The notes under the pieces are model-generated. The model did no database searches. It had not been told where the DNA came from and saw only the letters and a program-made list of their open reading frames with translations. A stretch of 64,000 nucleotides of DNA from Candidatus Pacearchaeota archaeon (lineage in GTDB: Archaea > Nanobdellota > Nanobdellia > Pacearchaeales > GW2011-AR1). Within the stretch, counting starts at the first letter, position 1. Every line of letters starts with the position of its first letter. Positions 1-64,000 of this stretch are shown here, piece after piece. The position numbers were made by a program, and so were the translations under genes. The DNA lies in contig JAGVXI010000007.1 in the NCBI GenBank assembly GCA_018303855.1, forward strand, positions 12,143 to 76,142. Direction: 5' to 3'.

Positions 1-1
1 G

Positions 2-352
2 CTCCATATCAAAAAAAAGTTCTTGAATGTTCATCTGGCAAAAGAGTTAAGAAAGAGATATGGAAGAAAAAACTTGCTGTTAAGAAAAGGGGATATTATT
101 AAAATTATGCGTGGGGAATTTAAGAAAAAAGAAGGAAAAGTTATCGCAATTAAAACAAAAACAAGCAAAGTGATTATTGAAGGGATAACTGTCAAAAAAC
201 AAGAAGGAGCTAAAGTAGAAGTACCAATACAAGCATCAAATTTGCAGGTTATTGAATTAAACTTAGAAGATAAAAAAAGATTGAAAGGATTAAATAGAGA
301 AAAACCAGTGGTTAATAAATCAAAGGAGAAAAACCAAGAGGAAAAGAAGTAA
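2..352 (+). CDS. rpl24: 50S ribosomal protein uL24 (KOW domain); 5' end probably lies upstream of the window
   Basis: KOW motif 'RKGDIIKIMRGEFKKKEGKVIAI'. The frame is open to the window start. Its position directly before eS4 matches the archaeal spc operon. Confidence 0.85.
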   Translation, partial: LHIKKKFLNVHLAKELRKRYGRKNLLLRKGDIIKIMRGEFKKKEGKVIAIKTKTSKVIIEGITVKKQEGAKVEVPIQASNLQVIELNLEDKKRLKGLNREKPVVNKSKEKNQEEKK

Positions 353-353
353 A

Positions 354-1007
354 ATGGCTTATTTAAAAAGACAAAAAGTGCCAAAAACCTGGCCTATAAC
401 AAGAAAGGGAACAGCTTATGTAGTTAAGCCCAGCTCTAACCTAAAAAATGGAATTCCAATTGTTATTGCTTTGAGAGACATGTTAAATCTTGCGCAGAAT
501 AGAAAAGAAGTAAAAAAAGCAATCCTAGAAAAAATAATTTTAATAAACAAAATGTCTGTTAAAAATGATAGAAAAGCAATGGTTTTATTTGATGTTTTGA
601 GTATTGTTCCGTCTAAAAAAGATTATAGGTTAATTATAAATGAAAGAGGAAAATTTAAATTAGAAGAGATAAATGAGGGTGAAGCAGGAAAAAAATTGGC
701 TAAGATAATCAATAAGAAGACATTAAAGGGCAAAAAAGTTCAGCTTAATTTAAGTGATGGAAGAAATATTTTAAGCAAAGAAAAGCACAACATAGGTGAT
801 TCGCTTATACTGACTTTCAAGGAGAATAAAATAGAAAAAACCCTGCCATTAAAAGATAATTCAAATGTTTTAATTTTTAGTGGAAAGCATTCTGGAACAA
901 AAGGCAAAATTGTTAAACTGAATAAAGAGAGTAAAACTGCTGAGATTGATACAGGAGAAAAAGGAAAGATTAATGTTCTAATTAAACAGCTGATGGTGAT
1001 AGAATAA
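354..1007 (+). CDS. rps4e: 30S ribosomal protein eS4
   Basis: N-terminus 'MAYLKRQKVPKTWPITRKGTAYVVKPS' matches the eS4 start. The 217-aa length and the position between uL24 and uL5 also fit. Confidence 0.9.
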   Translation: MAYLKRQKVPKTWPITRKGTAYVVKPSSNLKNGIPIVIALRDMLNLAQNRKEVKKAILEKIILINKMSVKNDRKAMVLFDVLSIVPSKKDYRLIINERGKFKLEEINEGEAGKKLAKIINKKTLKGKKVQLNLSDGRNILSKEKHNIGDSLILTFKENKIEKTLPLKDNSNVLIFSGKHSGTKGKIVKLNKESKTAEIDTGEKGKINVLIKQLMVIE

Positions 1008-1008
1008 A

Positions 1009-1524
1009 ATGGAAACAGCAAATACAACCGAAAATCCGATGAGAAAAATTAAAATTGAAAAAGTTGTTTTGAGCATAGGGGCGACTGGTGAAAACCTGGA
1101 AAAGGGGGTTAAATTGCTTCAGTTTTTAACGGGCAGAAAACCTGCAAGGATGATATCGAGAAAAAGAATTCCTACCTGGGATGTCAGGCCAAAGTTAGTA
1201 GTGGGAGCAGTTGTAACAGTCAGGAAAAATTCTGAAGAGATTTTGAAAAAAATGTTAGCAGCAATTGAGAATCAAATAAGAAAAAAGCAGGTTAGCGAGA
1301 ATAATTTTTCATTTGGATTAAAAGAGTATATTGAAATTCCTGGAGTTGAATACCAAAGGGATATTGGTATTATGGGCTTTGATGTTACGATAGTATTCAA
1401 AAGAGCTGGAAGAAGAGTAAAGATTAAAAAGCTTAAAAGAGGAAAAATACCTAAAAAACAAAAAATCTCTAAGCAGGAGATAATTAAATTTATGGAGGAT
1501 AAATTCAAAACAGAATTTCTCTAA
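1009..1524 (+). CDS. rpl5: 50S ribosomal protein uL5
   Basis: uL5-typical segments '[19 protein letters not shown]', '[19 protein letters not shown]' and '[17 protein letters not shown]'. Confidence 0.9.
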
Positions 1525-1531
1525 CAAAAAA

Positions 1532-1762
1532 ATGACAGCAAGTGATTGGAAAAAAATTTTGAAGCAGCTTAAGAGCAAACCAGCAATTATGCAAAAGTTT
1601 TTGAAGCATAATAAACCAAAAGAAAGGAAGTTTGGCATTGCAGCAAGAAAATGCGAAAGATGCGGGAGATTTGGAGCGCATATCAAGTCGTATGGTTTAA
1701 ACTTGTGCCGGCATTGTTTTCGCGAAATAGCAGAAGAAATCGGTTTTAAAAAATATAATTAA
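1532..1762 (+). CDS. rps14: 30S ribosomal protein uS14, zinc-binding type. The true start is probably the internal ATG at 1592, giving about 57 aa.
   Basis: C-terminal '[43 protein letters not shown]' carries the CxxC...CxxC Zn ribbon of archaeal S14. Confidence 0.85.
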
Positions 1763-1763
1763 A

Positions 1764-2078
1764 ATGATAAATATTTCAGAAGAACAGCTTGATACTCTAA
1801 GGAAGATTTACTTAGATGAAAATGCCGGTTTTAGGTTAAAAGATGGAATAGAAAAAGTAATAGAAAAAAATCCGGAAGTGGTTCCAGCAATTATAGAATT
1901 GCTAGTTAAAAGATCAAATTTACCAGAGGAAATAAGAAAATATGAAAGATTGTTAAATGAATACACAGAAAGTGTTGATCAATTAAACCTAAACCCTTTA
2001 TCAACTCAAAACACTTATAGGGGCATAAATAGAGCCACAAATGCAATTAAAGATTGGGGGAGCGTAAGGAGTAAATAA
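1764..2078 (+). CDS. hypothetical protein (104 aa) inserted between rps14 and rps8
   Basis: Clean ORF packed between the S14 stop (1762) and the S8 start (2080). It has no recognisable r-protein or domain signature, and no gene occupies this position in canonical archaeal spc operons. Confidence 0.5.
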   Translation: MINISEEQLDTLRKIYLDENAGFRLKDGIEKVIEKNPEVVPAIIELLVKRSNLPEEIRKYERLLNEYTESVDQLNLNPLSTQNTYRGINRATNAIKDWGSVRSK

Positions 2079-2079
2079 A

Positions 2080-2460
2080 ATGTCACAAGATATTCTTGCT
2101 GATGCATTAAATAAAATAAGAAATGCCAACAGAGCTAGCAGAGAAAAAGTAAAGATAAGCATAATCTCAAACTTGCTTGTAGAAGTATTAAAAATTATGA
2201 GACAAAAAGGCATCGTTAAAGGTTACAGAATAGATAGCAAAGAAAAGTTTATAGAAGTTACAATTGGGAAAATGGAGGAGTGCAGGGCGATAAAACCGAG
2301 GTATACTGTAAATACAAGCCAAATTGAAAGGTATATCATAAGATATCTCCCAGGAAAGGGTTATGGAACAATTATTTTATCCACAAATAAAGGTTTAAAG
2401 ACGCATGAGGAAGCTCTAGAGGAAAATATTGGAGGATGCTTAATTGCATATTTTTACTAA
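2080..2460 (+). CDS. rps8: 30S ribosomal protein uS8
   Basis: 'DILADALNKIRNANRASREKVKI' and the C-terminal 'ILSTNKGLKTHEEA...GGCLIAYFY' are typical of uS8. Confidence 0.9.
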   Translation: MSQDILADALNKIRNANRASREKVKISIISNLLVEVLKIMRQKGIVKGYRIDSKEKFIEVTIGKMEECRAIKPRYTVNTSQIERYIIRYLPGKGYGTIILSTNKGLKTHEEALEENIGGCLIAYFY

Positions 2461-2475
2461 AAATGAAGATTAAAA

Positions 2476-3027
2476 TTGAATAAAATGAAAAAAGAAATTT
2501 TTAATGAAGTTGAAATCCCGGAAGGCATTGAAGCCAGAGTTGAAGGTAATGCTGTACTGATAAAGGGTCAGCTCGGAGAAATTAAGAGGGAGTTTAACAC
2601 CACAAATGTAAAAATTGAAATGAAGGAAAATAAAATTATAATTGGATGCAAAAAAGCAACAAAAAAAGAAAAAAAAGTTATAAATACTATTACAGTACAT
2701 GTAAAAAATATGATAAAAGGTGTCCAAGAAAAATTTGAATACAAACTAAAGGCTGTTTTTTCTCATTTTCCAATTAGCATTGAAGTGAAAGGCAAAGAAG
2801 CTCTTGTAAAAAACTTTTTGGGGGAAAAAAAACCCAGAAAAGTAAGTATCATAAAAGGAGTTGAAGTAGATGTTAATGGGCAAGAGATAAATATTAGTTC
2901 TATTAATAAAGAACTTGCGGGTCAAACTGCTGCAAATTTTGAAAAAGCTACGAGAATTCCTCTAAGGGACAGAAGGGTTTTTCAAGATGGCATATTCATA
3001 ACAGAGAAAGCTGGGAGGAAAATATAA
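2476..3027 (+). CDS. rpl6: 50S ribosomal protein uL6
   Basis: Two-domain L6 pattern: 'VEIPEGIEARVEGNAVLIKGQLGE', 'HFPISIEVKGKEALVKNFLGEKKPRKV'. Confidence 0.9.
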   Translation: MNKMKKEIFNEVEIPEGIEARVEGNAVLIKGQLGEIKREFNTTNVKIEMKENKIIIGCKKATKKEKKVINTITVHVKNMIKGVQEKFEYKLKAVFSHFPISIEVKGKEALVKNFLGEKKPRKVSIIKGVEVDVNGQEINISSINKELAGQTAANFEKATRIPLRDRRVFQDGIFITEKAGRKI

Positions 3028-3461
3028 TGGCGAAGAAAAGATTTTTAAGAAGACTTACAAACAGATACCTAAAGCTTGGGAAAAAAAGAAAGAAGAAACA
3101 AAAATGGAGAAAGCCGAAAGGAAGACATAATAAAATGAGAGAAAAAGAAAGAGGATACCCGGCAGTCGTTAGCATTGGCTATAGAAAAAATAGAAATGAA
3201 AGAGGATTGATTAAAAACCAAACTCCAGTTGAAATAAAAAACCTATCAGATATTAAAAAAATTGGAAAAAACAAAATTGCAGTTTTAGGAAGAATAGGTA
3301 AAAAAAATAGAATAGATATTGCAAAAGCTGCAGAAAAAGAGAAAGTAACATTCGCCAATTTTAACGTAAAGAAATTCTTAAAAAAATTAAAAGAAAAAAC
3401 AGTAGTAAAGGAAAAACCCAAAAAAGAAGACAAAACTGGAAACAATGAGGCAACAAAATGA
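3027..3461 (+). CDS. rpl32e: 50S ribosomal protein eL32
   Basis: 'KWRKPKGRHNKMREKERGYPAVVSIGYRKNRNERGL' matches the eL32 core. Lys-rich. Confidence 0.85.
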   Translation: MAKKRFLRRLTNRYLKLGKKRKKKQKWRKPKGRHNKMREKERGYPAVVSIGYRKNRNERGLIKNQTPVEIKNLSDIKKIGKNKIAVLGRIGKKNRIDIAKAAEKEKVTFANFNVKKFLKKLKEKTVVKEKPKKEDKTGNNEATK

Positions 3462-3862
3462 AATTAGACAAAAAAAAGCAATTAGCAGCAAGAACTCTTA
3501 ATGTTGGTAAGAACAGAATAATTTTTGTACAATCAAGATTAGATGAAATCAAAGAAGCAATTACAAAACAAGATATACGTGACTTGCACAAGGGAGGCGC
3601 AATTATAGTAAAGAAAGTAAAAGGAAGAAAAAAAGTTGGGCAAAAAAATAAAAACAGAACCCCAGGAAACATCAGAAAAAAAATCAATAAACGAAAACAA
3701 GATTATGTTAAAATGACTAGAAAACTTAGAGTTTATATATCTGAACTTAAAAATCAAAAAAGATTAACAGTAGAACAGATAAGAGAAATAAGGAAAAAAA
3801 TAAGAAACAGGGTTTTTAAAAGCAAAGCCAGCTTGAAGGAGTATATTGGAGGACTAAAGTAA
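3458..3862 (+). CDS. rpl19e: 50S ribosomal protein eL19
   Basis: N-terminus 'KKKQLAARTLNVGKNRIIFVQSRLDEI' matches the eL19 'LQKRLAASVL.CGK.KVWLDPNE' pattern. Confidence 0.85.
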   Translation: MKLDKKKQLAARTLNVGKNRIIFVQSRLDEIKEAITKQDIRDLHKGGAIIVKKVKGRKKVGQKNKNRTPGNIRKKINKRKQDYVKMTRKLRVYISELKNQKRLTVEQIREIRKKIRNRVFKSKASLKEYIGGLK

Positions 3863-3907
3863 AATGAAAAGAACATTAAAAATCAATAAAATTTTTAAGC
3901 TTCCATT

Positions 3908-4420
3908 TTGCAAGGAAGCGACAGCAAAATGAAAACATTAAAACGCCGAAGACAGGAAAATAAAACAGATTATGCCAAGAGAATTAAATTGCTTAAAGGG
4001 GAGTTGCCCAGGATTGTAATTAGAAAAACAAATAAGTATATCAGTATACAGCATGTTACAAGCAAAGAAGCTCAGGATAAAATAGAGGCGGGAATTAATT
4101 CAAAGGTTTTACTAAACTATGGATGGCCAAAAGAAGCCAAAGGAAGTTTAAAATCAATTCCTGCTGCATATCTAACAGGATATTTGTTTGGTAAAAAAAT
4201 ATCCCAACAAGGAAAAGAAAAAGATATTATAATAGATTTTGGAATGATTAGAAATTTGCATAAAACAAAGATTTATGCTGCTGTAAAGGGGCTTATTGAT
4301 GCTGGCGTGCAAATTAAATATAAAAAAGACATTTTTCCCGACGAAAACAGGATTAAAGGGAACCACATGAAAAATAAAATTAATGTGGAATCAATTAAAT
4401 CTAAGATAACAAAGGAATAA
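3908..4420 (+). CDS. rpl18: 50S ribosomal protein uL18
   Basis: 'KTLKRRRQENKTDYAKRIKLLKGELPRIVIRKTNKYISIQ' matches the archaeal L18/eukaryotic L5 family. An alternative start is the 'MKTLKRRR' ATG 21 nt downstream. Confidence 0.85.
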   Translation: MQGSDSKMKTLKRRRQENKTDYAKRIKLLKGELPRIVIRKTNKYISIQHVTSKEAQDKIEAGINSKVLLNYGWPKEAKGSLKSIPAAYLTGYLFGKKISQQGKEKDIIIDFGMIRNLHKTKIYAAVKGLIDAGVQIKYKKDIFPDENRIKGNHMKNKINVESIKSKITKE

Positions 4421-4440
4421 AATTAAAACAACTAATTAAA

Positions 4441-5238
4441 ATGGCAGAAAGTGAAACTGAAAAAAAAGCAAGTGAAGAAAGACTTGACGAAAAAGCAGAA
4501 GAAGCCATTGTAAAGATTGAAGAGCGGGAAATAAAAAGAAAATCTTTTGAAGAGAAGAGAAAAGAAGAGTTGAAAACAAAGATTGCTTCATGGGTTCCAA
4601 AAACAAAATTAGGCAAAAAAGTTAAGAGCGGGGAAATTAAAGAAATTGATTATATTCTTGACAATAATTTAAAGATACTTGAATCAGAAATTGTTGACTC
4701 CTTACTTGAGGTTAAATCTGATCTAATATTAATTGGGCAGTCAAAAGGCAAATTTGGCGGGGGAAAAAGAAGAGCATGGAGGCAAACCCAAAGAAAGACA
4801 AAAGAGGGAAATATCCCAACTTTTTCAGCATTAGCTATTGTAGGGGATGAAAATGGGCATGTGGGAGTTGGAACCGGAAAAGCAAAAGAAACTCTTCCTG
4901 CAAGAGACAAAGCAATGAGAAAAGCCAAACTTGAAATAATTAAGACAAAAAGAGATTGCGCTAGTTTTTATTGCTCTTGCGGTCAGCCACATAGTCTTCC
5001 ATTTAAAGTAGAAGGAAAAGCTGGAAGCGCTAGAGTTGTGCTAATTCCTGCGCCCCAGGGAACTGGATTAGTTGTCGGAAGAGAATTAAGAAAAGTCCTG
5101 AAACTTGTAGGGATAAAAGATGTTTATAGCAAAACTTTTGGCAAGAAAAGAACTACTTTTAATTTAGTTAAAGCATGCATAGATGCATTAAAAAAAACCA
5201 ATCGTACTGGAATTAAACACTGGAAAAATGAAAAATGA
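4441..5238 (+). CDS. rps5: 30S ribosomal protein uS5, with a roughly 50-aa KE-rich N-terminal extension
   Basis: 'ALAIVGDENGHVGVGTGKAKE', 'GKAGSARVVLIPAPQGTGLVVGRELRKVLKLVGIKDVYSKTFG'. Confidence 0.9.
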   Translation: MAESETEKKASEERLDEKAEEAIVKIEEREIKRKSFEEKRKEELKTKIASWVPKTKLGKKVKSGEIKEIDYILDNNLKILESEIVDSLLEVKSDLILIGQSKGKFGGGKRRAWRQTQRKTKEGNIPTFSALAIVGDENGHVGVGTGKAKETLPARDKAMRKAKLEIIKTKRDCASFYCSCGQPHSLPFKVEGKAGSARVVLIPAPQGTGLVVGRELRKVLKLVGIKDVYSKTFGKKRTTFNLVKACIDALKKTNRTGIKHWKNEK

Positions 5239-5651
5239 TAGCAATAATAAGGATTAAAGGATTGGTAAAAATAAAAGAACCTTTGCAAAAAACCCTGTAT
5301 AACTTAAGATTAAGAAGGAAATATGTATGTGTTATAATTAGTGAAACAAAGGAAAATATGGGGATGATAAAAAAAATCAGCAGTTTCGTTGCATTTGGGC
5401 AGGTGAATAAGGAAACTCTTGAAAAATTAATTGAAAAGAGAGGCAAACTAATTGATAAAAATAAAAAAATTGATGCTAAGAAAGCTGCTGAAGAGATTAT
5501 TAAAGGAATAAAATGCGAAAAGGTAAACTTAAAACCATTTTTTAGGCTGCATCCTCCGCGAGGTGGCATTAAATCAAAAGTTGCTTTTCCAAAAGGTGTT
5601 CTTGGAAATCATGGTGAAAAAATAAATGATTTGATAATGAGGATGCTGTAA
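5235..5651 (+). CDS. rpl30: 50S ribosomal protein uL30 (archaeal long form)
   Basis: 'IAIIRIKGLVKIKEPLQKTLYNLRLRRKYVCVII' matches the uL30 fold. It sits at the expected position. Confidence 0.85.
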   Translation: MIAIIRIKGLVKIKEPLQKTLYNLRLRRKYVCVIISETKENMGMIKKISSFVAFGQVNKETLEKLIEKRGKLIDKNKKIDAKKAAEEIIKGIKCEKVNLKPFFRLHPPRGGIKSKVAFPKGVLGNHGEKINDLIMRML

Positions 5652-5652
5652 A

Positions 5653-6240
5653 ATGACGCACAAAACCCACAAAAGAAAAAAGGCGTCGAGAATGCAGGGA
5701 AGAGGCATGGGAACTCATGGGTCAGGTTCAAGAAAAAACAACAGAAAATCTGGGAATAGAGGAGGAAAAGGAATGGCAGGAACTGGAAAAAGAGCTGACC
5801 AGAAAAAAACACTTATAACCAAGCTTTATGGAAATGATTATTTTGGAAAAGAGGGGGTAAAGAGAAAAAAGCCAAAGATAGATGCTATAAACTTAAGGGA
5901 TATTGAACTGAATCTTGGTAATTATCTGAAAAAAGGCATTGCAAAATCATTAAAAGACGGAATTGAAATTGATTTAAGCAATCATAAAATACTTGGTGAT
6001 GGAGATTTAAAACAAAAGTTAATTATAAAAGCCAAGGCTGCTTCAAAAGCATCAATAGACAAAGTAACAAAACTTGGTGGAGAAATTATTTTGCCAAAAC
6101 AAAATAAAAAAGTTAATGATAAAACTACTCAAGAAAGTAATGTTCCAATTAGCAATAAGTCAGAGAAAATCGGGTTAGACCAAAAATTAAAAAGCAAACT
6201 TGCCATAAGAAAGCCAAAAGTTAGCAATAAAGAGGCTTAA
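5653..6240 (+). CDS. rpl15: 50S ribosomal protein uL15, with a Lys-rich C-terminal tail
   Basis: Gly/Arg-rich N-terminus 'RMQGRGMGTHGSGSRKNNRKSGNRGGKGMAGTGKR' is typical of uL15. Confidence 0.85.
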   Translation: MTHKTHKRKKASRMQGRGMGTHGSGSRKNNRKSGNRGGKGMAGTGKRADQKKTLITKLYGNDYFGKEGVKRKKPKIDAINLRDIELNLGNYLKKGIAKSLKDGIEIDLSNHKILGDGDLKQKLIIKAKAASKASIDKVTKLGGEIILPKQNKKVNDKTTQESNVPISNKSEKIGLDQKLKSKLAIRKPKVSNKEA

Positions 6241-6341
6241 GATAATAATATGCAAGCTGGTGATAAAGTGAGTTAATATAATTTAGCCTATATGTTAAAT
6301 AATAAACCTTAAAGCAAGCTAAAAATAATAAAAAATAAAAG

Positions 6342-7805
6342 ATGGATTGGAAAAACATATTTACATTTATTCCAGAAGTTAGAAAATCTGAAGAGAAAAA
6401 ATTAAGTTTTAACATTAAGCTTAAATGGACTTTAATTGTCCTTATCTCTTTTTTTGTTTTGGCTAATATCCCTCTTTTTGGATTATCAAAAAATGCTCTT
6501 GCGAGATTTGAATACTTAGCGATTATACTTGGAACAGAATTTGGCTCTATTATCAGTTTGGGAATTGGGCCTATTGTAATGGCTTCTATTATTTTGCAGT
6601 TGCTGGTAGGAGCAAAAATTCTTAATATTGATACAACAACAAGTGAAGGAAGGAGATTTTTTCAGGGGTTGCAAAAACTTCTGGTCATGTTTTTTATAAT
6701 TTTTGAGGCAACAATTTATGTGGTTATGCAGGGGTTGCAAGCAGATCCTGCTTTGACTTATGGAGTCCAGATATTGATTTTTCAATTAATACTTGGTGGC
6801 TTAGCTATCTTTTATATGGATGATTTAATGCAGAAATGGGGATTTGGCAGTGGAGTTAGCATGTTTATCGCAGCAGGAGTTAGCTGGAATTTGATTGCAA
6901 GAGCTTTCCAGTTTATTGGAAAAGACCCTGTTACAGGGGGAATAATAATTCAGTATAGTGGCAAGATATTTGTGTTTATACAATCTCTTGTAGGTAAAGA
7001 TGTTACTGGCGCAACTTCTGCACTTGCTGCAATTTTAGTTACAATTTTAATATTTCTAATGGTTGTTTGGGCACAGTCTTTGAAAGTAGAAATTCCATTA
7101 TCATTTGGCAGGCTCAGAGGGTATAGCGTCAAATGGCCACTTGTTTTTTTCTATGCAAGTGTTATCCCAGTTATTTTAGTTGCAGCATTAATGGCAAACC
7201 TTCAGTTATTTGGGGGGTTAATGGAAAATGCAGCTCAGCCTTGTTTTAATGATAACAGCATTCTTGACAGAAGTCTTGAAACTTGCACAGGTGGAGCAAA
7301 AATTTCATCTTTTTTTACATTCTTAGGAAAATTTACTGATGGTATTCCAATTGGGGGGTTTGCGTTTTGGATTGGCTCTACAAACATAGTAGACCTTTTA
7401 ATCAGGAAATCTTTTTCAATGATATACTTATGGCAAGCTTTAGTTCACACAATATTTTTTGTAATATTTGCGACACTATTTTCTGTATTTTGGGTAAAAA
7501 CTGCTAATATAGATTCAAAAGCACAGGCAAAAAATATTATGGCTTCTGGACTACAAGTTTCTGGGTTTAGGCAAGATGAAAGAGTTTTAGAGAGCATATT
7601 AGATAGATATATTATGCCCTTAACAGTAATGGGCGGTGCAGCTGTAGGACTTCTTGCTTCACTTACAGATTTATTTGGGGCTTTGGTAAGCGGAACAGCA
7701 ATGCTACTGGTTATTATGATTATGTTCCAATTCTATCAAAACATTGCTAAACAGCACGAAGTCGATATGCACCCTGCAGTAAGAAAGTTTATGGGTGGGG
7801 GATAA
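6342..7805 (+). CDS. secY: preprotein translocase subunit SecY
   Basis: 487-aa protein with 10 TM segments. It follows rpl15 as in all archaeal spc operons. Confidence 0.9.
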   Translation: MDWKNIFTFIPEVRKSEEKKLSFNIKLKWTLIVLISFFVLANIPLFGLSKNALARFEYLAIILGTEFGSIISLGIGPIVMASIILQLLVGAKILNIDTTTSEGRRFFQGLQKLLVMFFIIFEATIYVVMQGLQADPALTYGVQILIFQLILGGLAIFYMDDLMQKWGFGSGVSMFIAAGVSWNLIARAFQFIGKDPVTGGIIIQYSGKIFVFIQSLVGKDVTGATSALAAILVTILIFLMVVWAQSLKVEIPLSFGRLRGYSVKWPLVFFYASVIPVILVAALMANLQLFGGLMENAAQPCFNDNSILDRSLETCTGGAKISSFFTFLGKFTDGIPIGGFAFWIGSTNIVDLLIRKSFSMIYLWQALVHTIFFVIFATLFSVFWVKTANIDSKAQAKNIMASGLQVSGFRQDERVLESILDRYIMPLTVMGGAAVGLLASLTDLFGALVSGTAMLLVIMIMFQFYQNIAKQHEVDMHPAVRKFMGGG

Positions 7806-7998
7806 GTTTGATTTGAAAAAGTTAGCAAATTTTTAATATTTATTCAAAATACCACTAAATAAAATCAGTTAATATATTCTAACTATTAGACGCTAATTAT
7901 AAGATATACTATCCTAAATATAGGGACATCAAGGTTTAAAACATATAAAAAAGCCCAAACTTTAAAAACTAATTTTTGCTTAGACAATAAGATAAAAA

Positions 7999-8403
7999 AT
8001 GGGAATTGTAGGATTAATGGCTGTTTATCCAAAGCTAAGTGTGATTATGCTTTCTTTTTTAGTCACACTTGTAATGACTCTTGTCACAAAAAAGTTTACC
8101 AATCAAAACCGAATGAAAGAGCTTAAAGAAATACAAAAAAAGTGCAAAATTGATTTAAAAGACGCTAAAAACGACCCTGAAAAAATCAAAAAGATTAATG
8201 TTCAAATGATGGAATGCTCTATGGAATTAATGAAGCATTCATTCAAACCAATGTTTTATACATTTATTCCGTTAATTTTATTTTTTTGGTGGATAAAGGG
8301 AGTTTATGTTGAAACAACTTTGGCAAGCACATGGATTTGGTGGTATATTGGCGCAAGCATTGTTTCCAGCATGATACTCAGGAAAGTTTTGAAAGTTGCG
8401 TGA
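7999..8403 (+). CDS. small integral membrane protein of the DUF106 / YidC-Oxa1-EMC3-like family (minimal form)
   Basis: Topology is TM1, then a KE-rich coiled-coil loop, then TM2 and TM3, all in 134 aa. In archaea the spc operon is typically followed by adk, DUF106 and cmk; here only the DUF106-like gene is present. Confidence 0.5.
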   Translation: MGIVGLMAVYPKLSVIMLSFLVTLVMTLVTKKFTNQNRMKELKEIQKKCKIDLKDAKNDPEKIKKINVQMMECSMELMKHSFKPMFYTFIPLILFFWWIKGVYVETTLASTWIWWYIGASIVSSMILRKVLKVA

Positions 8404-8550
8404 TGAATTACTCCAGATATAATAGGTTAATAAGCTCAATAATAATTCTTATAGTTGGAAGTTGTTAGTGGTTACAGACTTAAAAGATTAAATGGCGGAT
8501 AAATTATCTTTAAAGAAACCTTTAAAAGTCCTTTTTCTTTTTGATGAATC

Positions 8551-8952
8551 ATGAACCAAGAAGAGATTATTTATTATTTAAGCATGATAGAACAGCAAGC
8601 TCGCCAATTGCAAGAGCAATTGCAATCAATTGAGCAAGGGGTAATTGAATTAGCTTCGCTTAACTTAGGATTAAATGAACTTGAAGGCAAAAAAGACAAA
8701 GAGATATTCGCTCCCCTTGGCAGAGGCATATTTGTGAAAGCAAAATTAGTATCTGAAAAGCTAAATGTTGACATTGGTGGGAAAAACTTTGTTGAGAAAA
8801 GCATCCCAGATACAAAAAAGCTAATCCAAGAACAAATAAAAAAGCTTGAAGAGATAAAAAAAGAGTTGATGAAAGAGCTCGAAAAGCTTAATAAAGATGC
8901 AGAAAAAATTATTGAAGAAGCTAAAAAAGAGGCCGAAAAGAAAAAGAGATGA
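8551..8952 (+). CDS. pfdA: prefoldin alpha subunit-like protein
   Basis: Coiled coil, then two beta-hairpin motifs ('IFAPLGRGIFVKAKL', 'LNVDIGGKNFVEKS'), then a second coiled coil, as in prefoldin alpha. Confidence 0.55.
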   Translation: MNQEEIIYYLSMIEQQARQLQEQLQSIEQGVIELASLNLGLNELEGKKDKEIFAPLGRGIFVKAKLVSEKLNVDIGGKNFVEKSIPDTKKLIQEQIKKLEEIKKELMKELEKLNKDAEKIIEEAKKEAEKKKR

Positions 8953-9178
8953 TGATTAATTATGTTTCTCTATTAATTAAGTGATATTTTATCCAACATC
9001 AGCTTCCATTTAACATGCATTACTTCTATTGATAATTCCCTTAATTAGGGCACTTGTTTTGGGAATTTCCCAGATAGATAATTCTGAAAAGAAAGTGTTA
9101 CGATTAACAGAATTATCTATAATTAAATAAAAAGTGCTTACATTAATTATTTAAAGATACCTTCTTTCCATTATAAAT

Positions 9179-10039
9179 ATGTTAGAAATGCTGACTAATC
9201 CAAAGCAAGGTGTGCAAGGAGCTTGGAAGATGTTTTTTGTGGGGTTAGTTTATGCTTCACTTTCTCTTTTATTAGTGCACTGGCTTTTTTCCAATGACCC
9301 AGCATTATCAAAAGCTTCTGGAATGATTGTTGTTGCATTTTGCGTAATGTTTACCCTGCCATTTATGTATTTTTTAATTAAGCAAGAAGAACAGCAAGAT
9401 GAAGAAATTGAAGGCTTCCTTGGAGTCTGGAAAGCCCACAGCGATGCATTATTCGCATTTATGTGGCTGTTTTTTGGATTTATTATTGCATTTTCATTCT
9501 GGTATATACTTCTGCAAAACTCCATGTTATTTAACTTTCAGATTGAAACTTACTGTGTGATTAACAGTCCTCATAATGTAGAAGACTGCGTAGCACAAAA
9601 TGATTTTTCAAAACCTATAATTTATACAGGAGCTGCAACAAAAGAACTTAGATTCTTATCTATCCTGGAAAATAATGTGTACGTTATGATTTTTACGCTT
9701 ATTTTTTCATTAATTTTTGGTGCAGGAGCAATATTTGTTTTGGCATGGAATGCTTCTGTGATTAGTGCTGCAATAGGGATTTTTACACAATATCAAATAA
9801 AAGAAATCCCTCTGGGAATTTTAAGATATATGATTCACGGATTTCCAGAGATTGCAGCATACTTTATAGCAGCTCTTGCAGGAGGAATTGTAGGCGTAGG
9901 AATTATTAGGAATGGAATGATAAGCAAGAAATTCCTGAGGATAATGGAAAATTCTGTTATTTTATTATTTATAGCAATAATTATTCTGGCTTTTGCAGCT
10001 TTTATTGAGGTTTATGTTACGCATGCTATATTGAGCTAG
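9179..10039 (+). CDS. polytopic membrane protein, possibly DUF95/SpoIIM-like
   Basis: Multiple hydrophobic segments and an 'AWNASVISAAIG' motif. The family assignment is weak. Confidence 0.45.
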   Translation: MLEMLTNPKQGVQGAWKMFFVGLVYASLSLLLVHWLFSNDPALSKASGMIVVAFCVMFTLPFMYFLIKQEEQQDEEIEGFLGVWKAHSDALFAFMWLFFGFIIAFSFWYILLQNSMLFNFQIETYCVINSPHNVEDCVAQNDFSKPIIYTGAATKELRFLSILENNVYVMIFTLIFSLIFGAGAIFVLAWNASVISAAIGIFTQYQIKEIPLGILRYMIHGFPEIAAYFIAALAGGIVGVGIIRNGMISKKFLRIMENSVILLFIAIIILAFAAFIEVYVTHAILS

Positions 10040-10209
10040 AAGTATTGAAAGTGGGAGAGTTTAATGTAAAAAGCTTGTTTTATAACCTGATATAACTACT
10101 GCAATTTATCCACAAAATAAAGTGTATTTGGGAGGTTTATTTACATACTACAGAAGATATAAAAAATACAGCCGAAATACTTAAATATCCCCCTTTTTTG
10201 ATAAATGAC

Positions 10210-10347
10210 ATGAAGTTTATTTGCAAAAATTGCAGTTATAGATTTGAAGCTGAGACAGATCAAACATCAAAAGTATGCCCTTATTGCGGGAAAATGATGG
10301 TGGAACAAGAGCCAGATGCTGATGACTTGCTAAAAGACATAGATTAA
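10210..10347 (+). CDS. small zinc-ribbon protein (45 aa) not present in the supplied ORF track
   Basis: Manual translation gives MKFICKNCSYRFEAETDQTSKVCPYCGKMMVEQEPDADDLLKDID, with CxxC...CxxC. It lies immediately upstream of aglB. Confidence 0.4.
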   Translation: MKFICKNCSYRFEAETDQTSKVCPYCGKMMVEQEPDADDLLKDID

Positions 10348-10364
10348 TTCTTAAAGAGGAATAT

Positions 10365-13358
10365 ATGGAAGAAGAAACAGAAAAAAATTTAGAAGAGGCA
10401 AGAGGAGAAAGCTTAATCAAATTTCTCAAACAAAAAAAAGATTTTGCGGTTTATATTGCCTTGGCGTTTATTGTTTGGCTGGGGGTTTATATTAGAACAA
10501 GAAACATGACTATAAATTCAAATACAGGGCAGCCTAAATTGTGGGATATCACAACAAATTCGTGGACACTTGGACCTGATTTAGACCCTTTTCTTTTTCT
10601 GCGATGGATGGAGTATATTTTAGAACATGGAAAACTTATGGCTGTTGATGTGATGAGATATATTCCTTTGGGGTATGATACTGCTGGTGAAATGAGATTA
10701 CTCCCTTACATGATGGCGTGGACTCATAAAATACTTGAATTCCTGTCATTAACAGACAGCATAACTTATTCTGCTGTAATTTTCCCTGTGATTATGTTTA
10801 TTCCCACAACTATTGCTTTTTTTCTTTTTGCGAGAAAAATATTTTATAAAGAAGAAAGGAGCATTCAAAATTTGATTGCATTGCTTGCAACAGCAATTTT
10901 TGTTTTAATTCCTTCTTTATTGCCAAGGACAATTGCAGGGATTCCTGAAAAAGAGTCTGTTGCTTTTGGTTTCATGTTTCTTTCTTTTTATTTTTTTATG
11001 GAGGCATTTACATCAGAAAAACTAAGAAAAGGATTAATCTTTGGGGTTCTGGCAGGGTTATCAAATGGTTTAATGGCTTTAGTATGGGGCGGAACCTCAT
11101 TTATTTTTATGGCAATTGGGGCTTCTGTTCTTTTATCCTTTGTTCTTGGAAAAGTAAAAAAAGAAAAATTTTATATCTATTGCTTATGGTTATTTGCTTC
11201 TTTCGCCTTAATGATTCCGTTTTCAACAAGGTATATGCCAATCCTTTTGATTAAATCAGTGTTTATTGGTTTTGCAATTGGAGTATTTGCCCTAATTGGA
11301 CTGAGTTTTTTATTAATGAAGATTAAAAAAGTAAATGAGTTTTCAGAAAAAACAAAAATTCCAAAAGAATTATTTTATGTTGTTGTTTCCTTTATAATTA
11401 TACTTCTTATAATTTTAATAACCCCTGCATTTGGACCAGATTTTATTTTTGCCCAGATAAATAAAGTAAAAATAAATTTAGTTGAACCATTTAACTCAAG
11501 GTTTAGCCTTACTGTCGCAGAAAATAAACAGCCATTTTTCAGCTCTGAATGGAAAGATAATTTTGGACCAATTGTTAAAGGAATTCCATTGTATTTCTGG
11601 ATGTTTTTTGCCGGTTCTGTTTTTTTATTCAGCAGGTTAGTATCAAACTTAAAAAGAAGCAGAAAGATAATCTTAATATCAGGCTGTACAATATTTTTAT
11701 TTTCAATTATATTCAGCAGGTATTCTGCAAGCTTTTTTACCGAGCCTGGATTAAATAGAACAATCCAAACATTATACTTTGGGGGGTTTTTATTATTATT
11801 AATAGGAATAATTATCTATTCTTATACCATAAGAAAACAAGACAAAGGGCTTTTCTACTTATCTGTCATCCCATTTATGCAAGCATTTTTTGTTTTAATG
11901 TTCTTTACTAAAAAAAACCCAATGAACGGAACCAACATAGGAAGTTTGTTTGTCCAATTTGGGGGGTGGATTTTTCTATTTGCAATTATCTTTTATGTTT
12001 ATTGGAAACAATATAGGGAAGGGGAAATGCTAGAATTAAAAAAAATTAATTTTTCATACATTTTGTACTTTGTTGTGCTAGTCCTTGGAATAATTGGAGC
12101 AAGAGGAGCAATAAGATTAATGATGTTCCTTGGAGCAGTTAGTCCTGCTGTAATTGCTTTTTTTGTTATTAAAACCAGCCAGATTTATTTTCAAGAAAAA
12201 AAAGAGTTGAGAAAAGTTTTTTTTGGAATTGCAGCAATACTCTTAATTATCATAACAATTCTAATTATCATCGGAAATCCACTTTTATTTTTCAAAGGAA
12301 TAGGATTTAATGATTGGAATGGGAATTTCCAGCAAGTTAGGTATACTGCTGAATTTTATGTTCCCGGACCATATCAATGGCAATGGCAAAGAGCAATGGA
12401 GTGGGTTAGGACAAATACGCCGGAAAATGCAGTATTTGCTCATTGGTGGGATTATGGTTATTGGTTGCAAAGTATTGGAAAAAGAGCTACTGTACTGGAT
12501 GGAGGAAATTCTATTGTTTATTGGAATCATCTTCTTGGGAGGCATGTTCTTACTGGGAGCGATGAGAGAACTGCCCTTGAATTTCTTTATACGCACAATG
12601 CAACACATTTATTAATTGATTCAACTGATATTGGGAAATATACTGCGTTCTCAAGCATTGGAGCAGATGAAAATTATGACAGATTTTCCTGGATTCCTAG
12701 TTTTATAATGGATGACAGCAAAACCCAAGAGGCAAAAGATGGGACAACTTACTGGTATGTTGGAGGAGCAACAGGAATTGACGAGGATATAACCTGGAAT
12801 GACAATGGAAAAGAGATATTTTTACCCGGGAGAGAGGCAGTAATTGTGGCGTTTAGCATAAAAACAAAGAGTTCAGGACAGCAATTCTCACAGCCAACTG
12901 CGGTTTTTATTTATGGAGATCAGCAGTATAATATTCCTTTAAGGTACATTTACCTGGATGATACAGGAAAGTTTTCTGATTTTGGTTCTGGATTAGATGC
13001 AGGAGTTTTCATCTTTCCAAAGATAAACAGCATACAGGGGCAGCAGGTTAATATGAATTATCTCGGTGCAGCATTGTACCTAAGTAAAAGAACTATCCAC
13101 TCTCAATTAACAAAACTTTATTTGTTTGATGAAACTTCTCAGTATTTTAAATTAGCACATACTCAAGACAGCATGTTTATTGAAAGTCTCAAAAGTAGTG
13201 GGATGAATATTAAGCATTTCGTGGATTACCAAGGATTGCAAGGCCCAATTAAAATCTGGCAAGTTAATTATCCTGCTGATATGGAAAAAAATCCAGCTTT
13301 TTTAGAAAAAGATTTTCCAGACATTAGGTTAAAAACCCCTCAACCAGGAGAATATTGA
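10365..13358 (+). CDS. aglB: archaeal oligosaccharyltransferase AglB/STT3, paralogue 1
   Basis: 997-aa polytopic N-terminal half plus a soluble C-terminal half. Catalytic 'WWDYGYWL' motif (AHWWDYGYWLQ) is present. A 'DLDP' (DxD) lies in the first external loop. Confidence 0.85.
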   Translation: MEEETEKNLEEARGESLIKFLKQKKDFAVYIALAFIVWLGVYIRTRNMTINSNTGQPKLWDITTNSWTLGPDLDPFLFLRWMEYILEHGKLMAVDVMRYIPLGYDTAGEMRLLPYMMAWTHKILEFLSLTDSITYSAVIFPVIMFIPTTIAFFLFARKIFYKEERSIQNLIALLATAIFVLIPSLLPRTIAGIPEKESVAFGFMFLSFYFFMEAFTSEKLRKGLIFGVLAGLSNGLMALVWGGTSFIFMAIGASVLLSFVLGKVKKEKFYIYCLWLFASFALMIPFSTRYMPILLIKSVFIGFAIGVFALIGLSFLLMKIKKVNEFSEKTKIPKELFYVVVSFIIILLIILITPAFGPDFIFAQINKVKINLVEPFNSRFSLTVAENKQPFFSSEWKDNFGPIVKGIPLYFWMFFAGSVFLFSRLVSNLKRSRKIILISGCTIFLFSIIFSRYSASFFTEPGLNRTIQTLYFGGFLLLLIGIIIYSYTIRKQDKGLFYLSVIPFMQAFFVLMFFTKKNPMNGTNIGSLFVQFGGWIFLFAIIFYVYWKQYREGEMLELKKINFSYILYFVVLVLGIIGARGAIRLMMFLGAVSPAVIAFFVIKTSQIYFQEKKELRKVFFGIAAILLIIITILIIIGNPLLFFKGIGFNDWNGNFQQVRYTAEFYVPGPYQWQWQRAMEWVRTNTPENAVFAHWWDYGYWLQSIGKRATVLDGGNSIVYWNHLLGRHVLTGSDERTALEFLYTHNATHLLIDSTDIGKYTAFSSIGADENYDRFSWIPSFIMDDSKTQEAKDGTTYWYVGGATGIDEDITWNDNGKEIFLPGREAVIVAFSIKTKSSGQQFSQPTAVFIYGDQQYNIPLRYIYLDDTGKFSDFGSGLDAGVFIFPKINSIQGQQVNMNYLGAALYLSKRTIHSQLTKLYLFDETSQYFKLAHTQDSMFIESLKSSGMNIKHFVDYQGLQGPIKIWQVNYPADMEKNPAFLEKDFPDIRLKTPQPGEY
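10710..10804 (+). repeat. 95-nt segment near-identical (2 mismatches) to 13789..13883 in the second aglB
   Basis: Direct comparison of 'atgatggcgtggactcataaaatacttgaattcctgtcattaacagacagcataacttattctgctgtaattttccctgtgattatgtttattcc' against its counterpart. Confidence 0.9.
12381..12470 (+). repeat. About 90-nt segment covering the WWDYG region, near-identical to 15223..15312 (60 nt identical, then 3 mismatches)
   Basis: 'caatggcaaagagcaatggagtgggttaggacaaatacgccggaaaatgcagtatttgct' is identical in both paralogues. A further 43-nt identical patch exists at 10412..10454 and 13491..13533. Confidence 0.9.
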
Positions 13359-13359
13359 A

Positions 13360-16188
13360 ATGACTGAAGAAAATTTTTCAATGGGAGGGGTTGATATTAG
13401 CTTTTCTGCAAAACCTGAACAAGCCTTAGAAAATAAAAAGAGCAGAATATTATCCAGCAAAAAAAGCATAGAAGAAAAAAGATTATGGAGCTTAATCAAA
13501 TTTCTCAAACAAAAAAAAGATTTTGCGGTTTATGTTGCTCTAGCTCTTATCATCTGGTTTGGGATTTATCTTAGGACACTTAATCTTAAAATAAACCCAT
13601 TAACAGGAAAACCATTTTTATGGAATTTTGCAACAAATGATTGGGCTATTGGTATGGAGTTTGACCCTTTTCTTTTCCTGCGATGGATGGAGTATATTGT
13701 TGCACACGGGAGATTAATGGTTATAGATACAATGCGATATGCACCTTTTGGGTATGATACTTCAAAAGAAACAGCGCTTTTTCCATATATGATGGCATGG
13801 ACTCATAAAATACTTGAATTCCTATCATTAACAGACAGCATAACTTATTCTGCTGTAATTTTCCCTGTGATTATGTTTATTCCAACAATTCTTATTCTTT
13901 TTCTGCTTACAAAAAAAGTATTTTACAAAGAGAGCAAAATTACCCAAAATTTGATTGCACTGCTTGCAACTATATTTTTTGCTCTCTTACCAATTTTATT
14001 GTCTAAAACAGGTGCAGGAGTAGCAGATAAAGAAAGTGCTGCTTTGTTATTCATGCTCCTGTCATTTTACTTTTTTTTAGAGGCGTTTAAGTCAGAAAAG
14101 TTCAAAAGAGGCTTGATTTTTGGGATTTTAGCAGGTATTTCAACAGGCTTAATGGCACTGCTTTGGGGCGGTGTTGTGTTTGTGTTTATTCCTGTATCAT
14201 TATCTGTTTTTATCTATTTTCTAATTGGAAAAGTTGAATTAAAAGAGTTTGTCATTTATTTTTCTTGGCTTGCTGTTTCTTTTTTACTCATGTTTAGTTT
14301 TTCCAATAGATACTCACTACAGAATATAACTATACCTGGAAGCCCTGAATCAATGCTAATTATTCTTTTTATTCTAGGCACAAGCTTTTTTTTCTTAAAA
14401 AACAAGAAAACCGCAAGTATAATTAACAGGGTGAAACTTCCTGCACAATTGACTTCAGTTATAATCTCAGGCATTGTACTGGTTATTTTAGCAGTCGTTA
14501 TCTTTGGGCTGAATACTATCATCAGCCCAATAAGTTTTTTAAAGAACTTTTTAGCGAATCCTGCTACAACCAGATTTGGGGTAAGTATTTCAGAAAACAG
14601 ACAACCATATTTTTTAGAAGATTGGGTTGTTTACTTTGGGCCAATTATTGGGGTTCCTTTTTATTTTTACATATTTTTCTTTGGGGTAATCCTTTTATTT
14701 TGGAATATGCTTAAACCTCTTAAGAAAATACACAAGATAACTTTAACCTTGAGCTATTTTATTTTTATCTGGGCAGTTATATTCACAAGATATTCTGAAA
14801 TAGGAGTTTTAAATGGAACGAACGGTGTGAGTTTATTTTTATATGCTTTGGGGCCAATAATTTTCTTTGGGACTATAATTTATACTTATATAAAAATTTA
14901 TAAAGAAAAAGAATTTTTTGAATTTGAAGGCATAAACTTCTCTTACTTATTTTATATTATTCTGTTTACATTCAGCATATTTGCTGCAAGAAGTGCTATA
15001 AGAATATTTTTAGTAGTAGGGGCAATAAGCGTGATTCCTGCTTCTTTTTTCACCATAAAAATATTCCAAAAATACTTTACAGAAAAAGAAGAACTTAACA
15101 AATTTTTTATGGGATTGCTAAGTTTAGCCCTTATTATTTCCCTCTTATTTAGTCTTTATTTTATTTACCAAAAGGATAAAAAAGTTATGCTAGAAGAGCT
15201 TATTACAACTAAATATGTACAACAATGGCAAAGAGCAATGGAGTGGGTTAGGACAAATACGCCGGAAAATGCAGTATTTGCTGCCTGGTGGGATTATGGT
15301 TATTGGCTGCAAACTCGCGGGAGAAGAACTACTATTTTGGATGGTGGAAACTCAATTCCTTATTGGAATCATCTTCTTGGGAAATATGCTCTTACTGGAA
15401 ACGATGAAAACAAAGCATTAGAATTTCTTTACACGCACAATGCAACGCATTTATTAATAGATTTAACAGATATTAAAAAGTATGCTGCAATTTCAGCAAT
15501 TGGCTCAAATGAAGATTATGACAGATTTTCCCAGATTACTCGATTTAACTTAGAAAAAGAAAAAATTTCTAATTTTGGCAATCAGACGCTCTTGCTTTAT
15601 CCTGGAGAATCTCAAACCTATGAGGATATAATATGGAATTTTGATGGGAAAGAGGTTTTGTTTCCAGCATATTTAACTCAGATTAAAGGTTTTGCTTTGA
15701 TTAAAGAAAAAGAAGGAAAAATTGTAAGAGTAGAAATTGTATTATCTGCACAAAACAAAGACTATGCAATTCCCTTAAGGTATGTTTATATAAGTTCTGA
15801 AAATAAACTTATTGATTTAGGTTCTGGATTAGAATCAATGTTTTTTATCTACCCTTCAGTATCACGAGAAGAGGCTATGGTTGATCTTAATATTTTTGGA
15901 GCAGCACTTTATATTCCTAAAAAAGCAAGGGAGTCAAATTTAGTACAACTTTATTTACTGGGGGGTGATTCAGAATATTTTAATCTTGAGCATATAGAAA
16001 GTGACAACATAATTGCAGCATGGAGGGAAGATGTTGCTAATGATATAGGGGAGTTTATTTTTTATGAAAACGATTTTCACGGCCCAATTAAAATTTGGAG
16101 TATTAATTATCCGCAAGATATAAAAACCAATCCAGAGTTTCTAAAAACAGAATTCCCAAGCAGGGGATTAGAATTGGCTAAACTATAA
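13360..16188 (+). CDS. aglB: archaeal oligosaccharyltransferase AglB/STT3, paralogue 2
   Basis: 942 aa with 'AAWWDYGYWLQ'. Same architecture as paralogue 1. The N-terminal 'LIKFLKQKKDFAVY' is shared with paralogue 1. Confidence 0.85.
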   Translation: MTEENFSMGGVDISFSAKPEQALENKKSRILSSKKSIEEKRLWSLIKFLKQKKDFAVYVALALIIWFGIYLRTLNLKINPLTGKPFLWNFATNDWAIGMEFDPFLFLRWMEYIVAHGRLMVIDTMRYAPFGYDTSKETALFPYMMAWTHKILEFLSLTDSITYSAVIFPVIMFIPTILILFLLTKKVFYKESKITQNLIALLATIFFALLPILLSKTGAGVADKESAALLFMLLSFYFFLEAFKSEKFKRGLIFGILAGISTGLMALLWGGVVFVFIPVSLSVFIYFLIGKVELKEFVIYFSWLAVSFLLMFSFSNRYSLQNITIPGSPESMLIILFILGTSFFFLKNKKTASIINRVKLPAQLTSVIISGIVLVILAVVIFGLNTIISPISFLKNFLANPATTRFGVSISENRQPYFLEDWVVYFGPIIGVPFYFYIFFFGVILLFWNMLKPLKKIHKITLTLSYFIFIWAVIFTRYSEIGVLNGTNGVSLFLYALGPIIFFGTIIYTYIKIYKEKEFFEFEGINFSYLFYIILFTFSIFAARSAIRIFLVVGAISVIPASFFTIKIFQKYFTEKEELNKFFMGLLSLALIISLLFSLYFIYQKDKKVMLEELITTKYVQQWQRAMEWVRTNTPENAVFAAWWDYGYWLQTRGRRTTILDGGNSIPYWNHLLGKYALTGNDENKALEFLYTHNATHLLIDLTDIKKYAAISAIGSNEDYDRFSQITRFNLEKEKISNFGNQTLLLYPGESQTYEDIIWNFDGKEVLFPAYLTQIKGFALIKEKEGKIVRVEIVLSAQNKDYAIPLRYVYISSENKLIDLGSGLESMFFIYPSVSREEAMVDLNIFGAALYIPKKARESNLVQLYLLGGDSEYFNLEHIESDNIIAAWREDVANDIGEFIFYENDFHGPIKIWSINYPQDIKTNPEFLKTEFPSRGLELAKL

Positions 16189-16210
16189 TTATCTTATAAA
16201 AAATATTAAA

Positions 16211-17233
16211 ATGGAATATTTATTACTTGCATCAATACTCTTAAGCTTTTTGATAACCCTATTTTTTCTTCCTGCCTGGATTAAAAAAGCCATAAAAATC
16301 GGGCTTATATGGGAGAATATGAATAAGTATAATCACCCCAAAAATATTGCTGGTTCTGGAGGGCTCATAGTAGTTTTTGGATTTGTTTTAGGGGCTTTAT
16401 CTTATATTGCAGTTAAAACTTTTATTTTAAGGACAGATATAACAACTGTTGAAATATTTGCATTACTTGTAACAATACTAATGGCAGGACTTGTTGGGCT
16501 GATAGATGATTTTCTTGGCTGGAGGCATGGAGGAATGTCTGCAAAGCTGAGAATATTTCTAATTTTCTTTGCTGCAATTCCATTAATGGTTATTAATGCA
16601 GGCGAATCTTTGATAAGTTTTCCGTTTATAGGGCAATTTAATCTTGGGTTAATCTACCCCCTGGTTTTTATTCCAATAGGAATAATTGGAGCATCAACAA
16701 CTTTTAACTTTCTTGCTGGCTATAATGGATTAGAAGCAAGCCAAGGCATTTTAATTTTATCTGCATTGGCAACAGTAACATGGTTTACTAATAACAGATG
16801 GTTAAGCTTAATTGCATTCTGCATGGTTGCATCTTTGTTTGCTTTTTATTTGTTTAACAAATATCCTGCGAAAGTTCTTCCAGGGGATATTCTTACCTAT
16901 TCTGTCGGAGCATTAATTGCAATTATGGCTATTTTAGGCAATATTGAGAGAATTGCAATATTCTTTTTCATCCCATATATATTAGAAACCGGGCTAAAAT
17001 TACGGGGAAGATTGAAAATACAAAGTTTTGGAAAAGTCAATGCAGACGACAGTTTGGATGTTCCTTTTAAAAAATTTTATGGACTTGAGCATATTGCCAT
17101 TTATATTCTAAAAAAGATTAAAATAAATGGAAAAGTGTATGAGAAGGACGTTGTATTTTTACTGAATACTTTTCAGGTAGCAATAATTATAGCTGGGTTG
17201 ATAATTTTTAGGAATTCAATATTTAAAATATAA
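16211..17233 (+). CDS. phospho-HexNAc transferase of the MraY/WecA/GPT (Glycos_transf_4) family, AglH/Alg7-like. It is likely the first step on dolichol phosphate.
   Basis: Polytopic. 'GLIDDFLGW' and 'NFLAGYNGLEA' motifs are characteristic of the family. Confidence 0.75.
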   Translation: MEYLLLASILLSFLITLFFLPAWIKKAIKIGLIWENMNKYNHPKNIAGSGGLIVVFGFVLGALSYIAVKTFILRTDITTVEIFALLVTILMAGLVGLIDDFLGWRHGGMSAKLRIFLIFFAAIPLMVINAGESLISFPFIGQFNLGLIYPLVFIPIGIIGASTTFNFLAGYNGLEASQGILILSALATVTWFTNNRWLSLIAFCMVASLFAFYLFNKYPAKVLPGDILTYSVGALIAIMAILGNIERIAIFFFIPYILETGLKLRGRLKIQSFGKVNADDSLDVPFKKFYGLEHIAIYILKKIKINGKVYEKDVVFLLNTFQVAIIIAGLIIFRNSIFKI

Positions 17234-17398
17234 TATAATGCTAAATTAATAATCAAACTTTATATTGATGGCAAAACCTTATTAAACATATTTGCTAAGA
17301 TTTTAGATTAACAAGCCGGGTTAAAAGTTGTAAATTGCACAGACTAAAATTAAACTAAAGTTTATCCTGCATAAACATTAAGATAAATAAGAACTAAA

Positions 17399-18619
17399 AT
17401 GAAAAAATTCCTGTCAAGTGAATTTGGAAAGGGGGCGTTTGTATTGTTTATAACTATAAATATCTTCAATTTTCTCAATTTTATTTTTCATTTTTCTATG
17501 GGAAGACTTCTTGGACCAGCAGATTATGGGGTGTTAGTTGTTCTAATGTCAATAGTCTACCTTTTCAGCATACCTACTGAAACAATACAGAACTTAATTT
17601 CAAGATACACCTCCAAATTTAATGTGAAAAATGAACACGGGAAAATAAAATTTATGATGAAAAAATCTTTGGGGAAAGTTTTTAAGGTTTCTTTCTGGGT
17701 TTTTGTTGTGGCGGTGCTAATTTCATTTCCATTAGCATCATTTTTAAGGATAAATTTTTGGCTTTTATTAATTGTGGACATTTTGATTCTTTATTCATTT
17801 GCTGAACCAGTTTTAAGGGGAGTGCTTCAGGGGAGAAAAAGATTCGGAATGCTTGGAATAAGCATGATACTCGAATCAACTTTTAAGCTTTTGTTTTCAA
17901 TTTCCTTTGTAATATTTGGAATAAATGTTTTTGGGGCAATTTTAGGGGTAGTTTTAGGCGGGGTTGCAAGTTTTGCATTTACCTTATTCTTTAACAGGGA
18001 CATACTTAAAAACAAAGAAGAAAAAACTTCATTTGATAAAATTCAGCAAACCAGCATTCCCTATATAGTTTCAATGTTTGTGATATTTTTAATTTTGAGC
18101 ACCGATATAATCTTGGCAAAAAGATTTTTTTCTGCTGAAACAGCAGGAATGTATGCTGTTTTGTCAATCTTAGGAAAGATTATATTCTTTGGGACATTTG
18201 CTATAAGTAAAGCAATGTTTCCTTTAACATCTGAAAGACACGATATAAATAAAGATTCCTCTCAATTATTTAAAAAATCATTACTCTTGGTGTTTATCTT
18301 GTGCTTAGTTGCTGTTTTTGCCTACTTAATCATTCCTGAACTAATTATATGGATTTTATATGGAAACCAGTATACTTCTGTAGCGAACCTGCTTATTTAT
18401 TCAGCAATTGCATTTAGCTTTTTGTCTTTAAGCAATGTTATAATCGTTTATGCTCTATCTATAAACAAGATAACAAATTATTTTTATTTGCCTATATTTT
18501 TTATAATCCAGATTACACTGCTTTTTATATTTCATAATACTCTTTTTGAGTATATTTTGGCTTTTATGGTTTCAACTATAATAATGTTTATAGGCACGCT
18601 ATTTTTTCTAAAAAAGTGA
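17399..18619 (+). CDS. MOP-superfamily polysaccharide/oligosaccharide flippase (Wzx/AglR-like)
   Basis: 406 aa, about 12 predicted TM helices, no catalytic motifs. It sits in the glycan cluster. Confidence 0.55.
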   Translation: MKKFLSSEFGKGAFVLFITINIFNFLNFIFHFSMGRLLGPADYGVLVVLMSIVYLFSIPTETIQNLISRYTSKFNVKNEHGKIKFMMKKSLGKVFKVSFWVFVVAVLISFPLASFLRINFWLLLIVDILILYSFAEPVLRGVLQGRKRFGMLGISMILESTFKLLFSISFVIFGINVFGAILGVVLGGVASFAFTLFFNRDILKNKEEKTSFDKIQQTSIPYIVSMFVIFLILSTDIILAKRFFSAETAGMYAVLSILGKIIFFGTFAISKAMFPLTSERHDINKDSSQLFKKSLLLVFILCLVAVFAYLIIPELIIWILYGNQYTSVANLLIYSAIAFSFLSLSNVIIVYALSINKITNYFYLPIFFIIQITLLFIFHNTLFEYILAFMVSTIIMFIGTLFFLKK

Positions 18620-18765
18620 AAACCTGACTCAATTAAAATTAAAATGCAAATAGAAAACTTCAAAATTAATATAATTTTAACAGCAGTCGAAAATTTACAT
18701 TTTCGATGTTTTCAATCAATTAAATCCTTACAAAATACATCCGGCACAAACCGGATTTAATTAAA

Positions 18766-19557
18766 ATGAATAATACGTTGAGCATAATCATTCCTGCATA
18801 TAACGAAGAAAATAGAATCGGAAAGACATTAGAAGCATATGGTTCTTTTTTTAAACGCATAAAAAAGAGCAAGAAGATTAAAAAGTTTGAAATCCTTGTT
18901 GTTTTAAATGCCTGCAAGGATGACACCATTGGAGTTATAAAAAAATTTAAAAAAAAATACAAAGAAATAAGATTTTTAGATTTTGAACAGGGGGGCAAGG
19001 GATTTGCAATTATAGAGGGATTTAGACATGCGTCAGCAAGAGGAATTGAATTAATAGGATTTGTTGATGCTGATATGGCTACTTCACCTGAATCTTTTTA
19101 TGACTTGGTTAAAAAAATAAACGGATATGATGGAATTATTGCAAGCAGATGGAAAAATGAATCTGTTATTAAAACCAAGCAGACATTTTTAAGGATAATA
19201 ACAAGCAGGGGATTTAACCTTATAGTAAGGATTGTGCTGCATTTGCTATATTCTGACACACAATGCGGGGCTAAATTATTCAAAAAAAAAGCTATAGAAA
19301 AAATAATTAATGAAAAAATTATCACAGAATGGGCTTTTGATGTTGACTTATTATACAATCTAAAACAAAATAATTTTAAAATTAAGGAAATTCCGACAGT
19401 TTGGGAAGATAAAAGAGGTTCAAAATTAAATTTAATGAAAGTTCCTCTTCAAATGTTCGCTTCTGTGGTAAGATTAAGATTAGTCCATTCTCCATTTAAA
19501 TTTATAGTTAGACTGTATGATAAATTACCAGAAAGGATGAAAATTAATAATTTATAA
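18766..19557 (+). CDS. GT2 glycosyltransferase, dolichyl-phosphate hexose synthase-like (DPM1/AglD/AglJ type)
   Basis: 'LSIIIPAYNEENRI' and a 'DADMA' DxD motif. No C-terminal TM region. Confidence 0.7.
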   Translation: MNNTLSIIIPAYNEENRIGKTLEAYGSFFKRIKKSKKIKKFEILVVLNACKDDTIGVIKKFKKKYKEIRFLDFEQGGKGFAIIEGFRHASARGIELIGFVDADMATSPESFYDLVKKINGYDGIIASRWKNESVIKTKQTFLRIITSRGFNLIVRIVLHLLYSDTQCGAKLFKKKAIEKIINEKIITEWAFDVDLLYNLKQNNFKIKEIPTVWEDKRGSKLNLMKVPLQMFASVVRLRLVHSPFKFIVRLYDKLPERMKINNL

Positions 19558-20174
19558 TGGAAAAAATAAACAGCAAATGCTTAAATTTAGGAAGCGGGGA
19601 AGAATTTATTGAAGGATGGGTTAATTTAGACTGCGACAAAACAAGGAAGGCGGATGTTTATTATAATTTAAATAAGTTTCCCTGGCCATTTAAAGATAAT
19701 GAGTTTGATAAAGTTTTAGCTTCGTATGTATTAGAGTACCTGGATGATGTTTCAAAAGCTATGATGGAAATATATAGGATAACAAAACCGAATGGAGCTA
19801 TTTTTATAAGCGCCCCGCACATAAGCAGTCCGTTTAAATGGATGGAATTAAGCCATAAACATTGTTTTTCATACCTGACATTTGGAGAATGGCATAATAA
19901 TAAAGAACTTTATCCTTATTTTGAGCTATTAAAGAAAAAAATAGTTTTTACAAGAATAAATTTCAGTTTTATGAATAAAATAATTAATCCAATAATAAAT
20001 CTTAACCCAGTTATTTATGAAAGGCTTTTTTCAGGTATTTTACCCAGTGCAGACATCATATATATCTTTAGAGTAAGAAAAGATAAAGAATTTTATGAAA
20101 GCAAAATAAAATACATGAAAATAATGGAAAACTCTAAAAAACTTGACAATCTAAAATTTATTATTGAATCTTGA
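19557..20174 (+). CDS. class I SAM-dependent methyltransferase (small, Methyltransf_11/23-like), paralogue 1 of 3
   Basis: 'CLNLGSGEEFIEGWVNLDC...LEYLDD...KPNGAIFISAPH'. Paralogous to 52900..53388 and 54550..55068. Confidence 0.6.
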   Translation: MEKINSKCLNLGSGEEFIEGWVNLDCDKTRKADVYYNLNKFPWPFKDNEFDKVLASYVLEYLDDVSKAMMEIYRITKPNGAIFISAPHISSPFKWMELSHKHCFSYLTFGEWHNNKELYPYFELLKKKIVFTRINFSFMNKIINPIINLNPVIYERLFSGILPSADIIYIFRVRKDKEFYESKIKYMKIMENSKKLDNLKFIIES

Positions 20175-20177
20175 CAA

Positions 20178-21116
20178 ATGAAAAATAATTATAAAATAAG
20201 CTTCCTTATTCCTGCACACAATGAAGAAAAAATAATTGCAACAACAATCTCACATTTGCTAAAAATCCCTTATGATAATTATGAGGTTATAATAGGATTG
20301 GACGGCTGCACAGATAAAACAGAGGAGATAGTTAAAAATTTCTGCAAGAAATCCAGCAAAGTCAGATATTATAAACTTAATTTGCGCCAGGGAAAGCCAG
20401 CTGTAATAGACAGCATAATAAAAAAAGCCCTGGGAAAAATTGTTTTCATAAATGATGCTGACTGGACTTATGAAATAAAGGATAATAAAATGTTTGAGAA
20501 ATTTTTATCTGTTTTTAATGACAAAAAAATTGGAGGCATTGCAGAATCTTTTCCGGCAGAATGGCACAGAGATAGATTAAAAAAAGGGGATATTGGCTAT
20601 AAAATGGAAGCATACAGCTCTTATTTCTGGCTTAAATATCAAAAAAAAAGATTTACTTATAAAAAAGGCAGAATAAGATATCTAAAAGAGCCTACAATGT
20701 TCCTTACAAACATTTTCAGAAAAAAACTTTACAAACCAAACTTCTCACTTGGCGATGATTTTGAAAGAACGCACTATATAATAAAAAATGGATACCAAGT
20801 TGTTTTGTTTGACGACCCTAATATGCCCAGAATAAAAACAACTTATTATCAAACAAAACTAAAAGATTCTTTTAATCAAAAGATAAGAACAGCTGTTGCA
20901 AGAAAGCAACTAAAAAGCAAAGAAGTTTTTAACATCGGGATAAAAGATTACTATCTTCCTGTAACTTGGTATATCTTTAAAGAAGCGTGGAAAACAAACA
21001 TAAAAATAGGATTTATAATAAGTTTTTGGGTTGCAATGACTATCACAGCCACCATAATCGCCAAATTTAAAAAAATTGGGACAAAAGAAGGATGGAAAAT
21101 AAGAATAAAAAGATAA
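20178..21116 (+). CDS. GT2 glycosyltransferase with a C-terminal membrane anchor
   Basis: 'ISFLIPAHNEEKII', 'IGLDGCTDKT', 'INDADW'. Confidence 0.7.
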   Translation: MKNNYKISFLIPAHNEEKIIATTISHLLKIPYDNYEVIIGLDGCTDKTEEIVKNFCKKSSKVRYYKLNLRQGKPAVIDSIIKKALGKIVFINDADWTYEIKDNKMFEKFLSVFNDKKIGGIAESFPAEWHRDRLKKGDIGYKMEAYSSYFWLKYQKKRFTYKKGRIRYLKEPTMFLTNIFRKKLYKPNFSLGDDFERTHYIIKNGYQVVLFDDPNMPRIKTTYYQTKLKDSFNQKIRTAVARKQLKSKEVFNIGIKDYYLPVTWYIFKEAWKTNIKIGFIISFWVAMTITATIIAKFKKIGTKEGWKIRIKR

Positions 21117-22069
21117 CAAAATCTGGAATGATTAAAGTTAAAAAATGTCCGTGCTGTGAAAATAGGAATCTCTCAGTGCTTTATAAAAACATGTGGGATA
21201 AGATGCATTTTGTCAACGGCATATTTGATTTATTGGTATGTAATAAATGCAGATTAATTTTCCTTGAGCCAAGATTAAATGAAAAACAGCTTTCCAAATA
21301 TTATCCTGAAAAAGAGTATTATTCATTTCATAACATTAATCCTCTGGCATTGAAATACCATAAATTGTGTGCATATTACTATTCTAAAAAAAATCCGTTG
21401 GTTAGTTTATTACTGACTCCATTTAAACCATTATTTTACACTTATTTCACTGATAATAATCACGAAAAAGCTTTGCTTGAAATTGGATGCGGAGATGGGT
21501 TAAAACTTGCAATATATCAGCAATATGGATTAAAAACAGCTGGTTTAGAGCCTTATGGTTCAAAATTAACAGAAAAGGAGAAAGGGCTTGGAATAAAAAG
21601 ACAATCACTTAAAGAAGCAAGATACAAAGAAAATAGTTTTGATATCATTGTTTTAAAAGAAGTTTTAGAGCATATTCCTAATCAAAAACTTGTGTTGGAA
21701 AAATGCAGAAAATGGCTTAAGCCAGAAGGCAAATTAATAATAACCATTCCAAACACAGACGGGTTATGGGTAAAGATGTTTGGAGAAAATTGGTTTGGGT
21801 ATGATGTTCCGAGGCACTTATATAACTATAATCAAAAAAATATCAGAATTGTGCTGAATAAATATGGTTTAAAAATTAACAAAATAAGAGCCTATGATAC
21901 GCCTTATATGTTAGATGGCTCTTTCAGTTTTAGAGCAGTTGCTTTAACAAGAAAAAGAGAACACCCAATAATTTTTTCAAATGCTGCAAAAATTTTATTC
22001 ACTCCAATAAGCCTGCTTGTAAGTTATTTAGGAAAAGGTTCATTGATGGAGATTGAGTGCGGGAAATAA
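21092..22069 (+). CDS. SAM-dependent methyltransferase with an N-terminal Cys4 zinc ribbon
   Basis: 'CPCCEN...CNKCRL' followed by 'LLEIGCGDGLKL' (motif I) and 'LKPEGKLIITIPN'. The likely start is the ATG at 21128 (MIKVKKCPCC). Confidence 0.65.
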   Translation: MENKNKKITKSGMIKVKKCPCCENRNLSVLYKNMWDKMHFVNGIFDLLVCNKCRLIFLEPRLNEKQLSKYYPEKEYYSFHNINPLALKYHKLCAYYYSKKNPLVSLLLTPFKPLFYTYFTDNNHEKALLEIGCGDGLKLAIYQQYGLKTAGLEPYGSKLTEKEKGLGIKRQSLKEARYKENSFDIIVLKEVLEHIPNQKLVLEKCRKWLKPEGKLIITIPNTDGLWVKMFGENWFGYDVPRHLYNYNQKNIRIVLNKYGLKINKIRAYDTPYMLDGSFSFRAVALTRKREHPIIFSNAAKILFTPISLLVSYLGKGSLMEIECGK

Positions 22070-22146
22070 AAATGTATTAAGCATGATATAAGAGTATACA
22101 CTACATTACGATTAATTTTATATATCTTCCACAAATTGTTTATCTT

Positions 22147-23178
22147 ATGAAAGAGTTACCAAAAATCAGCATTGTTACTTGCACCTATAATGGCGAGAGG
22201 GTTATAGGAGAATATTTTAATGGCATCTTTGCCCAAGATTACCCAAAGAATAAAATTGAACTGATTCTTAATGACGGTGGTAGCACTGATAAAACACTTG
22301 AGATAATTAAAAAATATCAACAGAAATATCCTAAGATTGTCAAAATTTATCATAACCCAGAACAATATTCTATAGGCAGGGGATTTGGCATGGACATGGC
22401 AACAAGAAAGGCAAAAGGAGAGATTATTGTTCAATTAGACCAGGATAATATTCTTGTTCAAAAAGATTGGCTGAAAAATATGATACAAATCTTAATCAAA
22501 AACAAGGATATTACAGGGGTTCAGTCCAGGCTTTTTATTCCAGAAAAAGCAAGTTTAACAGACAAATATGTTAACGCTATTGGTATAGAAGACCCTTTTG
22601 CAATACCATATTCACTAAATGCACAGATTGCATTAAACCCAAAAAAATTTGATTATAATAAAAATGGCAAATTTTTTATTTACGAGATTAATAAAGAAAA
22701 GTTTTATTATGCGGGAGATAATGGTTTTGCTATAAGAAAAAAAGATTTTCTTGAAACAGGCGGTTATACACAGGATATTGATAATTTTTGGCGCATGGCT
22801 AATTCAAATAAAAAATATAAAATTGCTGTTCCAAAAGATATAAGATTATACCATAAAACAACAACAGAATTAAAGCACCTGTTAAACAAAAGGATATATT
22901 ATATCGGGCATTATCTTCTAAAAAATTATGAAAGGCGTGATTTTTACTGGTTTGATTTTAAAAAAAATACGTTTAAGCAAAACCTAAGATTTATCAAATC
23001 TGTTTTATTTAACCTGGCTTTTATCCCAGGTTTAATACAGGGGCTTAGTAAAGCTGTTAAAGAAAAAAAATCTTACTGGCTGATTCATTCATTTGTTTTA
23101 TTTTTAATAACCATTGGGTATATATACGCATTTTTTTATGCAAATATTTTTAAGAAACAAAGAGAAGCGGGTATTTGA
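22147..23178 (+). CDS. GT2 glycosyltransferase with a C-terminal TM region
   Basis: 'ISIVTCTYNGERVI', 'LNDGGSTDKT', 'QLDQDN'. Confidence 0.7.
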   Translation: MKELPKISIVTCTYNGERVIGEYFNGIFAQDYPKNKIELILNDGGSTDKTLEIIKKYQQKYPKIVKIYHNPEQYSIGRGFGMDMATRKAKGEIIVQLDQDNILVQKDWLKNMIQILIKNKDITGVQSRLFIPEKASLTDKYVNAIGIEDPFAIPYSLNAQIALNPKKFDYNKNGKFFIYEINKEKFYYAGDNGFAIRKKDFLETGGYTQDIDNFWRMANSNKKYKIAVPKDIRLYHKTTTELKHLLNKRIYYIGHYLLKNYERRDFYWFDFKKNTFKQNLRFIKSVLFNLAFIPGLIQGLSKAVKEKKSYWLIHSFVLFLITIGYIYAFFYANIFKKQREAGI

Positions 23179-23331
23179 AAAAATAAGAAGTTACTGCTCA
23201 CTAAAACTCGCGATTATTGATATTTTTAATTTGCAGGATGTTTGATTAAAATAGCTAATGGTATAGTTATATAAGGCTCACTCTCAAATATTTTTTGTCA
23301 TTAACAATTTATTTAATTTTTACATTAACAC

Positions 23332-25170
23332 TTAGCTATCCTTTATCGTCCAAACATCACCAAAAGTAAAAGGGGAAATTTCATCTGTGTCTGGTTCTTG
23401 GGGATTGTAAGTTTTGTCCATTGTATGCAGGATAATTGCTTTTTCCCCCCCAAGAACCATATAGCCATGCCAATAACCTGGGGGAATTTTGATTAATATT
23501 GGATTTGTTTCTCCTATAACAAATGTTTTAAAATCTGCTTCTCTACTGCCCCCTGCTTTTTCTTTAGCAACAACATATTTTATATTTCCTTTAATGCAAG
23601 TTGTATAGTCTGTCTGCTTGCTGTGGCGATGCAAACCTTTGATAACCCCTGGGTATAAAACAGAAACTAGCACTTGCCCAAATTTTCCGTCAAACAATTC
23701 ATCATCTTGCCTCAAAGTTTCAAATAAATATCCCTGCTCATCTGAAAATAGTTTTAATGGTTTTATTCTAATGTCTGAAAAAGTATTTTTAACTTCTGAA
23801 GGCAGATTATTAATAAATGTATTACTATTAGCTGTTGTGCTGTTTATACTCTGTTCTATTTGCGCATATTGTTTAATGACATTATCACCCCCAGTAAATT
23901 CTGGCTCTAAAATTCTTGCTTTTGGGTAATGTACAATAAATCTCCCGCCTCTTGCTAAAAAATCTGTTTCTTTTTTCATTATTTCTGCAGCATGATTCCA
24001 AGCTGCAAGCAAAGCATAGTCAACATTTTTATCATTGTGAAAATGCTCTGGAGAAACAATAGGGATATGTTTTCCTGGGCTAAGTAATCCTTGCTTGTAT
24101 GGTGTAGAATCAGAAATATAATCTAAAATTTCTCTTCCTACATTGCAATAATTTTGAATAATTGTTCCTTTTGAAGCAGCTGCATAACCAACAATTTTTT
24201 TATCTTGAGATTTAAGATGCAACAACAAATTCTGCAATTCTTTTTTCGATTGAGCAGTATTTTCAGCAAACTGAATATACGGATTAATAGTATCAATGCC
24301 TTTTTGTTTTTCTTGCTCTAAAAGCTGCAAAAATCTTTGGGTTTTGGGATAAGTCCCACGTTTGCATGCATAAACTCTCATTGAACCTCCATGAACCCAT
24401 TGTCTTTCTGCATCAAAAATTTCAAAACCATGCATCCTATAAAGATTTGACAAAGAAGTTAAAGAAAAATACCAGATATGCTCATCATATATTTGGTCAT
24501 AAGAAGTTTTTTCCAAAATATCAAGAATATAAGGGTCTTCTGTTATAAACACCCCATTATCATCTAACAGAGCATTCAATCCGCGCATTAAATCATGCAA
24601 ATCAATTATATTTAATGTTACATTTGTTGAAAGAACTACCCTAAACCTGCCTCTTGACAAAACAATACTTTTTGCAAGCTGTTCTGAAAAAAACTGAGTA
24701 ATTGTCTCTATTCCCTGCTGCTGGGCGATTTCTGCAACATTTTGCGATGGTTCAATTCCCAAAACATTTCTTCTATTTAAAAATGATTTTAGCATAATTC
24801 CATCATTGCTACCAATTTCTAAAACCTTTGGATTTCTGTCAAGAAAACGTTGCTCAACTTCGTGTGCGAGATCTGCAAAATGCTCCTGCATTGCCACTGA
24901 AGTGGATGAAAAAAAAGCATAGTGGGTCTTGCCTGTTTCATCTGGAACAATATATTTGGCATAAGGGACGATGTTTATAAGTTGAACCATATTACAATTT
25001 TCACAAAAACCAACATCCATATTATAAACATATTCAACAAAGCCTGGCTTTTGCAATTCAGAGGGCTTAAGAAAAGCATTTGCAACAGGCATTTTGCCGA
25101 ATGAAATAAACTTCACCAAATTTTGAGTTTTACACAAAGGGCAATGCTTTTTTTCATCAAAAACAACCAT
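23332..25170 (-). CDS. fusion protein: TylCIII-like NDP-hexose C-methyltransferase (Zn-binding domain, SAM-MTase and C-MT C-terminal domain) plus a C-terminal RmlC-like cupin (dTDP-sugar 3,5-epimerase/3,4-ketoisomerase fold)
   Basis: N-terminus 'CPLCKTQNL...FCENCNMVQL', 'VLEIGSNDGIML' and 'KIVGYAAASKGTI' make up the C-MT architecture. The last ~190 aa, 'FETLRQDD...KGLHRH...IKIPPGYWHGYMVLG...YNPQEPDTDEISP', match the RmlC/FdtA cupin family. Confidence 0.65.
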   Translation of the reverse strand: MVVFDEKKHCPLCKTQNLVKFISFGKMPVANAFLKPSELQKPGFVEYVYNMDVGFCENCNMVQLINIVPYAKYIVPDETGKTHYAFFSSTSVAMQEHFADLAHEVEQRFLDRNPKVLEIGSNDGIMLKSFLNRRNVLGIEPSQNVAEIAQQQGIETITQFFSEQLAKSIVLSRGRFRVVLSTNVTLNIIDLHDLMRGLNALLDDNGVFITEDPYILDILEKTSYDQIYDEHIWYFSLTSLSNLYRMHGFEIFDAERQWVHGGSMRVYACKRGTYPKTQRFLQLLEQEKQKGIDTINPYIQFAENTAQSKKELQNLLLHLKSQDKKIVGYAAASKGTIIQNYCNVGREILDYISDSTPYKQGLLSPGKHIPIVSPEHFHNDKNVDYALLAAWNHAAEIMKKETDFLARGGRFIVHYPKARILEPEFTGGDNVIKQYAQIEQSINSTTANSNTFINNLPSEVKNTFSDIRIKPLKLFSDEQGYLFETLRQDDELFDGKFGQVLVSVLYPGVIKGLHRHSKQTDYTTCIKGNIKYVVAKEKAGGSREADFKTFVIGETNPILIKIPPGYWHGYMVLGGEKAIILHTMDKTYNPQEPDTDEISPFTFGDVWTIKDS

Positions 25171-25217
25171 AATTAAAAGTTAAAAACTTTGTTTAAATAG
25201 ATTATTGTGGTATTTTA

Positions 25218-26189
25218 TTAGTTTAAATCATCTAACTTGATAACTTTTCCAGAAGAAAGATATTTGTTATTAACTTTATATCCCCTATTAGCTAAAATAC
25301 CTAAAGCCTGCGTGTATAAAACAACATTTTTATGGAATAATACGCTTAAAAATGTTCCCAAACAATCATCAATTATGCCAAATCCTTTTGTAAGGGAATT
25401 TGCCACAGGTTTATTTTTGAATAAATCTTCCTTAACATTTTTTCCCTTTTTCCCTAAAGAATCAAAAACATCTAAAATATCTGCAAATCTATATGCTAAT
25501 AATAAACCAGGATTTTCTGCTCTTTTAATAAGTTGCATATTCTCAAGGTTTAATTTAGTTACACCATTGAACTGGCTATCTAAACTTACCTCAAACCCCC
25601 TTGAAAATCCAACATAATCAATACCCCCTATTTCTTCTGGTTTTAAATTTAAATGTCTTGCTAGATTAAATCTTGGAAAACCATCCATATCCAACATGCC
25701 TTTAACTAATCCAGGATATTTTTCAGAAGCTTGGTTTAAATACATGCCAGCATGTTGACCTGCTGTAGGAATATCATAAAAATCAACTCCATGCTGGGTA
25801 ATCCCATCAGTTCTTCTTTGCAGCAAGAATATTTCATCTAAGGAAAGAGGCAATATCTCAGTACTTAGCCCATGAATAGATTCAAAAAGATTTGTTTCAT
25901 TTTTTTCTAAAGCTAATTTAAACTGTCCTAAAAGATATTTGTATTCTGTTACTCCACAATTAATGAGTAACTTATCTTCTGTATAATGCACATCTAATGC
26001 TGTTGGAATCATAGAACTTTTCCATCCTTTATTTTCAACATCCCATTTTGCCTCAGCATAATTTCTTAAAAAATTAGAATGAGTTATTTTGCCACAACTA
26101 TCAATTGCTGATGCATTAACGGCATTTACTGGGCTGTCAAATGTACAAGCATAAAATTCTTTCCTTGGGAAAGAGTTGTTTTTTTTCAT
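25218..26189 (-). CDS. hypothetical protein, member A of an uncharacterised paralogous pair
   Basis: Shares 'KGWKSS', 'QRR' and 'PRFNLARHLNLKPEEI' with 27757..28743 ('PRLFNLETQLDFRKKEI'). I recognise no known family. Confidence 0.55.
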   Translation of the reverse strand: MKKNNSFPRKEFYACTFDSPVNAVNASAIDSCGKITHSNFLRNYAEAKWDVENKGWKSSMIPTALDVHYTEDKLLINCGVTEYKYLLGQFKLALEKNETNLFESIHGLSTEILPLSLDEIFLLQRRTDGITQHGVDFYDIPTAGQHAGMYLNQASEKYPGLVKGMLDMDGFPRFNLARHLNLKPEEIGGIDYVGFSRGFEVSLDSQFNGVTKLNLENMQLIKRAENPGLLLAYRFADILDVFDSLGKKGKNVKEDLFKNKPVANSLTKGFGIIDDCLGTFLSVLFHKNVVLYTQALGILANRGYKVNNKYLSSGKVIKLDDLN

Positions 26190-26262
26190 AACATTTGGTT
26201 AAGAAGTTCATTCTTAAGGATTGTTATACTAAAACCACATAAATCTTTATTAACTTATTACA

Positions 26263-27222
26263 TTGAAGAATTTCATGAGGCTTTTAGTCACAGGAGCTTT
26301 AGGGCATATTGGCTCTAAGCTAATAAGAGAATATGCTAAAAGGCAGGATATAGAGCTAATAAGAATTTTTGACAATATTTCTACGCAAAGATATTGCTCA
26401 TTGTTTAATTTGCCACAAAAGCGCGGGCTAAGATATGAGTTTATTGAAGCAGGCATAGATGACAAAAAAGCTTTAAAACGGGCTATGCAGAAAATTGATG
26501 TGGTTATTCATCTGGCTGCTATAACAGATGCTCCTTCTACTATTGCAACGCCAAAATTAACTCATAAAGTTAATTTCGAAGGAACTAAAAATGTGCTAAT
26601 GGCTGCAATTGATGCTAATGTTAAAAAATTTCTTTTTCCCTCTACAACAAGTGTTTATGGTGAAGCAGAAGGACTTGTAGATGAGAATTCTCCAGAAAAT
26701 ATGTATAAACCGGCTTCTCCTTATGCTGCTACAAAACTTAAGGCTGAAAAATTTATTTTAAAAACTGCAAAAGCAAAAGGGTTTAATGCAAATGTTCTTA
26801 GGATGGGAACTATTTTTGGAACAAGCATTGGCATGAGATTTCATACTGCAATAAATAAATTTTGTTGGTTAGCTGTAATGAACAAGCCATTAACTGTCTG
26901 GGATTCTGCATTAAACAGCATGCGTCCTTATTTGGGATTAAATGACTGCATAAGGGCTTTTTATTTCTTGGAAAAGCATGGAAAACCAGGAGAGCTGTAT
27001 AATGTTGTAACAAGAAATTATTCTATGAAAAATATAATTGAAACAATAAAGCAGTTTGTCCCAAATGTGCAAATTCAAATAACAAAATCTCCATTGCTTA
27101 ATCAAAAACCATATGAAGTCGGCAATGAGAAGATTAAGAAAATTGGATTTGAATTCAAGGACACTCTTTCTGGCGGAATAAGAGCAACTTTGGTGTTGAT
27201 GAAAGGAGTGAGAAGATTTTAG
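26263..27222 (+). CDS. NAD-dependent epimerase/dehydratase (extended SDR)
   Basis: 'LLVTGALGHIGSKL' Rossmann motif and 'YAATKLKAE' (YxxxK). Confidence 0.75.
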   Translation: MKNFMRLLVTGALGHIGSKLIREYAKRQDIELIRIFDNISTQRYCSLFNLPQKRGLRYEFIEAGIDDKKALKRAMQKIDVVIHLAAITDAPSTIATPKLTHKVNFEGTKNVLMAAIDANVKKFLFPSTTSVYGEAEGLVDENSPENMYKPASPYAATKLKAEKFILKTAKAKGFNANVLRMGTIFGTSIGMRFHTAINKFCWLAVMNKPLTVWDSALNSMRPYLGLNDCIRAFYFLEKHGKPGELYNVVTRNYSMKNIIETIKQFVPNVQIQITKSPLLNQKPYEVGNEKIKKIGFEFKDTLSGGIRATLVLMKGVRRF

Positions 27223-27358
27223 TTTTCCTGCATATAACTCTAATTGGAAACAGGCAGAGAAAGTAAGAAATATCTTATATAAATTACTTAATTAATGCAG
27301 GCATATATCTATATCAGGGTGCAATAATCCTTAAAAATGGATAGTTATAAAATGAGGT

Positions 27359-27721
27359 ATGTCAGAAGGTAAACAAATATATAAACCAGAAGAAATACGG
27401 GCAGAAGGAATAGTAAGAGCAATTACAAACAATAACAAGGATAAAAATTTAATAACTTTAAGACTTGAGGATAGAACCAGACATAAAACTAAACCAGAAC
27501 AACCAGAAGAAATTGAAGTTGATTTACCTGTAAAAAGAACAGACAATGATTTTGACTTAATTCCTTTACATTTAGCACTTTTAAACCAAAGAATTGAATA
27601 TCTTAGAACAAAAATGATTCATGACAATGGTGGGAATACAACACATCATTATATAAAAATACATACAGGACCTTTAAGAGGGCAGGAATATAGCAATATA
27701 AAGGAAAGGGCGGGAATATAG
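27359..27721 (+). CDS. hypothetical protein (120 aa)
   Basis: ORF only; hydrophilic, no recognisable motifs. Confidence 0.35.
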   Translation: MSEGKQIYKPEEIRAEGIVRAITNNNKDKNLITLRLEDRTRHKTKPEQPEEIEVDLPVKRTDNDFDLIPLHLALLNQRIEYLRTKMIHDNGGNTTHHYIKIHTGPLRGQEYSNIKERAGI

Positions 27722-27756
27722 TAATATAAAATAAAATTCTTTATTATTTAAAACAA

Positions 27757-28743
27757 ATGAGTATGATAAATAGAAGAGCTAACCCATGGATTGGAGTTTA
27801 TCCATTTGAAGGAAGAGGATTAATAATCAATGATATAAACTTAGGGGTTGAGTTAAACCCGGAAATGGCTGAATATATTGAGAAATTATGGCAGCCAAAA
27901 GCTGAAAAAGGATGGAAAAGTTCCTGGATTGCTTTTATAGATAAATTTTACTGTTCTTCTGCTGATAAAGAAGGTTATCTTGATAATAAAAGTGTTGTTG
28001 TAATTGCTAGCGCAATACCTTTTTATTATGTTGATGGAATAAATAAAGCAATAGAACAAGGCAAAAATTTTGCGCCAGAGCAAGGTTATGTTAATTGTTT
28101 GTCTGTTGGATTTCCAACAGCTACAAAAGATGGAAAAGTTATTTTTCAAAGAAGAGCCCCTGATGTTCATTGCCCAAATATTTTAATCCATGAACCATGC
28201 GGTTATATGACTTCTCTTGCTTTTGCATCAAGAGCAGAATGTGATAAGCCAGAACACGCAAATGATCCTAGATTATTTAATCTTGAAACTCAACTTGACT
28301 TTAGAAAAAAAGAAATTGCAGATACTTTTGGTTTAGAGGCAGAAGCTGTTATTTATGAACCAGCCCAGGATTGCTTAGCTGCCGGTTGGCTCACAACAGA
28401 AATGTATTTTTCAACAACAGGAAAAATAGATGCTTCTGAAAAAGAATTAAAATTACCAGAAAAAGGGGAATTTTTCTTTGTTCCATTTGAATATTTGAAA
28501 GATTTGATAAATAATCAAGGAAGGCTCTCTAAAATTAATCCTGAAGGTTATCGTCCTGAAGACCCAAGAGAAATTCCTTTAATTGATGAATCTTTAGTTG
28601 GATTAATATGGGGTTATGAAAAACTTACAGGAGAAAAACTTGATATAGAAGAAACAGTTGACAGGCTTGGACATGGCGGTCTTGATATTAGGGTTATGGA
28701 TACTTCTTTTAGAAAAAGTTATGTTTTTCCAACAAGGTTTTGA
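27757..28743 (+). CDS. hypothetical protein, member B of the uncharacterised paralogous pair
   Basis: See 25218..26189. Same length class (328 vs 323 aa) and the same shared motifs. Confidence 0.55.
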   Translation: MSMINRRANPWIGVYPFEGRGLIINDINLGVELNPEMAEYIEKLWQPKAEKGWKSSWIAFIDKFYCSSADKEGYLDNKSVVVIASAIPFYYVDGINKAIEQGKNFAPEQGYVNCLSVGFPTATKDGKVIFQRRAPDVHCPNILIHEPCGYMTSLAFASRAECDKPEHANDPRLFNLETQLDFRKKEIADTFGLEAEAVIYEPAQDCLAAGWLTTEMYFSTTGKIDASEKELKLPEKGEFFFVPFEYLKDLINNQGRLSKINPEGYRPEDPREIPLIDESLVGLIWGYEKLTGEKLDIEETVDRLGHGGLDIRVMDTSFRKSYVFPTRF

Positions 28744-28749
28744 TAAAAA

Positions 28750-29658
28750 ATGAATTCTCAAGTAAAAGATGTTTGCATTGAAGCTTTAAGAAGAGTTTAT
28801 AATTTACAGAGAGAATTAATGCAAAAAGAAGTTATTGGAGAAATTATTGCTAAAGGTTCTGGATTAGATAAAGCAATTCGTGGAGATTGGGAATCAGAAG
28901 AAGCTGTGATTAACTTTTTAAAAAAACAGAGATTACCTGCTATGATTATTTCTGAAGAACATGGCCAATTTAGTTTATCAAAAAAACCAGCATATCTTGT
29001 CGTATTAGATGGAATTGATGGAAGCAGTGGGTTAGCAGCAAATCCTAAAGCAAGATGCGGAACAATTATTAGTGTTGCTGACAATTTAAATCCAAAATAT
29101 GATGATTTTATTTTTTCAGGAGTTACTGAATTTTCTCAAGAGAGGATAGCATATGTTTCTAAAGGAGATAAGGTTAGGCTAATAGAACAACCAGGAAAAT
29201 TAGAGAAAACTGCAATTGTTGATAAAATTTTTCCAAAACCTTTGTGTAAAGAAACTAAAATCCATATTGATGATAAACAATTTTATCCCGACTATAAAGA
29301 AGGAATTACAATTAGCATGGATAAAATAACTAAATTAATGAGAAATGTTTTTTCTAATAAATTAAATGGCAAGTTTGAATTAAGTGGCATGGCTTCCACT
29401 TCATCAATGTTCATTGACCTTGTTCTTGGCAAAGTTGATGCTGTTTGCGGGGTTATTGTAAAAGGTGTTTTTGAGCCTCCTGCAGGATATCTTTTGTCTA
29501 AAACCATTGGCGGAGAAGTTTATGGTTTTTCTAATGATAAATGGGAAAAAATTGATAATAAAAAATGGCAAGAATATGGAAAACCAATATCTCCGGTTTT
29601 ATTTGCAGCATCTCCTGAACTTGCAAATGAGTTGATTAGCATTTTAAAATCATCCTAA
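28750..29658 (+). CDS. inositol monophosphatase/FBPase-family (IMPase-like) sugar-phosphate phosphatase
   Basis: 'IISEEHG' and 'VVLDGIDGSSG' resemble the IMPase metal-binding motifs (..EE.. and DPIDGT). Confidence 0.45.
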   Translation: MNSQVKDVCIEALRRVYNLQRELMQKEVIGEIIAKGSGLDKAIRGDWESEEAVINFLKKQRLPAMIISEEHGQFSLSKKPAYLVVLDGIDGSSGLAANPKARCGTIISVADNLNPKYDDFIFSGVTEFSQERIAYVSKGDKVRLIEQPGKLEKTAIVDKIFPKPLCKETKIHIDDKQFYPDYKEGITISMDKITKLMRNVFSNKLNGKFELSGMASTSSMFIDLVLGKVDAVCGVIVKGVFEPPAGYLLSKTIGGEVYGFSNDKWEKIDNKKWQEYGKPISPVLFAASPELANELISILKSS

Positions 29659-29711
29659 TTAATATATCCCAAATTCAGAATCTTTATTAATAGGTAGTTT
29701 TAAGATATGTT

Positions 29712-30716
29712 ATGGAAAACCTGCAAGAAATAAAAAGCATGCAAGGAAAAAAAGTATTAATAACAGGCGGCTTAGGATTTATAGGAAGCAATTTAGCAAA
29801 AAGGCTTGTGGGTGAGGGGGCAGAAGTTACATTATTTGATAAGATTGAAAATGATAGCGATAAGGTTAAAAATATAGCTGATAAATTAAAAATTGTTAAA
29901 GGTGATAATTTAGATAAGCAATTAATTGATGATATTATTAAGGAAAAAGATTACATTTTTCATTTTGCGTGGCAGACTGATTTAAAAGAATCTATGATTC
30001 ATCCTGGCCAGGATATAACCAGGGACATTATCGGCTTAATAATAATGCTTGAATCCTGCAGGAAATATAATAAAAATGTCAAAATAATTTTTGCAAGCAG
30101 TGTTACTGTTGCAGGGGAAATTGAAAAAATACCAGCAGGAGAAGATGTAGCTGAAAACCCCTTATCAATTTATGAAGCAAATAAATTAGCTGCTGAAAAA
30201 TATCTTTATGTTTATTTTAAAAATTATGGACTAAAAACTTGCGTGTTAAGATTGGCTAATGTTTTCGGTGAAGGACAAAGAATTGATAACCCCAATAGGG
30301 GGGTTTTAAATTTTATGATAGGCAGGGCTTTGCGTGGAGAACCTTTAACTGTTTATGGTAATGGAGAGTTTATCAGGGATTATACTTATGTTCAAAACTA
30401 TATTGATGCGTTTATTTTAGCTGCTCTTTCTGATAAAACAGACGGAGAATTTTATGTATTAGGAAGCGGAAAAGGATTAACCATGAATGAAGTGGTTCAT
30501 AAAATAAAAGAGATTACTAGAGAAATTACTGGAAAAGATGTTCTTATAGAACAAATTCCTTTTCCAGAATCAACCCATAAAATAGATAAAAGAAATTTTA
30601 TTGCAGATTACAGTAAATTCAAACAGGCAACTGGCTGGCAGCCAAAAATAGATTTTGAGTGGGGGTTAAGGAAAACTATTGAATTCTACTACATAAATTC
30701 TTTAAAAACAGCATAA
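29712..30716 (+). CDS. NAD-dependent epimerase/dehydratase (extended SDR)
   Basis: 'VLITGGLGFIGSNL' and 'YEANKLAAE'. Confidence 0.75.
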   Translation: MENLQEIKSMQGKKVLITGGLGFIGSNLAKRLVGEGAEVTLFDKIENDSDKVKNIADKLKIVKGDNLDKQLIDDIIKEKDYIFHFAWQTDLKESMIHPGQDITRDIIGLIIMLESCRKYNKNVKIIFASSVTVAGEIEKIPAGEDVAENPLSIYEANKLAAEKYLYVYFKNYGLKTCVLRLANVFGEGQRIDNPNRGVLNFMIGRALRGEPLTVYGNGEFIRDYTYVQNYIDAFILAALSDKTDGEFYVLGSGKGLTMNEVVHKIKEITREITGKDVLIEQIPFPESTHKIDKRNFIADYSKFKQATGWQPKIDFEWGLRKTIEFYYINSLKTA

Positions 30717-30728
30717 ACACACATATTC

Positions 30729-31826
30729 ATGGGTAGTTATAAAAAGGAGTATGAAGAGGTTTTTGAAGGTAAAACCATACTAATTACAGGCGGATTAGGA
30801 TTTATTGGGAGTAATCTTGCACATAAGTTAGTTGAACTAAATCCAAAAAAGGTTATTATTGCTGATGCACTTGTTAACGGATTAGGCGGAAGCATTGAGA
30901 ATATAAAAGAGATAAAGGATAAACTAGAAATTTATGCTGGTTTAGAAGGAGACATAAGGAACATACAAAAAATTAAAGAACTTGTTTCTCAAGCAGATTA
31001 TGTTTTTAATTTAGCTGGTTCAATTAGGCATACAGGGCATAATAGAGAAGACCTTATTTTTGATTCTGAAATAAACTTAATTTGTCAAACATTATTCTTA
31101 GAAGCATGCAGGCAATGCATGATTGAAAATCCTAAAAAAAACCTATCAATTATTTATGCAGGAACAAGAGACCAATACGGAAAAGTTAGCTTTATGGATT
31201 TGCCATTAAAAGAAGATTTTGTGCCAAAAACATTTACAGATTATCAATCTATTAGCAAGGGAGCGGCAGAAGCTCACCACATAATGCTACACTCCAGTTT
31301 AAAAGAACAAGGAATTGATGGCATTAAAATCACTTCTGTAAGAATAACCAATACTTATGGCCCAAGACAATCGCTAGATTGTGGGGGAGCTGTGCCAACT
31401 TTTATTAAAAAAATTCTTAGCGGAGGAAAGATAGAACTTTGGGGTGGCGGAGAAGTATTAAGAGACTTTAACCATGTTGATGATGTTGTTGATGCATTGA
31501 TATTATTAGCAGCATCTGATAAAACAGGAGGGCAGATTTACAATTTGGGATGCTGCATTGGAAAAGAAGGAATGAATACCCCGGTAGGAGGCAATCTCAC
31601 AACAATCATGAATCTAGCGCATCTTATTAGAGATATTTCTGGCTTGGGTGATGTAACTGCAATTCCTTATCCAAAAGAAAGAGCAAGCATTGAACCAGGA
31701 CATTGTTGTTCTGATATTTCAAAGATTGCCAGACTTGGATGGATTCCAAAATATAGCTTGAGAAAAGGATTAGAAGAAACAATTAGATTTTATAAAGAAA
31801 AAACATTAAATAATAAAGATTATTGA
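30729..31826 (+). CDS. NAD-dependent epimerase/dehydratase (extended SDR)
   Basis: 'ILITGGLGFIGSNL' and 'YQSISKGAAE'. Confidence 0.75.
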   Translation: MGSYKKEYEEVFEGKTILITGGLGFIGSNLAHKLVELNPKKVIIADALVNGLGGSIENIKEIKDKLEIYAGLEGDIRNIQKIKELVSQADYVFNLAGSIRHTGHNREDLIFDSEINLICQTLFLEACRQCMIENPKKNLSIIYAGTRDQYGKVSFMDLPLKEDFVPKTFTDYQSISKGAAEAHHIMLHSSLKEQGIDGIKITSVRITNTYGPRQSLDCGGAVPTFIKKILSGGKIELWGGGEVLRDFNHVDDVVDALILLAASDKTGGQIYNLGCCIGKEGMNTPVGGNLTTIMNLAHLIRDISGLGDVTAIPYPKERASIEPGHCCSDISKIARLGWIPKYSLRKGLEETIRFYKEKTLNNKDY

Positions 31827-32027
31827 TGATAAAAAATGAGTTAGGTTAATACATAAACTATATTGTTAAGATGTCAATGTTGATACTATTATATTAAACC
31901 ACAACTGTAAATTTAAAGTAAGCTTGAATCATTTATCAACTTACTGATTATTAAAGATTTAATAAAACCAGAAAAAATTTGATGCCACATTAAATATTAA
32001 CAATAAAATATAAATAAAAAACTAAAA

Positions 32028-33131
32028 ATGATACCAATTGGCAATTTAAGAAGAAAATATCTTGTTCGGAAAAATGAGTTTGACTCAGCTATTTTACGTG
32101 TGCTTGATAGTGGGTGGTTTATTCTTGGAAAAGAAGTTGAAGAATTTGAAAAAGAATTCGCAGCATATTGCGGAAAAAATTATGGTATTGGAGTTGGTAG
32201 TGGGTTTGATGCTTTGTTGCTTGCATTAAAAGCACTTGAGATTGGAGATGGGGATGAAATAATAACTGTGCCACACACTGCCATACCAACAGTTGCAGCA
32301 ATTATAGCTAGCGGCGCAATTCCAAAATTTGTAGATGTAGGTGAAGATTGCTTGATGGATGTTAACAAAATTAAAGAAGTTATTACAGAAAAAACAAAAG
32401 CGATTATGCCTGTTCATTTATACGGGCAAGCTTGCGACATGGAACAAATATTAGAAATTGCTAACCAACACAACCTTTTTATTATTGAAGATTGCGCACA
32501 GGCTCATGGAGCAGAATACAAAGGAAAAAGAGTCCCAATTAGCACTCTTGGATGCTTTAGTTTTTATCCAAGCAAAAACATGGGGGCATTTGGAGACGGA
32601 GGCATGATTGTGACAGATAGTGAAGCAATTAGCACCAGGCTAAAAATGCTTAGAAATTACGGGCAAGCAACAAGATATCACGCTAAGATGCAAGGGTATA
32701 ATACAAGGCTTGATGAATTACATGCAACAATACTTAGAGTTCAATTGAAATATCTTAATGAAGATAATGAGATAAGAAAACAAATTGCATTAAGATATAA
32801 TTTGCTATTAAAAGAAATAGTGACTATACCAAATGTAAACCAAAACAAAAAACATGTTTATCATCTTTATGTTATAAAAACAGACAAAAGAGACAGATTA
32901 AAAGAAAAGCTAAATGAACTTGGAATTGGAACAGAAATTCATTACCCTATCCCATTACATTTGCAAGAAGCTTACAAATATTTAGGATATAAAAATGGGG
33001 ATTTTGCACAAACAGAAAAAGCAGCAAAAGAGATTCTTTCAATCCCAATATATCCTGAATTAACAGATACTGAAATAGAAACTGTTGCTCAAAAAATCAA
33101 GGAAGTTATGCAAAATATGGCTGGTCCTTGA
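32028..33131 (+). CDS. DegT/DnrJ/EryC1/StrS-family PLP-dependent sugar aminotransferase
   Basis: 'WFILGKEVEEFEKEFAAYCG', 'ITVPHTAIPTVAAI' and 'FSFYPSKNMGAFGDGG' are typical of the family. Confidence 0.8.
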   Translation: MIPIGNLRRKYLVRKNEFDSAILRVLDSGWFILGKEVEEFEKEFAAYCGKNYGIGVGSGFDALLLALKALEIGDGDEIITVPHTAIPTVAAIIASGAIPKFVDVGEDCLMDVNKIKEVITEKTKAIMPVHLYGQACDMEQILEIANQHNLFIIEDCAQAHGAEYKGKRVPISTLGCFSFYPSKNMGAFGDGGMIVTDSEAISTRLKMLRNYGQATRYHAKMQGYNTRLDELHATILRVQLKYLNEDNEIRKQIALRYNLLLKEIVTIPNVNQNKKHVYHLYVIKTDKRDRLKEKLNELGIGTEIHYPIPLHLQEAYKYLGYKNGDFAQTEKAAKEILSIPIYPELTDTEIETVAQKIKEVMQNMAGP

Positions 33132-33852
33132 TTCCTTCTTTTTCTTTTAAAAATTGGCTTGAATGAAATAAGCTTTCAAATGTTCCTGCATCTGACCAAA
33201 AACCCTTGATAATACCATAAAAACATTTTCCTGATTTTACATAATAATCAATTGCATCTGTTATCTCTAATTCTCCTCGGGCAGAAGGTTTAAGCACATC
33301 TATGATGTTAAAGATATTATTATCAAACATATACAATCCTGTCATTGCAAGATTTGATTTTGGGTCACGTGGCTTTTCTTCAACATAAACAACTTTATCT
33401 CCTTCTGTTAATGCACAGCCAAATCTTCTAGCATCTTGCATTGAAACCTCTTTTAAAAAAATCTTAGCTCCCTCTTGCTGTTTTTCAAATTCTTCTACAA
33501 AAGGTTTTACATCATCTTCAAAGATATTATCCCCTAAAACAACAACTACTTTATCATCTCTAACAAAATTTCGCGCTAGTTTTAACGCATGTGCAATTCC
33601 ACCTGAACCTTCTTGCACATCATAAGCAAGATCTACTCCGAATTCTTTCCCACTTCCTAAAAGATTTAAAAAATCTCCTGCGTGCCCTTCCCCGGAAATA
33701 ATTAATATATCTTTAATGCCAGCTTTTGCTAAAAGTTGCAAGGGATAATAAATCATGGGTTTATTATAAACAGGAAGCAGGTGCTTATTAGTGACTTTTG
33801 TACAGGGGTATAGCCTTGAACCAGTGCCTCCTGCTAAAATTACTCCTTTCAT
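33106..33852 (-). CDS. rmlA: glucose-1-phosphate thymidylyltransferase-like sugar nucleotidyltransferase (short RmlA form)
   Basis: 'MKGVILAGGTGSRLYPCTKVTNKHLLPVYNKPMIYYPL'. Confidence 0.8.
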   Translation of the reverse strand: MKGVILAGGTGSRLYPCTKVTNKHLLPVYNKPMIYYPLQLLAKAGIKDILIISGEGHAGDFLNLLGSGKEFGVDLAYDVQEGSGGIAHALKLARNFVRDDKVVVVLGDNIFEDDVKPFVEEFEKQQEGAKIFLKEVSMQDARRFGCALTEGDKVVYVEEKPRDPKSNLAMTGLYMFDNNIFNIIDVLKPSARGELEITDAIDYYVKSGKCFYGIIKGFWSDAGTFESLFHSSQFLKEKEGIKDQPYFA

Positions 33853-34847
33853 GATGTCCTCCTACCAGGCATGTTTTTTAATGGCTGCCACCACCATTTA
33901 TTATTCTTATACCATTCTATTGTTAAGCTAAGTGCTTTATCAAAATTAAATCGCGGTTTCCAACCAAGCGCCTTTATTTTTTCACAATTTAAAGAATACC
34001 TTAAATCATGCCCCTTTCTATCTTCAACTAACTGAATAGATTCCTCTCCGGCCCCCATTTTTTCAAGTATTAATTTTGTTAAACCTATATTAGTAATTTC
34101 ATTTCCTCCCCCTATATTGTATACCCCATTAACCTGCCCATTATGAATAATAAAATCAATTGCTTCACAATTATCCTGAACAAAAATCCAATCTCTAACA
34201 TTCTTTCCTGTTCCATAAAGGGGGACTTTTTTTTGTTCGATTAAATTTGTAATAAACAAAGGAACTACTTTTTCTGGAAAGTGATAGGGCCCAAAATTAT
34301 TACTTGACCTTGTAATGATAATTGGCTGTTTAAATGTTTTAATATTGCCCAAACAAATCATTTCTGCAGCAGCTTTTGATGCACTATAAGGTGAAGAGGG
34401 ATTCAAAACATCTTGCTCTTTGCTCGAAGCATCGCCGAAATTAAGCGAACCATATACCTCATCTGTAGATATTTGCACAAATAAACCTGCTTTTTTTTGC
34501 CTGGCAGCTTCTAAAATTGAATGAGTCCCTAAAACATTTGTTTGAATAAAAATCTGCGGTTCTTTTATAGAATTATCAACATGTGATTCTGCAGCAAAAT
34601 TGACTATAACATCTCCTTCTTGGATTATGTTCCTCATAAAATCGTAATTTGCAATATCTGCTTGGATAAAAGCATAATTGCTTTGATTCTCAATTTGTTT
34701 TAAATTTTCCTGGTTTCCAGAATAAGTAAGCTTGTCTATGTTAATAAACTGATAATTAGGGTATTTATTAACCATTAGAATTAGAAAATTACTTCCTATG
34801 AACCCGCATCCCCCTGCAACTATAACTCTTTTTGCCTCTTTGCTCAT
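33849..34847 (-). CDS. rmlB: dTDP-glucose 4,6-dehydratase
   Basis: 'RVIVAGGCGFIGSNF' and 'YSASKAAAE'. It overlaps rmlA by 4 nt, as in an operon. Confidence 0.8.
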   Translation of the reverse strand: MSKEAKRVIVAGGCGFIGSNFLILMVNKYPNYQFINIDKLTYSGNQENLKQIENQSNYAFIQADIANYDFMRNIIQEGDVIVNFAAESHVDNSIKEPQIFIQTNVLGTHSILEAARQKKAGLFVQISTDEVYGSLNFGDASSKEQDVLNPSSPYSASKAAAEMICLGNIKTFKQPIIITRSSNNFGPYHFPEKVVPLFITNLIEQKKVPLYGTGKNVRDWIFVQDNCEAIDFIIHNGQVNGVYNIGGGNEITNIGLTKLILEKMGAGEESIQLVEDRKGHDLRYSLNCEKIKALGWKPRFNFDKALSLTIEWYKNNKWWWQPLKNMPGRRTS

Positions 34848-34909
34848 AAGTTAGCCTATATTAAAGGAATTATAAATATTTGTGTTGTCTGAAATAGATT
34901 AAAGTTATT

Positions 34910-36418
34910 TTAAGCTGTTTCTTGCAGGTTATTATAACTAATTTTATAAATAACTAAAATAGGCTGATTATTGAGGGTATAAACCTGAACAGGAACAAAA
35001 ACTTCTGGATATTTTGCTGGAAATTCAAACATCCAAGGGGCATGATTTTCAAAGACATATAAAACAAAATATTTTGGCTTTTCTTCATTTAGCTGATTTA
35101 ATAACTCTTGTTCTGCAACGTCCAATACAGAAGAGTTTTCTCGAAAAACTCTTCTCTCAGAATAATACGCTAATTGAGGCAAACTTCTTGACCAAACACT
35201 ATCTTGAGGATTGGAATTATCTTTAATCCACAAACCAGCTGCCCTTATCTCTGCGTAGGTGTTGACTTTTAGTTTTATAATTTGATCAGCATGTTTTAGC
35301 TGAATATAAGCTCCTGAAAAAATAATTATGATTATAATAGTTATTGCTCCAAGTTCTTTAATATACTTTTTTATAAGCTGGAAAGTTAACATGATTCCTT
35401 TTGAGGTAATAATGAATATGGCAAAAGACATTGCCATAAACCACCTTTCTTCAAAACTCCTTAATACAAATATGTTGATGCCTAGAAGAAAAATCATAGA
35501 TATTGCTATAAACAAATCATTTTGATATTTTTTAGAGCCTTTTAAAATTTGATCGAAACCTAAAATAATAGTAATAAATGTTATTAAGCCCATAAAGAAG
35601 AATGCTAAAAAAACTTTTTCTGTATAAAGCGGAATAAATTTAAAGGCATCCCATCCAAAATTTTCTTCTCCTGGCCCGCCATAAGCACCTGTAAATGCAA
35701 GGGCATCTCCATGATGATAATATGACCAGATTAAGTGTGGCGAAAGTGTTAATAAAAAAACCAGTACCATCCCCCATAATGCTGGTTTTTTAAGAAATTT
35801 AAAATTTTCTGTAATTAAAACGAAAATTGCAATGATTACCCCGTAATAAATTCCTGCTGGACGTAATAGGAAACTAAGTGCAATAAAAAATCCAGAAATA
35901 TAGACAAACTTATTATTTTTACCAAAAGCATACCCTTTCCAAAAAAAGTAAAAAGCTAGCAACCCAAATAAAAAACTCATTTCATCATTCATAACCCTTG
36001 CAGAATAAAATAAATGAATCCAAAGCACAGCCGTAAGAAATGCAGTAAGGAGGGCAATTTTTTCAGAATACATTTCTTTTGCAAGAAGATATGTAAAAAA
36101 AACTACTAATACGGATGGGACTAAAACTAAAAAAAATCTTACTGACTGTTCAGATAATCCTACCCTAAAGATTAAAGATATTAAAAAAGGAAAAAGCACA
36201 ACTCTTTTTGGACTAATATCATAAGGAGTTCCAAAAACTATTTTTTTTGCATAAGCCATATATTCTGCTTCATCCCACCATAATGCTTGATCCTGAGTTA
36301 ATAAAAAATAATACAACCTAAGGATAAATGCAAAGATTAAGATTGCCAACAAATAAAAATTGGCGGGCTTTCTCAACCAAAGCCTTATTTTTTCAGTTAA
36401 AGCTTTATTGGCATCCAT
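34910..36418 (-). CDS. GT-C fold membrane glycosyltransferase (ArnT/PMT-like, GT39/GT83)
   Basis: 502 aa, polytopic. It has an N-terminal-loop 'WWDEAEY' acidic motif. Confidence 0.65.
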   Translation of the reverse strand: MDANKALTEKIRLWLRKPANFYLLAILIFAFILRLYYFLLTQDQALWWDEAEYMAYAKKIVFGTPYDISPKRVVLFPFLISLIFRVGLSEQSVRFFLVLVPSVLVVFFTYLLAKEMYSEKIALLTAFLTAVLWIHLFYSARVMNDEMSFLFGLLAFYFFWKGYAFGKNNKFVYISGFFIALSFLLRPAGIYYGVIIAIFVLITENFKFLKKPALWGMVLVFLLTLSPHLIWSYYHHGDALAFTGAYGGPGEENFGWDAFKFIPLYTEKVFLAFFFMGLITFITIILGFDQILKGSKKYQNDLFIAISMIFLLGINIFVLRSFEERWFMAMSFAIFIITSKGIMLTFQLIKKYIKELGAITIIIIIIFSGAYIQLKHADQIIKLKVNTYAEIRAAGLWIKDNSNPQDSVWSRSLPQLAYYSERRVFRENSSVLDVAEQELLNQLNEEKPKYFVLYVFENHAPWMFEFPAKYPEVFVPVQVYTLNNQPILVIYKISYNNLQETA

Positions 36419-36680
36419 AAAAATAAATATGAATTTAGGTTTTTAGTTGTTTGTGTCAAGATAAAACCATATAATAAATGACTTTAATTTCTCCCCATTT
36501 TCTTTGTCGTTTACTATCTAGCAAAGGCGCAAAATGCGGGTAAATAAAAGCGTCCTTTGCTATAACCAGCATAAGTATATCTCTAAAAACCATATGCAAT
36601 AATCTATATTTTAACTCAACAAATTATTTAAATTAACATTTGTAGAAAAATACCATGAATAAAAGTAAAAAAGAGATGAG

Positions 36681-38237
36681 ATGGTAAATATCTTATATGC
36701 GCATAAAGACCATCCTATAGAACCTTTAGGGCCTGCTTATTTAACCAGTTCTATAGCGAGACACGGGCACAAATCAAAACTACTTTTAACTTCAAGAAAT
36801 ATTGATAAGGCTGTTGAAGAAGTATCAGAAGAAATTAAAAAGGAAAGAGTAGACATTTTTGCCCAAAGCATCATATTTGGCAGCCACCATTATGCAATTG
36901 AATTAAATAAAAAAATAAAAGAAAGACATCCAAAAGTCATTGGATTTCTTGGCGGTCCTGCACCAACATTTACACCTGAGCTACTTGAAAGAGGTTTTGA
37001 TGTTATATGCAGGTATGAAGGAGAATATCCTTTTTTAGAATTCTGTGATGCAATTGAAAAAGGAGATGATGTTGGTAATATTGCAAATATATGGGTAAAA
37101 GAAAATCTTAACCTATATCACACAAAAGTAAGAAATACAAAAAATAATCTAGATATTGATACCCAGGGGTATAGAGATGAAAGCGGGTATGATCCTAAAA
37201 GAAAAAGATTTGTGAATGCCACAAGAAATCTTGTTGAAGATGAATCATTAGATGAACTTCCTTTTCCAGACAGGGAATTTCTTTATGCCAATCAAAAATA
37301 TAGAAACAGTCCTATAAAGCATTTTATGCATACAAGGGGGTGTGCATTTAGATGTTCTTATTGTTTTGTCCATGTAATGAATGCAGAAAACACACGAAAA
37401 GGAAAGTTTGTAAGAAGACGCAAAGATGAATCGGTAGCTGAAGAAGTAAAAAAAGTTGTAGATGAATATGGGGCAGGCAATATTTATTTTCAGGATGATA
37501 TTCTAGGCCCGGCTTATAAGGCTGAATATGCAAAAAGATTTTCGGAAGTTTTTTCTGAAATTGGAGTGCCAATGCATGGACATGTGAGATTTGATTTAAT
37601 TGCTGACAACCCTGATACTGCAAAATATCTTGCAAAAGCAGGGATTACAGGAGTCCATGTTGCCATTGAATCTGGGGATGATGAAATAAGGAATAAAATC
37701 CATAGAAGAGATATGTCCTTAGATGACATTCTTAAAGGAGCTAAATATCTAAGAGATAACGGAATTAAAATGATGACTCAAAATATTTTAGGAGCTCCTG
37801 GCGAAACAAAAGAGCAAATGTTAAAAACGCTTGAGTTGAATATTGCTGTCAAGCCGGCTTTTGCATCTGCTTCAATATTTCAACCATATCCAGGAACTAC
37901 TGCATTAGAAATAGCAGCAAATCAAGGCGTTCTTCCCACTAGAGATCAGGATGAATTAATAGATTTGTTTGGTTTGGAAACATTTTATAATAGATCAATA
38001 TTAGTTCAAGACCCTGAACACAAAAGATGGCTCGAGGGTTTTCAAAAGTGGTTTGCCCTTGCTGTTGCAAATCCTCAAATTTACAATTCAGGTGTTCTTG
38101 AAAGAGTTATTAATTCTTATCCTGAAGAAAAAGCAGCTGAAAAAGACTTAGAACATATGTATAGGGAACATAGAGCTAAAGCTGACGAGGAACTTTATGG
38201 AGTTAAGATTACAGATGTTGTTATGGAAGAGAATTGA
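36681..38237 (+). CDS. B12-binding-domain radical SAM enzyme (class B-like)
   Basis: N-terminal Rossmann-like B12-type domain. 'RGCAFRCSYC' supplies the CxxxCxxC radical SAM cluster motif. Confidence 0.75.
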   Translation: MVNILYAHKDHPIEPLGPAYLTSSIARHGHKSKLLLTSRNIDKAVEEVSEEIKKERVDIFAQSIIFGSHHYAIELNKKIKERHPKVIGFLGGPAPTFTPELLERGFDVICRYEGEYPFLEFCDAIEKGDDVGNIANIWVKENLNLYHTKVRNTKNNLDIDTQGYRDESGYDPKRKRFVNATRNLVEDESLDELPFPDREFLYANQKYRNSPIKHFMHTRGCAFRCSYCFVHVMNAENTRKGKFVRRRKDESVAEEVKKVVDEYGAGNIYFQDDILGPAYKAEYAKRFSEVFSEIGVPMHGHVRFDLIADNPDTAKYLAKAGITGVHVAIESGDDEIRNKIHRRDMSLDDILKGAKYLRDNGIKMMTQNILGAPGETKEQMLKTLELNIAVKPAFASASIFQPYPGTTALEIAANQGVLPTRDQDELIDLFGLETFYNRSILVQDPEHKRWLEGFQKWFALAVANPQIYNSGVLERVINSYPEEKAAEKDLEHMYREHRAKADEELYGVKITDVVMEEN

Positions 38238-38415
38238 GTTTTAATAAAGTTAGTTGTTCGCATTTGGCTCACAATCAACTGAAGCTTATTAATAGTTGAG
38301 GATATTAACTTATGAAGTATGTTGGGATAACATTAAGCATCACAAAGTCTTATTGTCTATGGTTTAATATTACAAATCAACACAAACTTATTAAATTATA
38401 GTACATTAAAAATTT

Positions 38416-38664
38416 ATGCCAAAAGATTATATTATGACAACAGAAGAAATGGAAGCATTTCTATTAAATAAATATGGCAAAATACCGAGAGGGAGCATAG
38501 AAGCTTACAATTTATTAAGAGAAAAAACAGGACTGGGTATTAACAATAAAAACAATGAAGAATTGCCGTATACTGAAAAAGTAAAACTCCACAAGGATAT
38601 TTGTAAACTGCTGGGATTTTCTCCTGAAGGTGGGCTTGCCGGAAGAAATATGGGTGAGTTTTAA
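38416..38664 (+). CDS. hypothetical small protein (82 aa)
   Basis: ORF only. Confidence 0.3.
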   Translation: MPKDYIMTTEEMEAFLLNKYGKIPRGSIEAYNLLREKTGLGINNKNNEELPYTEKVKLHKDICKLLGFSPEGGLAGRNMGEF

Positions 38665-38684
38665 CAGAATTTAATGTATTAAAG

Positions 38685-39308
38685 TTACCTATTTAATAAA
38701 GTATCTAAATCTCTTTTCAGTTGCGTGGGATTTTTGTAAAGAATTGTGTCCATACCAAGTTGCTTTGCTGGTTTTAGATTTTCAATTTTATCATCAATAA
38801 AAATGACTTCTGAAGGTTGTGCATCCAAATCTCTTAAAACAAATTCATATGCTTTAATATCTGGTTTCATTAAACCAATTTCACACGAAATATAATTCTT
38901 GTCAAACAAATTAAAAACCCTATTTTTGGCTTTATTAAATTCAACTATTTCTTTTTCGGTATTAGTAAAAGAAACAACCTCGTATTTTTTTAAGTTCATT
39001 AAACCTCTTATAATCTCTAAAACCTCTTTAAATATCTTAAAATTTTTTTCATAAACGTCTATATGTTTAGAAAGGAGTTCTTGAGGAGAAGGTTTTTTCA
39101 AATTAAGTCTTTCTAGTGTTTTGGTATAAAATTCTAAAAGTGTCATTTTTCCAATAGGAACAAGGCTATAAATATCTAAATTAGCTTTTTTTAATTCCTC
39201 AAAATTTATTCCTAACAATTCAGAAATTTGTTTGTTAATAATTAACATTGTCTCTGGAACTAAAACACCCCCTAAATCTAATAAGATGTATTTTATCTTG
39301 CTATTCAT
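38685..39308 (-). CDS. HAD-superfamily hydrolase (subfamily IA-like)
   Basis: N-terminal 'ILLDLGGVLV' and C-terminal 'VIFIDDKIENL'. Confidence 0.6.
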   Translation of the reverse strand: MNSKIKYILLDLGGVLVPETMLIINKQISELLGINFEELKKANLDIYSLVPIGKMTLLEFYTKTLERLNLKKPSPQELLSKHIDVYEKNFKIFKEVLEIIRGLMNLKKYEVVSFTNTEKEIVEFNKAKNRVFNLFDKNYISCEIGLMKPDIKAYEFVLRDLDAQPSEVIFIDDKIENLKPAKQLGMDTILYKNPTQLKRDLDTLLNR

Positions 39309-39321
39309 TTTAATCTAAATT

Positions 39322-39786
39322 TTACTTACTTTCCTTTATTTCAATTGGCATTAATCCTGTTAAAGTAGATGATGACTGCAGTTTTTCTCCAAGACTATCA
39401 ACTATTTTTATATTAAATCTCTCGCACACTTCTTGTTCAGGAATCCTGTCATGTTTTCTAAAACTGCATGCAAATATATCTGGCTTAACCATCTCAAGGG
39501 TTTTAGAAACAGTCCTATCTTCATCTATAGAAAGAACAACTTCATCAACTAACTTTAAAGCTTTTATAATTTCTATTCTTTCATTTTGAGGCATAAAAGG
39601 TTTTCCTTTTTTTAATTTGGCTTGATTATCATTGTTTATAATAGCTATCAATCTACCATTTTCTCCAACCAGGTTTTTTGCTAATTTAAATAATTGCAAA
39701 TGGCCAATATGCAATGGGTCAAAATATCCAGAGACTGCAACTACAAGATCTTTTTTTGTTTTTTTATTTTCCATCTTATGGCACAC
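39322..39786 (-). CDS. cytidylyltransferase-fold nucleotidyltransferase resembling HldE domain II (heptose-1-phosphate adenylyltransferase)
   Basis: 'VAVSGYFDPLHIGHLQLF' carries the (H/T)xGH motif, and 'LIAIINNDNQ...KGKPFMPQNERIEIIKALKLVDEVV' follows. Confidence 0.55.
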   Translation of the reverse strand: MCHKMENKKTKKDLVVAVSGYFDPLHIGHLQLFKLAKNLVGENGRLIAIINNDNQAKLKKGKPFMPQNERIEIIKALKLVDEVVLSIDEDRTVSKTLEMVKPDIFACSFRKHDRIPEQEVCERFNIKIVDSLGEKLQSSSTLTGLMPIEIKESK

Positions 39787-39794
39787 AATTTTGA

Positions 39795-40718
39795 CTAAAT
39801 AAATTTTTCTAAATTTATTTCCTCTTTTCTAAAAAGTATTTTATCCATTTCTTTTATGCAGTCTTCATGAGTAATTTTGTCAAATTCTTCTTTGGATTTA
39901 ACAGGAATATGCCCTGCAACATCTCCGCTCCCTTTACATCTCTGCAGATATTCTTTTCCTATAGTAATCAAAATGCCATCATAACCCTGAGATATTGTAT
40001 GGGGTACTCCTCTGTTTTTATACTTATCTCCTAATTCCTTTTGGACATTTGATAAAAATGAAACAACTCCTTTAACATCTTCTTTATGAAAAACAAGATG
40101 AGAGAATGGAAAAGAAGGCATTACAGATATATCTTTTGTTTTTTTGCAGGAAATTTTCTCTGCAGCATCAAATCCATATGTTTTTCCTAGTATATCATAC
40201 CCATTTCTGAATGTTGTTAAATGCCAGTGTTCATGAGCTGGGATGGTTGCTCCAAAACCAGGGCTATTATGAAAAATTTCAAAACCTGTTTTATCTGAAA
40301 AATTTACAAAATAATTAAGTTCACTTTCAAGATTATCTATTTTCTGGGTTGTATACATTGGACGTTCTTTTTCAGTAATAGCCAAAGAAAAACCTTCTAT
40401 AATAGGGAATTTATTTATTGTGAATATATAATCTAAAACCTTTTCTTCAGTAATAAGGTTCATTAGTTGGTTATTTTTTGCTGATAAAGATGCATTGCAT
40501 AAACTGCAGTTTGAAGATTCTTTTATATTTTCCTGGCTGGTGGGTCTATTAAAACGATTTTCATTATGTATTATGCCAAAAACATATCCTGGGTTAGCAT
40601 TGCTTTCAACAATCCTAATATTTGGCTTGTAGGCATCTTTTGGGATGCCTTCTACTTCTGCAGCTTTGTGCCATCTTTCTAATACCTTTTGTCTAAGTGT
40701 TGAAAATTTTTCTGACAT
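39795..40718 (-). CDS. putative GalT-like HIT-superfamily nucleotidyltransferase/phosphorylase (tentative)
   Basis: 'CSLC' (CxxC) sits upstream of 'PAHEHWH' (HxHxH-like), as in the GalT/Ap4A-phosphorylase branch of HIT. There is no other support. Confidence 0.3.
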   Translation of the reverse strand: MSEKFSTLRQKVLERWHKAAEVEGIPKDAYKPNIRIVESNANPGYVFGIIHNENRFNRPTSQENIKESSNCSLCNASLSAKNNQLMNLITEEKVLDYIFTINKFPIIEGFSLAITEKERPMYTTQKIDNLESELNYFVNFSDKTGFEIFHNSPGFGATIPAHEHWHLTTFRNGYDILGKTYGFDAAEKISCKKTKDISVMPSFPFSHLVFHKEDVKGVVSFLSNVQKELGDKYKNRGVPHTISQGYDGILITIGKEYLQRCKGSGDVAGHIPVKSKEEFDKITHEDCIKEMDKILFRKEEINLEKFI

Positions 40719-40825
40719 GAATAAGCTTACTATAACGACTTTTTAAACATTTATCTATTCAAAGATAATTATTATAACAATTAAAGAACAATTAAATTTA
40801 TAAGGGGTTTAACAAAACTAATATC

Positions 40826-41296
40826 ATGCAAAACATTACAGAAATTTCAGGCATTGTAGACAGAGGTTTAAGGCATTCTTCTGGATATGATGAAAATGGA
40901 AAAGCATTCAGATTTTATGGGAGTAATGTTGGCTCAATCAAAAGCCAAAGATCTTTTTTTGAGAAGATCATACCTGAATTCTCAGAAATATATAACGGGA
41001 GTATTAATGTAAGCATTCATCCAAAAAGATTTGATATTGTTGAATTTGATTATGAAATAAATTGTAAATGGGATCCAAATCGTCGTGCAGAGAATTTTTG
41101 GTTTGTTAATACTGCCATAATTCATAAAAACAACAGCTATAAAGGATATGTGTATTACCCTTGTCCTTCAGAATGGAAAAAGCGGAAAGAAAATAATACA
41201 TTTGAGATTCTTGCTACTTTTATTTCCAATATAAAGTATGGAGACCACCTATCATTAATATTTAATTCTAGAAAGATTAAAATAAGCCAAATTTAA
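40826..41296 (+). CDS. hypothetical protein (156 aa)
   Basis: ORF only. Confidence 0.35.
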   Translation: MQNITEISGIVDRGLRHSSGYDENGKAFRFYGSNVGSIKSQRSFFEKIIPEFSEIYNGSINVSIHPKRFDIVEFDYEINCKWDPNRRAENFWFVNTAIIHKNNSYKGYVYYPCPSEWKKRKENNTFEILATFISNIKYGDHLSLIFNSRKIKISQI

Positions 41297-41880
41297 TTAG
41301 CATTTATAATCTCAGCTGCTTCAAAAAGATCTTTGGCATAAAAATCTGGTTTTGTATTTTCGTTAAGGTTTATATTTGAAATAATAATCTCTTTATTTTT
41401 GGGAGATTTTATCATTATTGTTTTACATCCTGCATTTTTTCCTGTTGCAATATCACTAATCACATCTCCAATCATCCAGCTTTCCCTGAGATTTATATTA
41501 AAATCTTTTGAAGCCTGTAGAAGCATGCCAGGAGCAGGTTTTCTGCAATTGCAAGATACTCTGTATTTTAGTGCATATTCTGGAACATCTGAATGCATTT
41601 CAGGATGATGAGGGCAAAAATAAAATTTATCTATTAGATTATTTAAGTTTTCATTCAAATACTCATGAAGTGATTCTAACTCAAGTTCAGAAATAAGCCC
41701 TCTAGCTATTGTTGGCTGGTTCGTCACAACAATTGAAAGATAACCCTTATCTTTTAATAATTTTAAAGCCTCAACCACTCCTGGAAGAATGGTAATATCT
41801 TCTTTTTTATAATTATACCCTCCGCCAACTTTTTCTTTATTTATTACTCCATCCCTATCTAAAAAAACAGCTTTGTTCAT
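41293..41880 (-). CDS. gmhB: D,D-heptose 1,7-bisphosphate phosphatase (HAD, GmhB/histidinol-phosphatase-like)
   Basis: 'AVFLDRDGVIN' (motif I), 'FCPHHPE' and 'CNCRKPAPGM' (the Zn-binding and RKP-PGM signature of GmhB), and 'MIGD'. Confidence 0.7.
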   Translation of the reverse strand: MNKAVFLDRDGVINKEKVGGGYNYKKEDITILPGVVEALKLLKDKGYLSIVVTNQPTIARGLISELELESLHEYLNENLNNLIDKFYFCPHHPEMHSDVPEYALKYRVSCNCRKPAPGMLLQASKDFNINLRESWMIGDVISDIATGKNAGCKTIMIKSPKNKEIIISNINLNENTKPDFYAKDLFEAAEIINAN

Positions 41881-41934
41881 GATTGAAGTTAATATTATGA
41901 ATTTAAAAATGCTATGTTTTCTTTTTTATTCCTT

Positions 41935-42837
41935 TCATACAATCCCTTTCGTACTCTTCGTCGCATGCCAGGCATCTTTATGATACTTCTTTAATATTTT
42001 TAACTGATAATACACCAAAAGCCAGACATATAATTTAGCGGGAAAAAGCAAAAAAGTCCATATAATCTCTTTTATTGTTTTGGGATAAAAAAAAGCTCTG
42101 TAACTTTCAAAAAGTTCATTCTTAAAAGTTTTTGTTTTTGGGTATTTTCTTAAGTTGATGTATTTAGACAACTGAATATGGGCTTTTGTTGTTCTTTTTT
42201 TCTGGTCAACAAAATCTCTAAAGTTTTTTGGATAAGAAACATAAACTATTGCTTTTGGCACATAAGCCATTTTATATCCTTTTTTCATGAAATAATAAGG
42301 GATTATTGCATCTTCAGGTATATCTAATGGAAAATTCTTAACAATGTTATTTCTAAAAGCCCATAAATATCCAGAACATTCAAGAAATTGTCCTTTTTTA
42401 GCTCTTTTAAGCCTTGCTTGATGAGCACCCGCGTCACAAAGCAAATGGCTCCAATACCCAAGCATTTTATTTTTTGAATCTATGGAAACCGGCCTGCCTG
42501 TAACACATCCAACTTTTGGATTTTTGAAAGGCATTAAAATATATTTTAGTGCATTATCTCCAATATGAACATCCCCGTCAGATAAAACAAGGATCTCGCC
42601 TTTAACTTTTTTAAATAACAGGTTAAGTGCAAACATTTTTCCCTTGCCGGGATCTTTGAAAAGTTTAACATCCTTATTGTTTTTTTGATATTTTTTAACA
42701 ACTTCCTGAGTTTCTCTATCGGGAGAGGAAACTATTAGCTCAAATTTTTTTCTTTTTAGATCTTGCTGTAAAAAACCTTCAATAGCTCTGCCTATTGTTT
42801 TTGGCTCTTTAAAAGAAGTTATAATGACTGAAATCAT
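41935..42837 (-). CDS. GT2 glycosyltransferase
   Basis: 'ISVIITSFKEPKTI' and 'VLSDGD'. Confidence 0.65.
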   Translation of the reverse strand: MISVIITSFKEPKTIGRAIEGFLQQDLKRKKFELIVSSPDRETQEVVKKYQKNNKDVKLFKDPGKGKMFALNLLFKKVKGEILVLSDGDVHIGDNALKYILMPFKNPKVGCVTGRPVSIDSKNKMLGYWSHLLCDAGAHQARLKRAKKGQFLECSGYLWAFRNNIVKNFPLDIPEDAIIPYYFMKKGYKMAYVPKAIVYVSYPKNFRDFVDQKKRTTKAHIQLSKYINLRKYPKTKTFKNELFESYRAFFYPKTIKEIIWTFLLFPAKLYVWLLVYYQLKILKKYHKDAWHATKSTKGIV

Positions 42838-43131
42838 AAAATTCTTCCTATAATAATATTTTTAAGAATTATGTAGGAGAAATGTATATGTTTGGGGGTT
42901 AGTTTTACTGAAAAAGATTAACAGATAATTTTTGATATTTGTAGAATAAATTATGAGTTACACTAAAAATTTTATTAAGATTTCATACCCTTTTATCAGA
43001 GAATGTTCATAATTATGGATTAACGATATAAATATAATTAATTATCATTATACAACCTATATAAAAATCCTTAATAAACTATTTAAACAGAAGATAAAAT
43101 TGTTTTATATAAATAACTTTACAAAGATAAA

Positions 43132-43575
43132 ATGAGGTATCCATTAGATGAACTTTTAGACAAGAGGTCAATTATTCTGCTAAAGATTGATAAAATTAAA
43201 GATGAGGAGCTTAAAGAAAGGTTATGGAAAGAGTTCAGTGATTATACTATTGCTATATGGGAATATATAAAAGAGGGATTTTGTAAAATCGAACAAATTG
43301 AGGAATGGCATAAAGAACTTTATGAAGCAAATGGAAAAATATGGGAGCTTGAAACTGATCTTAGAAAAGGAAAGGAAATGGAGCTTGGATTTGAAGAAAT
43401 TGGCAAAAGAGCAATACAGATAAGGAATTTTAATGGTATAAGAGTAGCTATAAAAAGCAAGGTTGCAGAAATAACAGGAGCTGGCTATAAAAACATAAAG
43501 GTGGACCATGTGTCAGCTGAATCCTATAAAGATTACGAGAAAAATGCTAAAGTTGGCCAGTCTTATAGGATATAA
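43132..43575 (+). CDS. hypothetical protein (147 aa)
   Basis: ORF only. Confidence 0.35.
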   Translation: MRYPLDELLDKRSIILLKIDKIKDEELKERLWKEFSDYTIAIWEYIKEGFCKIEQIEEWHKELYEANGKIWELETDLRKGKEMELGFEEIGKRAIQIRNFNGIRVAIKSKVAEITGAGYKNIKVDHVSAESYKDYEKNAKVGQSYRI

Positions 43576-43617
43576 GTGTCAAATTTTACACTAATTATTC
43601 TTCCTGCTTTTTGATTT

Positions 43618-44796
43618 TCATTTTTTCATTAATAACTTTTTATATTCCTCCATATATTTCTTATAAATATCATCCCAATCATAACTTTTGGATTTTTTAA
43701 TATTGGTTAACGAAATCTTTTTAGCTAATTTCTCATCATCAATTATTTTTAATATATTTTCTTCCAAACTTTTTATATTCCCGTAGTTTACAAAAAAACC
43801 ATTTTCTGGCTCTTTCATTTCATAAGGAACACCGTTAACAGGACTTGCAATAATCGGCAATCCAGATGCCATGGCTTCAAATAAAGTTAAAGGCAACCCT
43901 TCTCTGTAACTTGGCAAAACATAAACATCTGCTGCTTGGTACATTTCTGCAACTTTTTCTTTTCCATAAATTGGGCCAAGGTAATGCATGTTTTTATAGC
44001 CTTTAATTAATTTTTTAACCTCTTTTGCTTTTCCTTCATCTGGACCAACCCAAACAAAAGCTATGTTTTTTGCCTTACCGGATTTAGTTAAGTTTATTGC
44101 AGATCTTGCAAACACCTCAGGACCTTTTGTGGGATTTAGTCTGCCAAAAAATAAAACCATGTTTTTTTCTTTGATTTTATGCCTTTTTTTAAACTGGTTA
44201 TTTTTAATTTTTTTGTATAAGATACTATCCATACCATTTGGAATCACCTTAATTTTATTTTCATCTGTAAATTTTTTTAATATATCTAATTCCCAGGGAG
44301 TTATGGCTATTACTTTATTAATCAAACTAAAAGCAATTTTATTCATAAAAAGATTATTTAAGAAAATAAATGGCTTTAGAATTCGTGGTCTAAATTCTGT
44401 GCCTGTCCATGGGCAATGAGTTGTATGAATGTGCTTAAACCCATATACTTTTGATAAAATTCCCGCAATAAGTATATAAGCATGCCCAGAAACATGCGTA
44501 TGAATTATATCAAACTTTCCATATTTCCCAAATCTCCAAAGCAAAGATGGCCAGATAAAAGTGCTTAATGAGAGCCTAAACCAATAAGGAAACCTATGGA
44601 CATGAATGCTGTCAAGAACTTCTTCTTTAATTTTAAGCCTTTGATTTTTATCTGAATCACAGCAAAAAACATGAACTTCATGCCCTTGCTTAACTTGTCT
44701 TTGAGCAAGTTCATACATTACTTGCTCAACACCCCCAAAAGTTGGCAAATAGAACATATTAATGTGGGCAATTCTCAACTTCTTCATAAAAACCAA
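43618..44796 (-). CDS. GT4 (GT-B) glycosyltransferase
   Basis: C-terminal 'SYREGLPLTLFEAMASGLPIIAS' gives the EX7E motif. Confidence 0.75.
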   Translation of the reverse strand: MVFMKKLRIAHINMFYLPTFGGVEQVMYELAQRQVKQGHEVHVFCCDSDKNQRLKIKEEVLDSIHVHRFPYWFRLSLSTFIWPSLLWRFGKYGKFDIIHTHVSGHAYILIAGILSKVYGFKHIHTTHCPWTGTEFRPRILKPFIFLNNLFMNKIAFSLINKVIAITPWELDILKKFTDENKIKVIPNGMDSILYKKIKNNQFKKRHKIKEKNMVLFFGRLNPTKGPEVFARSAINLTKSGKAKNIAFVWVGPDEGKAKEVKKLIKGYKNMHYLGPIYGKEKVAEMYQAADVYVLPSYREGLPLTLFEAMASGLPIIASPVNGVPYEMKEPENGFFVNYGNIKSLEENILKIIDDEKLAKKISLTNIKKSKSYDWDDIYKKYMEEYKKLLMKK

Positions 44797-44918
44797 AACA
44801 AGAATTTGTTTATAACATTATATGTATCTTTAGTATATATCTTATCTCAATCATCTTTAAAAAAAGTGCAGGTTTTCGGATATTTAATAAAAATGGGGCA
44901 AATAAAAATAAGAGGAAA

Positions 44919-47669
44919 ATGAAGGCAGTGATACTTGCTGGAGGAAGAGGTAAAAGAACAGGGCAATATGGAGAAGAAAAACCAAAATGTCTTTTTGAGT
45001 TTAATAGGAAAACGATTCTTGCACATCAGCTTGAAGCATTAATAGCAAATGGCATAAAGGATATTATTATTATTACAGGATATAAAGAATTTATGATTAA
45101 AGATTTTATAAAAAACAACCACCAATTCAGCAACTTGAATATTCAGTATATAAATAATCCATATTATGAGACAACAAATACCTCATATGGGTGGTGGCTT
45201 TGCAGAGAATATGTTAAAAATGAAGAAGCTATACTACATTTTAATTCTGATTTGATTTTTTTTCCAGAACTTATTAAAAGGGTTATTGAAGATGATCACA
45301 AGAACATTTTATGTATTGACAGAAAGGTAGAGTTCAACGATAGCATGGAACAGGTTATTTTAAATGAAAAAACAGGACAAATTCTTCATATGGATAAAGC
45401 AAATATTCCTGGAGCTCATGGCAAAGGAGTGGGAGTTGCAAAATTCTCAAATGAAACAATTAATTTTATACTAAACAAGCTTGATGAGTTTATTATTGGT
45501 AAAGGAGATAGAGGGCAGAATTTTTATAAAATGATTAGGATAGCTGTAAAATACCTTGACTTTTATGGTTTGGATATAGGTGAATCTTTTTTTAGAGAAG
45601 TTAACACAGTTGGAGACTATGATATTACCAAGAGAGAATATGCTAAGCTAATACTAAAAGAATTACCTAAAAAAAGTATAAAAACAATTATCTTGGCAGG
45701 TGGGAAAGGGGACAGGTTAAAGCATTTTGTTGAAAATGTGCCAACAGCGCTCTTAAGTGTCGAAAACAAACCATTGCTTGCTTATCAGCTTGAGGCATTA
45801 ATGGCAAATGGCATTAATGATATTATTGTAATTATTGGATATAAAGGATTTATGATTAAGGAGTTTATAAAAGAACATCCAAAATTTAAAAATTTAAATA
45901 TAACTTATGTTGAAAACGATGAGTACAATACCACTGGCACAGCTTATGGATGGTGGTTAGCCAAGAGCCATATGAAAAATGAGCAATCAGTTTTACACAT
46001 TCATTCAGACTTAATTTTCTCTGAAGATTTAATAAAAAATATTATTGAGGATAAGAGAAAAAATGTTATTTGCATTGATAAAAAAATAGGGCTGAATGAA
46101 AGCATGGAGCAGGTTATTTTGGATTTGAGAGATGACAAAATGCTGTATATGGATAAAAGAAATGTGCCTGGAGCACATGGCAAGGCTGTTGGAATTGCTA
46201 AGTTTTCAAATGAAGCTGTTGAATATATGTTAAATAGAATACAGGCATATGTTGATTTAGGAGACAAAAACCAGGCATTTTATGGCATAATAAGAAAAAC
46301 AATCCATGAACACGATTTTTATGGCTTGAATATAGAGAATTCTTTTTTTAGAGAGGTAAATACAGTAGAAGACTACCAAAAAACATTACAGCTGCAACAA
46401 GCACAGGAAAAACCCCCTGTGCCAGAGAAAACATCTGTTATAATGCTTTATGGATTGCCTGTAAGCGGTAAAACCACTGCCTCAAGAAAGATAAGAGATT
46501 ATTTTGAAAAAGACATTAATATAGAGGTTATATCAACTTTTAAAATCAGGGAAGAAAAAAACCTTATTAATCTTTATTCTGAAGAGCAAAGAGAAAGGGT
46601 TTATGATGAAATTTGCAAAGTCCTTGAGGAAAAACTGCAAAAGAATATCTATAAATGCATTATTCTTGACGGAAATTTCAATAAAAAGGAAAGAAGACAA
46701 AAAGTGTATAATGTTTTAAAAAGATATAATTGCGATTTTTACATTATTGAGTGCTTTATTGAAAACACAAATGAAATTAAAAAAAGGCTTTCAGAAAGAA
46801 AAGGAGATTTTGGGGTTGAAAATGCGGCAACAAGTTTTGAACTTTATAGTATGATTAAAAATGAGGGGCATCTGCTCTCTGAAGACGAGTTTATTAACCC
46901 TATTCCGATTATCATTTCTTTTAATACAGAAACCAACTCTGTTCAATTAAAACCGCAGCAGTATCTTGTAAGGGGGATAATTGAGGCTTTGAAAGAGCCA
47001 AAGCCTGTTTTAAGCAATATAACAGAGATTATTTTTGTGAGGCATGGGGAAACACAAAACAATAAGGAAGGAATTTTACAGGGACATTCAGATATTCCAT
47101 TAAATGAGCAGGGATTCAAAGAGGCAGAAGAACTGGCATTATTCTTAAAAGATATTAAAACAGATTTAATAATTTCAAGTGATCTACCAAGAGCAATGCA
47201 GTGTGCTAAAAGAATTGCTTGGGGGAACCCCCATTTAGCAATAATTGAGGAGCCATTGCTAAGAGAAAAATATTTTGGAAAACACCAAGGAGTTAGTGTT
47301 TTAGAATTAGGCTATCCAAGTATTGATTATTATAATTTAACAAAACATCTTTATGAATGCAATTGTCCTGACGGAGAGAGTAATGAGCAATTGTCAGAAA
47401 GAATAAAACAATTCCTTAAAAAATTAGTAAAAGAACATAGCGGCAAACGTATGCTGGTGATTACACACGGAGGGTTTATCATGCTAGCAATAAATCATCT
47501 TCTAAAAGAAGAAATTAAGCTTGAAAATGCAAGACAGCATAAAAACGGGTATGTTTCTTATTTTAAACTTGATAATAACTTAAATGTTATTGATTCACTA
47601 ATTGATGTTCATGCTTCTAAAGTTGCGGGATATTTGAAAATAAATAATAATGAAGATAGGATTAATTAG
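44919..47669 (+). CDS. four-domain fusion: tandem LicC/PntC-like sugar/alcohol-phosphate cytidylyltransferase domains (aa 1-245 and 250-495), a P-loop kinase (about aa 500-690) and a histidine phosphatase/PGM-family domain (about aa 700-916)
   Basis: 'MKAVILAGGRGKR' and 'IKTIILAGGKGDRL' each start a LicC-like domain ('IIITGYK', 'YGWWL', 'HFNSDLIF', 'REVNTVGDY'). 'LYGLPVSGKTT' is a Walker A motif. 'IIFVRHGETQNN...SSDLPRAMQ' is the RHG phosphatase signature. Confidence 0.6.
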   Translation: MKAVILAGGRGKRTGQYGEEKPKCLFEFNRKTILAHQLEALIANGIKDIIIITGYKEFMIKDFIKNNHQFSNLNIQYINNPYYETTNTSYGWWLCREYVKNEEAILHFNSDLIFFPELIKRVIEDDHKNILCIDRKVEFNDSMEQVILNEKTGQILHMDKANIPGAHGKGVGVAKFSNETINFILNKLDEFIIGKGDRGQNFYKMIRIAVKYLDFYGLDIGESFFREVNTVGDYDITKREYAKLILKELPKKSIKTIILAGGKGDRLKHFVENVPTALLSVENKPLLAYQLEALMANGINDIIVIIGYKGFMIKEFIKEHPKFKNLNITYVENDEYNTTGTAYGWWLAKSHMKNEQSVLHIHSDLIFSEDLIKNIIEDKRKNVICIDKKIGLNESMEQVILDLRDDKMLYMDKRNVPGAHGKAVGIAKFSNEAVEYMLNRIQAYVDLGDKNQAFYGIIRKTIHEHDFYGLNIENSFFREVNTVEDYQKTLQLQQAQEKPPVPEKTSVIMLYGLPVSGKTTASRKIRDYFEKDINIEVISTFKIREEKNLINLYSEEQRERVYDEICKVLEEKLQKNIYKCIILDGNFNKKERRQKVYNVLKRYNCDFYIIECFIENTNEIKKRLSERKGDFGVENAATSFELYSMIKNEGHLLSEDEFINPIPIIISFNTETNSVQLKPQQYLVRGIIEALKEPKPVLSNITEIIFVRHGETQNNKEGILQGHSDIPLNEQGFKEAEELALFLKDIKTDLIISSDLPRAMQCAKRIAWGNPHLAIIEEPLLREKYFGKHQGVSVLELGYPSIDYYNLTKHLYECNCPDGESNEQLSERIKQFLKKLVKEHSGKRMLVITHGGFIMLAINHLLKEEIKLENARQHKNGYVSYFKLDNNLNVIDSLIDVHASKVAGYLKINNNEDRIN

Positions 47670-47775
47670 TGTGAAAAATAAGTTAACTGATTATAAATAT
47701 TAGTTATGCCTAATAATTATTAACAATTTTTATTATTCATTAATTAAAACCTCATTAACAAATGTGTATCAAACC

Positions 47776-48408
47776 TCACAAATTCAAAATCTCCCTCAAA
47801 TCCCTAATTTTCCTTCCTTGATAATCTGGGTGCTTGTTTTTTGAATCAAAAAGAACAGCATTACTTCTTGTTATTTGAGCTCCGCGAATATCAGATATGA
47901 GATTATCCCCCACCATTATTGTGTTTTCAGGAGAAGAGCCGATTTTTTTAAAACAAAGTTCAAAGATTTCTTTTTGAGGTTTCTTTAATCCGACTTTGTG
48001 AGAAAGAACAATTACATCAACATATTCTCTAAACCCTTTTTCAATAATAACTTTATCAACAAAGTTATTATTATCAGATAAAATAGCAATTTTGGAGCCT
48101 TTTTTTCTTAATTCATTCAGCACTTCTATAGCATGTGGCAAGATTTCTGTTTTGCTTAGTATATTATCTAATTTTGAAAAAAATTCTCTTTTTTGTTCTT
48201 CTGTAAAAGATAATCTAAGATGATTTAAGAGAGCATTAAGAGCAGCCTCTCTTGAACCAAAATCTCTCACATCTAAGAAGTATCTAATGTCTGTAAAATA
48301 ATCTTCTGCATTTTTTCCAAAACTTTTGCTCATAAGTTCAACATAAGCAGACATGTCAAAACTAACTAAAGTTTCAAAAAAATCAAAAATATAATTCATT
48401 TTTGCCAA
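47776..48408 (-). CDS. HAD-like hydrolase (non-canonical motif I)
   Basis: 'YIFDFFETLV' at the N-terminus; 'LSDNNN' and 'MVGDNLISDIRGA' at the C-terminus. Confidence 0.5.
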   Translation of the reverse strand: MAKMNYIFDFFETLVSFDMSAYVELMSKSFGKNAEDYFTDIRYFLDVRDFGSREAALNALLNHLRLSFTEEQKREFFSKLDNILSKTEILPHAIEVLNELRKKGSKIAILSDNNNFVDKVIIEKGFREYVDVIVLSHKVGLKKPQKEIFELCFKKIGSSPENTIMVGDNLISDIRGAQITRSNAVLFDSKNKHPDYQGRKIRDLREILNL

Positions 48409-49448
48409 AATTTTTTTGTTAAATTAATCCTTTTACCATTTGATTCTGCAGACTTATAAAATCCAAAGATTACCTTCATAGCAGGAATAGAATCCTTCCC
48501 TTCTATTAATGGTTCCCTACCTTTCATAACTGAATCGACAAAATCATTTATTATTATTTCATGACATGGTCCATAATAAGCTGGTCTGTATTTTAAAGGG
48601 ATTGCATTTAAATTTGCGTCTAAAGGAGCAGGCATATTTGGAACACTCCATACAGGAGTTAAATCATCAGATAAAACAATTTTTCCATTTTCTCCTGAAA
48701 TGCTGATAATTGAAAGAGTTTCTTGATTATTAGGACCAAGAGAAGAATTATTAGCTTCTAAATTAGCTACAAAGCCATTTCTAAAATAAATTTTTCCTTT
48801 TGCATAATCTTCTATCTCTAAATAATCTCTAGTTGTCTTGGTAACTCCTTCAACGGCAATAGGCTCGCCAAAAATAAAGACAATTTGATCAATTCTGTGT
48901 AAAGTTTGGCTCATTAAAACCCCGCCTCCTGTTTTTTTTGCTGCTCTCCAACCATTATAAAATTCTTTTTTCTTATAACAGCTAAAATCTAACTCCACAT
49001 TGCGAATTTTTCCAAGAAGCCCTTCTTTAACAGCTTCCCTTGCAGCTATTGTATTAGGATAAAGTCTTCTTTGAAGCATTGTTGAAAATTTAACCCCTTC
49101 TTTATCACACGTGTCTATCATATCCTCAATATCTGACATTTTTGAGGCCAGAGGCTTCTCGCATAAAACATCAAGTCCATTTTTAGCAAAGAAAATTGTT
49201 TGTTCAGGATGCTCATAGTGGGGTGTTAAAATAAAAACTGCATCCAGATTGTCTTTCAAAACATCTTTGTAATCTGTATATACCTCATTTATATTAAATT
49301 CTTTTGCCTGTTTTTCAGCTTTTTCAGGATTAATATCCGCAACAGAAACAACTTCTGCATCAGGACTTTTACTTAAAGTGTAAAGATATGTGGGGGAAAC
49401 ATTTCCACATCCTATAACAGCAGATTTTACGAGCCTCGATTTTTTCAT
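48396..49448 (-). CDS. Gfo/Idh/MocA-family NAD(P)-dependent oxidoreductase
   Basis: 'KSAVIGCGNVS' and 'GLDVLCEKPLA'. Confidence 0.75.
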   Translation of the reverse strand: MKKSRLVKSAVIGCGNVSPTYLYTLSKSPDAEVVSVADINPEKAEKQAKEFNINEVYTDYKDVLKDNLDAVFILTPHYEHPEQTIFFAKNGLDVLCEKPLASKMSDIEDMIDTCDKEGVKFSTMLQRRLYPNTIAAREAVKEGLLGKIRNVELDFSCYKKKEFYNGWRAAKKTGGGVLMSQTLHRIDQIVFIFGEPIAVEGVTKTTRDYLEIEDYAKGKIYFRNGFVANLEANNSSLGPNNQETLSIISISGENGKIVLSDDLTPVWSVPNMPAPLDANLNAIPLKYRPAYYGPCHEIIINDFVDSVMKGREPLIEGKDSIPAMKVIFGFYKSAESNGKRINLTKKFWQK

Positions 49449-49451
49449 TTA

Positions 49452-50285
49452 TTGAAATACATGGCATGCCTTATAAATCTTGCTTACATAAAATATATAA
49501 ACAAAAATGCGCAATTGATAAATATGAAAAATAAAGATAGAGGTAGAAAAATTCCTTCTGTAAAAGAATTAAAGAAGTTATGCCAAAAACCAGAACCGCC
49601 AAAATACTGGCGTGATAGATTTCTACGAAAAATATCAATACGTTTTACAAAATTATTTTTAATGCTCGGTATGACCCCAAACCAAGTGAGTTTTCTTGTT
49701 TTGATTTTCGGGATTATTTCTGCTTTATTTTATATGACTGGGCAGTATTTTTATTTGCTAATCGGACTGTTATTTCATCATCTGCATTTTATTTTTGATG
49801 GATGCGACGGAGAAGTAGCAAGATTTAGGAAAACTAATGAGCTAGAAGATACCCGAGGAGTTTATCTCGATGGAATGACTCATGCAATAGTTATCCCTTT
49901 ATTAATTATGGGCATGGCTATTGGTTCTTATTTTAATAATTTTACACCTTTTCCAGATGCAACCTTTTTAATTGCTGGTTTTTTTGGGGGGTATTCTTTA
50001 TTACTGCTTAATTTTAGTCGTGTTAAAAAATATGAAGTGTTCACAAAAAAAGGCAGATATGATATTTTAAAAAAAATTAATAGGATTCTTTCTGGAAAAG
50101 AAGGAAAATCAAATTGGTTAAGAACTGAGATAGAATTCTTATTGGGTTTTGAATTGTTTAATTTAATGTTTGTTTTTACAATATTAAACTTAGTACCTTA
50201 TTTGGTATTATTTTATGCGATATTCTTTACCTTATTTGCTATTAGAAGATTTTATTTGGGGTATAAAAATATAGAGAGAATTTAA
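49452..50285 (+). CDS. CDP-alcohol phosphotransferase-like integral membrane protein
   Basis: 'DGCDGEVARFRKTNELEDTRGVYLDGMTH' approximates the DGx2ARx8Gx3Dx3D signature, with a longer loop and a terminal H. Polytopic. Confidence 0.5.
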   Translation: MKYMACLINLAYIKYINKNAQLINMKNKDRGRKIPSVKELKKLCQKPEPPKYWRDRFLRKISIRFTKLFLMLGMTPNQVSFLVLIFGIISALFYMTGQYFYLLIGLLFHHLHFIFDGCDGEVARFRKTNELEDTRGVYLDGMTHAIVIPLLIMGMAIGSYFNNFTPFPDATFLIAGFFGGYSLLLLNFSRVKKYEVFTKKGRYDILKKINRILSGKEGKSNWLRTEIEFLLGFELFNLMFVFTILNLVPYLVLFYAIFFTLFAIRRFYLGYKNIERI

Positions 50286-50436
50286 ATAAAGTTTAATAAT
50301 TTCAGGATAGAAAATACTTAATCATCTATATAACAACAAATAGATAATACACAGCTAGTTAAGATTAGCTTAAGTAGATTATACACTAAATACTCACATT
50401 ATTAATTTTAAAATTAGCATCTGAATTGTCAAAATC

Positions 50437-51195
50437 TCAAGTATACCCCAAAGCTCTAAGTTTTGCCATTACTTCTTCTCTTACTATCCCTCTTCCTGCT
50501 CTTTCATGAGCATTTGGGTCTGTATTTTTCTCAGAGAATATTGTGCACCCTAAAGAAGTATATCCCTGAGCATAAAGAGGGTTGCATTCAAGATTAAATT
50601 TTTTAACATATTCTAAAATATCAGCTTGTCTCCAAAATAACAGTGGATGCACTCTAATATGAATCGGATTTTGCCTTGGTGAAAAAAAAGTTTCTTTTGC
50701 TCTTTCTTCATGCTCTACTCCTCTTAACCCCACAAAAAAAGCATTAAATCCTCTATCACTAATTGCTTTCATCATAGGGGCTATTTTATGATACCCGTCA
50801 TATGCTACAGTAAATTCAGGAGTTTTAAATCCATACAATTGCTTAAATTCTTCTGTACGTATTTGGTCTGCTCTAACTTTTTGATAATCTTTTATGTCCC
50901 ACCCTATTATGACTTTGTTTACAAAGTCGTAAGTTTCTGGAAATTCATGCTGGGTATCTACAAAAACGCAGGGGATATTTTTCTTTAAAGGCAAAACAAG
51001 ATGCAATAAAACTAAACTATCTGTTCCTCCACTAAAACCCAGCCCTATCTTAGAATATCTTTCAAGAGCCTCTTTTATGATTTCTTTAGACTTTTCTATT
51101 TTTTTATCAAGAGGTAAAGCCAATAAAGGCTTAATCTCTGGTCTCATTAAATCCTCACAAATCTTTGCCCTCTCTTTTGTAAATGTTTCAACCAT
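50437..51195 (-). CDS. PAPS-reductase-family PP-loop protein
   Basis: 'GLGFSGGTDSLVLLH' (SGGxDS PP-loop) and C-terminal '...YTSLGCT...ERAGRG'. Confidence 0.6.
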   Translation of the reverse strand: MVETFTKERAKICEDLMRPEIKPLLALPLDKKIEKSKEIIKEALERYSKIGLGFSGGTDSLVLLHLVLPLKKNIPCVFVDTQHEFPETYDFVNKVIIGWDIKDYQKVRADQIRTEEFKQLYGFKTPEFTVAYDGYHKIAPMMKAISDRGFNAFFVGLRGVEHEERAKETFFSPRQNPIHIRVHPLLFWRQADILEYVKKFNLECNPLYAQGYTSLGCTIFSEKNTDPNAHERAGRGIVREEVMAKLRALGYT

Positions 51196-51271
51196 TATGT
51201 ATAATTATATATAATTAAGGTATTTAAATATTTATATAATGGAGGACATAAAAATAGAAATGAATATACAA

Positions 51272-51523
51272 TTAATACCCTAAAATTCTTAACCTTTTAA
51301 TCAATTCTGATTCTTCTTCTTTTTCAAGAACTTTATTTTTATCGTCGGGTTCTGGAGAAGAAAGAATTTGCCTTAAAACAAATGAGACATAAGCTGAAAC
51401 AGAAGGCATGCCAGTTCCCTTTATTCTTTTTTGGATTTTTTCAATTAAAGGGATGGGCAAGGAAATTGTGCCATATTTAACCTTAATGTCATTTTTTTTA
51501 GGTTTTTTCATAATTATACACAA
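51272..51523 (-). CDS. small ribbon-helix-helix (CopG-like) DNA-binding protein, tentative
   Basis: 'ISLPIPLIEKIQKRI...SVSAYVSFVLRQIL' has a beta strand followed by two helices. Confidence 0.35.
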   Translation of the reverse strand: MCIIMKKPKKNDIKVKYGTISLPIPLIEKIQKRIKGTGMPSVSAYVSFVLRQILSSPEPDDKNKVLEKEEESELIKRLRILGY

Positions 51524-51593
51524 TTAGACAGCATTATTAAATGTTGCCCTGAAGTATATGAAAGTTTAAAAGTTCAAATATCATAAAAAAACA

Positions 51594-52889
51594 ATGAAAA
51601 ATATTGTTATTATCATCATAGATGCTTTAAGGCCAAAAAACCTCAGTTTGTTTGGGTATAACAAAGAAACAGACAAAAATCTTAAAGAAATTGCAAAAGA
51701 ATCTACATTGTTCAGAAACTTTTTTTCTGTTTCTAATTCTACTTTTCCAACAATAACAAGCTTGTTTACAGGCAAGTATCCAAAAACTCACGGAATAATG
51801 CATCAAGCTCCATATGCAACACCAGAAGAATACGAAAAATTGCTGGCAATAGAACAGCCAAAATTTTGGCTTCCGACTTATCTAAAAAACAAAGGCTATT
51901 ACACTATTGGAATTGACTGGATAGGTTTATGGTTTAAAGAGGGTTTTGAATATTATGGAGAGAAAAAAGAAGCGTTTTATAAAAAATTTACAAAAAACGC
52001 AGCAGTAAAAAAAATTTTGTTAAACTTGCCAAGTTGGGCTTATAAATTTGGAAAAAGTTTTGTAAAAAATAAAAATGAAAAACTGTTTCCCTCTGCAAAA
52101 CAAATGGCTGATTTAGCAATAGATAAAGTTAAAGAAGCTGAAAAATTAAACAAACCATTTTTTCTTTTTATGCATTTTGAAGATACTCATTTTCCTTATC
52201 CAAATGTACCTAAACCAGAACTTTCAGGAGAAAATGATATTAATGAAGTTTTAGAAAAAATCAATACTGATTCACAAAGAGAATATTTTAAGAAAAGAGT
52301 TGCAGATATTGAATTAGCTTCAATTAAAGATATGAAAAATAAATATGACTTAGCTATTACTGGAATAGATGAACAAATAGGAAGAATAAGAAATTTTTTA
52401 ATCGAAAATGAGCAGTGGGAAGATACAATGTTTATTATCTTGTCTGACCATGGGGATTGCTTGGATGAACACGGAGTTTATTTTAGTCATGCAAGTCTTT
52501 TTGATGAATCTGTTCATGTCCCACTAATCATGAAAATACCTAATTTTAAAAGTAGAGAGATCAATGAATTTGCACAAACTCCTGACATTGCACCAACTAT
52601 CTTGGAAGGATTTGGCGATAAGGGGGATTTTGAAGGAAAATCAGTTATTTCATTAATAAAAAAAGGCAACCCGTTAAGAGATAAAGTGCTTTTATATGAT
52701 GGCTTGGCACCTGATGTTAAAGCTGTGAGAACAAAAAAAAGAAAACTTATTATTGCTAATGGTAATAAATGCAATTTATGTAAATCAGAACACCATGCAA
52801 AAATAGAAGAATATGACTTAGAAAAAGACCCTAATGAAACAAATAATATCTATTCGGGAAAAAGTGAGTTAATGGAGTTTATTAAATAA
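51594..52889 (+). CDS. alkaline-phosphatase-superfamily (sulfatase-like) enzyme with Thr rather than Cys/Ser at the nucleophile position. It appears soluble.
   Basis: 'NIVIIIIDALRPKN', 'STFPTITSLFTGKYP' (aligned with the sulfatase CxPxRxxxxTG) and 'SDHGDCLDEHG'. Confidence 0.6.
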   Translation: MKNIVIIIIDALRPKNLSLFGYNKETDKNLKEIAKESTLFRNFFSVSNSTFPTITSLFTGKYPKTHGIMHQAPYATPEEYEKLLAIEQPKFWLPTYLKNKGYYTIGIDWIGLWFKEGFEYYGEKKEAFYKKFTKNAAVKKILLNLPSWAYKFGKSFVKNKNEKLFPSAKQMADLAIDKVKEAEKLNKPFFLFMHFEDTHFPYPNVPKPELSGENDINEVLEKINTDSQREYFKKRVADIELASIKDMKNKYDLAITGIDEQIGRIRNFLIENEQWEDTMFIILSDHGDCLDEHGVYFSHASLFDESVHVPLIMKIPNFKSREINEFAQTPDIAPTILEGFGDKGDFEGKSVISLIKKGNPLRDKVLLYDGLAPDVKAVRTKKRKLIIANGNKCNLCKSEHHAKIEEYDLEKDPNETNNIYSGKSELMEFIK

Positions 52890-52899
52890 ATAATAAAAA

Positions 52900-53388
52900 A
52901 TGAAAAGATTGAATTTAGGTTGTGGACCAGATTATAGAAAAGGTTGGGTAAACGTAGATATAAGAAAAGACATTAAGGCAGATATTGTTCATAATTTAAA
53001 TAAGTTCCCTTATCCATTTAAAGAAGATGAATTTGATATTACATTAATAAGCCATACTTTAGAGCATTTGGATTATCCTGAAAGAGTTTTAAAAGAAGTG
53101 GTAAAAATATGCAAAAGCGGTGCAAAGTTGATAGTTGAAGTGCCACATGCGTTTTCTTATGCAAATGCTACTGATATGCAGCATAGGCGTAATTTTACTG
53201 AGAACTCATTTACAAGAAAACATATTATGCAATATGGATTGGGAGCATTAAGATTGCGAAAAAAGGTATTTCTTTACCCAGTGAATAAATGGAAGAAGTA
53301 TATCCCATTGAAAAGGGTTCTTAAAATTTTCTTCAATGGGATTTATGACAATCTTTTATTTGAGTTTAAGATTGAGAAGGAGAAATAA
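52900..53388 (+). CDS. class I SAM-dependent methyltransferase, paralogue 2 of 3
   Basis: 'RLNLGCGPDYRKGWVNVDI...LEHLDYPE...GAKLIVEVPH'. Confidence 0.6.
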   Translation: MKRLNLGCGPDYRKGWVNVDIRKDIKADIVHNLNKFPYPFKEDEFDITLISHTLEHLDYPERVLKEVVKICKSGAKLIVEVPHAFSYANATDMQHRRNFTENSFTRKHIMQYGLGALRLRKKVFLYPVNKWKKYIPLKRVLKIFFNGIYDNLLFEFKIEKEK

Positions 53389-53437
53389 AGATTTTAACAC
53401 AATTAAGTATTTAAACAGATTTTTTAATCTGAATTAG

Positions 53438-54553
53438 ATGAATAAGAGATTAAAAATAGCAATCTTTGAACCTTCTCGTGGAGTTGTTGGGGGAGGGCAG
53501 AAAGCAATGGCAAAAATTGCTGCGCACTTAGCCGAAAAACATGATGTTACAATTTTTACGCAAAGGCCTCCAGAACAAAAGTTTGAATTAGATTTTGGAA
53601 AAGCATGCATTAAATATATTAAACCAAATAAACAATTTCTTGCTCCACTTGCATTTTTATTAAAAAAAGTCAGTGGTTTTGATTTATTATTTTTAGGGGG
53701 ATTTCCTGCTAATTTAGGAAGTATTAGGAATAGTAAAAGCACTCCCTGCATCACTCTTTGTTATTCCCCAACAAGGGTTTTTTATGATTTGCGGGAACAT
53801 TTAAAAAAATGTTCTACACGTAGTGGGCAGATAAAATTAATTTTCAAAACCATCTTTCTTAGGAGATTGGATTATATGGCTTCCCAAAAAACACACTTAA
53901 TTTTAGCTATTAGCAAAACTATTGAAGAGAGAGTTAAAAGGTATTATAAAAGAAAATCTGTTGTTTTTTACCCCGGAATTGATTCTTATCAGTTTAAAAA
54001 AGGGAAATATAACAATTATATTCTAAGTGTTGCCAGATTTGTTTCTGCAAAAAGAGTGGATATGATAATAAAAAGCATGGAATATGTTAAAAATAAAAAA
54101 ATTCAGATGTATATTGTGGGGGCAGGCGAAAGAGAAAAAGAATATCGAGCGCTTGCAAAAAAATATCCTAATGTTAAATTTCTTGGTTTTGTAAGCAACA
54201 AAAAACTTTTCGAACTTTACGCAAATTGCCTTGCAGCTATCTACATTCCAATAGATGAAGATGAAGGGTATGTGCCAATTGAAGCTGGTGCATCTGAAAA
54301 AACAACAATAGGCGTAAACGAAGGCGGACTACGTGAAACCATTATTAACGGCAAAACAGGATTTTTAATTGATAATGTAACACCACAAAAAGTGGCGGAA
54401 AAAATAGATTTTTTAGCCAATAATAAAAAAATAGCGAAGAAAATGGGCAAAGAAGCATACAAATATACCCGAAAATTTGATTGGAAAAATACTCTTACCG
54501 AACTTGATAAAGCAATTGAAAAATTATTAAAAATAAAAGCCAAGGTAAAATGA
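53438..54553 (+). CDS. GT4 (GT-B) glycosyltransferase
   Basis: 'EDEGYVPIEAGASEKTTIGVNEGGLRETI'. Confidence 0.7.
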   Translation: MNKRLKIAIFEPSRGVVGGGQKAMAKIAAHLAEKHDVTIFTQRPPEQKFELDFGKACIKYIKPNKQFLAPLAFLLKKVSGFDLLFLGGFPANLGSIRNSKSTPCITLCYSPTRVFYDLREHLKKCSTRSGQIKLIFKTIFLRRLDYMASQKTHLILAISKTIEERVKRYYKRKSVVFYPGIDSYQFKKGKYNNYILSVARFVSAKRVDMIIKSMEYVKNKKIQMYIVGAGEREKEYRALAKKYPNVKFLGFVSNKKLFELYANCLAAIYIPIDEDEGYVPIEAGASEKTTIGVNEGGLRETIINGKTGFLIDNVTPQKVAEKIDFLANNKKIAKKMGKEAYKYTRKFDWKNTLTELDKAIEKLLKIKAKVK

Positions 54554-55068
54554 AAAAATTAAATCTTGGAAGCGGATTTGATTATAAGCGAGGCTGGATA
54601 AATGTTGATATTAATAATAAAGATATTTATGGAAGAAAAATAAAAATTGATGTGAAGCATGACTTGAACAAATCTCCTTGGCCATTTAAAAAAAATGAAT
54701 TTGATTTTGTGTTGATGAAAGGTGTCCTTGAACATATGAGTGATATTGATAAAACAATTAAAGAATTAGCAAGAATTACAAAAACAGGAGCTAAAATAAA
54801 AATTTCTGTCCCTTATTTTACAAGCTATTTTGCATATAGAGAACTTTATACACATAAATTCTCGTTAAATGCTTTGCAATTATTTGGTATATTTAAAAAA
54901 TACAGATTAATAATAATCTCAAAAAAATTAAGAAACAATAACAAATTCTTAAAATGGATAGAAATTTTTGTTAATTTTAATGAATCAACCCAAAACTTTT
55001 ATGAAAGATTTTTTTCTGGGATTTTTCCAATGAACCAGATTGAGTGGGTGTTAAGAGTTGAAAAATGA
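54550..55068 (+). CDS. class I SAM-dependent methyltransferase, paralogue 3 of 3
   Basis: 'KLNLGSGFDYKRGWINVDI...LEHMSD...GAKIKISVPY'. Confidence 0.6.
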   Translation: MKKLNLGSGFDYKRGWINVDINNKDIYGRKIKIDVKHDLNKSPWPFKKNEFDFVLMKGVLEHMSDIDKTIKELARITKTGAKIKISVPYFTSYFAYRELYTHKFSLNALQLFGIFKKYRLIIISKKLRNNNKFLKWIEIFVNFNESTQNFYERFFSGIFPMNQIEWVLRVEK

Positions 55069-55207
55069 ATAAATTATAACCTTTGATAACCATAAAAAAG
55101 ATATGTTAAATAACAAGCTTCTTAAACAATTACTGCTTGGGGCATTATATATTTAAGACAAAACCATAATTACCTATTAAATGTTTTGCTGAAAGCTTAA
55201 TAAATTC

Positions 55208-56296
55208 TTATAAAATATTCCTTAATTCATTGCATATATATTCAATTTCCTCTTTTTTCAGCTTCACAGAACTTGGCAAACTAATTCCTCTTCGAGATAT
55301 ATCTTCTGATATAGGGTACTTGTTCTTTTCCTTATATGGAGGCATTTGATGAATTGGGTAAAATAACGGGCGCGTATCAATGCCTTTTTCTGCAAGTTTT
55401 TTCATGATTTCATCTCGTGATTTGCTATTTATTAAAATAGAGTACAACCAGATAACATTTTTTGCCCAAGGCATTTTTGGATGAGGAGTTATTAACCCTT
55501 GATTTATCAAATCTTTTAGATAGTGCCTGTACAAATTTGCTATTTGGTTCTTTTTTTCTATAAATTTATCCAACTTTTTAAGCTGAGCCAAACCCACAGC
55601 TGCCTGCATATTTGTCATACGATAATTGTACCCAACAACTTCATGCCAATATCTCTTTTTTTTAGACATTCCATGATTTTTAAAAAGATTTATTTTCTCA
55701 AGAAATTTTTCATTATTTGTTAAGCACATTCCTCCTTCGCCAGTTATAATGTTTTTATTTCCAAAAAAAGAAAAACAAGAGATATCCCCAAAACTTCCGA
55801 CTTTTTTTCCCTTATATTCTGCACCATGTGCTTCTGCTGCATCTTCTATAACGTAAAGATTGTATTTTTTAGCAATTTCAAGAATTGATTCCATATCACA
55901 AGGATGCCCATACAGATGAACAGGAATAATTGCTTTTGTTTTTTTTGTGATTTTGTTTTTTATTTTTTCTGGATCTATGCCCCAATAATCTTTGTTTACA
56001 TCGACAAAAACAGGTTTGGCGCCGCAATATCTCACAGTATTTACAGGAGCTATAAATGTAAGGCTTGGAACAATTACTTCGTCTCCTGGTTTAATTCCAA
56101 CAGCAAGAAGAGCAAGGTGCAAAGCTGTTGTGCCATTTGAAGTTGAACTTGAATATTTCATGTTGCAGTATTTGGCAAAAGCCTGCTCAAATCTTGAAAT
56201 AAACTCCCCTTTAGAACTAATCCAGCCGGTTTTAATTGTTTCTAGAAGATTATTAAATTCATTTTCGTCAAAATAAGGCTCTGCAACAGGTATCAT
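55208..56296 (-). CDS. DegT-family PLP-dependent aminotransferase, GDP-perosamine synthase-like. It is adjacent to gmd.
   Basis: 'WISSKGEFISRFEQAFAKYC', 'IIPVHLYGHPCDM' and 'FSFFGNKNIITGEGGM'. Confidence 0.75.
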   Translation of the reverse strand: MIPVAEPYFDENEFNNLLETIKTGWISSKGEFISRFEQAFAKYCNMKYSSSTSNGTTALHLALLAVGIKPGDEVIVPSLTFIAPVNTVRYCGAKPVFVDVNKDYWGIDPEKIKNKITKKTKAIIPVHLYGHPCDMESILEIAKKYNLYVIEDAAEAHGAEYKGKKVGSFGDISCFSFFGNKNIITGEGGMCLTNNEKFLEKINLFKNHGMSKKKRYWHEVVGYNYRMTNMQAAVGLAQLKKLDKFIEKKNQIANLYRHYLKDLINQGLITPHPKMPWAKNVIWLYSILINSKSRDEIMKKLAEKGIDTRPLFYPIHQMPPYKEKNKYPISEDISRRGISLPSSVKLKKEEIEYICNELRNIL

Positions 56297-56297
56297 T

Positions 56298-57353
56298 TTA
56301 AGAGGTGTCTTTTATTCCTTGGAATTTTTTTATATCAGCATCAATCATGATTTTTACAAGTTCATGAAACTTAATTTTTGGTTGCCATCCAAGCTTTAAT
56401 TTTGTTTTTGAAGCATCGCCTTGCAATAAATCAACTTCTGTTGGCCTAAAATGTTTTGGATCTATCCTAATAATAGTTTTTCCTGTTTTTTTATCAATTC
56501 CCATTTCATTTAAACCAGCACCAACCCATTCTAAATCAATGCCTAACTCTTTACAAGCAACCTCTACGAATTCCCTAACAGAATGGGTTTCACCGGTTGC
56601 TATTATATAATCATCTGGATCTGGCTGTTGCATCATTAGCCACATTGCTTCTACATAATCTTTTGCATAGCCCCAATCTCTTTTTGCATTTAAATTCCCC
56701 AGGTAAAAAATATCTTTTAACCCTAATTTAATTTTGCACAGATTTTGAGTTATTTTTCTTGAAACAAAATTTTCCCCTCGTCTTGGAGATTCATGATTAA
56801 AAAGAATTCCATTGACTACAAACATATCATATGCTTCTCGATAATTTTTAGCAATCCAATAAGCGTATAATTTTGCACAGCCATATGGGCTTCTTGGATA
56901 AAAGGGAGTTTTTTCAGTTTGAGGGGTTTCCAAAGCCTTGCCAAATAATTCGCTTGAAGATGCTTGATAAAATTTGATTGGAAAACCAGCGCTTCTTATT
57001 GCCTCCAAAAGCCTTATTGTTGATAAACCAGTAACATCTGCTGTGTATTCTGGAATATCAAATGAAATCCTGACATGAGACTGCGCACCTAAATGGTATA
57101 TTTCAGCAGGCTTAATTTTTTCTATAAGCCTTGCAATAGAGCTTGAATCTGCCAAATCCCCATAATGAGTGAATATTTTTGTTTTAACTCCTTCTTCTGG
57201 GGTGTGCAGGTGATCAATTCTCTCAGTATTAAATGTTGAACTTCTTCTTATAAGACCATGAACCTCATACCCTTTCTCTAATAAAAATTCAGCAAGATAT
57301 GAACCGTCTTGACCGGTTATCCCTGTTATTAACGCTCTTTTCATAACTGCCAA
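56298..57353 (-). CDS. gmd: GDP-mannose 4,6-dehydratase
   Basis: '[35 protein letters not shown]' is the canonical GMD N-terminus. 'YGCAKLYAY' follows. Confidence 0.85.
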
Positions 57354-57420
57354 AAAAAGAATTAGTTTTTAATGATTATGTATTTTAAATAGGCATGTTG
57401 CAAAATTATATTTATAGTCT

Positions 57421-58170
57421 TTAATGCCACTTTTTTGAGTCTCCAAGCATCTTACTTAATCTCTCATTATAATCTAAACCAGGGTAGTGGTTTATTACTG
57501 GTTTTTTTGTTTCAAATCTGCCTGGGATATTATTCCATTTTAAATCAAGCCAGCTAATTTTTTCTTCCCATTTGGAGGGAACTTTAGTAATTTGCCTGCC
57601 AGTATCAAGTGTTTTAGAAAGAGCTTGCTTAAGCTTGCTTTTTTTTAGGATTTTAGTTGCCATATTTTTTAATCTTGTTTTATAAAGAAATGCAAGCACA
57701 ATAGTTTTTAGTGTACTTTGTTTTTTTACTTTATACCCTAACAAATCATTTAAAGCTGCATTTTCCCACCATTTATGATAAATAAACTCCTCTTTGTTCC
57801 ATACAGCTTTAAATAAAGATTTTGAAAAATTAGTATTTTTTATTAACATCATACCAGTGTTGGGGATATCTCCGTGTTTTACTAAATAAATATCCTTATC
57901 CTTCTTTATTTCTCTCATAATATTCTTGTCAAATCTTACAAAAATAGCATCAGAATCAATCCAAAAAACAAAGTCATAATCATAAGGAGGATTTAACAAT
58001 TTGGTTATTATTATAATTTTATTCCAAGGAGCTGGGCGAGATGATTTTAAATCATTAAATAATTTTACATCAAAATGGTATTTATTTGCATATTCTTCAA
58101 CACTTTTTAAGCATAATCTGCCCATCTGCTCAAAATTATTATCAAAATAAGTTGTAAGGCATATTTTCAT
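57421..58170 (-). CDS. GT34-like (GMA12/MNN10 galactosyl/mannosyltransferase family) glycosyltransferase, paralogue 1
   Basis: 'WNKIIIITKLL...DFVFWIDSDAIF' and 'NTGMMLIKNTNFS'. Confidence 0.5.
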   Translation of the reverse strand: MKICLTTYFDNNFEQMGRLCLKSVEEYANKYHFDVKLFNDLKSSRPAPWNKIIIITKLLNPPYDYDFVFWIDSDAIFVRFDKNIMREIKKDKDIYLVKHGDIPNTGMMLIKNTNFSKSLFKAVWNKEEFIYHKWWENAALNDLLGYKVKKQSTLKTIVLAFLYKTRLKNMATKILKKSKLKQALSKTLDTGRQITKVPSKWEEKISWLDLKWNNIPGRFETKKPVINHYPGLDYNERLSKMLGDSKKWH

Positions 58171-58260
58171 GGTAAAATAAAAATAGTCAACTTGTTTTTA
58201 AAGATGCTTATTATGCAAGATATAAAATTATTTAAAGAAATTTATGGTTGGTTTATAGAA

Positions 58261-59181
58261 ATGAAAAAAATACTCGTAACAGGAGGTGCGGGATTTATCG
58301 GAAGTTCACTTGTGGATAGATTAGTTCAAGAACCAGATAATCATATTACAGTAGTGGATAATTTACTAACGGGAAGAAGAGAGTATATCCTAAAAAATGC
58401 GCAGGATTATCAATTCATTAAATGTGATGTTAACAACTTTAAAGATATTTCAGCTGTAATGCTTTCTAATAACTTTGATTATGTTTTTCATTATGCAGCT
58501 GTAGTTGGAGTACAAAGAACATTAAATAATCCAATGATGGTTCTCAATGACATAGATGGAATAAAGAATGTGCTTAATCTCGCAAAAAACACAGGAGTAA
58601 AGACAGTTTTTTTTTCATCATCATCTGAGATTTATGGAGAATCAGTAGAATTTCCACAGCATGAACACACTACCCCTTTAAATTCCAGGCTTCCTTATGC
58701 TGTTGTGAAAAACGCTGCAGAAGCTTTTTTAAGAACATTTCAAGAAGAGTATAATTTGAATTACACAATTTTTAGGTTTTTTAACACATATGGACCAAGA
58801 CAAAGTGCAGATTTTGTAATCTCTAAGTTTATCGACGCTGCGCTTAAAGGAAAAGATATTCCTATTTATGGGGATGGAAATCAGTCAAGAACTTTTTGCT
58901 ATATAGATGATAATCTTGAAGCAACTACTAACATCTTGAAGCAAAACCTGTATGAAAATGATGTTGTGAATATAGGAAATGACAATGAAACTTCTGTTTT
59001 AGAATTAGCTCAACTGATAATAAAACTAACAGACTCAAAATCTAAGATACTGCATCTGCCCCCACTAAAGCAAGGTGATATGAAAAGAAGAGTCCCAGAT
59101 GCCTCAAGAATGAAAGAGATTTTAGGAAGGAATTTTATTACTTTAAAAAATGGTTTAGAAAAAATAATAAATCAAAAATAG
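58261..59181 (+). CDS. NAD-dependent epimerase/dehydratase (extended SDR). The start is chosen at MKKILVTGG rather than the upstream ATG at 58192.
   Basis: 'ILVTGGAGFIGSSL' and 'YAVVKNAAE'. Confidence 0.75.
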   Translation: MKKILVTGGAGFIGSSLVDRLVQEPDNHITVVDNLLTGRREYILKNAQDYQFIKCDVNNFKDISAVMLSNNFDYVFHYAAVVGVQRTLNNPMMVLNDIDGIKNVLNLAKNTGVKTVFFSSSSEIYGESVEFPQHEHTTPLNSRLPYAVVKNAAEAFLRTFQEEYNLNYTIFRFFNTYGPRQSADFVISKFIDAALKGKDIPIYGDGNQSRTFCYIDDNLEATTNILKQNLYENDVVNIGNDNETSVLELAQLIIKLTDSKSKILHLPPLKQGDMKRRVPDASRMKEILGRNFITLKNGLEKIINQK

Positions 59182-60023
59182 AACGTATTGACTAGCTTAA
59201 CATCTGCAACCATTTGTTTTAATCGTTCTTGAATTGACATGGCAGGATAATGATTTATTATTCTATTTCTTGGCAATGGTTCATAACATAAAGCATTCCA
59301 TTTTGAATCAAGCCATTTTACTTTTTCTAACCATTTGCTTTTGGGATTGTTTATTATTTTTTTATTAATATTCTTAAATCCCAGCTTATTTTTAGATTTT
59401 TGCGTGAATCCTAATTTTTTAAAGCTCAACATTTTTTTTAGTTTTGGAATATAATTTCTTATTTTTAGTTTATGAGCTATGCCAAGTAAAAACTCCTTGA
59501 ATGGTTTTCTGTCAATTATGTGTTTATATCCGAGTACATCATCTAGTGCTGCATTTTCCCAGAGTTTATTGTAGATGTATTGTTTTTTGTTCCATATTAC
59601 CTGCAAAAGTTGTTTTGACCAGTTGCTATTACATATTAACATCACGCCAGTTGATGGTCTGTCTTGCCCTTGAGCATTAAATTTAGTCAAATAAACATCC
59701 TTATTGGGAGAAATTTCTTTGGCAATATCTTTGTCAAATCTCATAAATATTGTATCAGAGTCAACCCAAAAAACAAAATCATAATCTTTTTGACTATTAA
59801 GAAGCTGCCTGATAATGGCAATTTTGTTCCATGCTGGAGGTCTCGTAGTTAAGGGCTTTGTGTAAGCTATTATATCATACCCGTATTTTTCAGCGTATCT
59901 TCGCATTCCCTTAAGACAAATTTTTCCGATGTGTTCAAAATTCTTGTCAAAAAAGGTGGTTAAGCAAATTTTGGGCTTTTGTTCTTTTATTTTATCCTTC
60001 ATTTTGTTAATAACCATCAGCAC
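59172..60023 (-). CDS. GT34-like glycosyltransferase, paralogue 2
   Basis: 'WNKIAIIRQLL...DFVFWVDSDTIF' and 'STGVMLICNSNWS'. Confidence 0.5.
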   Translation of the reverse strand: MLMVINKMKDKIKEQKPKICLTTFFDKNFEHIGKICLKGMRRYAEKYGYDIIAYTKPLTTRPPAWNKIAIIRQLLNSQKDYDFVFWVDSDTIFMRFDKDIAKEISPNKDVYLTKFNAQGQDRPSTGVMLICNSNWSKQLLQVIWNKKQYIYNKLWENAALDDVLGYKHIIDRKPFKEFLLGIAHKLKIRNYIPKLKKMLSFKKLGFTQKSKNKLGFKNINKKIINNPKSKWLEKVKWLDSKWNALCYEPLPRNRIINHYPAMSIQERLKQMVADVKLVNTFYF

Positions 60024-60067
60024 TGGTAAACCATTTATTCCCGACTTTTAAATATATATCTTTTATA

Positions 60068-61609
60068 CTACTTATGTTTGAATATTTTCTTCTTAATGCT
60101 CCTCAAAATCAAAAAATCATTTTTATCCAGACAACCAGTTGCAAATATTAGGATTAAATAAATAAGCAAGAATAATATGCCAATTAAGATTAAGCTTAGA
60201 TTATTAATTGGAACAATCTCTTTTAAATAAAAGAGTATAAAAATTGGGATAAGTGAAACAGAAAAAATTCTTAGCATTTTTCTTCTAAAAGGAAATGCCT
60301 TTGTTAATGAATATGTTTGTGTTATTAACCCAATACTCATCATCACATTAACAAAACTAGTTGATAGGGCTGCACCAATTAAACCATATTTTGGAATAAG
60401 AAGTAGCCCCAAAATAAGATTAAAAAGAGATGCTAAAATTAAATTTAATAGGAGTAGCTTTGATTTTCCAGCCATAGAGATTATGTTAGTTGTTATTGGA
60501 ATAACTAAAGCTGCAATCAATCCTCCTACCGCAATAATCCTTAAAGGTTCTTGGGCAATAATGTACCCGGGTCCAAAAAGTAAATTAACAATTGCTTCTG
60601 GAAATAGTATTAAAAGTAAAAAAATCGGCAGAATTATAATAAAAATCCATTTACTAACTTGTTTAGTTAATTCCCGTATCACTATAAAATTCCTGTTTGA
60701 AAATTCTTTTGTAATTAATGGAAAAAAAAGCTGCATAAATAATTCTGGTGCAATGCCCATTACTCCTACAATTGTGATGGCAACATTATAAAACCCAACA
60801 CTAGAAACATCCATAAAATACCCAATTATGAATGAATCTATTTCATAAAATATTGAGGTCATAAGAGAGAAAAACATAATAGGCCATGAATATGAAAAAA
60901 ATTTCTTTATTTCTTCTTTTTTTATTTTTTGATTAATGATGTATGGCCCAAATATTTCTGGAACCTTGTATCTACAAATTAGATAAGCTACTATAAAAAC
61001 ACTCATAATTCCTGCAGCATAAGACCAGATAATTGCATTTGTTTTAAATCCCATCAAAACAAATAAGATTAGGGCAAAAACCTTGGCAAAATTAATCAAG
61101 ATATTTGAAACAAAAGAGTACCATCCAATTTTTTCATATGCCCTGATTATTGAAGCAAAGACTCTTGAAAAAACATAAAATGGGATAAACAAGCTAAAAA
61201 CTTTTAAGAAGATAATTAACTCAGGCGTATGGAATATTTTTACAGCAATAAAATCAGCTGAGACATACATCATAATCGCAGCAAAGACTGTGGAAAAAGA
61301 CAGGAATATCAGAGAAAATCTTAAGATATTTTTTATTTTAGCAATTTCTTTTTTTCCGCGATATAAAGAGACAAATCTAAGGACTCCTCTAGCTAAACCA
61401 AATGCGGCAATAACTGTAAACCACCCTAAAATCATAATAGCCAAAGAGAACATTCCGTAAATTTCTGGGCCAAAATATCTTGCAAGAATTACTTTATACA
61501 CATAAGTGAATAGTTTTGATAAAGTCAAACCAATAAGAACAACTATAGAGGATTTTATAATTAATTTAAGCCCTCTATTTACCTCTTCATTTTCGTGATG
61601 TTCATCCAT
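60068..61609 (-). CDS. MOP-superfamily polysaccharide flippase (Wzx-like)
   Basis: 513 aa with about 14 TM segments, as expected for Wzx/PST family transporters. Confidence 0.65.
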   Translation of the reverse strand: MDEHHENEEVNRGLKLIIKSSIVVLIGLTLSKLFTYVYKVILARYFGPEIYGMFSLAIMILGWFTVIAAFGLARGVLRFVSLYRGKKEIAKIKNILRFSLIFLSFSTVFAAIMMYVSADFIAVKIFHTPELIIFLKVFSLFIPFYVFSRVFASIIRAYEKIGWYSFVSNILINFAKVFALILFVLMGFKTNAIIWSYAAGIMSVFIVAYLICRYKVPEIFGPYIINQKIKKEEIKKFFSYSWPIMFFSLMTSIFYEIDSFIIGYFMDVSSVGFYNVAITIVGVMGIAPELFMQLFFPLITKEFSNRNFIVIRELTKQVSKWIFIIILPIFLLLILFPEAIVNLLFGPGYIIAQEPLRIIAVGGLIAALVIPITTNIISMAGKSKLLLLNLILASLFNLILGLLLIPKYGLIGAALSTSFVNVMMSIGLITQTYSLTKAFPFRRKMLRIFSVSLIPIFILFYLKEIVPINNLSLILIGILFLLIYLILIFATGCLDKNDFLILRSIKKKIFKHK

Positions 61610-61646
61610 ATTAACTACTTAGAAAAAATTAGTTTTTAAACATTGT

Positions 61647-62780
61647 TTAGAATAAATCTTTAAGCATTTTCCTTAGAACTATTTCTGTAAATTTTCTGGG
61701 ATTATTAGATAATCTTCTTGGATTGGGAGATTCCGCCATTTTGTAGATATCCTCTTCTTTTAAGCCAAGCCCACTAAGCCTTGTTTCTAAACCTATTTCA
61801 TCCATAAGCTTGCTTATTTTTTGTTTCAATTTCTTTGGGGTAGGACAACCACAAAATTTACATAAATCTAATATAGTTTGCCTGACATAGGTAAATCCTC
61901 TTTCATCATTACACTCTTCTTGAGTCGTGCCAGCATTATATCCCAAAACTGATCCAAGAGTCATAGCAACTGCATGTCCATGAGGAACCCGATGGTTAAT
62001 TGTTAGGTAGTAAGATAATGCATGAGGTGCTGTTGTTAGGGTAATATTAATTGCCTTCCCTGATAAATTTGCAGCACGAGACATCGCAATTCTTGATCCG
62101 ATTGTATTCTTCTTAACTGCATCTTCAAGATTCTGAAAACAAAGAGTTATTGCTTTTTTTGAAAATTTTTTTGAGTTATAATTGGAATTAATGCTCCAAT
62201 AAGATTCCATAGCTTGGGAAAGAGCATCTATTCCTGTTGAAGCAGTTATTTTTTGGGGAAGAGTCATCGTTAACAAAGGATCAATTAAGGAATAACCAGG
62301 AATTAAGAATTTGTGATGTAAAGAAATTTTTTCATGTCCACTAGTTATAACAGAAAAACCTGTAGCTTCACTGCCAGAACCAGAAGTTGTTGGAATTGCA
62401 ACTAATGGCTTACCTTTATTTTTTATTTGCCGGATTTTGTTTAAATAGTCAGTAGGTGGAAATTCCTGCTGTGATAAGACATTAATTGATTTAGCTATGT
62501 CCAGTGCACTACCACCACCTACTGCAATAACTAAATCACAATCATCATCAAAACTAAAAATCCCCTTTTCTAAATCACTAATGGTAGGATCTGGTGAAAA
62601 ATCTGTAAAATGAACTAATTTATAATTTAGGAACATTGATGAAAGTTTATCTTTAGCCCCTGAAATAATATAAGAGTTTTTTCCGGTTACAAGGAATATT
62701 TTTTTTGGTTTTTCTAAATCCAATATCTCTGGTAACTTTTCAATAATTCCCACACCAAAATATTCCTTTTGTTTAATCAT
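61647..62780 (-). CDS. group III iron-containing alcohol dehydrogenase, phosphonoacetaldehyde reductase-like
   Basis: 'DLVIAVGGGSALDIAKSI' and 'HGHAVAMTLG' are the metal/NAD motifs of Fe-ADH. It overlaps the upstream ThDP gene by 8 nt. Confidence 0.7.
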   Translation of the reverse strand: MIKQKEYFGVGIIEKLPEILDLEKPKKIFLVTGKNSYIISGAKDKLSSMFLNYKLVHFTDFSPDPTISDLEKGIFSFDDDCDLVIAVGGGSALDIAKSINVLSQQEFPPTDYLNKIRQIKNKGKPLVAIPTTSGSGSEATGFSVITSGHEKISLHHKFLIPGYSLIDPLLTMTLPQKITASTGIDALSQAMESYWSINSNYNSKKFSKKAITLCFQNLEDAVKKNTIGSRIAMSRAANLSGKAINITLTTAPHALSYYLTINHRVPHGHAVAMTLGSVLGYNAGTTQEECNDERGFTYVRQTILDLCKFCGCPTPKKLKQKISKLMDEIGLETRLSGLGLKEEDIYKMAESPNPRRLSNNPRKFTEIVLRKMLKDLF

Positions 62781-63903
62781 GCTCCAAAAATTTCATAAAA
62801 ACTGTTTTATTCTCTAAAGGGGTTTTTGTCGGCCTTCCTAAATCTAATCTGGAGCCATTCTTAACTTTAATAACCAGCATTGCTGGACCTTTCAAATAGT
62901 TTATTTTATTAATTGCAGTTATCACTTGTTTTTTTGTGTAAACAATTTTAGCAAAGCCATATCCAGAAGCCAATGCTATTTTTTTAAAGTCTACAGTATT
63001 TGAAACAGTTGGTTGCCCGCCTGTAGACTCGTGAGAATTATTATCAAAAATTAAGTGCAAGATATTTTTTGGTTTATAGTGCCCTATTGTAGCTAATGTC
63101 CCAAGTTGCATCAAAACAGCCCCATCGCCATCAAGGATGACGATTTTTCTATTTGGGATCTGCAAGGCAATTCCAAAAGCAATTGAAGAAGCACACCCCA
63201 TACTTCCGACTGTATAAAAATCATGTGGTTTATGATGTTTAGATATCCTATATTCAAATAATTCTCTTGAGGCTTTGCCTGTTGTGGAGATAATTGCTTC
63301 AGACCCACTAAGTGAGTCCAATATTGTTTTAATTGCTTCTTCTCTTGTCATCTCATACGTCTGCTTATAATTAATTCTTGAAGAATATTTAGTAAAAGTT
63401 TCTTTTTTGATGATTATAGCAACTGGCTGATTTTTTTCTACTGCAATTTGCTTAGCTTTAGATATAATTAAATCTACTTTCTCTTTGTTATCTGGCATAA
63501 TAGCGTATGGAATCTCAAGTGTTTTAAGTAAAGGAACCATGATCCTGCCCATCTTTTTATGCTGAGGTTCATCTTTGTTTCCTGGTTCCCCTCTCCATCC
63601 AATCATTAGAATTAAGGGAATAGAATATACTTCTTTATCGCATAGAGATGTTAGAGGATTAACTGCTTTTCCTAACCCCGCATTTTGCATGTAAACAACT
63701 CCAACCTTTCCAGTTGCTAAATGATATCCTGTTGCAATGGCAGTTGCTTCACACTCATTACAAGCTATAATATTAGTAAGTTTTTTATTATGCTTATCAG
63801 CAAGAAAACTCATCCAGTCTTTAAAAACAGAGTCTGGCACACCTGTAAAAAAGGTAAGATCATTTTTTTTAAAAATTTCAAAGAGGTCTTCACAGATTAT
63901 CAT
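62773..63903 (-). CDS. small two-domain ThDP-dependent decarboxylase, phosphonopyruvate decarboxylase-like. The alternative is sulfopyruvate decarboxylase.
   Basis: About 376 aa with Pyr and PP domains. 'FTGVPDS' sits near the N-terminus. The ThDP motif is 'LDGDGAVLMQ...FDNNSHESTGGQP' (GDG...NN). The start is placed at the ATG at 63903; the track's 63957 start is a TTG. Confidence 0.5.
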   Translation of the reverse strand: MIICEDLFEIFKKNDLTFFTGVPDSVFKDWMSFLADKHNKKLTNIIACNECEATAIATGYHLATGKVGVVYMQNAGLGKAVNPLTSLCDKEVYSIPLILMIGWRGEPGNKDEPQHKKMGRIMVPLLKTLEIPYAIMPDNKEKVDLIISKAKQIAVEKNQPVAIIIKKETFTKYSSRINYKQTYEMTREEAIKTILDSLSGSEAIISTTGKASRELFEYRISKHHKPHDFYTVGSMGCASSIAFGIALQIPNRKIVILDGDGAVLMQLGTLATIGHYKPKNILHLIFDNNSHESTGGQPTVSNTVDFKKIALASGYGFAKIVYTKKQVITAINKINYLKGPAMLVIKVKNGSRLDLGRPTKTPLENKTVFMKFLEHD

Positions 63904-63916
63904 TTTGATTACACTT

Positions 63917-64000
63917 TTAAGTTTTATATTCTGCTGTATAAGTTCTGGTTGAACCAACAGGCTCTAAAACCTCTTTTATAGAGGAGCATATTTCTTCAGC
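63917..64000 (-). CDS. 3' end of a further upstream gene on the minus strand that runs off the window. Its product is unknown; this is where PEP mutase would be expected.
   Basis: The frame is open from the window edge to a TAA at 63917-63919 (C-terminal ...AEEICSSIKEVLEPVGSTRTYTAEYKT). It ends 14 nt before the ThDP gene's ATG. Confidence 0.3.
   Translation of the reverse strand, partial: AEEICSSIKEVLEPVGSTRTYTAEYKT

Follow-up and report, generated by a model that had tools for sequence, protein, structure and literature searches.

How can two neighbouring genes have diverged over most of their length and be nearly identical, base for base, in a few short patches? The question is raised by a locus of an uncultivated archaeon of the Pacearchaeota (DPANN). 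In the window, that is, the whole stretch of 64,000 nucleotides analysed (contig JAGVXI010000007.1 of assembly GCA_018303855.1), two full-length STT3/AglB genes lie head-to-tail with 1 nt between them. The original prediction of tandem AglB paralogues was borne out: both open reading frames are present, paralogue 1 (p1, 997 aa) at 10365..13358 (+) and paralogue 2 (p2, 942 aa) at 13360..16188 (+), and their matches to Pfam STT3 (PF02516; p1, 50.9 bits; p2, 67.9 bits) exceed the cut-off of 24.5 bits. The proteins are diverged overall, as had been claimed, with 50% amino-acid identity between p1 and p2 and 62% identity at the nucleotide level.

The gene pair and its neighbourhood

Both proteins match solved STT3 and AglB chains and contain numerous hydrophobic segments, 15 in p1 and 13 in p2. 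They are predicted to be catalytic subunits of the STT3/AglB/PglB type, which would transfer a lipid-linked glycan to the Asn of a sequon. An insertion at 11733..11924 (+), covering about residues 457-520 of p1 and adding two hydrophobic segments, is missing from p2 and from all 80 orthologues. The junction from the p1 stop to the p2 start reads TGA A ATG, and AGGAG, a Shine-Dalgarno-like sequence, is found 10 nt 5' of the p2 start. The two genes are co-oriented and probably co-transcribed. The host genome has a GC content of 31%.

The pair is placed between SpoIIM and a GT4 phosphosugar transferase in a conserved N-glycosylation cluster, where the gene order around aglB is SecY-EMC3-prefoldin-SpoIIM-AglB-GT4-flippase-GT2. 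Of 69 related loci, 65 have GT4 directly after a single AglB; here, p2 is inserted between the two. A second aglB copy was present in none of the 80 related loci.

Origin of the downstream copy

All 80 genome loci and 44 database proteins were closer to p1 than to p2. Some BLAST matches had appeared closer to p2; these were split HSPs caused by the p1 insertion, and the percent identity was always higher to p1. The best match of p1 in the genome scan was 54% identical, and no orthologue of p2 above 48% identity was found among 5.8 billion proteins. The metagenome scan with p2 gave only distant AglB/STT3 relatives among the matches listed (best segments 22-57% identical, partial) and no sister locus. 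No sister genome carrying orthologues of both paralogues was found, and orthologue comparison was possible for p1 only. One further protein (P0009, 927 aa) is a truncated variant 99% identical to p1; it is uninformative about conversion because its patches are unchanged.

In a neighbour-joining tree with the patches masked, p2 fell inside the clade of p1 and the related loci L001 and L003, and a clade of at most seven tips was recovered in 88 of 100 bootstraps. The p2 branch (0.62) was about twice as long as that of p1 (0.32). In every 80-residue window p2 was closer to the near relatives of p1 than to the far ones, and outside the patches L001 and L003 were at least as close to it as p1. Since p2 tracks the near relatives of p1 in all windows and belongs to the same clade, we rejected the idea that p2 is an ancient paralogue or a xenologue that p1 has homogenised in part. 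Together with the conserved gene order, the AglB-GT4 adjacency and the lack of a second copy in the 80 loci, these results show that p2 is a lineage-specific, fast-evolving tandem duplicate that arose in place.

Near-identical patches between the paralogues

Three patches stand out from this diverged background, all of them in register between the two genes. Patch 1 is a 45-nt match with no mismatch (10410..10454 (+) in p1, 13489..13533 (+) in p2), encoding SLIKFLKQKKDFAVY, the cytoplasmic tail and the start of TM1; the 43 nt predicted at 10412..10454 and 13491..13533 match exactly and fall inside it. Patch 2 extends over 95 nt (10710..10804 (+) and 13789..13883 (+)) and encodes MMAWTHKILEFLSLTDSITYSAVIFPVIMFIP, the TM2-TM3 hairpin. 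Its coordinates and its mismatch count of two were exactly as predicted; the mismatches are at 10718 and 10745, and its exact runs are 26 and 59 nt long. Patch 3, foreseen as about 90 nt around the WWDYG motif, covers 90 nt with four mismatches (12381..12470 (+) and 15223..15312 (+)), encodes QWQRAMEWVRTNTPENAVFAHWWDYGYWLQ, and has exact runs of 60 and 21 nt. The patch edges are abrupt: 13 of the 21 positions 5' of 12381 are mismatched, and 60 exact matches follow.

Three of the four mismatches of patch 3 fill one codon directly 5' of WWDYG, which is CAT (His693) at 12441..12443 (+) in p1 and GCC (Ala642) at 15283..15285 (+) in p2. The His is present in 80 of 80 orthologues. In a post hoc test, the probability that, of four mismatches placed at random in a tract of 30 codons, three occupy a single codon was about 0.001.

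A further 36-nt match with one mismatch (10584..10619 (+) and 13663..13698 (+)), encoding DPFLFLRWMEYI, is a possible fourth tract, older or shorter than the others. It lies directly 3' of the three EL1 residues at which the copies diverge (PDL/MEF), and the Met of its RWMEY is found only in p1 and p2. The evidence for this tract is weak, because its 90-nt bin holds 25 exact runs of at least 25 nt among 3,110 orthologue pairs.

Significance of the mosaic

Inside the patches, whose limits were picked after the data had been seen, the NG86 pS was 0.115, compared with 0.631 (saturated) outside. Amino-acid identity between p1 and p2 was 99% in the patches and 45% outside, and p2 was 43-47% identical to the nearest orthologues of p1. 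Where the two proteins have an identical, degenerate amino acid, their codons also agreed at 62 of 66 sites inside the patches and at 219 of 362 outside. Codon usage alone predicts about 50%, i.e., 33 of the 66 patch sites. Same-codon runs of 25, 18, and 16 sites were reached by 55, 26, and 5 of 20,000 shuffles, respectively.

As an empirical null we used the 3,110 orthologue pairs with 40-60% amino-acid identity. The three longest exact in-register runs summed to 164 nt for p1 and p2, compared with a maximum of 106 among the orthologue pairs, which makes the paralogues the extreme of 3,111 pairs. Exact runs of at least 25 nt were found once in the 90-nt bin of patch 1 and twice in that of patch 2 among the 3,110 pairs. 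The longest common substring anywhere in the genes was 50 nt, in one orthologue pair. Around WWDYG, orthologue pairs reach 42 nt of exact in-register identity, and bins 12345-12524 contain 239 exact runs of at least 25 nt between orthologues. Patch 3 alone is therefore weaker evidence, since it coincides with a hot spot of chance identity. The excess over selection plus codon bias is clear for patches 1 and 2 and marginal for patch 3.

We then considered the encoded residues. The patches contain amino-acid states common to p1 and p2 that are absent or rare in the 80 orthologues, such as the R, E, and T of QWQRAMEWVRT in patch 3. In patches 1 and 2 the identity of orthologues to the shared sequence is only 44-47%, and many columns show 0-30%. 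Within patch 2, close orthologues have 63% identity among themselves and 47% to the shared sequence. These shared-derived residues, with the 99% in-patch identity, support concerted evolution, and not purifying selection, as the probable source of the patch identity. The proposal of a shared constrained catalytic core thus holds only in part: patch 3 does cover the catalytic motif WWDYG, but patches 1 and 2 lie in the poorly conserved N-terminal tail/TM1 and in the TM2-TM3 hairpin. Nor does p2 itself support it, as this copy departs most from the family in the residues flanking every catalytic motif.

Remodelled active-site surroundings in p2

While p1 holds the clade-invariant PDLDP, PEKE, TVAEN, HWWDYG, and DIGKY, p2 keeps all catalytic residues and replaces, at all five motifs, adjacent residues that 77-80 of 80 orthologues have in common. 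The replacements are EFDP for PDLDP, ADKE for PEKE, SISEN for TVAEN, A-WWDYG for H-WWDYG, and DIKKY for DIGKY. Relaxed constraint is a possible alternative cause of such changes in conserved neighbours.

The EL1 motif is P-D-L-D-P in p1 (D72-L-D74-P; 10575..10589 (+)), as in 77 of the 77 orthologues with a residue there, and M-E-F-D-P in p2 (E100-F-D102-P; 13654..13668 (+)). The predicted E in place of the first D is thus present in p2. The catalytic Asp of EL1 corresponds to yeast D47 (PglB D56), whose role is described in PMC7226087. The change does not appear to signal inactivation, since p2 aligns here with yeast STT3 H-E45-F-D47-P and the catalytic Asp is kept (PMC7226087). In EL2, p1 has P-E-K-E-S (E195-K-E197; 10944..10958 (+)), with P in 80/80 and E in 79/80 orthologues, and the E-K-E form also occurs in 79/80. 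The p2 counterpart is A-D-K-E-S (14023..14037 (+)), whose D223-K-E225 aligns with the metal-binding D-x-D/E of yeast, D166-N-E168. The EL5 motif reads T-V-A-E-N in p1 (E386; 11511..11525 (+)) and S-I-S-E-N in p2 (E412; 14584..14598 (+)); orthologues have T in 80/80, V in 79/80, A in 79/80, and E in 80/80. By motif position only, we take this Glu (TIXE/SVSE) to match PglB E319 and AglB E360. WWDYG is present in both paralogues and aligns to the WWDYG of solved STT3 and AglB chains. The DK motif is D-I-G-K-Y-T-A-F in p1 (D755, K758; 12627..12650 (+)), with G in 80/80 orthologues, and D-I-K-K-Y-A-A-I in p2 (D704, K707; 15469..15492 (+)). The DK (DxxKxxx[M/I]) or MI motif forms the pocket for the +2 Ser/Thr (PMC3703281). 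At the M/I position of the DK consensus, F is found in p1 and 63/80 orthologues, and Y in 17/80.

Alternative explanations

We weighed other ways in which the mosaic could have come about. An assembly or consensus artefact, with the paralogues collapsed or chimerically joined in the metagenome assembly, deserves next to no credence. The scaffold of L084 does start within the exact repeat of 60 nt, at position 12408 of the window, which indicates that the repeat perturbs at least one assembly. However, collapse would merge the genes and not yield two full in-register ORFs, and unique sequence stands on both sides of each patch within less than one read or k-mer length (the patches are shorter than the k of 141 used by one assembler). 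The same two-gene locus, or the exact p2 protein, occurs on 24 contigs. Four retrieved contigs from different projects (MEGAHIT k141, SPAdes, JGI, and an ANAN16 scaffold) showed no substitution across the genes, scaffold Ns aside; L082 differs only upstream of about 6800 and L084 only by scaffold Ns. Since independent assemblies, made in several projects, agree base for base at this locus, the mosaic is not an assembly artefact. A second reading dispenses with recombination and invokes very strong protein selection plus AT-biased codon usage, or selection on an embedded nucleic-acid element. It draws on the WWDYG hot spot and on the roughly half of identical residues that would share a codon through codon bias alone. 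For patches 1 and 2 it is already contradicted by their poor conservation and by the scarcity of long exact runs there among orthologues; the same-codon count is far above the 33 sites expected, and overall we regard this reading as very improbable. An embedded RNA or a repeated mobile element was rejected as well, as no Rfam family reached its gathering score in the region and no further copy of the patch sequences was found within the window. The mosaic might also be read in reverse: the duplication would be recent, and the diverged parts of p2 would have been imported piecemeal from a distant Pacearchaeota AglB by homologous recombination. This would equally give short identical islands in a diverged background, and AglB is indeed a fast-evolving protein in this clade (its identity to L001 is 54%, that of SecY 78%). 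Yet this reading requires a donor from a lineage outside the present sampling, as EFDP and AWWDYG occur in 0 of the 80 genome orthologues and 44 database proteins and nothing is more than 48% identical to p2. At least four separate imports over more than 90% of the gene would be required, and, compared with orthologues, the sequence shared in the patches is derived in p1 as well. We therefore consider the reverse mosaic improbable.

A different objection concerns the function of p2, which could be a decaying, non-functional duplicate under relaxed constraint, its decay slowed by conversion and no new specificity gained. Its branch is twice that of p1, orthologue-invariant residues are replaced, and it has no orthologue elsewhere. 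Against this, the 942-codon ORF has stayed intact although the genome is AT-rich and thus prone to new stop codons, and its start, with the AGGAG ahead of it, is tightly coupled to the p1 stop. The catalytic and substrate-binding signature residues (D102, D223/E225, E412, WWDYG, and K707 of the DK motif) are all kept, and the substitutions are conservative or as in active eukaryotic STT3 (EFDP, D-x-E, A-WWDYG). The dN/dS is well below 1 (about 0.35 outside the patches, where dS is saturated). Decay of p2 is thus unlikely, although it has to be reckoned with.

A probable history of duplication, divergence and conversion

The reading that we prefer, at a probability of about 0.8, combines in-place duplication of aglB, divergence of p2, short-tract conversion, and an active p2 with altered preference. 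A single aglB would have been duplicated in place, giving two adjacent OST genes. The upstream p1 would have retained the clade-consensus active-site surroundings, while the downstream p2 changed at about twice the rate, to the point of saturation at synonymous sites. Subsequently, non-reciprocal recombination in tracts of about 45-95 nt would have copied at least three in-register segments between the copies, wiping out synonymous and non-synonymous differences within them. A point against this model is that it does not account for the start of tracts of 45-95 nt between flanks of only about 60% identity.

Of the claim of ongoing gene conversion, then, conversion between the paralogues stands as the best explanation, but "ongoing" does not, since the sampled contigs are identical across both genes and hold no polymorphism by which current conversion could be shown, dated or oriented. 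The tracts appear recent only relative to the saturated background. The direction of conversion was tentatively mixed, because the WWDYG tract is p1-like and the TM2-TM3 tract is as far from orthologues as usual p2 sequence; such inferences are based on 15-32 residues.

Most likely, judging from its motifs, p2 is enzymatically active and its preference for donor or acceptor has changed, and it is plausible that p1 and p2 differ in specificity. The His-to-Ala change before WWDYG would have persisted as a three-base island in a converted tract, which is what selection against conversion of this codon would produce. A bolder version, in which p2 is a neofunctionalised OST whose remodelled catalytic shell sets donor, metal or sequon specificity and whose shell codons are shielded from micro-conversion by selection, is possible, at somewhat less than even odds.

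Comparison with known systems

Both tandem OST paralogues and interparalogue gene conversion are well-known phenomena. Archaeoglobus fulgidus carries AglB-L, AglB-S1, and AglB-S2 in one genome, and the roles of these paralogues are unknown (PMC3703281). The present genome resembles it in having more than one catalytic OST gene, and p1 and p2 share the canonical DxxK type of Ser/Thr pocket, which fits the rule given in that study. The A. fulgidus genes, in contrast, have separate locus tags (AF_0380, AF_0329, and AF_0040) and are 25-68% identical, and no conversion tracts among them are described in PMC3703281. p1 and p2 are directly adjacent, stem from a recent, clade-level duplication in place, and are 45-50% identical.

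The tandem STT3A/B/C genes of Trypanosoma brucei have distinct specificities for lipid-linked-glycan donor and peptide acceptor, as was shown experimentally (PMC2722254). They too are single-subunit OST paralogues in tandem and serve as a model for the possible roles of p1 and p2, although the trypanosome is a eukaryote, has three copies, and differs further in that its specificities are demonstrated. We did not find gene conversion described for the T. brucei array in PMC2722254.

For prokaryotes, interparalogue (ectopic) conversion or concerted evolution has been documented in 26 long-lasting cases with whole-gene homogenisation (PMC6053082). The present pair is similar in having segments more alike than the overall divergence allows, in short tracts with sharp edges. 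It differs in that homogenisation is confined to less than 10% of the gene, with free divergence of the remainder, and in its uncultivated DPANN host. The divergent codon inside a converted tract is like the "islands of divergence" reported to persist against conversion (PMC3728101). As gene conversion the pair is clean but ordinary; the active-site surroundings of the second copy are unusually remodelled.

The locus amounts to a natural experiment, with two OSTs that share a genome, probably an operon, and a downstream glycan-assembly cluster. The two enzymes differ at residues frozen across 80 related species, and other parts of the genes appear to have been rewritten by recombination. Homologous-recombination micro-tracts would thus act in small-genome DPANN archaea. 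If the specificities of p1 and p2 do differ, the few protected differences would point to positions that tune donor or acceptor choice by OSTs, namely the residue preceding WWDYG, the first acidic residue in each of EL1 and EL2, the TIXE/SVSE triplet, and the residue that precedes the lysine of the DK motif, and these could be of use for glyco-engineering. If p2 is indeed neofunctionalised, then this DPANN archaeon, which apparently affords two OSTs in a minimal genome, would offer in the pair a natural map of what determines OST specificity.

Two tandem aglB genes in a Pacearchaeota archaeon

The two aglB genes of this uncultivated Candidatus Pacearchaeota archaeon (DPANN), p1 (10365-13358, +; 997 aa) and p2 (13360-16188, +; 942 aa; NCBI J4225_02200 is its exact protein), lie in the same orientation with a single base between them (TGA A ATG), and a Shine-Dalgarno-like GAGG or AGGAG precedes each. 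Both ORFs matched Pfam STT3 above the curated cut-off as well as solved STT3 and AglB chains, and a codon alignment gave 50% amino-acid and 62% nucleotide identity. No third aglB copy was found within the window, whose GC content is 31%.

An insertion of 61-64 aa in p1 (11733-11924; p1 aa ~457-520), found neither in p2 nor in any of 80 orthologues (single AglB genes of 80 related genomes), adds two hydrophobic, TM-like segments and so brings their number to 15 rather than 13. Its weak similarity to the TM hairpin that comes after it makes an internal duplication its probable origin. A second p1-only insert comprises 15 aa (12264-12308; aa ~634-648). In other reading frames, two ORFs of 101-107 aa, 12285-12608 (-) and 12310-12615 (+), overlap the part of p1 around WWDYG; they are most likely spurious products of locally higher GC content.

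Near-identical patches exceed chance expectation

The original prediction that p1 and p2 share three near-identical segments was confirmed at exact coordinates, all on the + strand: patch 1 (10410-10454 and 13489-13533; 45 nt, no mismatches), patch 2 (10710-10804 and 13789-13883; 95 nt, 2 mismatches) and patch 3 (12381-12470 and 15223-15312; 90 nt, 4 mismatches). Their edges are sharp; just before 12381, for example, the genes differ at 13 of 21 positions. Three of the four patch 3 mismatches fill one codon, CAT/GCC (His/Ala), immediately 5' of WWDYG (probability ~0.001 in a post hoc test), which suggests either that two tracts abut here or that selection opposes conversion of this codon. The patches (10410-10804 and 13489-13883; 12381-12470 and 15223-15312) are also direct repeats, in register and in frame, at a spacing of 2.8-3.1 kb; a recombination event joining two of them would remove the length of one gene and yield a p1/p2 hybrid oligosaccharyltransferase (OST) that stays in frame.

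Because the genome is AT-rich, codon bias alone predicts the same codon at about 50% of identical residues. The same codon was used at 62 of 66 such residues inside the patches versus 219 of 362 outside, and only 55, 26 and 5 of 20,000 shuffles equalled the observed runs of 25, 18 and 16 sites with a shared codon. NG86 pS was 0.115 in the patches versus 0.631 outside, the latter equivalent to an effectively saturated dS of ~1.4. As an empirical null, exact in-register runs were scored in 3,110 pairs of the orthologues at 40-60% amino-acid identity; the top three runs of p1-p2 summed to 164 nt, the extreme value, the next highest pair reaching 106. Patches 1 and 2 are strong evidence for non-chance identity and patch 3 is supportive, because exact runs of at least 25 nt occurred in the areas of the former in 1-2 of the 3,110 pairs, whereas exact matches are frequent around WWDYG, with in-register runs up to 42 nt.

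The mosaic is real rather than artefactual. Twenty-four contigs carry the exact p2 protein; in the four that were retrieved, which differ in project and assembler (MEGAHIT k141, SPAdes, a JGI assembly and an ANAN16 scaffold), the two-gene locus shows no substitution across p1 and p2. The repeat in patch 3 breaks at least one assembly graph, as ANAN16 scaffold_289 starts at window position 12408, within the 60-nt exact repeat, the expected behaviour of a real repeat. No further copies of the patch sequences were found elsewhere in the window, and no RNA family was detected in the p1/p2 region.

Contig ERZ4902915 NODE_1715 is identical to the window from about 6800 onward and diverges within and upstream of SecY (~6330-6800), 131 of its 132 differences falling in 6000-6999. 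Its ribosomal-protein operon contains additional genes (MazG, GTP cyclohydrolase II), and the contig represents a recombinant strain or else a chimera.

p2 arose in place

The order SecY, EMC3/TMCO1-like insertase, prefoldin, SpoIIM-like, AglB, GT4 (AglH-like), flippase and GT2 (window 6342-19557) is conserved across Pacearchaeota (30 related-genome loci, L001-L030), and the translocon, insertase and OST genes are thus linked. SpoIIM precedes AglB in 61 of 71 loci, in 65 of 69 the gene immediately after the single AglB is GT4, and none of 80 loci has a second aglB copy. The duplication arose in place, as p2 lies exactly between the otherwise adjacent AglB and GT4. Relative to L001, AglB (54% identity) is far less conserved than SecY (78%), SpoIIM (77%) or GT4 (68%). 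Downstream of the AglB pair lies a series of GT2 and methyltransferase genes, and at its end a 612-aa protein (23332-25170, -) matching Pfam methyltransferase (Methyltransf_13/14/23), dTDP-sugar isomerase and Polysacc_synt_C families. This unusual fusion presumably acts in glycan modification.

All homologues found were nearer to p1 than to p2, and no p2 relative above 48% identity was found among 5.8 billion proteins. In an NJ tree with patches masked, p2 falls in a small clade with p1, L001 and L003, on a branch twice as long as that of p1; the smallest clade holding p1 and p2 had at most 7 tips in 88 of 100 bootstraps. In every 80-residue window p2 was nearer to p1's close relatives than to distant ones. 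By this placement and affinity, p2 is a fast-evolving local duplicate and neither an ancient paralogue nor a foreign gene.

p2 retains its catalytic signatures

All catalytic signatures are retained in p2, but residues next to them are replaced at positions that do not vary in 77-80 of the 80 orthologues. Where the orthologues and p1 have GPDLDP (EL1), AGIPEKE (EL2), TVAEN (EL5), HWWDYG and DIGKYxAF (DK), p2 has GMEFDP, AGVADKE, SISEN, AWWDYG and DIKKYAAI; among 45 database proteins, EFDP and AWWDYG occur in p2 only. The previously noted E in EL1 is indeed there, and aligns with E45 of yeast STT3 (E45-F-D47-P), whose EL1 and EL2 residues have described roles (PMC7226087). Since the catalytic Asp is kept and D-K-E is the aligned counterpart of yeast D166-N-E168, the D to E change does not suggest inactivation. 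Both proteins keep the same Lys-type DK pocket, in line with the rule given in PMC3703281.

Discussion

The most likely account, to which we assign a probability of about 0.8, is short-tract interparalogue gene conversion: an in-place tandem duplication of aglB gave p1 and p2, and conversion between them would have produced the patches. An assembly artefact is contradicted by the independent assemblies. Were the patches due to selection alone, patches 1 and 2 would be left unexplained. There p1 and p2 share residues missing from most orthologues (AWTHKILEFL and MFIPT versus AWF(H/Y)..LSFF and MFALT), and in patch 3 the R, E and T of QWQRAMEWVRT are common to both. With patches masked, p1-p2 identity is 45%, no higher than that of p2 to p1's nearest orthologues (43-47%). 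Judged from these comparisons, purifying selection does not account for the patches, and the likeness appears to reflect concerted evolution restricted to short segments. If the duplication were recent and foreign segments had then been imported into p2, the donor would have to be an unsampled one with p2's unique motifs. Decay of p2 is disfavoured by its intact ORF and retained catalytic residues.

Gene conversion may have run in both directions, on samples of 15-32 residues: the shared sequence is p1-like in patch 3 (similarity to close orthologues 0.82, vs 0.83 among these) and p2-like in patch 2 (0.47 vs 0.63). Close orthologues resemble p1 in the flanks as much as they resemble each other, and p2 much less. 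The proposal of a shared, constrained catalytic core holds only in part; patches 1 and 2 fall in segments of poor conservation, the N-terminal tail/TM1 and the TM2-TM3 hairpin, and p2 differs most immediately around the catalytic residues.

By analogy with the STT3 genes of T. brucei, likewise in tandem (PMC2722254), a donor or acceptor specificity of p2 differing from that of p1 is plausible. Multiple AglB paralogues and tandem OST arrays are already known, as is concerted evolution of prokaryotic paralogues (PMC6053082). The pair is a new, well-resolved DPANN instance of tandem OST paralogues with concerted evolution, and its differences provide natural variation in active-site-shell residues that may prove useful.

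Follow-up and report, generated by a model that had tools for sequence, protein, structure and literature searches.

What would an archaeon make with a sugar methyltransferase and a cupin carried on one polypeptide? The question is raised by a 64-kb stretch of DNA from a DPANN archaeon, which was analyzed along its whole length and is referred to here as the window. Reading the open reading frames (ORFs) of the window gave a single unbroken frame (positions 23332 to 25170, minus strand) that begins with ATG and encodes a fusion protein of 612 amino acids (aa). Both enzyme types in the fusion are known, and its probable product is a methyl-branched 6-deoxy sugar. On balance, we lean toward a bifunctional C-methyltransferase/epimerase that would act on an NDP-4-keto-6-deoxyhexose, with a product that would lead to the N-glycan of this archaeon.

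The domains were delineated by Pfam, PDB sequence search, and comparison with homologs, and all lie on the minus strand within the one ORF. An N-terminal Cys4 zinc domain (PF08421; residues 10 to 69, positions 24964 to 25143; E = 2.5e-15, 56.8 bits against a threshold of 31.3) contains C10, C13, C56, and C59. It is followed by a class I SAM methyltransferase core (PF13489; residues 99 to 251, positions 24418 to 24876; E = 5.6e-17, 62.4 bits), in which alignment to TcaB9 and KijD1 and conservation mark an E118-I-G-S-N-D-G motif and Y228, E230, and H231, and by a C-methyltransferase C-terminal domain (PF08484; residues 259 to 416, positions 23923 to 24396; E = 3e-49, 167.3 bits). The last 145 residues (468 to 612, positions 23335 to 23769) form an RmlC-superfamily cupin. 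It was matched above the gathering score both by PF00908 (dTDP_sugar_isom; residues 466 to 592, E = 2.8e-12, 47.1 to 51.2 bits against 27) and by PF14667 (residues 476 to 595, E = 6.2e-11, 42.8 to 45.6 bits against 28.7, covering profile positions 2 to 110 of 111), and the assignment was borne out by an AF2 model, a Foldseek fold match, and conservation. The architecture that had originally been predicted, a complete three-domain sugar C-methyltransferase followed in frame by an RmlC-like cupin, was thus recovered by profile in every part.

Between the two halves lies a linker of 46 aa (residues 422 to 467, positions 23770 to 23907), visible as gapped alignment columns, which is polar, of low complexity, and not conserved. 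Across 97 family members the linker stays in frame and polar but varies in length from 5 to 71 aa (median, 20), which argues for a tether that keeps the two domains close to each other rather than for a structured channel between them. The idea that covalent fusion would channel a labile intermediate therefore keeps its premise, the fusion, and loses the structured channel. Mean identity to the query is 60% for the cupin and 67% for the methyltransferase, and the cupin half is evidently under selection.

A sequencing or assembly error, such as a frameshift joining two neighboring genes, could create an ORF of this kind, and the gene pair does occur in split form in loci L006, L023, and L024 and with a frameshift in L020. 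The identical 612-aa protein was nevertheless found in two different samples, on contigs assembled independently of each other, and about 100 of the best 120 clusters at 90% identity share the fused architecture (49 to 70% identity, about 555 to 630 aa), with members drawn from ENA, JGI, NCBI, and Logan sources. Among the 19 species-representative genomes that carry the methyltransferase/cupin pair, 16 have an intact fusion, 2 a split pair (L023 and L024), and 1 the frameshifted copy, and the linkers, whatever their length, keep the frame. We give an artefact practically no chance, and the independent assemblies, the fused clusters, and the intact loci rule it out. The fusion is real and lineage-wide: its carriers are almost all DPANN archaea, and it is the dominant form of the gene pair, not a rare one, across metagenome-assembled genomes (MAGs) of Pace-, Woese-, and Nanoarchaeota. 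The architecture is already abundant in public databases, where it goes under generic names; we found no papers on a methyltransferase-cupin fusion in the literature searched.

The exceptions to the standard arrangement are informative as well. In the three split loci the two genes are adjacent, each with its own stop and ATG, and free-standing cupin genes that adjoin the methyltransferase encode 140 to 144 aa. One lineage (P0118/P0113) carries the fusion in the opposite order. A reverse-order fusion in L005 adjoins a 2,3-dehydratase (PF03559), a DegT-family gene, and genes for short-chain dehydrogenases/reductases (SDRs); by its domain content, this set is a full EvaA-E-type complement, with the cupin in the epimerase slot. 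A six-frame search of the 64-kb window with the cupin profile (E ≤ 10) returned no second RmlC-like cupin, and of the 19 DPANN loci, L020 alone contains an additional cupin of this kind. Adjacent split genes, reversal of the domain order, and the scarcity of any other cupin together argue that the two halves are functionally coupled.

The methyltransferase half is the more familiar of the two. In a PDB sequence search, residues 10 to 421 aligned end to end with KijD1 (5t64, E = 2.9e-87), TcaB9 (3ndi, 1.8e-83), and MtmC (4rv9, 2.6e-77), and the fusion protein shares the zinc, SAM methyltransferase, and PF08484 domains of these enzymes and of EvaC and TylC3. It differs from them in its C-terminal cupin, which it alone carries, in its archaeal host, and in its context, which is N-glycosylation rather than antibiotic biosynthesis. 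The four cysteines align with those of TcaB9 and are kept in 92 to 97 of 97 homologs. Once a 2-residue chain offset is applied, Y84, Y228, E230, and H231, kept in 93 to 97 of the same homologs, align with Tyr76, Tyr222, Glu224, and His225 of TcaB9, which we take to be its active-site residues, with His225 as the base. With its three domains present and the catalytic Tyr, Glu, and His intact, the N-terminal half is a predicted complete TylC3/TcaB9-type NDP-hexose C-methyltransferase, as the original prediction had it. One position near the sugar departs from the pattern: His181 of TcaB9 and KijD1 is Asn187 here, and Asn in 95 of 97 homologs. This suggests a sugar substrate other than the one used by the closest solved enzymes, rather than a loss of activity. 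The characterized C-3 methyltransferases closest to it take 2-deoxy sugars as substrates; among the ORFs scanned in the window, no 2,3-dehydratase was detected.

The cupin half is less conventional. Its AF2 model is confident (pLDDT 93.7), and the best Foldseek match is 3ejk (TMq 0.83, E = 1.4e-11), a "dTDP sugar isomerase" from Desulfovibrio that was solved by structural genomics and is uncharacterized, and in which Trp replaces the first His; NovW (TMq 0.77) and RmlC structures (0.70 to 0.78) follow. At the sequence level, residues from about 455 to 610 align with RmlC structures at E values of 2e-7 to 1e-3, and a profile of the cupin searched against the PDB matched RmlC at 7e-10, CapF at 2e-5, QdtA at 0.014, and FdtA at 0.11. 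The cupin reads K511-G-x-H514-x-H516-x4-D521 ... P563-x-G-x2-H568, with H582 and Y588 further on. Cupin motif 1 is present (G508-x5-H514-x-H516-x4-D521-x6-G528, against a consensus of G-x5-H-x-H-x3,4-E-x6-G); of motif 2 (G-x5-P-x-G-x2-H-x3-N), P563-x-G565-x2-H568 is there, and the spacing of the leading Gly and the trailing Asn are absent. Across 95 homologs H514, Y522, C525, and G528 are invariant, H516 is kept in 94, position 521 is always acidic (48 Asp, 47 Glu), and H568 is His in 81 and Arg in 14.

Compared with RmlC, this is a familiar fold with a different active site. The catalytic His of RmlC (His63/64) is kept as H514, within G-L-H, in every RmlC alignment and in 95 of 95 homologs. 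The position of the RmlC acid Tyr133/134 is H582 in the fusion cupin, and the family has His there in 62 members, Tyr in 19, and Asp in 14. The region of RmlC Asp170, which is presumably the partner of the His base, is missing, and the fusion protein ends at residue 612, soon after a conserved G-D-x-W; alignments stop at about residues 145 to 160 of the 183 to 202 in RmlC, and the fusion cupin is about 35 residues shorter at its C terminus. RmlC Lys73/74, which contacts the substrate (PMC9095892), is D521 here and Asp or Glu in the family. The NDP-sugar contacts are largely kept, with Gln, Ser, Arg, Glu, His, and Tyr of RmlC aligning with Q499, S503, K511, E484, H568, and Y588. With three of the four RmlC catalytic residues changed or missing, and with a score of 40.7 bits against the 155.75-bit cutoff of the rmlC equivalog model (TIGR01221), the cupin is, as far as its residues tell, not a canonical RmlC, and an RmlC-type active site could not be upheld.

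The fusion cupin is placed by sequence in a large separate clade of cupins of about 150 aa, which is without a characterized member. The clade comprises several hundred clusters at 50% identity (435 representatives at E < 1e-10) and is matched by the CapF-type profile PF14667 as often as by PF00908. Its free-standing members have the same size and the HxH...D...H signature, and both this signature and motif 1 occur in more than 90% of the 150 representatives listed. The clade membership and the HxH...D/E...H site explain why the proposed residue test, in which a retained His/Tyr would mark an epimerase and a His pair a ketoisomerase, gave a mixed answer: the catalytic His and the HxH pair are both there, and the Lys, Tyr, and Asp of RmlC are not.

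A precedent for such a site may be CapF/WbjC (PF14667; 3st7, 4yrd). CapF is a zinc-dependent cupin epimerase with a K-G-x-H-x-H pocket (Lys285, Gly286, His288, His290), of which His290 is a zinc ligand, and it is fused to a partner enzyme (PMC5393024). K511-G512-x-H514-x-H516 has the same spacing, the comparison being one of spacing. In CapF/WbjC the cupin is fused to an SDR and here to a C-methyltransferase; both fusions would nonetheless place a cupin beside an enzyme handling the same 4-keto sugar. CapF was not found among the top 50 Foldseek matches of the cupin. We propose that the active site is His-based (H514, H516, D521, H568, and H582), rather than built on the His, Lys, Tyr, and Asp of RmlC, and that it is possibly metal assisted as in CapF; the Arg at position 568 in 14 of 95 homologs weakens the case for a strict four-ligand metal site.

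An alternative hypothesis is that the cupin is an FdtA/QdtA-like 3,4-ketoisomerase that moves the C-4 keto group to C-3, giving a 3-keto sugar or, with DegT, a 3-amino sugar, in which case methylation would precede isomerization or fall on another carbon. An HxH...acid...His pattern suits ketoisomerases too, and the near-invariant HxH pair falls opposite residues 51 and 53 of QdtA, although in an ungapped register only (profile 41 to 129 against chain 38 to 119); we take His51 and His53 to be the QdtA catalytic pair. The domain, at about 145 aa, is of FdtA/QdtA rather than RmlC size and is missing the RmlC Lys, Tyr, and Asp; the FdtA profile PF05523 matches 81 of 107 members of the wider cupin clade, and a DegT gene lies in the cluster. 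Against this, PF05523 scores the fusion cupin itself at 17.7 to 21.6 bits, below its gathering score of 23; the QdtA and FdtA matches in the PDB are marginal next to that of RmlC; and FdtA, QdtA, and WxcM structures are absent from the Foldseek top 50. The DegT gene is missing from roughly half of the loci, is paired with SDR3, and is best matched by 4-aminotransferase models, and TylC3-type methyltransferases, to our knowledge, act on 4-keto sugars only. We consider a ketoisomerase unlikely.

The loss of most RmlC catalytic residues, together with the flexible linker, could also mean that the cupin is noncatalytic and works instead by dimerization or by binding the NDP-sugar, so as to hold substrate or product for the methyltransferase. 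A strand-swapped dimer is the obligate state of proteins with the RmlC fold, so that the cupin would at the least dimerize the fusion enzyme. Yet H514, H516, D/E521, Y522, and H568, which point into the pocket, are the most conserved residues of the domain and are kept across hundreds of free-standing relatives. A purely structural role would leave the free-standing cupin genes beside the methyltransferase unexplained, and in the Eva-like set of L005 the cupin is the sole candidate for the epimerase slot. A noncatalytic cupin seems to us quite improbable, and an epimerase the better reading.

Epimerases of the RmlC family act directly before or after C-methyltransferases in sugar pathways, and the pairs EvaC and EvaD, TylC3 and TylK, and NovU and NovW catalyze consecutive methylation and epimerization steps as separate proteins. 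RmlC, EvaD, NovW, ChmJ, WbcA, and the GDP-heptose epimerases of Campylobacter jejuni all share the cupin fold and, unlike the domain described here, are free-standing. The archaeal pair draws on the same two families as the Eva, Tyl, and Nov pairs, which have canonical RmlC-type sites, but combines them in one polypeptide or in adjacent genes and with a different cupin active site.

The genes around the fusion point to a deoxysugar pathway. RmlB (positions 33849 to 34847, minus strand) was identified as a dTDP-glucose 4,6-dehydratase by TIGR01181 (433 bits against a cutoff of 365) and by its TDEVYG and YSASK motifs. Beside it is a short-form, 248-aa RmlA-like glucose-1-phosphate nucleotidylyltransferase (33106 to 33852, minus strand; PF00483), for which rmlA NCBIfam models were best but below cutoff, and which is co-conserved at 64 to 75% identity in 9 of 19 loci. 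The most constant neighbor of the fusion is SDR1 (26263 to 27222, plus strand), an extended SDR with a YxxxK motif and without the dehydratase D-E pair, found in 16 of 19 loci at 60 to 70% identity (one further match, the 17th, reaches only 32%); it is a candidate 4-ketoreductase. SDR2 (29712 to 30716, plus strand), an extended SDR of the reductase/epimerase type, has a match in 16 of 19 loci, 13 of them at ≥49% identity. SDR3 (30729 to 31826, plus strand) is usually paired, in the loci compared, with the gene for the DegT-family aminotransferase (32028 to 33131, plus strand), which follows SDR3 and not the fusion and whose best models (PseC, ArnB, and WecE) all score below cutoff. The linkage of RmlA, RmlB, and the three SDRs to the fusion, noted originally in this one locus, thus recurs in other genomes. 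A B12-radical-SAM gene (36681 to 38237) that had been grouped with them does not share in this linkage; other loci hold only paralogs of 23 to 25% identity at varying positions, and the gene was ruled out as a pathway member.

On the other side of the fusion, and convergent with it, a GT2-family glycosyltransferase gene (GT2c; 22147 to 23178, plus strand) follows the fusion at 59 to 73% identity in six loci and encodes a candidate transferase for the sugar product. Locus comparison also identified an N-glycosylation core (10365 to 18619, plus strand) made up of two tandem STT3/AglB paralogs (10365 to 13358 and 13360 to 16188), a GT4-family phosphosugar transferase (16211 to 17233), and a flippase (17399 to 18619). 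The same AglB/GT4/flippase order was found in the Pacearchaeota loci L003/L009, L013, and L025, and in L009, L013, and L025, as here, such a cluster houses the fusion gene.

We propose that RmlA and RmlB would supply NDP-4-keto-6-deoxy-D-glucose, most likely dTDP linked, and that His231, the counterpart of TcaB9 His225, would deprotonate the carbon next to the 4-keto group so that it could accept a methyl group from SAM. The likeliest site is C-3, to judge from the closest solved enzymes. The tethered cupin would bind the same NDP-4-keto sugar and invert a neighboring stereocenter by proton removal and re-addition, at C-5 if methylation at C-3 has already taken place and at C-3 if it has yet to. 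The 4-keto group may then be reduced by one of the SDRs that are always adjacent or, in some genomes, aminated by DegT. Finally, the GT2 enzyme would attach this methyl-branched 6-deoxy sugar to the N-glycan on its dolichol carrier, for transfer to protein by AglB. Two or three SDRs and DegT exceed the needs of one linear pathway, so the assignment of steps is loose. The branched 6-deoxyhexose that had been predicted for the glycan is the most economical product; its proposed L configuration is not inferable.

The cupin may instead act first, as a NovW-like 3-epimerase, followed by NovU-like methylation at C-5, to give a noviose-type 5-C-methyl sugar. NovW and NovU, which belong to exactly these two families, act one after the other, NovW is among the structural matches of the cupin, and the ORFs scanned hold no 2-deoxygenation genes, as in the noviose pathway. 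The closest solved relatives of the methyltransferase, at E values of 1e-77 to 1e-87, are all C-3 methyltransferases, however, and we think methylation at C-5 improbable relative to the C-3 route outlined above.

More broadly, and tentatively, DPANN archaea of the Pace-, Woese-, and Nanoarchaeota might carry on their N-glycans a 6-deoxy or 4-amino-4,6-dideoxy sugar with a C-methyl branch, made by a single bifunctional enzyme. In its epimerase half, the small-cupin clade would have replaced the RmlC machinery with a CapF-like, possibly metal-assisted HxH-D/E-H site, and an orphan NUDT22-like Nudix protein would be an added component of the pathway. We know of no C-methyl-branched 6-deoxy sugar from any archaeon and of no glycan structures for DPANN archaea, and we found no report of C-methyl sugars in archaeal glycans in the literature searched. 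If the proposal is correct, this would be the first branched-chain sugar in an archaeal N-glycan, on surface glycans that probably mediate attachment of DPANN cells to their hosts. The clade of cupins of about 150 aa that lies between RmlC, CapF, and FdtA would gain its first lead as to function, and the synthesis of methyl-branched deoxysugars would have, in a naturally fused methyltransferase-epimerase, a handy tool in one protein. Since the two halves come from well-understood families already known to work in consecutive steps, and since the architecture is publicly abundant, we regard the advance as incremental rather than conceptual.

A triple fusion (P0049) carries a cytidylyltransferase-like domain; considered as a pointer to the nucleotide carrier, this domain was set aside, as the P0049 neighborhood gives no clear link. 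Directly upstream of the fusion and co-directional with it is an orphan gene (25218 to 26189, minus strand) for a 323-aa protein with a NUDT22-like double-Nudix fold. Searches of Pfam, NCBIfam, and PDB sequences gave no match to this protein, which resembles NUDT22 at the fold level only, and no EvaA-like structure was found within its top 50 fold matches. As an accessory partner, it lies close to the fusion in L005 and in 5 of the 19 genome loci; in L005 it coexists with a true 2,3-dehydratase, which argues against its being a simple substitute for that enzyme. Compared as possible paralogs, the 323-aa protein and a 328-aa protein, likewise without an assigned family, shared a KGWKSS stretch only (E = 0.026).

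The gene at 23332-25170 (minus strand) is a single unbroken ORF with an ATG start that encodes 612 aa. Pfam placed a PF08421 zinc domain at residues 10 to 69, a class I SAM methyltransferase domain at residues 99 to 251, and the PF08484 C-methyltransferase C-terminal domain at residues 259 to 416 (E value, 3e-49), followed by a cupin that matched PF00908 (dTDP_sugar_isom; residues 466 to 592; 47.1 bits versus a gathering score of 27) and PF14667 (residues 476 to 595; 42.8 bits versus 28.7). Matches of the protein to FdtA and Cupin_2 were below threshold in the Pfam search. In a search of solved structures, KijD1, TcaB9, and MtmC matched residues 10 to 421 end to end (2.9e-87 to 2.6e-77), and RmlC structures (2e-7 to 1e-3) and the CapF cupin (1e-3) matched residues ~455 to 610. 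These matches confirm the original prediction of a methyltransferase and an RmlC-like cupin in one ORF, with the domains it proposed to delineate by PF08421, PF08484, and PF00908 all placed. The interdomain linker is polar and unconserved (5 to 71 aa; median, 20); that of the window's protein is long, at 46 aa.

The same 612-aa protein was found, identical, on two contigs assembled independently from different samples. Searching 5.8 billion proteins yielded 5,140 relatives; among the best 120 of these, which we inspected, about 100 were distinct 90%-identity clusters of ~555 to 630 aa with the same domain order and 49 to 70% identity. These fused clusters stem from ENA, JGI, NCBI, and Logan, and the named ones are Pacearchaeota, Nanoarchaeota, or “archaeon.” When one genome per species was scanned for the methyltransferase/cupin pair, it turned up in 19 genomes (MAGs of Pace-, Woese-, and Nanoarchaeota and one 5.9-kb contig labeled Omnitrophota), with an intact fusion in 16, adjacent split genes in 2 (loci L023 and L024), and a frameshift in 1 (L020). 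The split and frameshifted copies are what could be cited in favor of an assembly error, but the two independent assemblies, the ~100 fused clusters, and the 16 intact species genomes rule this alternative out, and an artifact is exceedingly improbable. The fusion is real, conserved, and uncharacterized; it joins two known, consecutive enzyme types, the second of which has an atypical active site. Within the literature searched, no paper reported a methyltransferase-cupin fusion or archaeal glycans bearing C-methyl sugars. Database names for the fused proteins include “methyltransferase domain-containing protein,” “methylation protein EvaC,” and “dTDP-4-dehydrorhamnose 3,5-epimerase-like enzyme.”

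The only “bacterial” fused copy (L012) is on the 5.9-kb contig, DATJPO010000055.1, labeled Candidatus Omnitrophota bacterium. This copy resembles the DPANN loci both in gene order (unk328, SDR3, SDR1, SDR2, fusion) and in sequence (54 to 64% identity), and the contig was probably mis-binned or, otherwise, reflects a recent transfer. In L020, a Woesearchaeota contig, a frameshift within the cupin domain splits the fusion (688-2480) into ORFs 688-2226 and 2202-2480, so that the gene is a pseudogene or else was misread in sequencing. A separate 193-aa RmlC-like ORF (80-658) is present on this contig as well.

In the METHYLTRANSFERASE half, the zinc cysteines C10, C13, C56, and C59 are kept in 92 to 97 of 97 homologs, as are the SAM motif E118-I-G-S-N-D-G and residues Y84, Y228, E230, and H231, which align with Tyr76, Tyr222, Glu224, and His225 of TcaB9. 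With these conserved residues, the methyltransferase domain is catalytically equipped. The TcaB9 numbering and residue roles, including His225 as the proposed base, follow the Holden laboratory papers; the 2-residue offset of the TcaB9 PDB chain was confirmed in the H181N mutant chain 4e2w, which has Asn at index 183. The sole difference among the residues compared is TcaB9 His181, which is Asn187 in the fusion protein and Asn in 95 of 97 homologs, suggesting that the sugar pocket differs from that of the enzymes for 3-amino-2,3,6-trideoxy sugars. His181 excepted, all sequence criteria tested assign this half to the TylC3/TcaB9 family.

The cupin (residues 458 to 612) yielded a confident AlphaFold2 model (pLDDT, 93.7), whose first-ranked Foldseek match in the PDB was 3ejk (TMq, 0.83), an uncharacterized 157-residue “dTDP sugar isomerase” from Desulfovibrio, followed by RmlC, ChmJ, NovW, EvaD, WbcA, and Campylobacter GDP-heptose epimerases (TMq, 0.70 to 0.78). 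In RmlC, a His serves as the base and a Tyr as the acid, and the sugar site is lined by Ser52, His64, Lys74, and Tyr134 (PMC9095892). All HMM alignments paired H514 with the RmlC His, D521 with the Lys, and H582 with the Tyr, and the fusion protein stops short of the region holding RmlC Asp170; the cupin belongs to the same RmlC-like superfamily but lacks the Lys, Tyr, and Asp and falls short of the rmlC equivalog score. Among 95 homologs, H514 was kept in all and H516 in 94, position 521 was Asp (48) or Glu (47), position 568 was His (81) or Arg (14), and position 582 was His (62), Tyr (19), or Asp (14); we consider a noncatalytic cupin improbable. G508-x5-H-x-H-x4-D-x6-G528 corresponds to metal-binding motif 1, a textbook motif of cupins, and P563-x-G-x2-H568 corresponds to the core of motif 2, although the leading Gly spacing and the trailing Asn of that motif are lacking.

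The CapF cupin domain is a Zn-dependent epimerase acting on the 4-keto sugar from CapE; Lys285, Gly286, and His288 sit in its pocket together with His290, which binds the Zn (PMC5393024). This K-G-x-H-x-H spacing is equal to that of K511-G512-x-H514-x-H516 in the fusion cupin, which is above the PF14667 threshold too, yet has a different fusion partner. By ungapped register, H514 and H516 would also lie opposite QdtA residues 51 and 53, the two His residues that this ketoisomerase uses in catalysis, so the pocket residues fit an epimerase and a ketoisomerase alike. A ketoisomerase, to which the QdtA register points, is nonetheless unlikely, as the cupin is under the FdtA threshold. Of the catalytic residues that the original prediction had proposed to check, the His base (H514) is present and H514-x-H516 may correspond to the His pair, but the Tyr acid of RmlC is replaced by H582.

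Among 1.84 billion representatives, a profile built from the cupin domain matched 2,048 clusters at E values of ≤1e-3 and 435 at ≤1e-10. The best 150 of the 2,048 were nearly all free-standing proteins of 135 to 180 aa, with H514 in 141/147, H516 in 145/147, D/E521 in 138/147, and H568 in 129/140. PF14667 was matched by 105, PF00908 by 102, and FdtA by 81 of the 107 members scanned, none of which reached an NCBIfam cutoff; this mixture places the cupin in an uncharacterized clade within the RmlC-like clan, intermediate between RmlC, FdtA, and the cupins of CapF/WbuC. Single representatives of the clade are fused elsewhere to a GT2 glycosyltransferase, an SDR/dTDP-glucose-dehydratase-like domain, or HNH nucleases (two cases), and these small cupins seem prone to fusing with sugar-pathway enzymes. 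One 710-aa relative (P0049; locus L031, 9001-11133) is a triple fusion with a cytidylyltransferase-like domain (PF01467, DPYHEGH motif) after the cupin; its neighbors are an SDR-SDR fusion (671 aa), two DegT genes, a PglD-like acetyltransferase, and a CDP-alcohol phosphatidyltransferase.

Several observations together argue that the two halves cooperate. In L006, L023, and L024, a 415- to 418-aa methyltransferase with its own stop (59 to 64% identity to the methyltransferase half) is followed, after 1, 133, and 1 bp, respectively, by a 140- to 144-aa cupin gene with its own ATG. In two other relatives (P0118 and P0113; 561 to 562 aa) the cupin is N-terminal (residues 8 to 152) and the methyltransferase follows, and this reverse order indicates that fusion arose independently in their lineage. 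The reverse fusion in L005 adjoins an NDP-hexose 2,3-dehydratase (PF03559), a DegT aminotransferase, and SDRs. Epivancosamine biosynthesis uses a five-enzyme set, EvaA to EvaE; by comparison, the L005 set is complete, the cupin taking the place of EvaD. No second RmlC-like cupin occurs within the 64-kb window, and an extra one was found in only 1 of the 19 DPANN loci (L020). Conservation is also comparable in the two halves, with identity to the query averaging 67% in the methyltransferase and 60% in the cupin. In bacterial methyltransferase-only relatives (L026 and L029; 39 to 43% identity), a cupin closer to RmlC is encoded separately, ~2 kb away.

The L005 contig (Logan SRR28417441) carries three related genes: the reverse-order fusion (2140-3801), a 553-aa methyltransferase whose C-terminal domain is a different, weak Cupin_2 (8001-9689), and a 199-aa fragment comprising the end of PF08484 and a cupin (16224-16823), apparently left over from a fusion of normal order.

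The first genes of the window form an archaeal operon for ribosomal proteins (S4e, L5, L6, L18, S5, and L15), followed by SecY, an EMC3-like insertase, prefoldin, and SpoIIM (all within 1-10039). The glycan cluster comes directly next, headed by tandem plus-strand STT3/AglB oligosaccharyltransferase paralogs (10365-13358 and 13360-16188; 997 and 942 aa; 1 bp apart), which are followed by a GT4-family phosphosugar transferase, a flippase, three GT2s, and two methyltransferases. Another Pacearchaeota genome (GCA_002763075.1) has the same gene order from prefoldin through to the fusion, and the shared prefoldin-SpoIIM-STT3 junction places the cluster in a conserved chromosomal core and not on a mobile island. 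By tblastn, both STT3/AglB paralogs were matched in L025 and only the second in L009, L013, and L021.

SDR1 (26263-27222, plus strand) and SDR2 (29712-30716, plus strand), divergent and just upstream of the fusion, are constant neighbors across the 19 loci, with matches in 17 (60 to 70% identity in 16) and 16 (at least 49% in 13), respectively. SDR3 (30729-31826, plus strand) was matched in 15 loci, RmlB (33849-34847, minus strand) in 15 (at least 44% identity in 9), RmlA (33106-33852, minus strand) in 9 (64 to 75%), and DegT (32028-33131, plus strand) in 9, usually alongside SDR3; GT2c (22147-23178, plus strand) lies downstream of the fusion in 6. The association with RmlA, RmlB, and SDRs that the original prediction noted recurs, but the B12-radical-SAM gene (36681-38237), also listed there, is not coconserved with the fusion across the 19 loci and is rejected as a pathway member. 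RmlB scored 433 bits versus the dTDP-glucose 4,6-dehydratase equivalog cutoff of 365. It carries the dehydratase motif TDEVYG, which is lacking in SDR1 and SDR2; these two look like reductases or epimerases.

Alongside these domain identities, conserved residues, and gene linkages, we infer a route, to which we lean with moderate confidence, in which RmlA and RmlB would supply NDP-4-keto-6-deoxyglucose and His231 of the methyltransferase domain would form an enolate, allowing methylation of the carbon beside the ketone. All solved relatives point by analogy to C-3 as the most likely carbon; a variant of this idea, combining C-5 methylation with 3-epimerization, is rather unlikely. In the favored C-3 route, the tethered cupin would then epimerize the remaining acidic position by His-mediated proton transfer, with a metal or D/E521 in place of the Lys of RmlC. 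C-4 would be reduced by an adjacent SDR or aminated by DegT, and a GT2 enzyme would add the sugar onto the dolichol-linked glycan that serves AglB.

The gene just upstream of the fusion, on the same strand, encodes a 323-aa orphan protein (25218-26189) with no Pfam, NCBIfam, or PDB sequence match. Its family comprises 30 clusters, all “hypothetical” and without a Pfam domain, the named ones being from DPANN archaea; for eight members, the longest contig is exactly as long as that of a fusion protein, suggesting that they share contigs. The gene recurs close to the fusion in L005 and in 5 of the 19 genome loci. A confident AlphaFold2 model of the protein (pLDDT, 92) resembled human NUDT22, a double-Nudix-fold UDP-sugar hydrolase, in Foldseek (E value, 2.8e-11; TMq, ~0.56). 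A second protein (27757-28743, plus strand; 328 aa), with no Pfam or NCBIfam match, is present in 6 of 19 fusion loci at 31 to 61% identity; the two proteins have only a KGWKSS-containing stretch in common (E value, 0.026), and a distant kinship is possible. Farther along, a 916-aa protein (44919-47669, plus strand) unites two nucleotidyltransferase domains (NTP_transf_3 and NTP_transferase) with KTI12/AAA_33 kinase-like and C-terminal histidine-phosphatase domains, an unusual combination that is possibly a multistep sugar-activation enzyme.

Follow-up and report, generated by a model that had tools for sequence, protein, structure and literature searches.

The window, a 64,000-nucleotide stretch of DNA from a Candidatus Pacearchaeota archaeon, carries two genes on opposite strands, from now on referred to as A and B, that are embedded in a group of nucleotide-sugar genes. 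Their coordinates and strands are exactly those given by an earlier sequence-only reading, which also correctly placed an SDR epimerase/dehydratase between them and an IMPase-like phosphatase after B. The relevant features are:

23332..25170, minus strand: sugar C-methyltransferase fused to an RmlC/FdtA-like cupin (Pfam Methyltransf_13/23/14 and dTDP_sugar_isom), a conserved module partner
25218..26189, minus strand: paralogue A, a 323 aa ORF encoding a NUDT22-like two-domain Nudix-fold protein in which all three acidic Nudix-box positions are gone
25644..25670, minus strand: residues 174-182 of A (R-F-N-L-A-R-H-L-N), the Nudix-box helix position without an acidic residue, placed by family-guided alignment
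26013..26030, minus strand: KGWKSS motif of A (residues 54-59), in register with B
26263..27222, plus strand: SDR1, extended SDR of the epimerase/dehydratase type (Pfam Epimerase, 3.4e-40; best PDB sequence match 6vo6)
27757..28743, plus strand: paralogue B, a 328 aa ORF encoding a two-domain, NUDT22-like protein of the Nudix fold whose Nudix box is partly degenerate
27907..27924, plus strand: KGWKSS motif of B (residues 51-56), in the N-terminal domain and in register with A
28309..28335, plus strand: residues 185-193 of B (K-E-I-A-D-T-F-G-L), a remnant of the Nudix-box helix (REUXEEXGU), placed by alignment to NUDT22 and C2
28750..29658, plus strand: IMPase/FBPase-like phosphatase beginning 7 bp after B, with matches under the curated cut-offs to the Pfam FBPase N-terminal domain (9.2e-6) and to NCBIfam FBPase/IMPase (4.2e-12)
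29712..30716, plus strand: SDR2, a conserved module partner (best NCBIfam match 4,6-dehydratase-like, below cut-off)
30729..31826, plus strand: SDR3, a conserved module partner (profile search and synteny)
32028..33131, plus strand: DegT-type nucleotide-sugar aminotransferase, by PDB sequence matches closest to C-3 aminotransferases
33106..33852, minus strand: RmlA, glucose-1-phosphate thymidylyltransferase-like (NCBIfam rmlA 7.8e-71, below the equivalog cut-off)
33849..34847, minus strand: RmlB, dTDP-glucose 4,6-dehydratase (NCBIfam TIGR01181 5e-130, above cut-off)

By PDB sequence matches, the closest solved relatives of the C-methyltransferase are KijD1 (5t64, 2.9e-87), TcaB9 (~1e-83) and the D-mycarose 3-C-methyltransferase entry 4rv9 (2.6e-77), all of which act on 2-deoxy-4-keto sugars. 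The fused cupin matches RmlC-like PDB chains at ~1e-7 and includes the stretch GLHRHSK, which has an H-x-H motif. It shares 53% identity with the cupin of locus L022, which has an unmarked FdtA Pfam match. For the DegT protein, the PDB matches QdtB (5.6e-99), transaminase 2oga (1.3e-91) and WbpE (~2e-72) compare with values of ~1e-56 or weaker for perosamine synthetase and ArnB-type 4-aminotransferases.

Nucleotide-sugar synteny around A and B is strongly conserved across ~20 loci. The module combines the C-methyltransferase-cupin fusion with three SDRs and a sugar aminotransferase, frequently also with RmlA/RmlB, and carries both paralogues (the window, L001 and L015), only A (L020, L030 and L031) or only B (L003/L010, L008 and L013). 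All three module types share the fusion, SDR1, which mostly adjoins A or B, SDR2 and the DegT protein, while SDR3 was detected in all except L030, where a Gfo/Idh/MocA gene lies between SDR2 and the methyltransferase, near A. The aminotransferase subtypes differ between A-only and B-only modules, which is compatible with two substrate specificities for A and B, as suggested earlier, without proving them. Commonly, two paralogues are found side by side (the window, L001, L007, L014, L015, L016 and L022), and in L001, L007 and L016 an A-family gene sits directly downstream of rmlB-rmlA. Homologues of the IMPase-like gene (41-48% identity) adjoin B or a member of the related C2 clade in L007, L008 and L016; including the window, this linkage is seen in 4 of ~18 distinct loci and in two different orientations. 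In L016, a C2 protein whose Nudix box is intact takes the slot of B, beside the IMPase-like gene and an A gene. Neither the window ORFs scanned nor the annotated loci contained a PF03559 (2,3-dehydratase) gene, and no downstream user of free sugar, such as a NeuB-type synthase, was seen among these window ORFs.

Judged from sequence profiles, A and B are genuine and ancient duplicates, a relationship that profiles can prove and that direct pairwise comparison places barely above chance. BLASTP aligned the two proteins over a single 22-residue match around KGWKSS (E=0.026), and a semi-global alignment reached z=2.2 against shuffled sequences, 13 of 300 of which scored equally well. Identity amounts to 15-16%, below the 20-25% proposed in the sequence-only reading. 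Among the collinear motifs listed there, KGWKSS and QRR are in register, whereas PRFNL/PRLFNL and KxEI lie 11-13 alignment columns apart and are thus chance resemblances. Comparison of the A-family and B-family alignments with hhalign gave a probability of 96.7% (E=4.3e-10, 273 columns), and the B-family HMM retrieved the A-family proteins P0141 (2.4e-8) and P0151 (9e-4) from 1.84 billion proteins. Bridging sequences close the gap further: in plain BLASTP, P0115 matches both B (1e-23) and A (2e-17), and the profile of the intermediate C2 clade aligns with B at E=8.6e-54 and with A at E=5.6e-23 (hhalign). A is the outgroup to clades B, C1 and C2, in line with the ancient duplication that had been proposed.

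The 30 homologue clusters of A and the 64 of B are unnamed or annotated as hypothetical. Neither A and B nor these clusters contain a Pfam domain, PF00293 gave no match to A or B at E<=1, and neither protein has an NCBIfam or PDB-sequence match, apart from the weak profile match of B to NUDT22 described below. The family is tiny: an exhaustive search through 1.84 billion proteins yielded 64 representatives, nearly all from DPANN archaea. Structure prediction with AlphaFold (AF2) resulted in high-confidence models (pLDDT 92.1 for A and 93.6 for B), both of which display the alpha/beta/alpha Nudix fold and match many Nudix structures, including NUDT22, IDI1, NUDT12, Gmm, MutT, RppH and CoA pyrophosphatase. 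The best Foldseek match of each is human NUDT22 (E=2.8e-11), and both models superpose over their full length on its two-domain architecture: alignments extend over 302-321 columns for chains of 282-301 residues, with E=2.8e-11 to 5.5e-9 and TM-scores of 0.48-0.64 (0.56-0.61 for the A model). At the profile level, NUDT22 is the sole PDB sequence-profile match of B, weak by both hmmsearch (E=1.3) and hhalign (E=0.0046), and the direct match of the A profile is weak as well (E=0.068). The C2-clade profile aligns with NUDT22 with a probability of 92% (E=6e-7), with the Nudix helices matched, and thereby links both proteins to NUDT22 transitively; the B profile also retrieves a NUDT22-like protein carrying PF00293 (E=6.6e-4, 1.84 billion proteins). 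A and B are NUDT22-like members of the Nudix superfamily, with human NUDT22 as their nearest characterised relative. Because of this kinship, they mark a divergent branch of a known superfamily for which no model exists, located in a conserved DPANN deoxy-sugar pathway, and not a new fold, so that the earlier view of two proteins of no recognisable family, candidates for a new enzyme family, is not supported. Its suggestion of a role in sugar-nucleotide metabolism, on the other hand, is consistent with both the fold match to a UDP-sugar pyrophosphatase and the synteny.

Each protein is predicted to comprise an N-terminal domain, a Nudix domain whose Nudix box is split by a long insert, and a family-specific C-terminal subdomain of ~70 residues. 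The N-terminal domain of NUDT22 is said, in work attributed to Carter et al. 2018, to bind nucleotide. The canonical Nudix box, GX5EX7REUXEEXGU with three metal-binding Glu, is absent from the A and B families and intact only in C2. Residue counts were obtained for 26 A, 36 B, 13 C1 and 10 C2 sequences (85 in total). At the three triad positions, acidic residues occur in 8/10, 9/10 and 9/10 C2 sequences and in 1/13, 12/13 and 0/13 C1 sequences. In B (E186, the variable D189 and T190), 30 of 36 sequences retain Glu at the first position, which is Q, M, Y, A or D in the other six; 19/36 have an acidic residue at the second, and none has one at the third (Thr in 28/36). In A (N175, R178 and H179), not one of the 26 sequences has an acidic residue at any of the three positions, which are instead occupied by N/H, R/K (25/26) and H/N/A/S. 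The helix remnant of B aligns with Q-E189-I-C-D192-E193-V-N-L of NUDT22 and with C2 motifs such as R-E-F-V-E-E-T-G-L. By this alignment, the modified acidic set of NUDT22 (E189, D192 and E193), which we take to be catalytic from the Nudix consensus, is likewise incomplete in both the A and the B family.

Other polar residues are conserved across clades (B/A numbering): R133/R126 is present in 85/85 sequences, D125/D118 is replaced by Glu in only 3/85, H138/H133 is found in 75/85 (26/26 in A) and D277/D274 in 77/85, while E215/D204 is conserved in B, C1 and A and is Asn in C2. Seventeen polar or charged residues are invariant among the 26 A sequences (40-54% identity), including R9, K91, E111, R126, H133, D139, Q145, E200, S202, D204, Q206, D255, D274 and H286. 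B has an additional conserved motif, H138-C139...H145-E146-P-C148-G (E146 in 35/36, C148 in 32/36 and H138 in 32/36); A, C1 and C2 conserve neither its Cys residues nor E146.

We tentatively propose that A and B are NDP-sugar enzymes with a remodelled active site whose shared job is an acid/base transformation of the sugar, with 2,3-dehydration as the leading candidate. Both proteins would bind an NDP-hexose intermediate of their module, in which a 4,6-dehydratase-type SDR and/or RmlB accompanies the C-methyltransferase-cupin fusion, the C-3-type aminotransferase and further SDRs. The loss of the triad in A and its near loss in B, the existence of A-only and B-only forms of one module and the conservation of other polar residues argue that the shared activity is probably not classical Mg-dependent Nudix hydrolysis. 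Instead, A and B may act on the sugar of an NDP-4-keto-6-deoxyhexose, the leading candidate reaction being C-2 deoxygenation as in EvaA, which is to our knowledge the one other Nudix-fold enzyme of nucleotide sugars. In loci with both paralogues, these may form an A+B heteromer, or each may work on its own intermediate. A more far-reaching version, which we regard as rather doubtful, is that A and B represent a second, independently evolved Nudix-fold class performing carbon chemistry on nucleotide sugars, most likely NDP-4-keto-6-deoxyhexose 2,3-dehydration. Their ancestors would be NUDT22-type pyrophosphatases that lost the metal-binding Glu triad and acquired a His/Asp/Glu site contributed in part by the new C-terminal subdomain. 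If true, such enzymes would provide the glycans of DPANN archaea with 2-deoxy or branched amino sugars.

The module itself offers indications in both directions. The relatives of the methyltransferase, the C-3-type aminotransferase and the absence of a canonical 2,3-dehydratase gene from the clusters speak for 2,3-dehydration. Against it, A and B show no specific similarity to EvaA (see below), the cupin may be a 3,4-ketoisomerase, which would supply a 3-keto substrate without any 2,3-dehydratase, and two of the three SDRs are without a role in the proposed scheme.

We slightly favour an EvaA-type non-hydrolytic step over NUDT22-like NDP-sugar pyrophosphatase activity, which is somewhat unlikely. 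In that scenario, B, and perhaps A via a non-canonical site, would cleave a (d)NDP-sugar to NMP and sugar-1-phosphate, and the downstream IMPase-like enzyme would then dephosphorylate the latter; this could release free sugar, salvage the nucleotide or provide sugar-1-phosphate that is re-activated with a different nucleotide. This would resemble the plant route from GDP-L-galactose to L-galactose via VTC2 and then the IMPase-family enzyme VTC4. Hydrolysis is favoured by the intact-box C2 protein in the B slot of L016 and by the IMPase-like linkage in four loci, and also by the partial retention of the first two triad positions in B. Moreover, both structure and profile point to a UDP-glucose/UDP-galactose pyrophosphatase (PMC10101856) as the closest characterised relative, and this enzyme itself lacks a conventional Nudix box (PMC5688067). 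However, the third Glu is missing from every B sequence, A-only modules otherwise equal B-only modules although A has none of the triad residues, the window ORFs scanned offer no user for a free sugar, and most loci do not contain the IMPase-like gene.

A degenerate Nudix box would also fit a non-catalytic NDP-sugar binder. Such a hydrolytically dead protein could serve as a partner subunit, protect labile 4-keto intermediates as a chaperone, or regulate RmlA or the pathway. Degenerate Nudix domains have such roles in NrtR, in the NUDT9-homology domain of TRPM2 and in NUDT21, and the frequent adjacency of the paralogues and the position of A directly after rmlB-rmlA would suit a partner protein. 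Still, we consider this improbable, as the invariant polar and charged residues of A form a pattern typical of an enzyme, and neither the Pfam scan nor the AF2 models of A and B revealed a DNA-binding or other effector domain. Least probable in our estimation is another carbanion-type reaction, for instance by an epimerase or keto-isomerase that would employ the Nudix scaffold for Cys/Glu or His/acid chemistry resembling that of IDI. Type-1 isopentenyl-diphosphate isomerase is the second-best fold match of both models (E=6.5e-6 to 5e-4), and the His, Cys and Glu motif of B would fit. Yet TM-scores to IDI are merely 0.33-0.37, the Cys residues and E146 are conserved in B alone, and the module already has a cupin for epimerisation or isomerisation.

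Compared with known systems, the archaeal proteins are most similar to NUDT22 (PDB 5lf9, 5lor and 5lou), whose characteristic reaction is the Mg-dependent cleavage of UDP-glucose or UDP-galactose into UMP and hexose-1-phosphate. They share with it the first Nudix strands (LSVGF..T.DGKVIFQRR compared with LGVGAALATADDFLVFLRR), an insert that separates the PGG loop from the Nudix helix, the conserved residues D131, R139 and E222 (NUDT22 numbering) and a non-conventional box. They differ in that identity is only 10-15% and in that NUDT22 is acidic at all three helix positions, of which B retains one or two and A none. In addition, Glu145 of NUDT22 is replaced by His138/133 (B/A numbering), the C-terminal subdomain with its LIDES or IIDDC...G motifs is absent from NUDT22, and the archaeal gene context is a deoxy-sugar biosynthesis module and not pyrimidine salvage.

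Type-1 isopentenyl-diphosphate isomerase and GDP-mannose mannosyl hydrolase (Gmm) share the Nudix fold and come next in the Foldseek ranking (E=6.5e-6 to 1e-4). IDI illustrates that proton-transfer chemistry is possible on the Nudix scaffold, and Gmm that sugar C1 can be attacked with a reduced set of Glu residues. They give low TM-scores to the A and B models (0.23-0.37) and have no N-terminal NUDT22-type domain, and the A, B and C clades do not conserve their catalytic residues.

A and B are not members of the EvaA/TylX3-type 2,3-dehydratases (PF03559; PDB 4j7g). At E<=1, PF03559 matched neither A and B nor the C-clade proteins. When A1, A2 and A3 were compared by hhalign with an alignment of EvaA and six annotated 2,3-dehydratases, E was 0.4, 0.68 and 0.093, and EvaA is not among the top 50 Foldseek matches of either model. 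The architecture differs as well: EvaA is a single chain of ~470 aa with two tandem Nudix-like domains, whereas the duplication of A and B is at the gene level, giving two proteins of ~325 aa, each with one Nudix domain in addition to its N-terminal domain and C-terminal subdomain. A and B are therefore at most functional analogues of EvaA within the same superfamily. The likenesses are nevertheless several. The 2,3-dehydratases belong to the Nudix superfamily without a classical hydrolase role, and EvaA is built from a duplicated domain, of which one copy is active and the other a remnant (PMC8987622), an outcome that parallels the A/B pair. Their substrate, dTDP-4-keto-6-deoxyglucose, which they convert to the 3,4-diketo-2,6-dideoxy sugar, would match the role predicted for A and B. 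Their genes lie beside those for RmlA/RmlB, TylC3/KijD1-type C-methyltransferases, aminotransferases and reductases (PMC8987622), as also in the canonical plasmid cluster L024 with its order of 2,3-dehydratase, Gfo/Idh/MocA reductase and C-methyltransferase, and the neighbourhood of A and B, with RmlA, RmlB, a C-3 methyltransferase, an aminotransferase, reductases and no other 2,3-dehydratase, is of the same kind.

Both ORFs, A and B, are real, and the coordinates and lengths claimed for them in the sequence-only reading match exactly. They lie in a window with a G+C content of about 31%, and a third, shorter ORF is located close to B:

25218..26189, minus strand: A, 323 aa
27757..28743, plus strand: B, 328 aa
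27359..27721, plus strand: ORF of 120 aa between SDR1 and B

Neither A nor B has a match in Pfam-A, NCBIfam or the PDB sequences, and no model for their family is found in Pfam or NCBIfam. B has 64 homologue clusters, with full-length members showing 41-68% identity, and A has 30 clusters at 39-54% identity, all unnamed or "hypothetical". The named sources of these homologues are Pacearchaeota, Nanoarchaeota, Woesearchaeota and unclassified archaeal MAGs, and the A and B proteins themselves are identical to entries of a Candidatus Pacearchaeota MAG. Clustered at 50%, the family has only 64 representatives, which makes it extremely small, and nearly all come from DPANN archaea. One contig labelled Candidatus Omnitrophota bacterium (L011, DATJPO010000055.1) encodes a methyltransferase-cupin fusion, SDR2, SDR1, SDR3 and B; given that this archaeal module is 56-70% identical to that of the window, the contig is probably mis-binned. 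The 120-aa ORF was discarded as a component of the system, since no other locus conserves it; it matches nothing in Pfam, NCBIfam or the PDB sequences, and the compared loci have no counterpart in its position.

Direct comparison of A and B is by itself marginal evidence of common descent, with BLASTP aligning the KGWKSS stretch only (E=0.026) and semi-global alignment reaching z=2.2 against shuffles. At the level of sequence families, the case for paralogy is decisive. Aligning the family alignments of B (A1) and A (A2) with hhalign yielded a probability of 96.7% (E=4.3e-10; 15% identity across 273 columns). When the B profile was run exhaustively with HMMER against 1.84 billion representatives, only 64 proteins came back at E<=1e-3; two of them belong to the A family (P0141, 2.4e-8; P0151, 9e-4). 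Further, full-length intermediate sequences match both A and B by BLASTP (for P0115, B at 1e-23 and A at 1.9e-17), and the intermediate C2 clade is linked by its profile (A3) to both families, at E=8.6e-54 for B and E=5.6e-23 for A. The proposed paralogy is thus borne out by profiles, and the earlier observation was right in substance, with two corrections. Identity had been put at about 20-25% and is 16% over 299 columns in a family-guided alignment. Among the four motifs said to be shared, KGWKSS and QRR are in register, while PRFNL/PRLFNL and KxEI are 11-13 columns apart and were rejected as homology evidence, being chance resemblances.

Confident AlphaFold2 models built on the family alignments (B: pLDDT 93.6, pTM 0.91; A: pLDDT 92.1, pTM 0.91) were compared with the PDB using Foldseek. 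Human NUDT22 was the top match for both proteins, with E-values of 2.8e-11 to 5.5e-9, TM-scores of 0.48-0.64 and alignments of 302-321 columns against chains of 282-301 residues. The next matches, namely type-1 IPP isomerase, NUDT12, GDP-mannose mannosyl hydrolase and generic MutT-like proteins, followed far behind (E>=6.5e-6, TM<=0.37 over the query). Sequence profiles agree with this ranking. NUDT22 is the only PDB chain reached by the B profile (E=1.3, on the first Nudix strands), and hhalign against a NUDT22 reference sequence identical to 5lor_A gave E=0.0046 for B, E=0.068 for A and, for the C2 clade, a probability of 92% and E=6e-7 over 192 columns with the Nudix helices aligned. P0148, a NUDT22-like protein that carries PF00293, is among the proteins found with the B profile (E=6.6e-4). 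Based on the Foldseek ranking and the agreeing profiles, A and B belong to a NUDT22-like branch of the Nudix superfamily and do not represent a new fold, so that the earlier description of a new family without recognisable relatives is not supported. NUDT22 is a UDP-glucose/UDP-galactose pyrophosphatase (PMC10101856) and has been described as being without a conventional Nudix box (PMC5688067).

An active-site alignment of 36 B, 13 C1, 10 C2 and 26 A sequences together with NUDT22, where C1 is a further clade of the family, showed marked differences between clades.

Acidic residues at Glu positions 1, 2 and 3 of REUXEE, as sequences out of those aligned
NUDT22: E189; D192; E193
C2: 8/10; 9/10; 9/10
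B: 30/36; 19/36; 0/36 (Thr in 28)
C1: 1/13; 12/13; 0/13
A: 0/26; 0/26 (Arg/Lys in 25); 0/26

The three NUDT22 residues are presumably catalytic, as we assume from the Nudix consensus; REFVEETGL in P0119 exemplifies the intact C2 motif. Several other positions are conserved across clades (B/A numbering). R133/R126 is found in every sequence, NUDT22 included, and D125/D118, a position also kept in NUDT22, is replaced by Glu in 3 of the 85 family sequences. H138/H133 is His in 75/85, including all 26 A sequences, and Glu in NUDT22. E215/D204 corresponds to E222 of NUDT22 and is Asn in C2, and D277/D274, located in the C-terminal subdomain, is Asp in 77/85. The patterns are complementary: C2 combines an intact box with the absence of E215, while B, C1 and A combine a degenerate box with E215/D204, which suggests a shift of the catalytic centre.

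The window represents a large protein-glycosylation island, as indicated by a tandem STT3/AglB pair followed downstream by a GT4 initiating transferase, a flippase, GT2s and methyltransferases. In total, the island holds flippases, several GT2/GT4 enzymes, a B12-radical-SAM enzyme and a GDP-mannose dehydratase with an aminotransferase. The components most relevant here are:

10365-13358 and 13360-16188, plus strand: tandem STT3/AglB-like oligosaccharyltransferase paralogues, 997 and 942 aa
23332-25170, minus strand: KijD1/TcaB9-like sugar 3-C-methyltransferase fused to a cupin
28750-29658, plus strand: IMPase/FBPase-like protein directly after B, divergent and below all curated cut-offs

The best PDB sequence matches of the methyltransferase-cupin protein are KijD1 (5t64, 2.9e-87), TcaB9 (~1e-83) and the D-mycarose 3-C-methyltransferase entry 4rv9 (2.6e-77). 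The fusion is kept in most related loci and is split into two separate genes in L022. Its cupin part carries an FdtA/QdtA-like H-x-H motif (GLHRHSK), and the cupin may therefore act as a 3,4-ketoisomerase rather than as a 3,5-epimerase. SDR1, SDR2 and SDR3, whose database matches single out no specific reaction, as well as RmlA and RmlB, are also encoded near A and B. The DegT aminotransferase of the window is closest to C-3 enzymes (QdtB at 5.6e-99, transaminase 2oga at 1.3e-91), with 4-aminotransferases at about 1e-56 or weaker. Elsewhere in the window, a 916-aa multidomain protein (44919-47669, plus strand) contains two nucleotidyltransferase domains, one P-loop kinase and one histidine-phosphatase domain; together with comparable giant fusions in L003 (1184 aa) and L016 (740 aa), it may be an assembly line for sugar-phosphate activation. 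A HAD hydrolase, a cytidylyltransferase-like gene and DUF4922 (38685-40718, minus strand), and a PAPS-reductase-like gene with a sulfatase (50437-52889), may be tied to further nucleotide-sugar or sulfation chemistry.

The comparison covered some 18 distinct MAG and metagenome loci. Most of them encode the methyltransferase-cupin fusion, SDR1, SDR2 and DegT together with a family member; nearly all of these also have SDR3, and RmlA/RmlB recur in many loci. A few family members are encoded away from sugar clusters, in L012 and, in the case of a C2 protein, in L018. The sugar-nucleotide role guessed earlier is supported.

Family members encoded in the compared loci
B only: L003/L010, L008, L013
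A only: L020, L030, L031
A and B: window, L001, L007, L015
C2 and A: L016
C1 and A: L022
Split C1 and B: L014

A and B are encoded in the same position next to SDR1 and SDR2, and the gene order rmlB-rmlA-A is found in L001, L007 and L016. An IMPase-like gene (41-48% identity) adjoins B or C2, in two orientations, in the window and in three other loci:

L007, 2408-3316: IMPase-like homologue
L008, 10941-11813: IMPase-like homologue
L016, 7984-8895: IMPase-like homologue

Two of these loci also keep an ORF of about 215 aa beside it (L007 1761-2399, L008 11793-12446). Aminotransferases of A-only modules and one of the two aminotransferases in L001 are 408-412 aa long and 40-45% identical to the window DegT, and that of L015 has about 367 aa and 42% identity, while those of B-only modules and L014 have 365 aa and 58-61% identity. 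This split suggests two module variants. NCBIfam does not separate the two DegT subtypes. In L014, the C1-type paralogue that directly precedes B consists of two overlapping ORFs (8978-9340 and 9337-9924), owing either to a frameshift or pseudogene formation or to faulty assembly. The L030 module is interrupted by mobile or defence genes (3546-8759: DDE transposase, GmrSD_N/HNH, EcoRI-type methylase). In L031 (1-5161 and 15185-16447), phosphonate-type genes adjoin the module (PEP mutase-cytidylyltransferase fusion, TPP decarboxylase, Fe-ADH, CDP-alcohol transferase), with a RuBisCO large-subunit gene also nearby.

With regard to mechanism, we infer, tentatively and with a slight preference, that A and B are non-hydrolytic enzymes acting on the sugar part of an NDP-4-keto-6-deoxyhexose, for which 2,3-dehydration would be the most plausible reaction. 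A is without any Nudix metal site yet is the sole family member in some modules, B is also without the third Glu, and a different His/acid/Asp set is common to the clades, all of which would fit non-hydrolytic chemistry. A precedent for 2,3-dehydration is given by EvaA and other nucleotide-sugar 2,3-dehydratases, which are Nudix-superfamily proteins without hydrolase function that arose by duplication, resulting in one active and one remnant pocket (PMC8987622). Neither the scanned window ORFs nor the annotated loci include a PF03559 gene, which is consistent with A or B taking this role. The module otherwise holds what we take to be counterparts of EvaB (C-3 aminotransferase), EvaC (C-3 methyltransferase), EvaD (cupin, here fused) and EvaE (SDR reductase). 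The canonical comparison cluster has the order 2,3-dehydratase, Gfo/Idh/MocA reductase, C-methyltransferase, and a Gfo/Idh/MocA gene in the L030 module likewise points to dehydration. However, specific similarity to EvaA was found neither by Pfam nor by hhalign or fold ranking, and the IMPase-like protein and two SDRs have no place in a dehydratase scheme. Moreover, the cupin, with its H-x-H motif and 53% identity to a cupin with an unmarked FdtA match, could as a 3,4-ketoisomerase feed the C-3 aminotransferase without deoxygenation.

The IMPase-like enzyme would find a role if A and B were NUDT22-like NDP-sugar pyrophosphatases, with the phosphatase then removing the 1-phosphate. We consider this possible and only slightly less likely: the function of their nearest relative, the recurrent phosphatase neighbour and the intact box in C2, which takes the place of B in L016, argue for it, while the residue losses and the A-only modules argue against it. 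A nonulosonic-acid-type use of the hydrolase product was rejected, since no NeuB-type synthase was found among the window ORFs scanned. It is unlikely that A and B are accessory or regulatory NDP-sugar binders; the number of polar residues kept invariant in A is unusually high, which speaks for an enzyme. Another carbanion-type, IDI-like reaction is less probable still.

If A or B is the missing catalytic step of the module, they would constitute a new sequence family for a nucleotide-sugar reaction (2-deoxygenation or NDP-sugar cleavage), show how a Nudix pyrophosphatase scaffold can be re-tooled after loss of its metal site and open a first way into the unusual C-methylated amino sugars apparently made by DPANN archaea. 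To our knowledge, DPANN surface glycans are essentially uncharacterised and human NUDT22 has so far been an isolated outlier among Nudix enzymes, which would then gain prokaryotic relatives with informative gene context. If A and B are ordinary NDP-sugar pyrophosphatases, they represent a routine family extension. They are a tractable candidate for a step in an archaeal branched amino-sugar pathway, with a known fold and a predicted function.

Compared with known systems, A and B belong to the Nudix superfamily at the fold level, without carrying the Nudix hydrolase signature. Three separate tests (Pfam, hhalign and fold ranking) reject membership in the EvaA family, so any relationship to EvaA would be one of analogy within the superfamily. 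The architecture of A and B is that of NUDT22, whose full set of acidic box residues they do not keep, and they differ from it by an additional conserved C-terminal subdomain extending from about residue 255 to the end and marked by LIDES in B and IIDDC in A.
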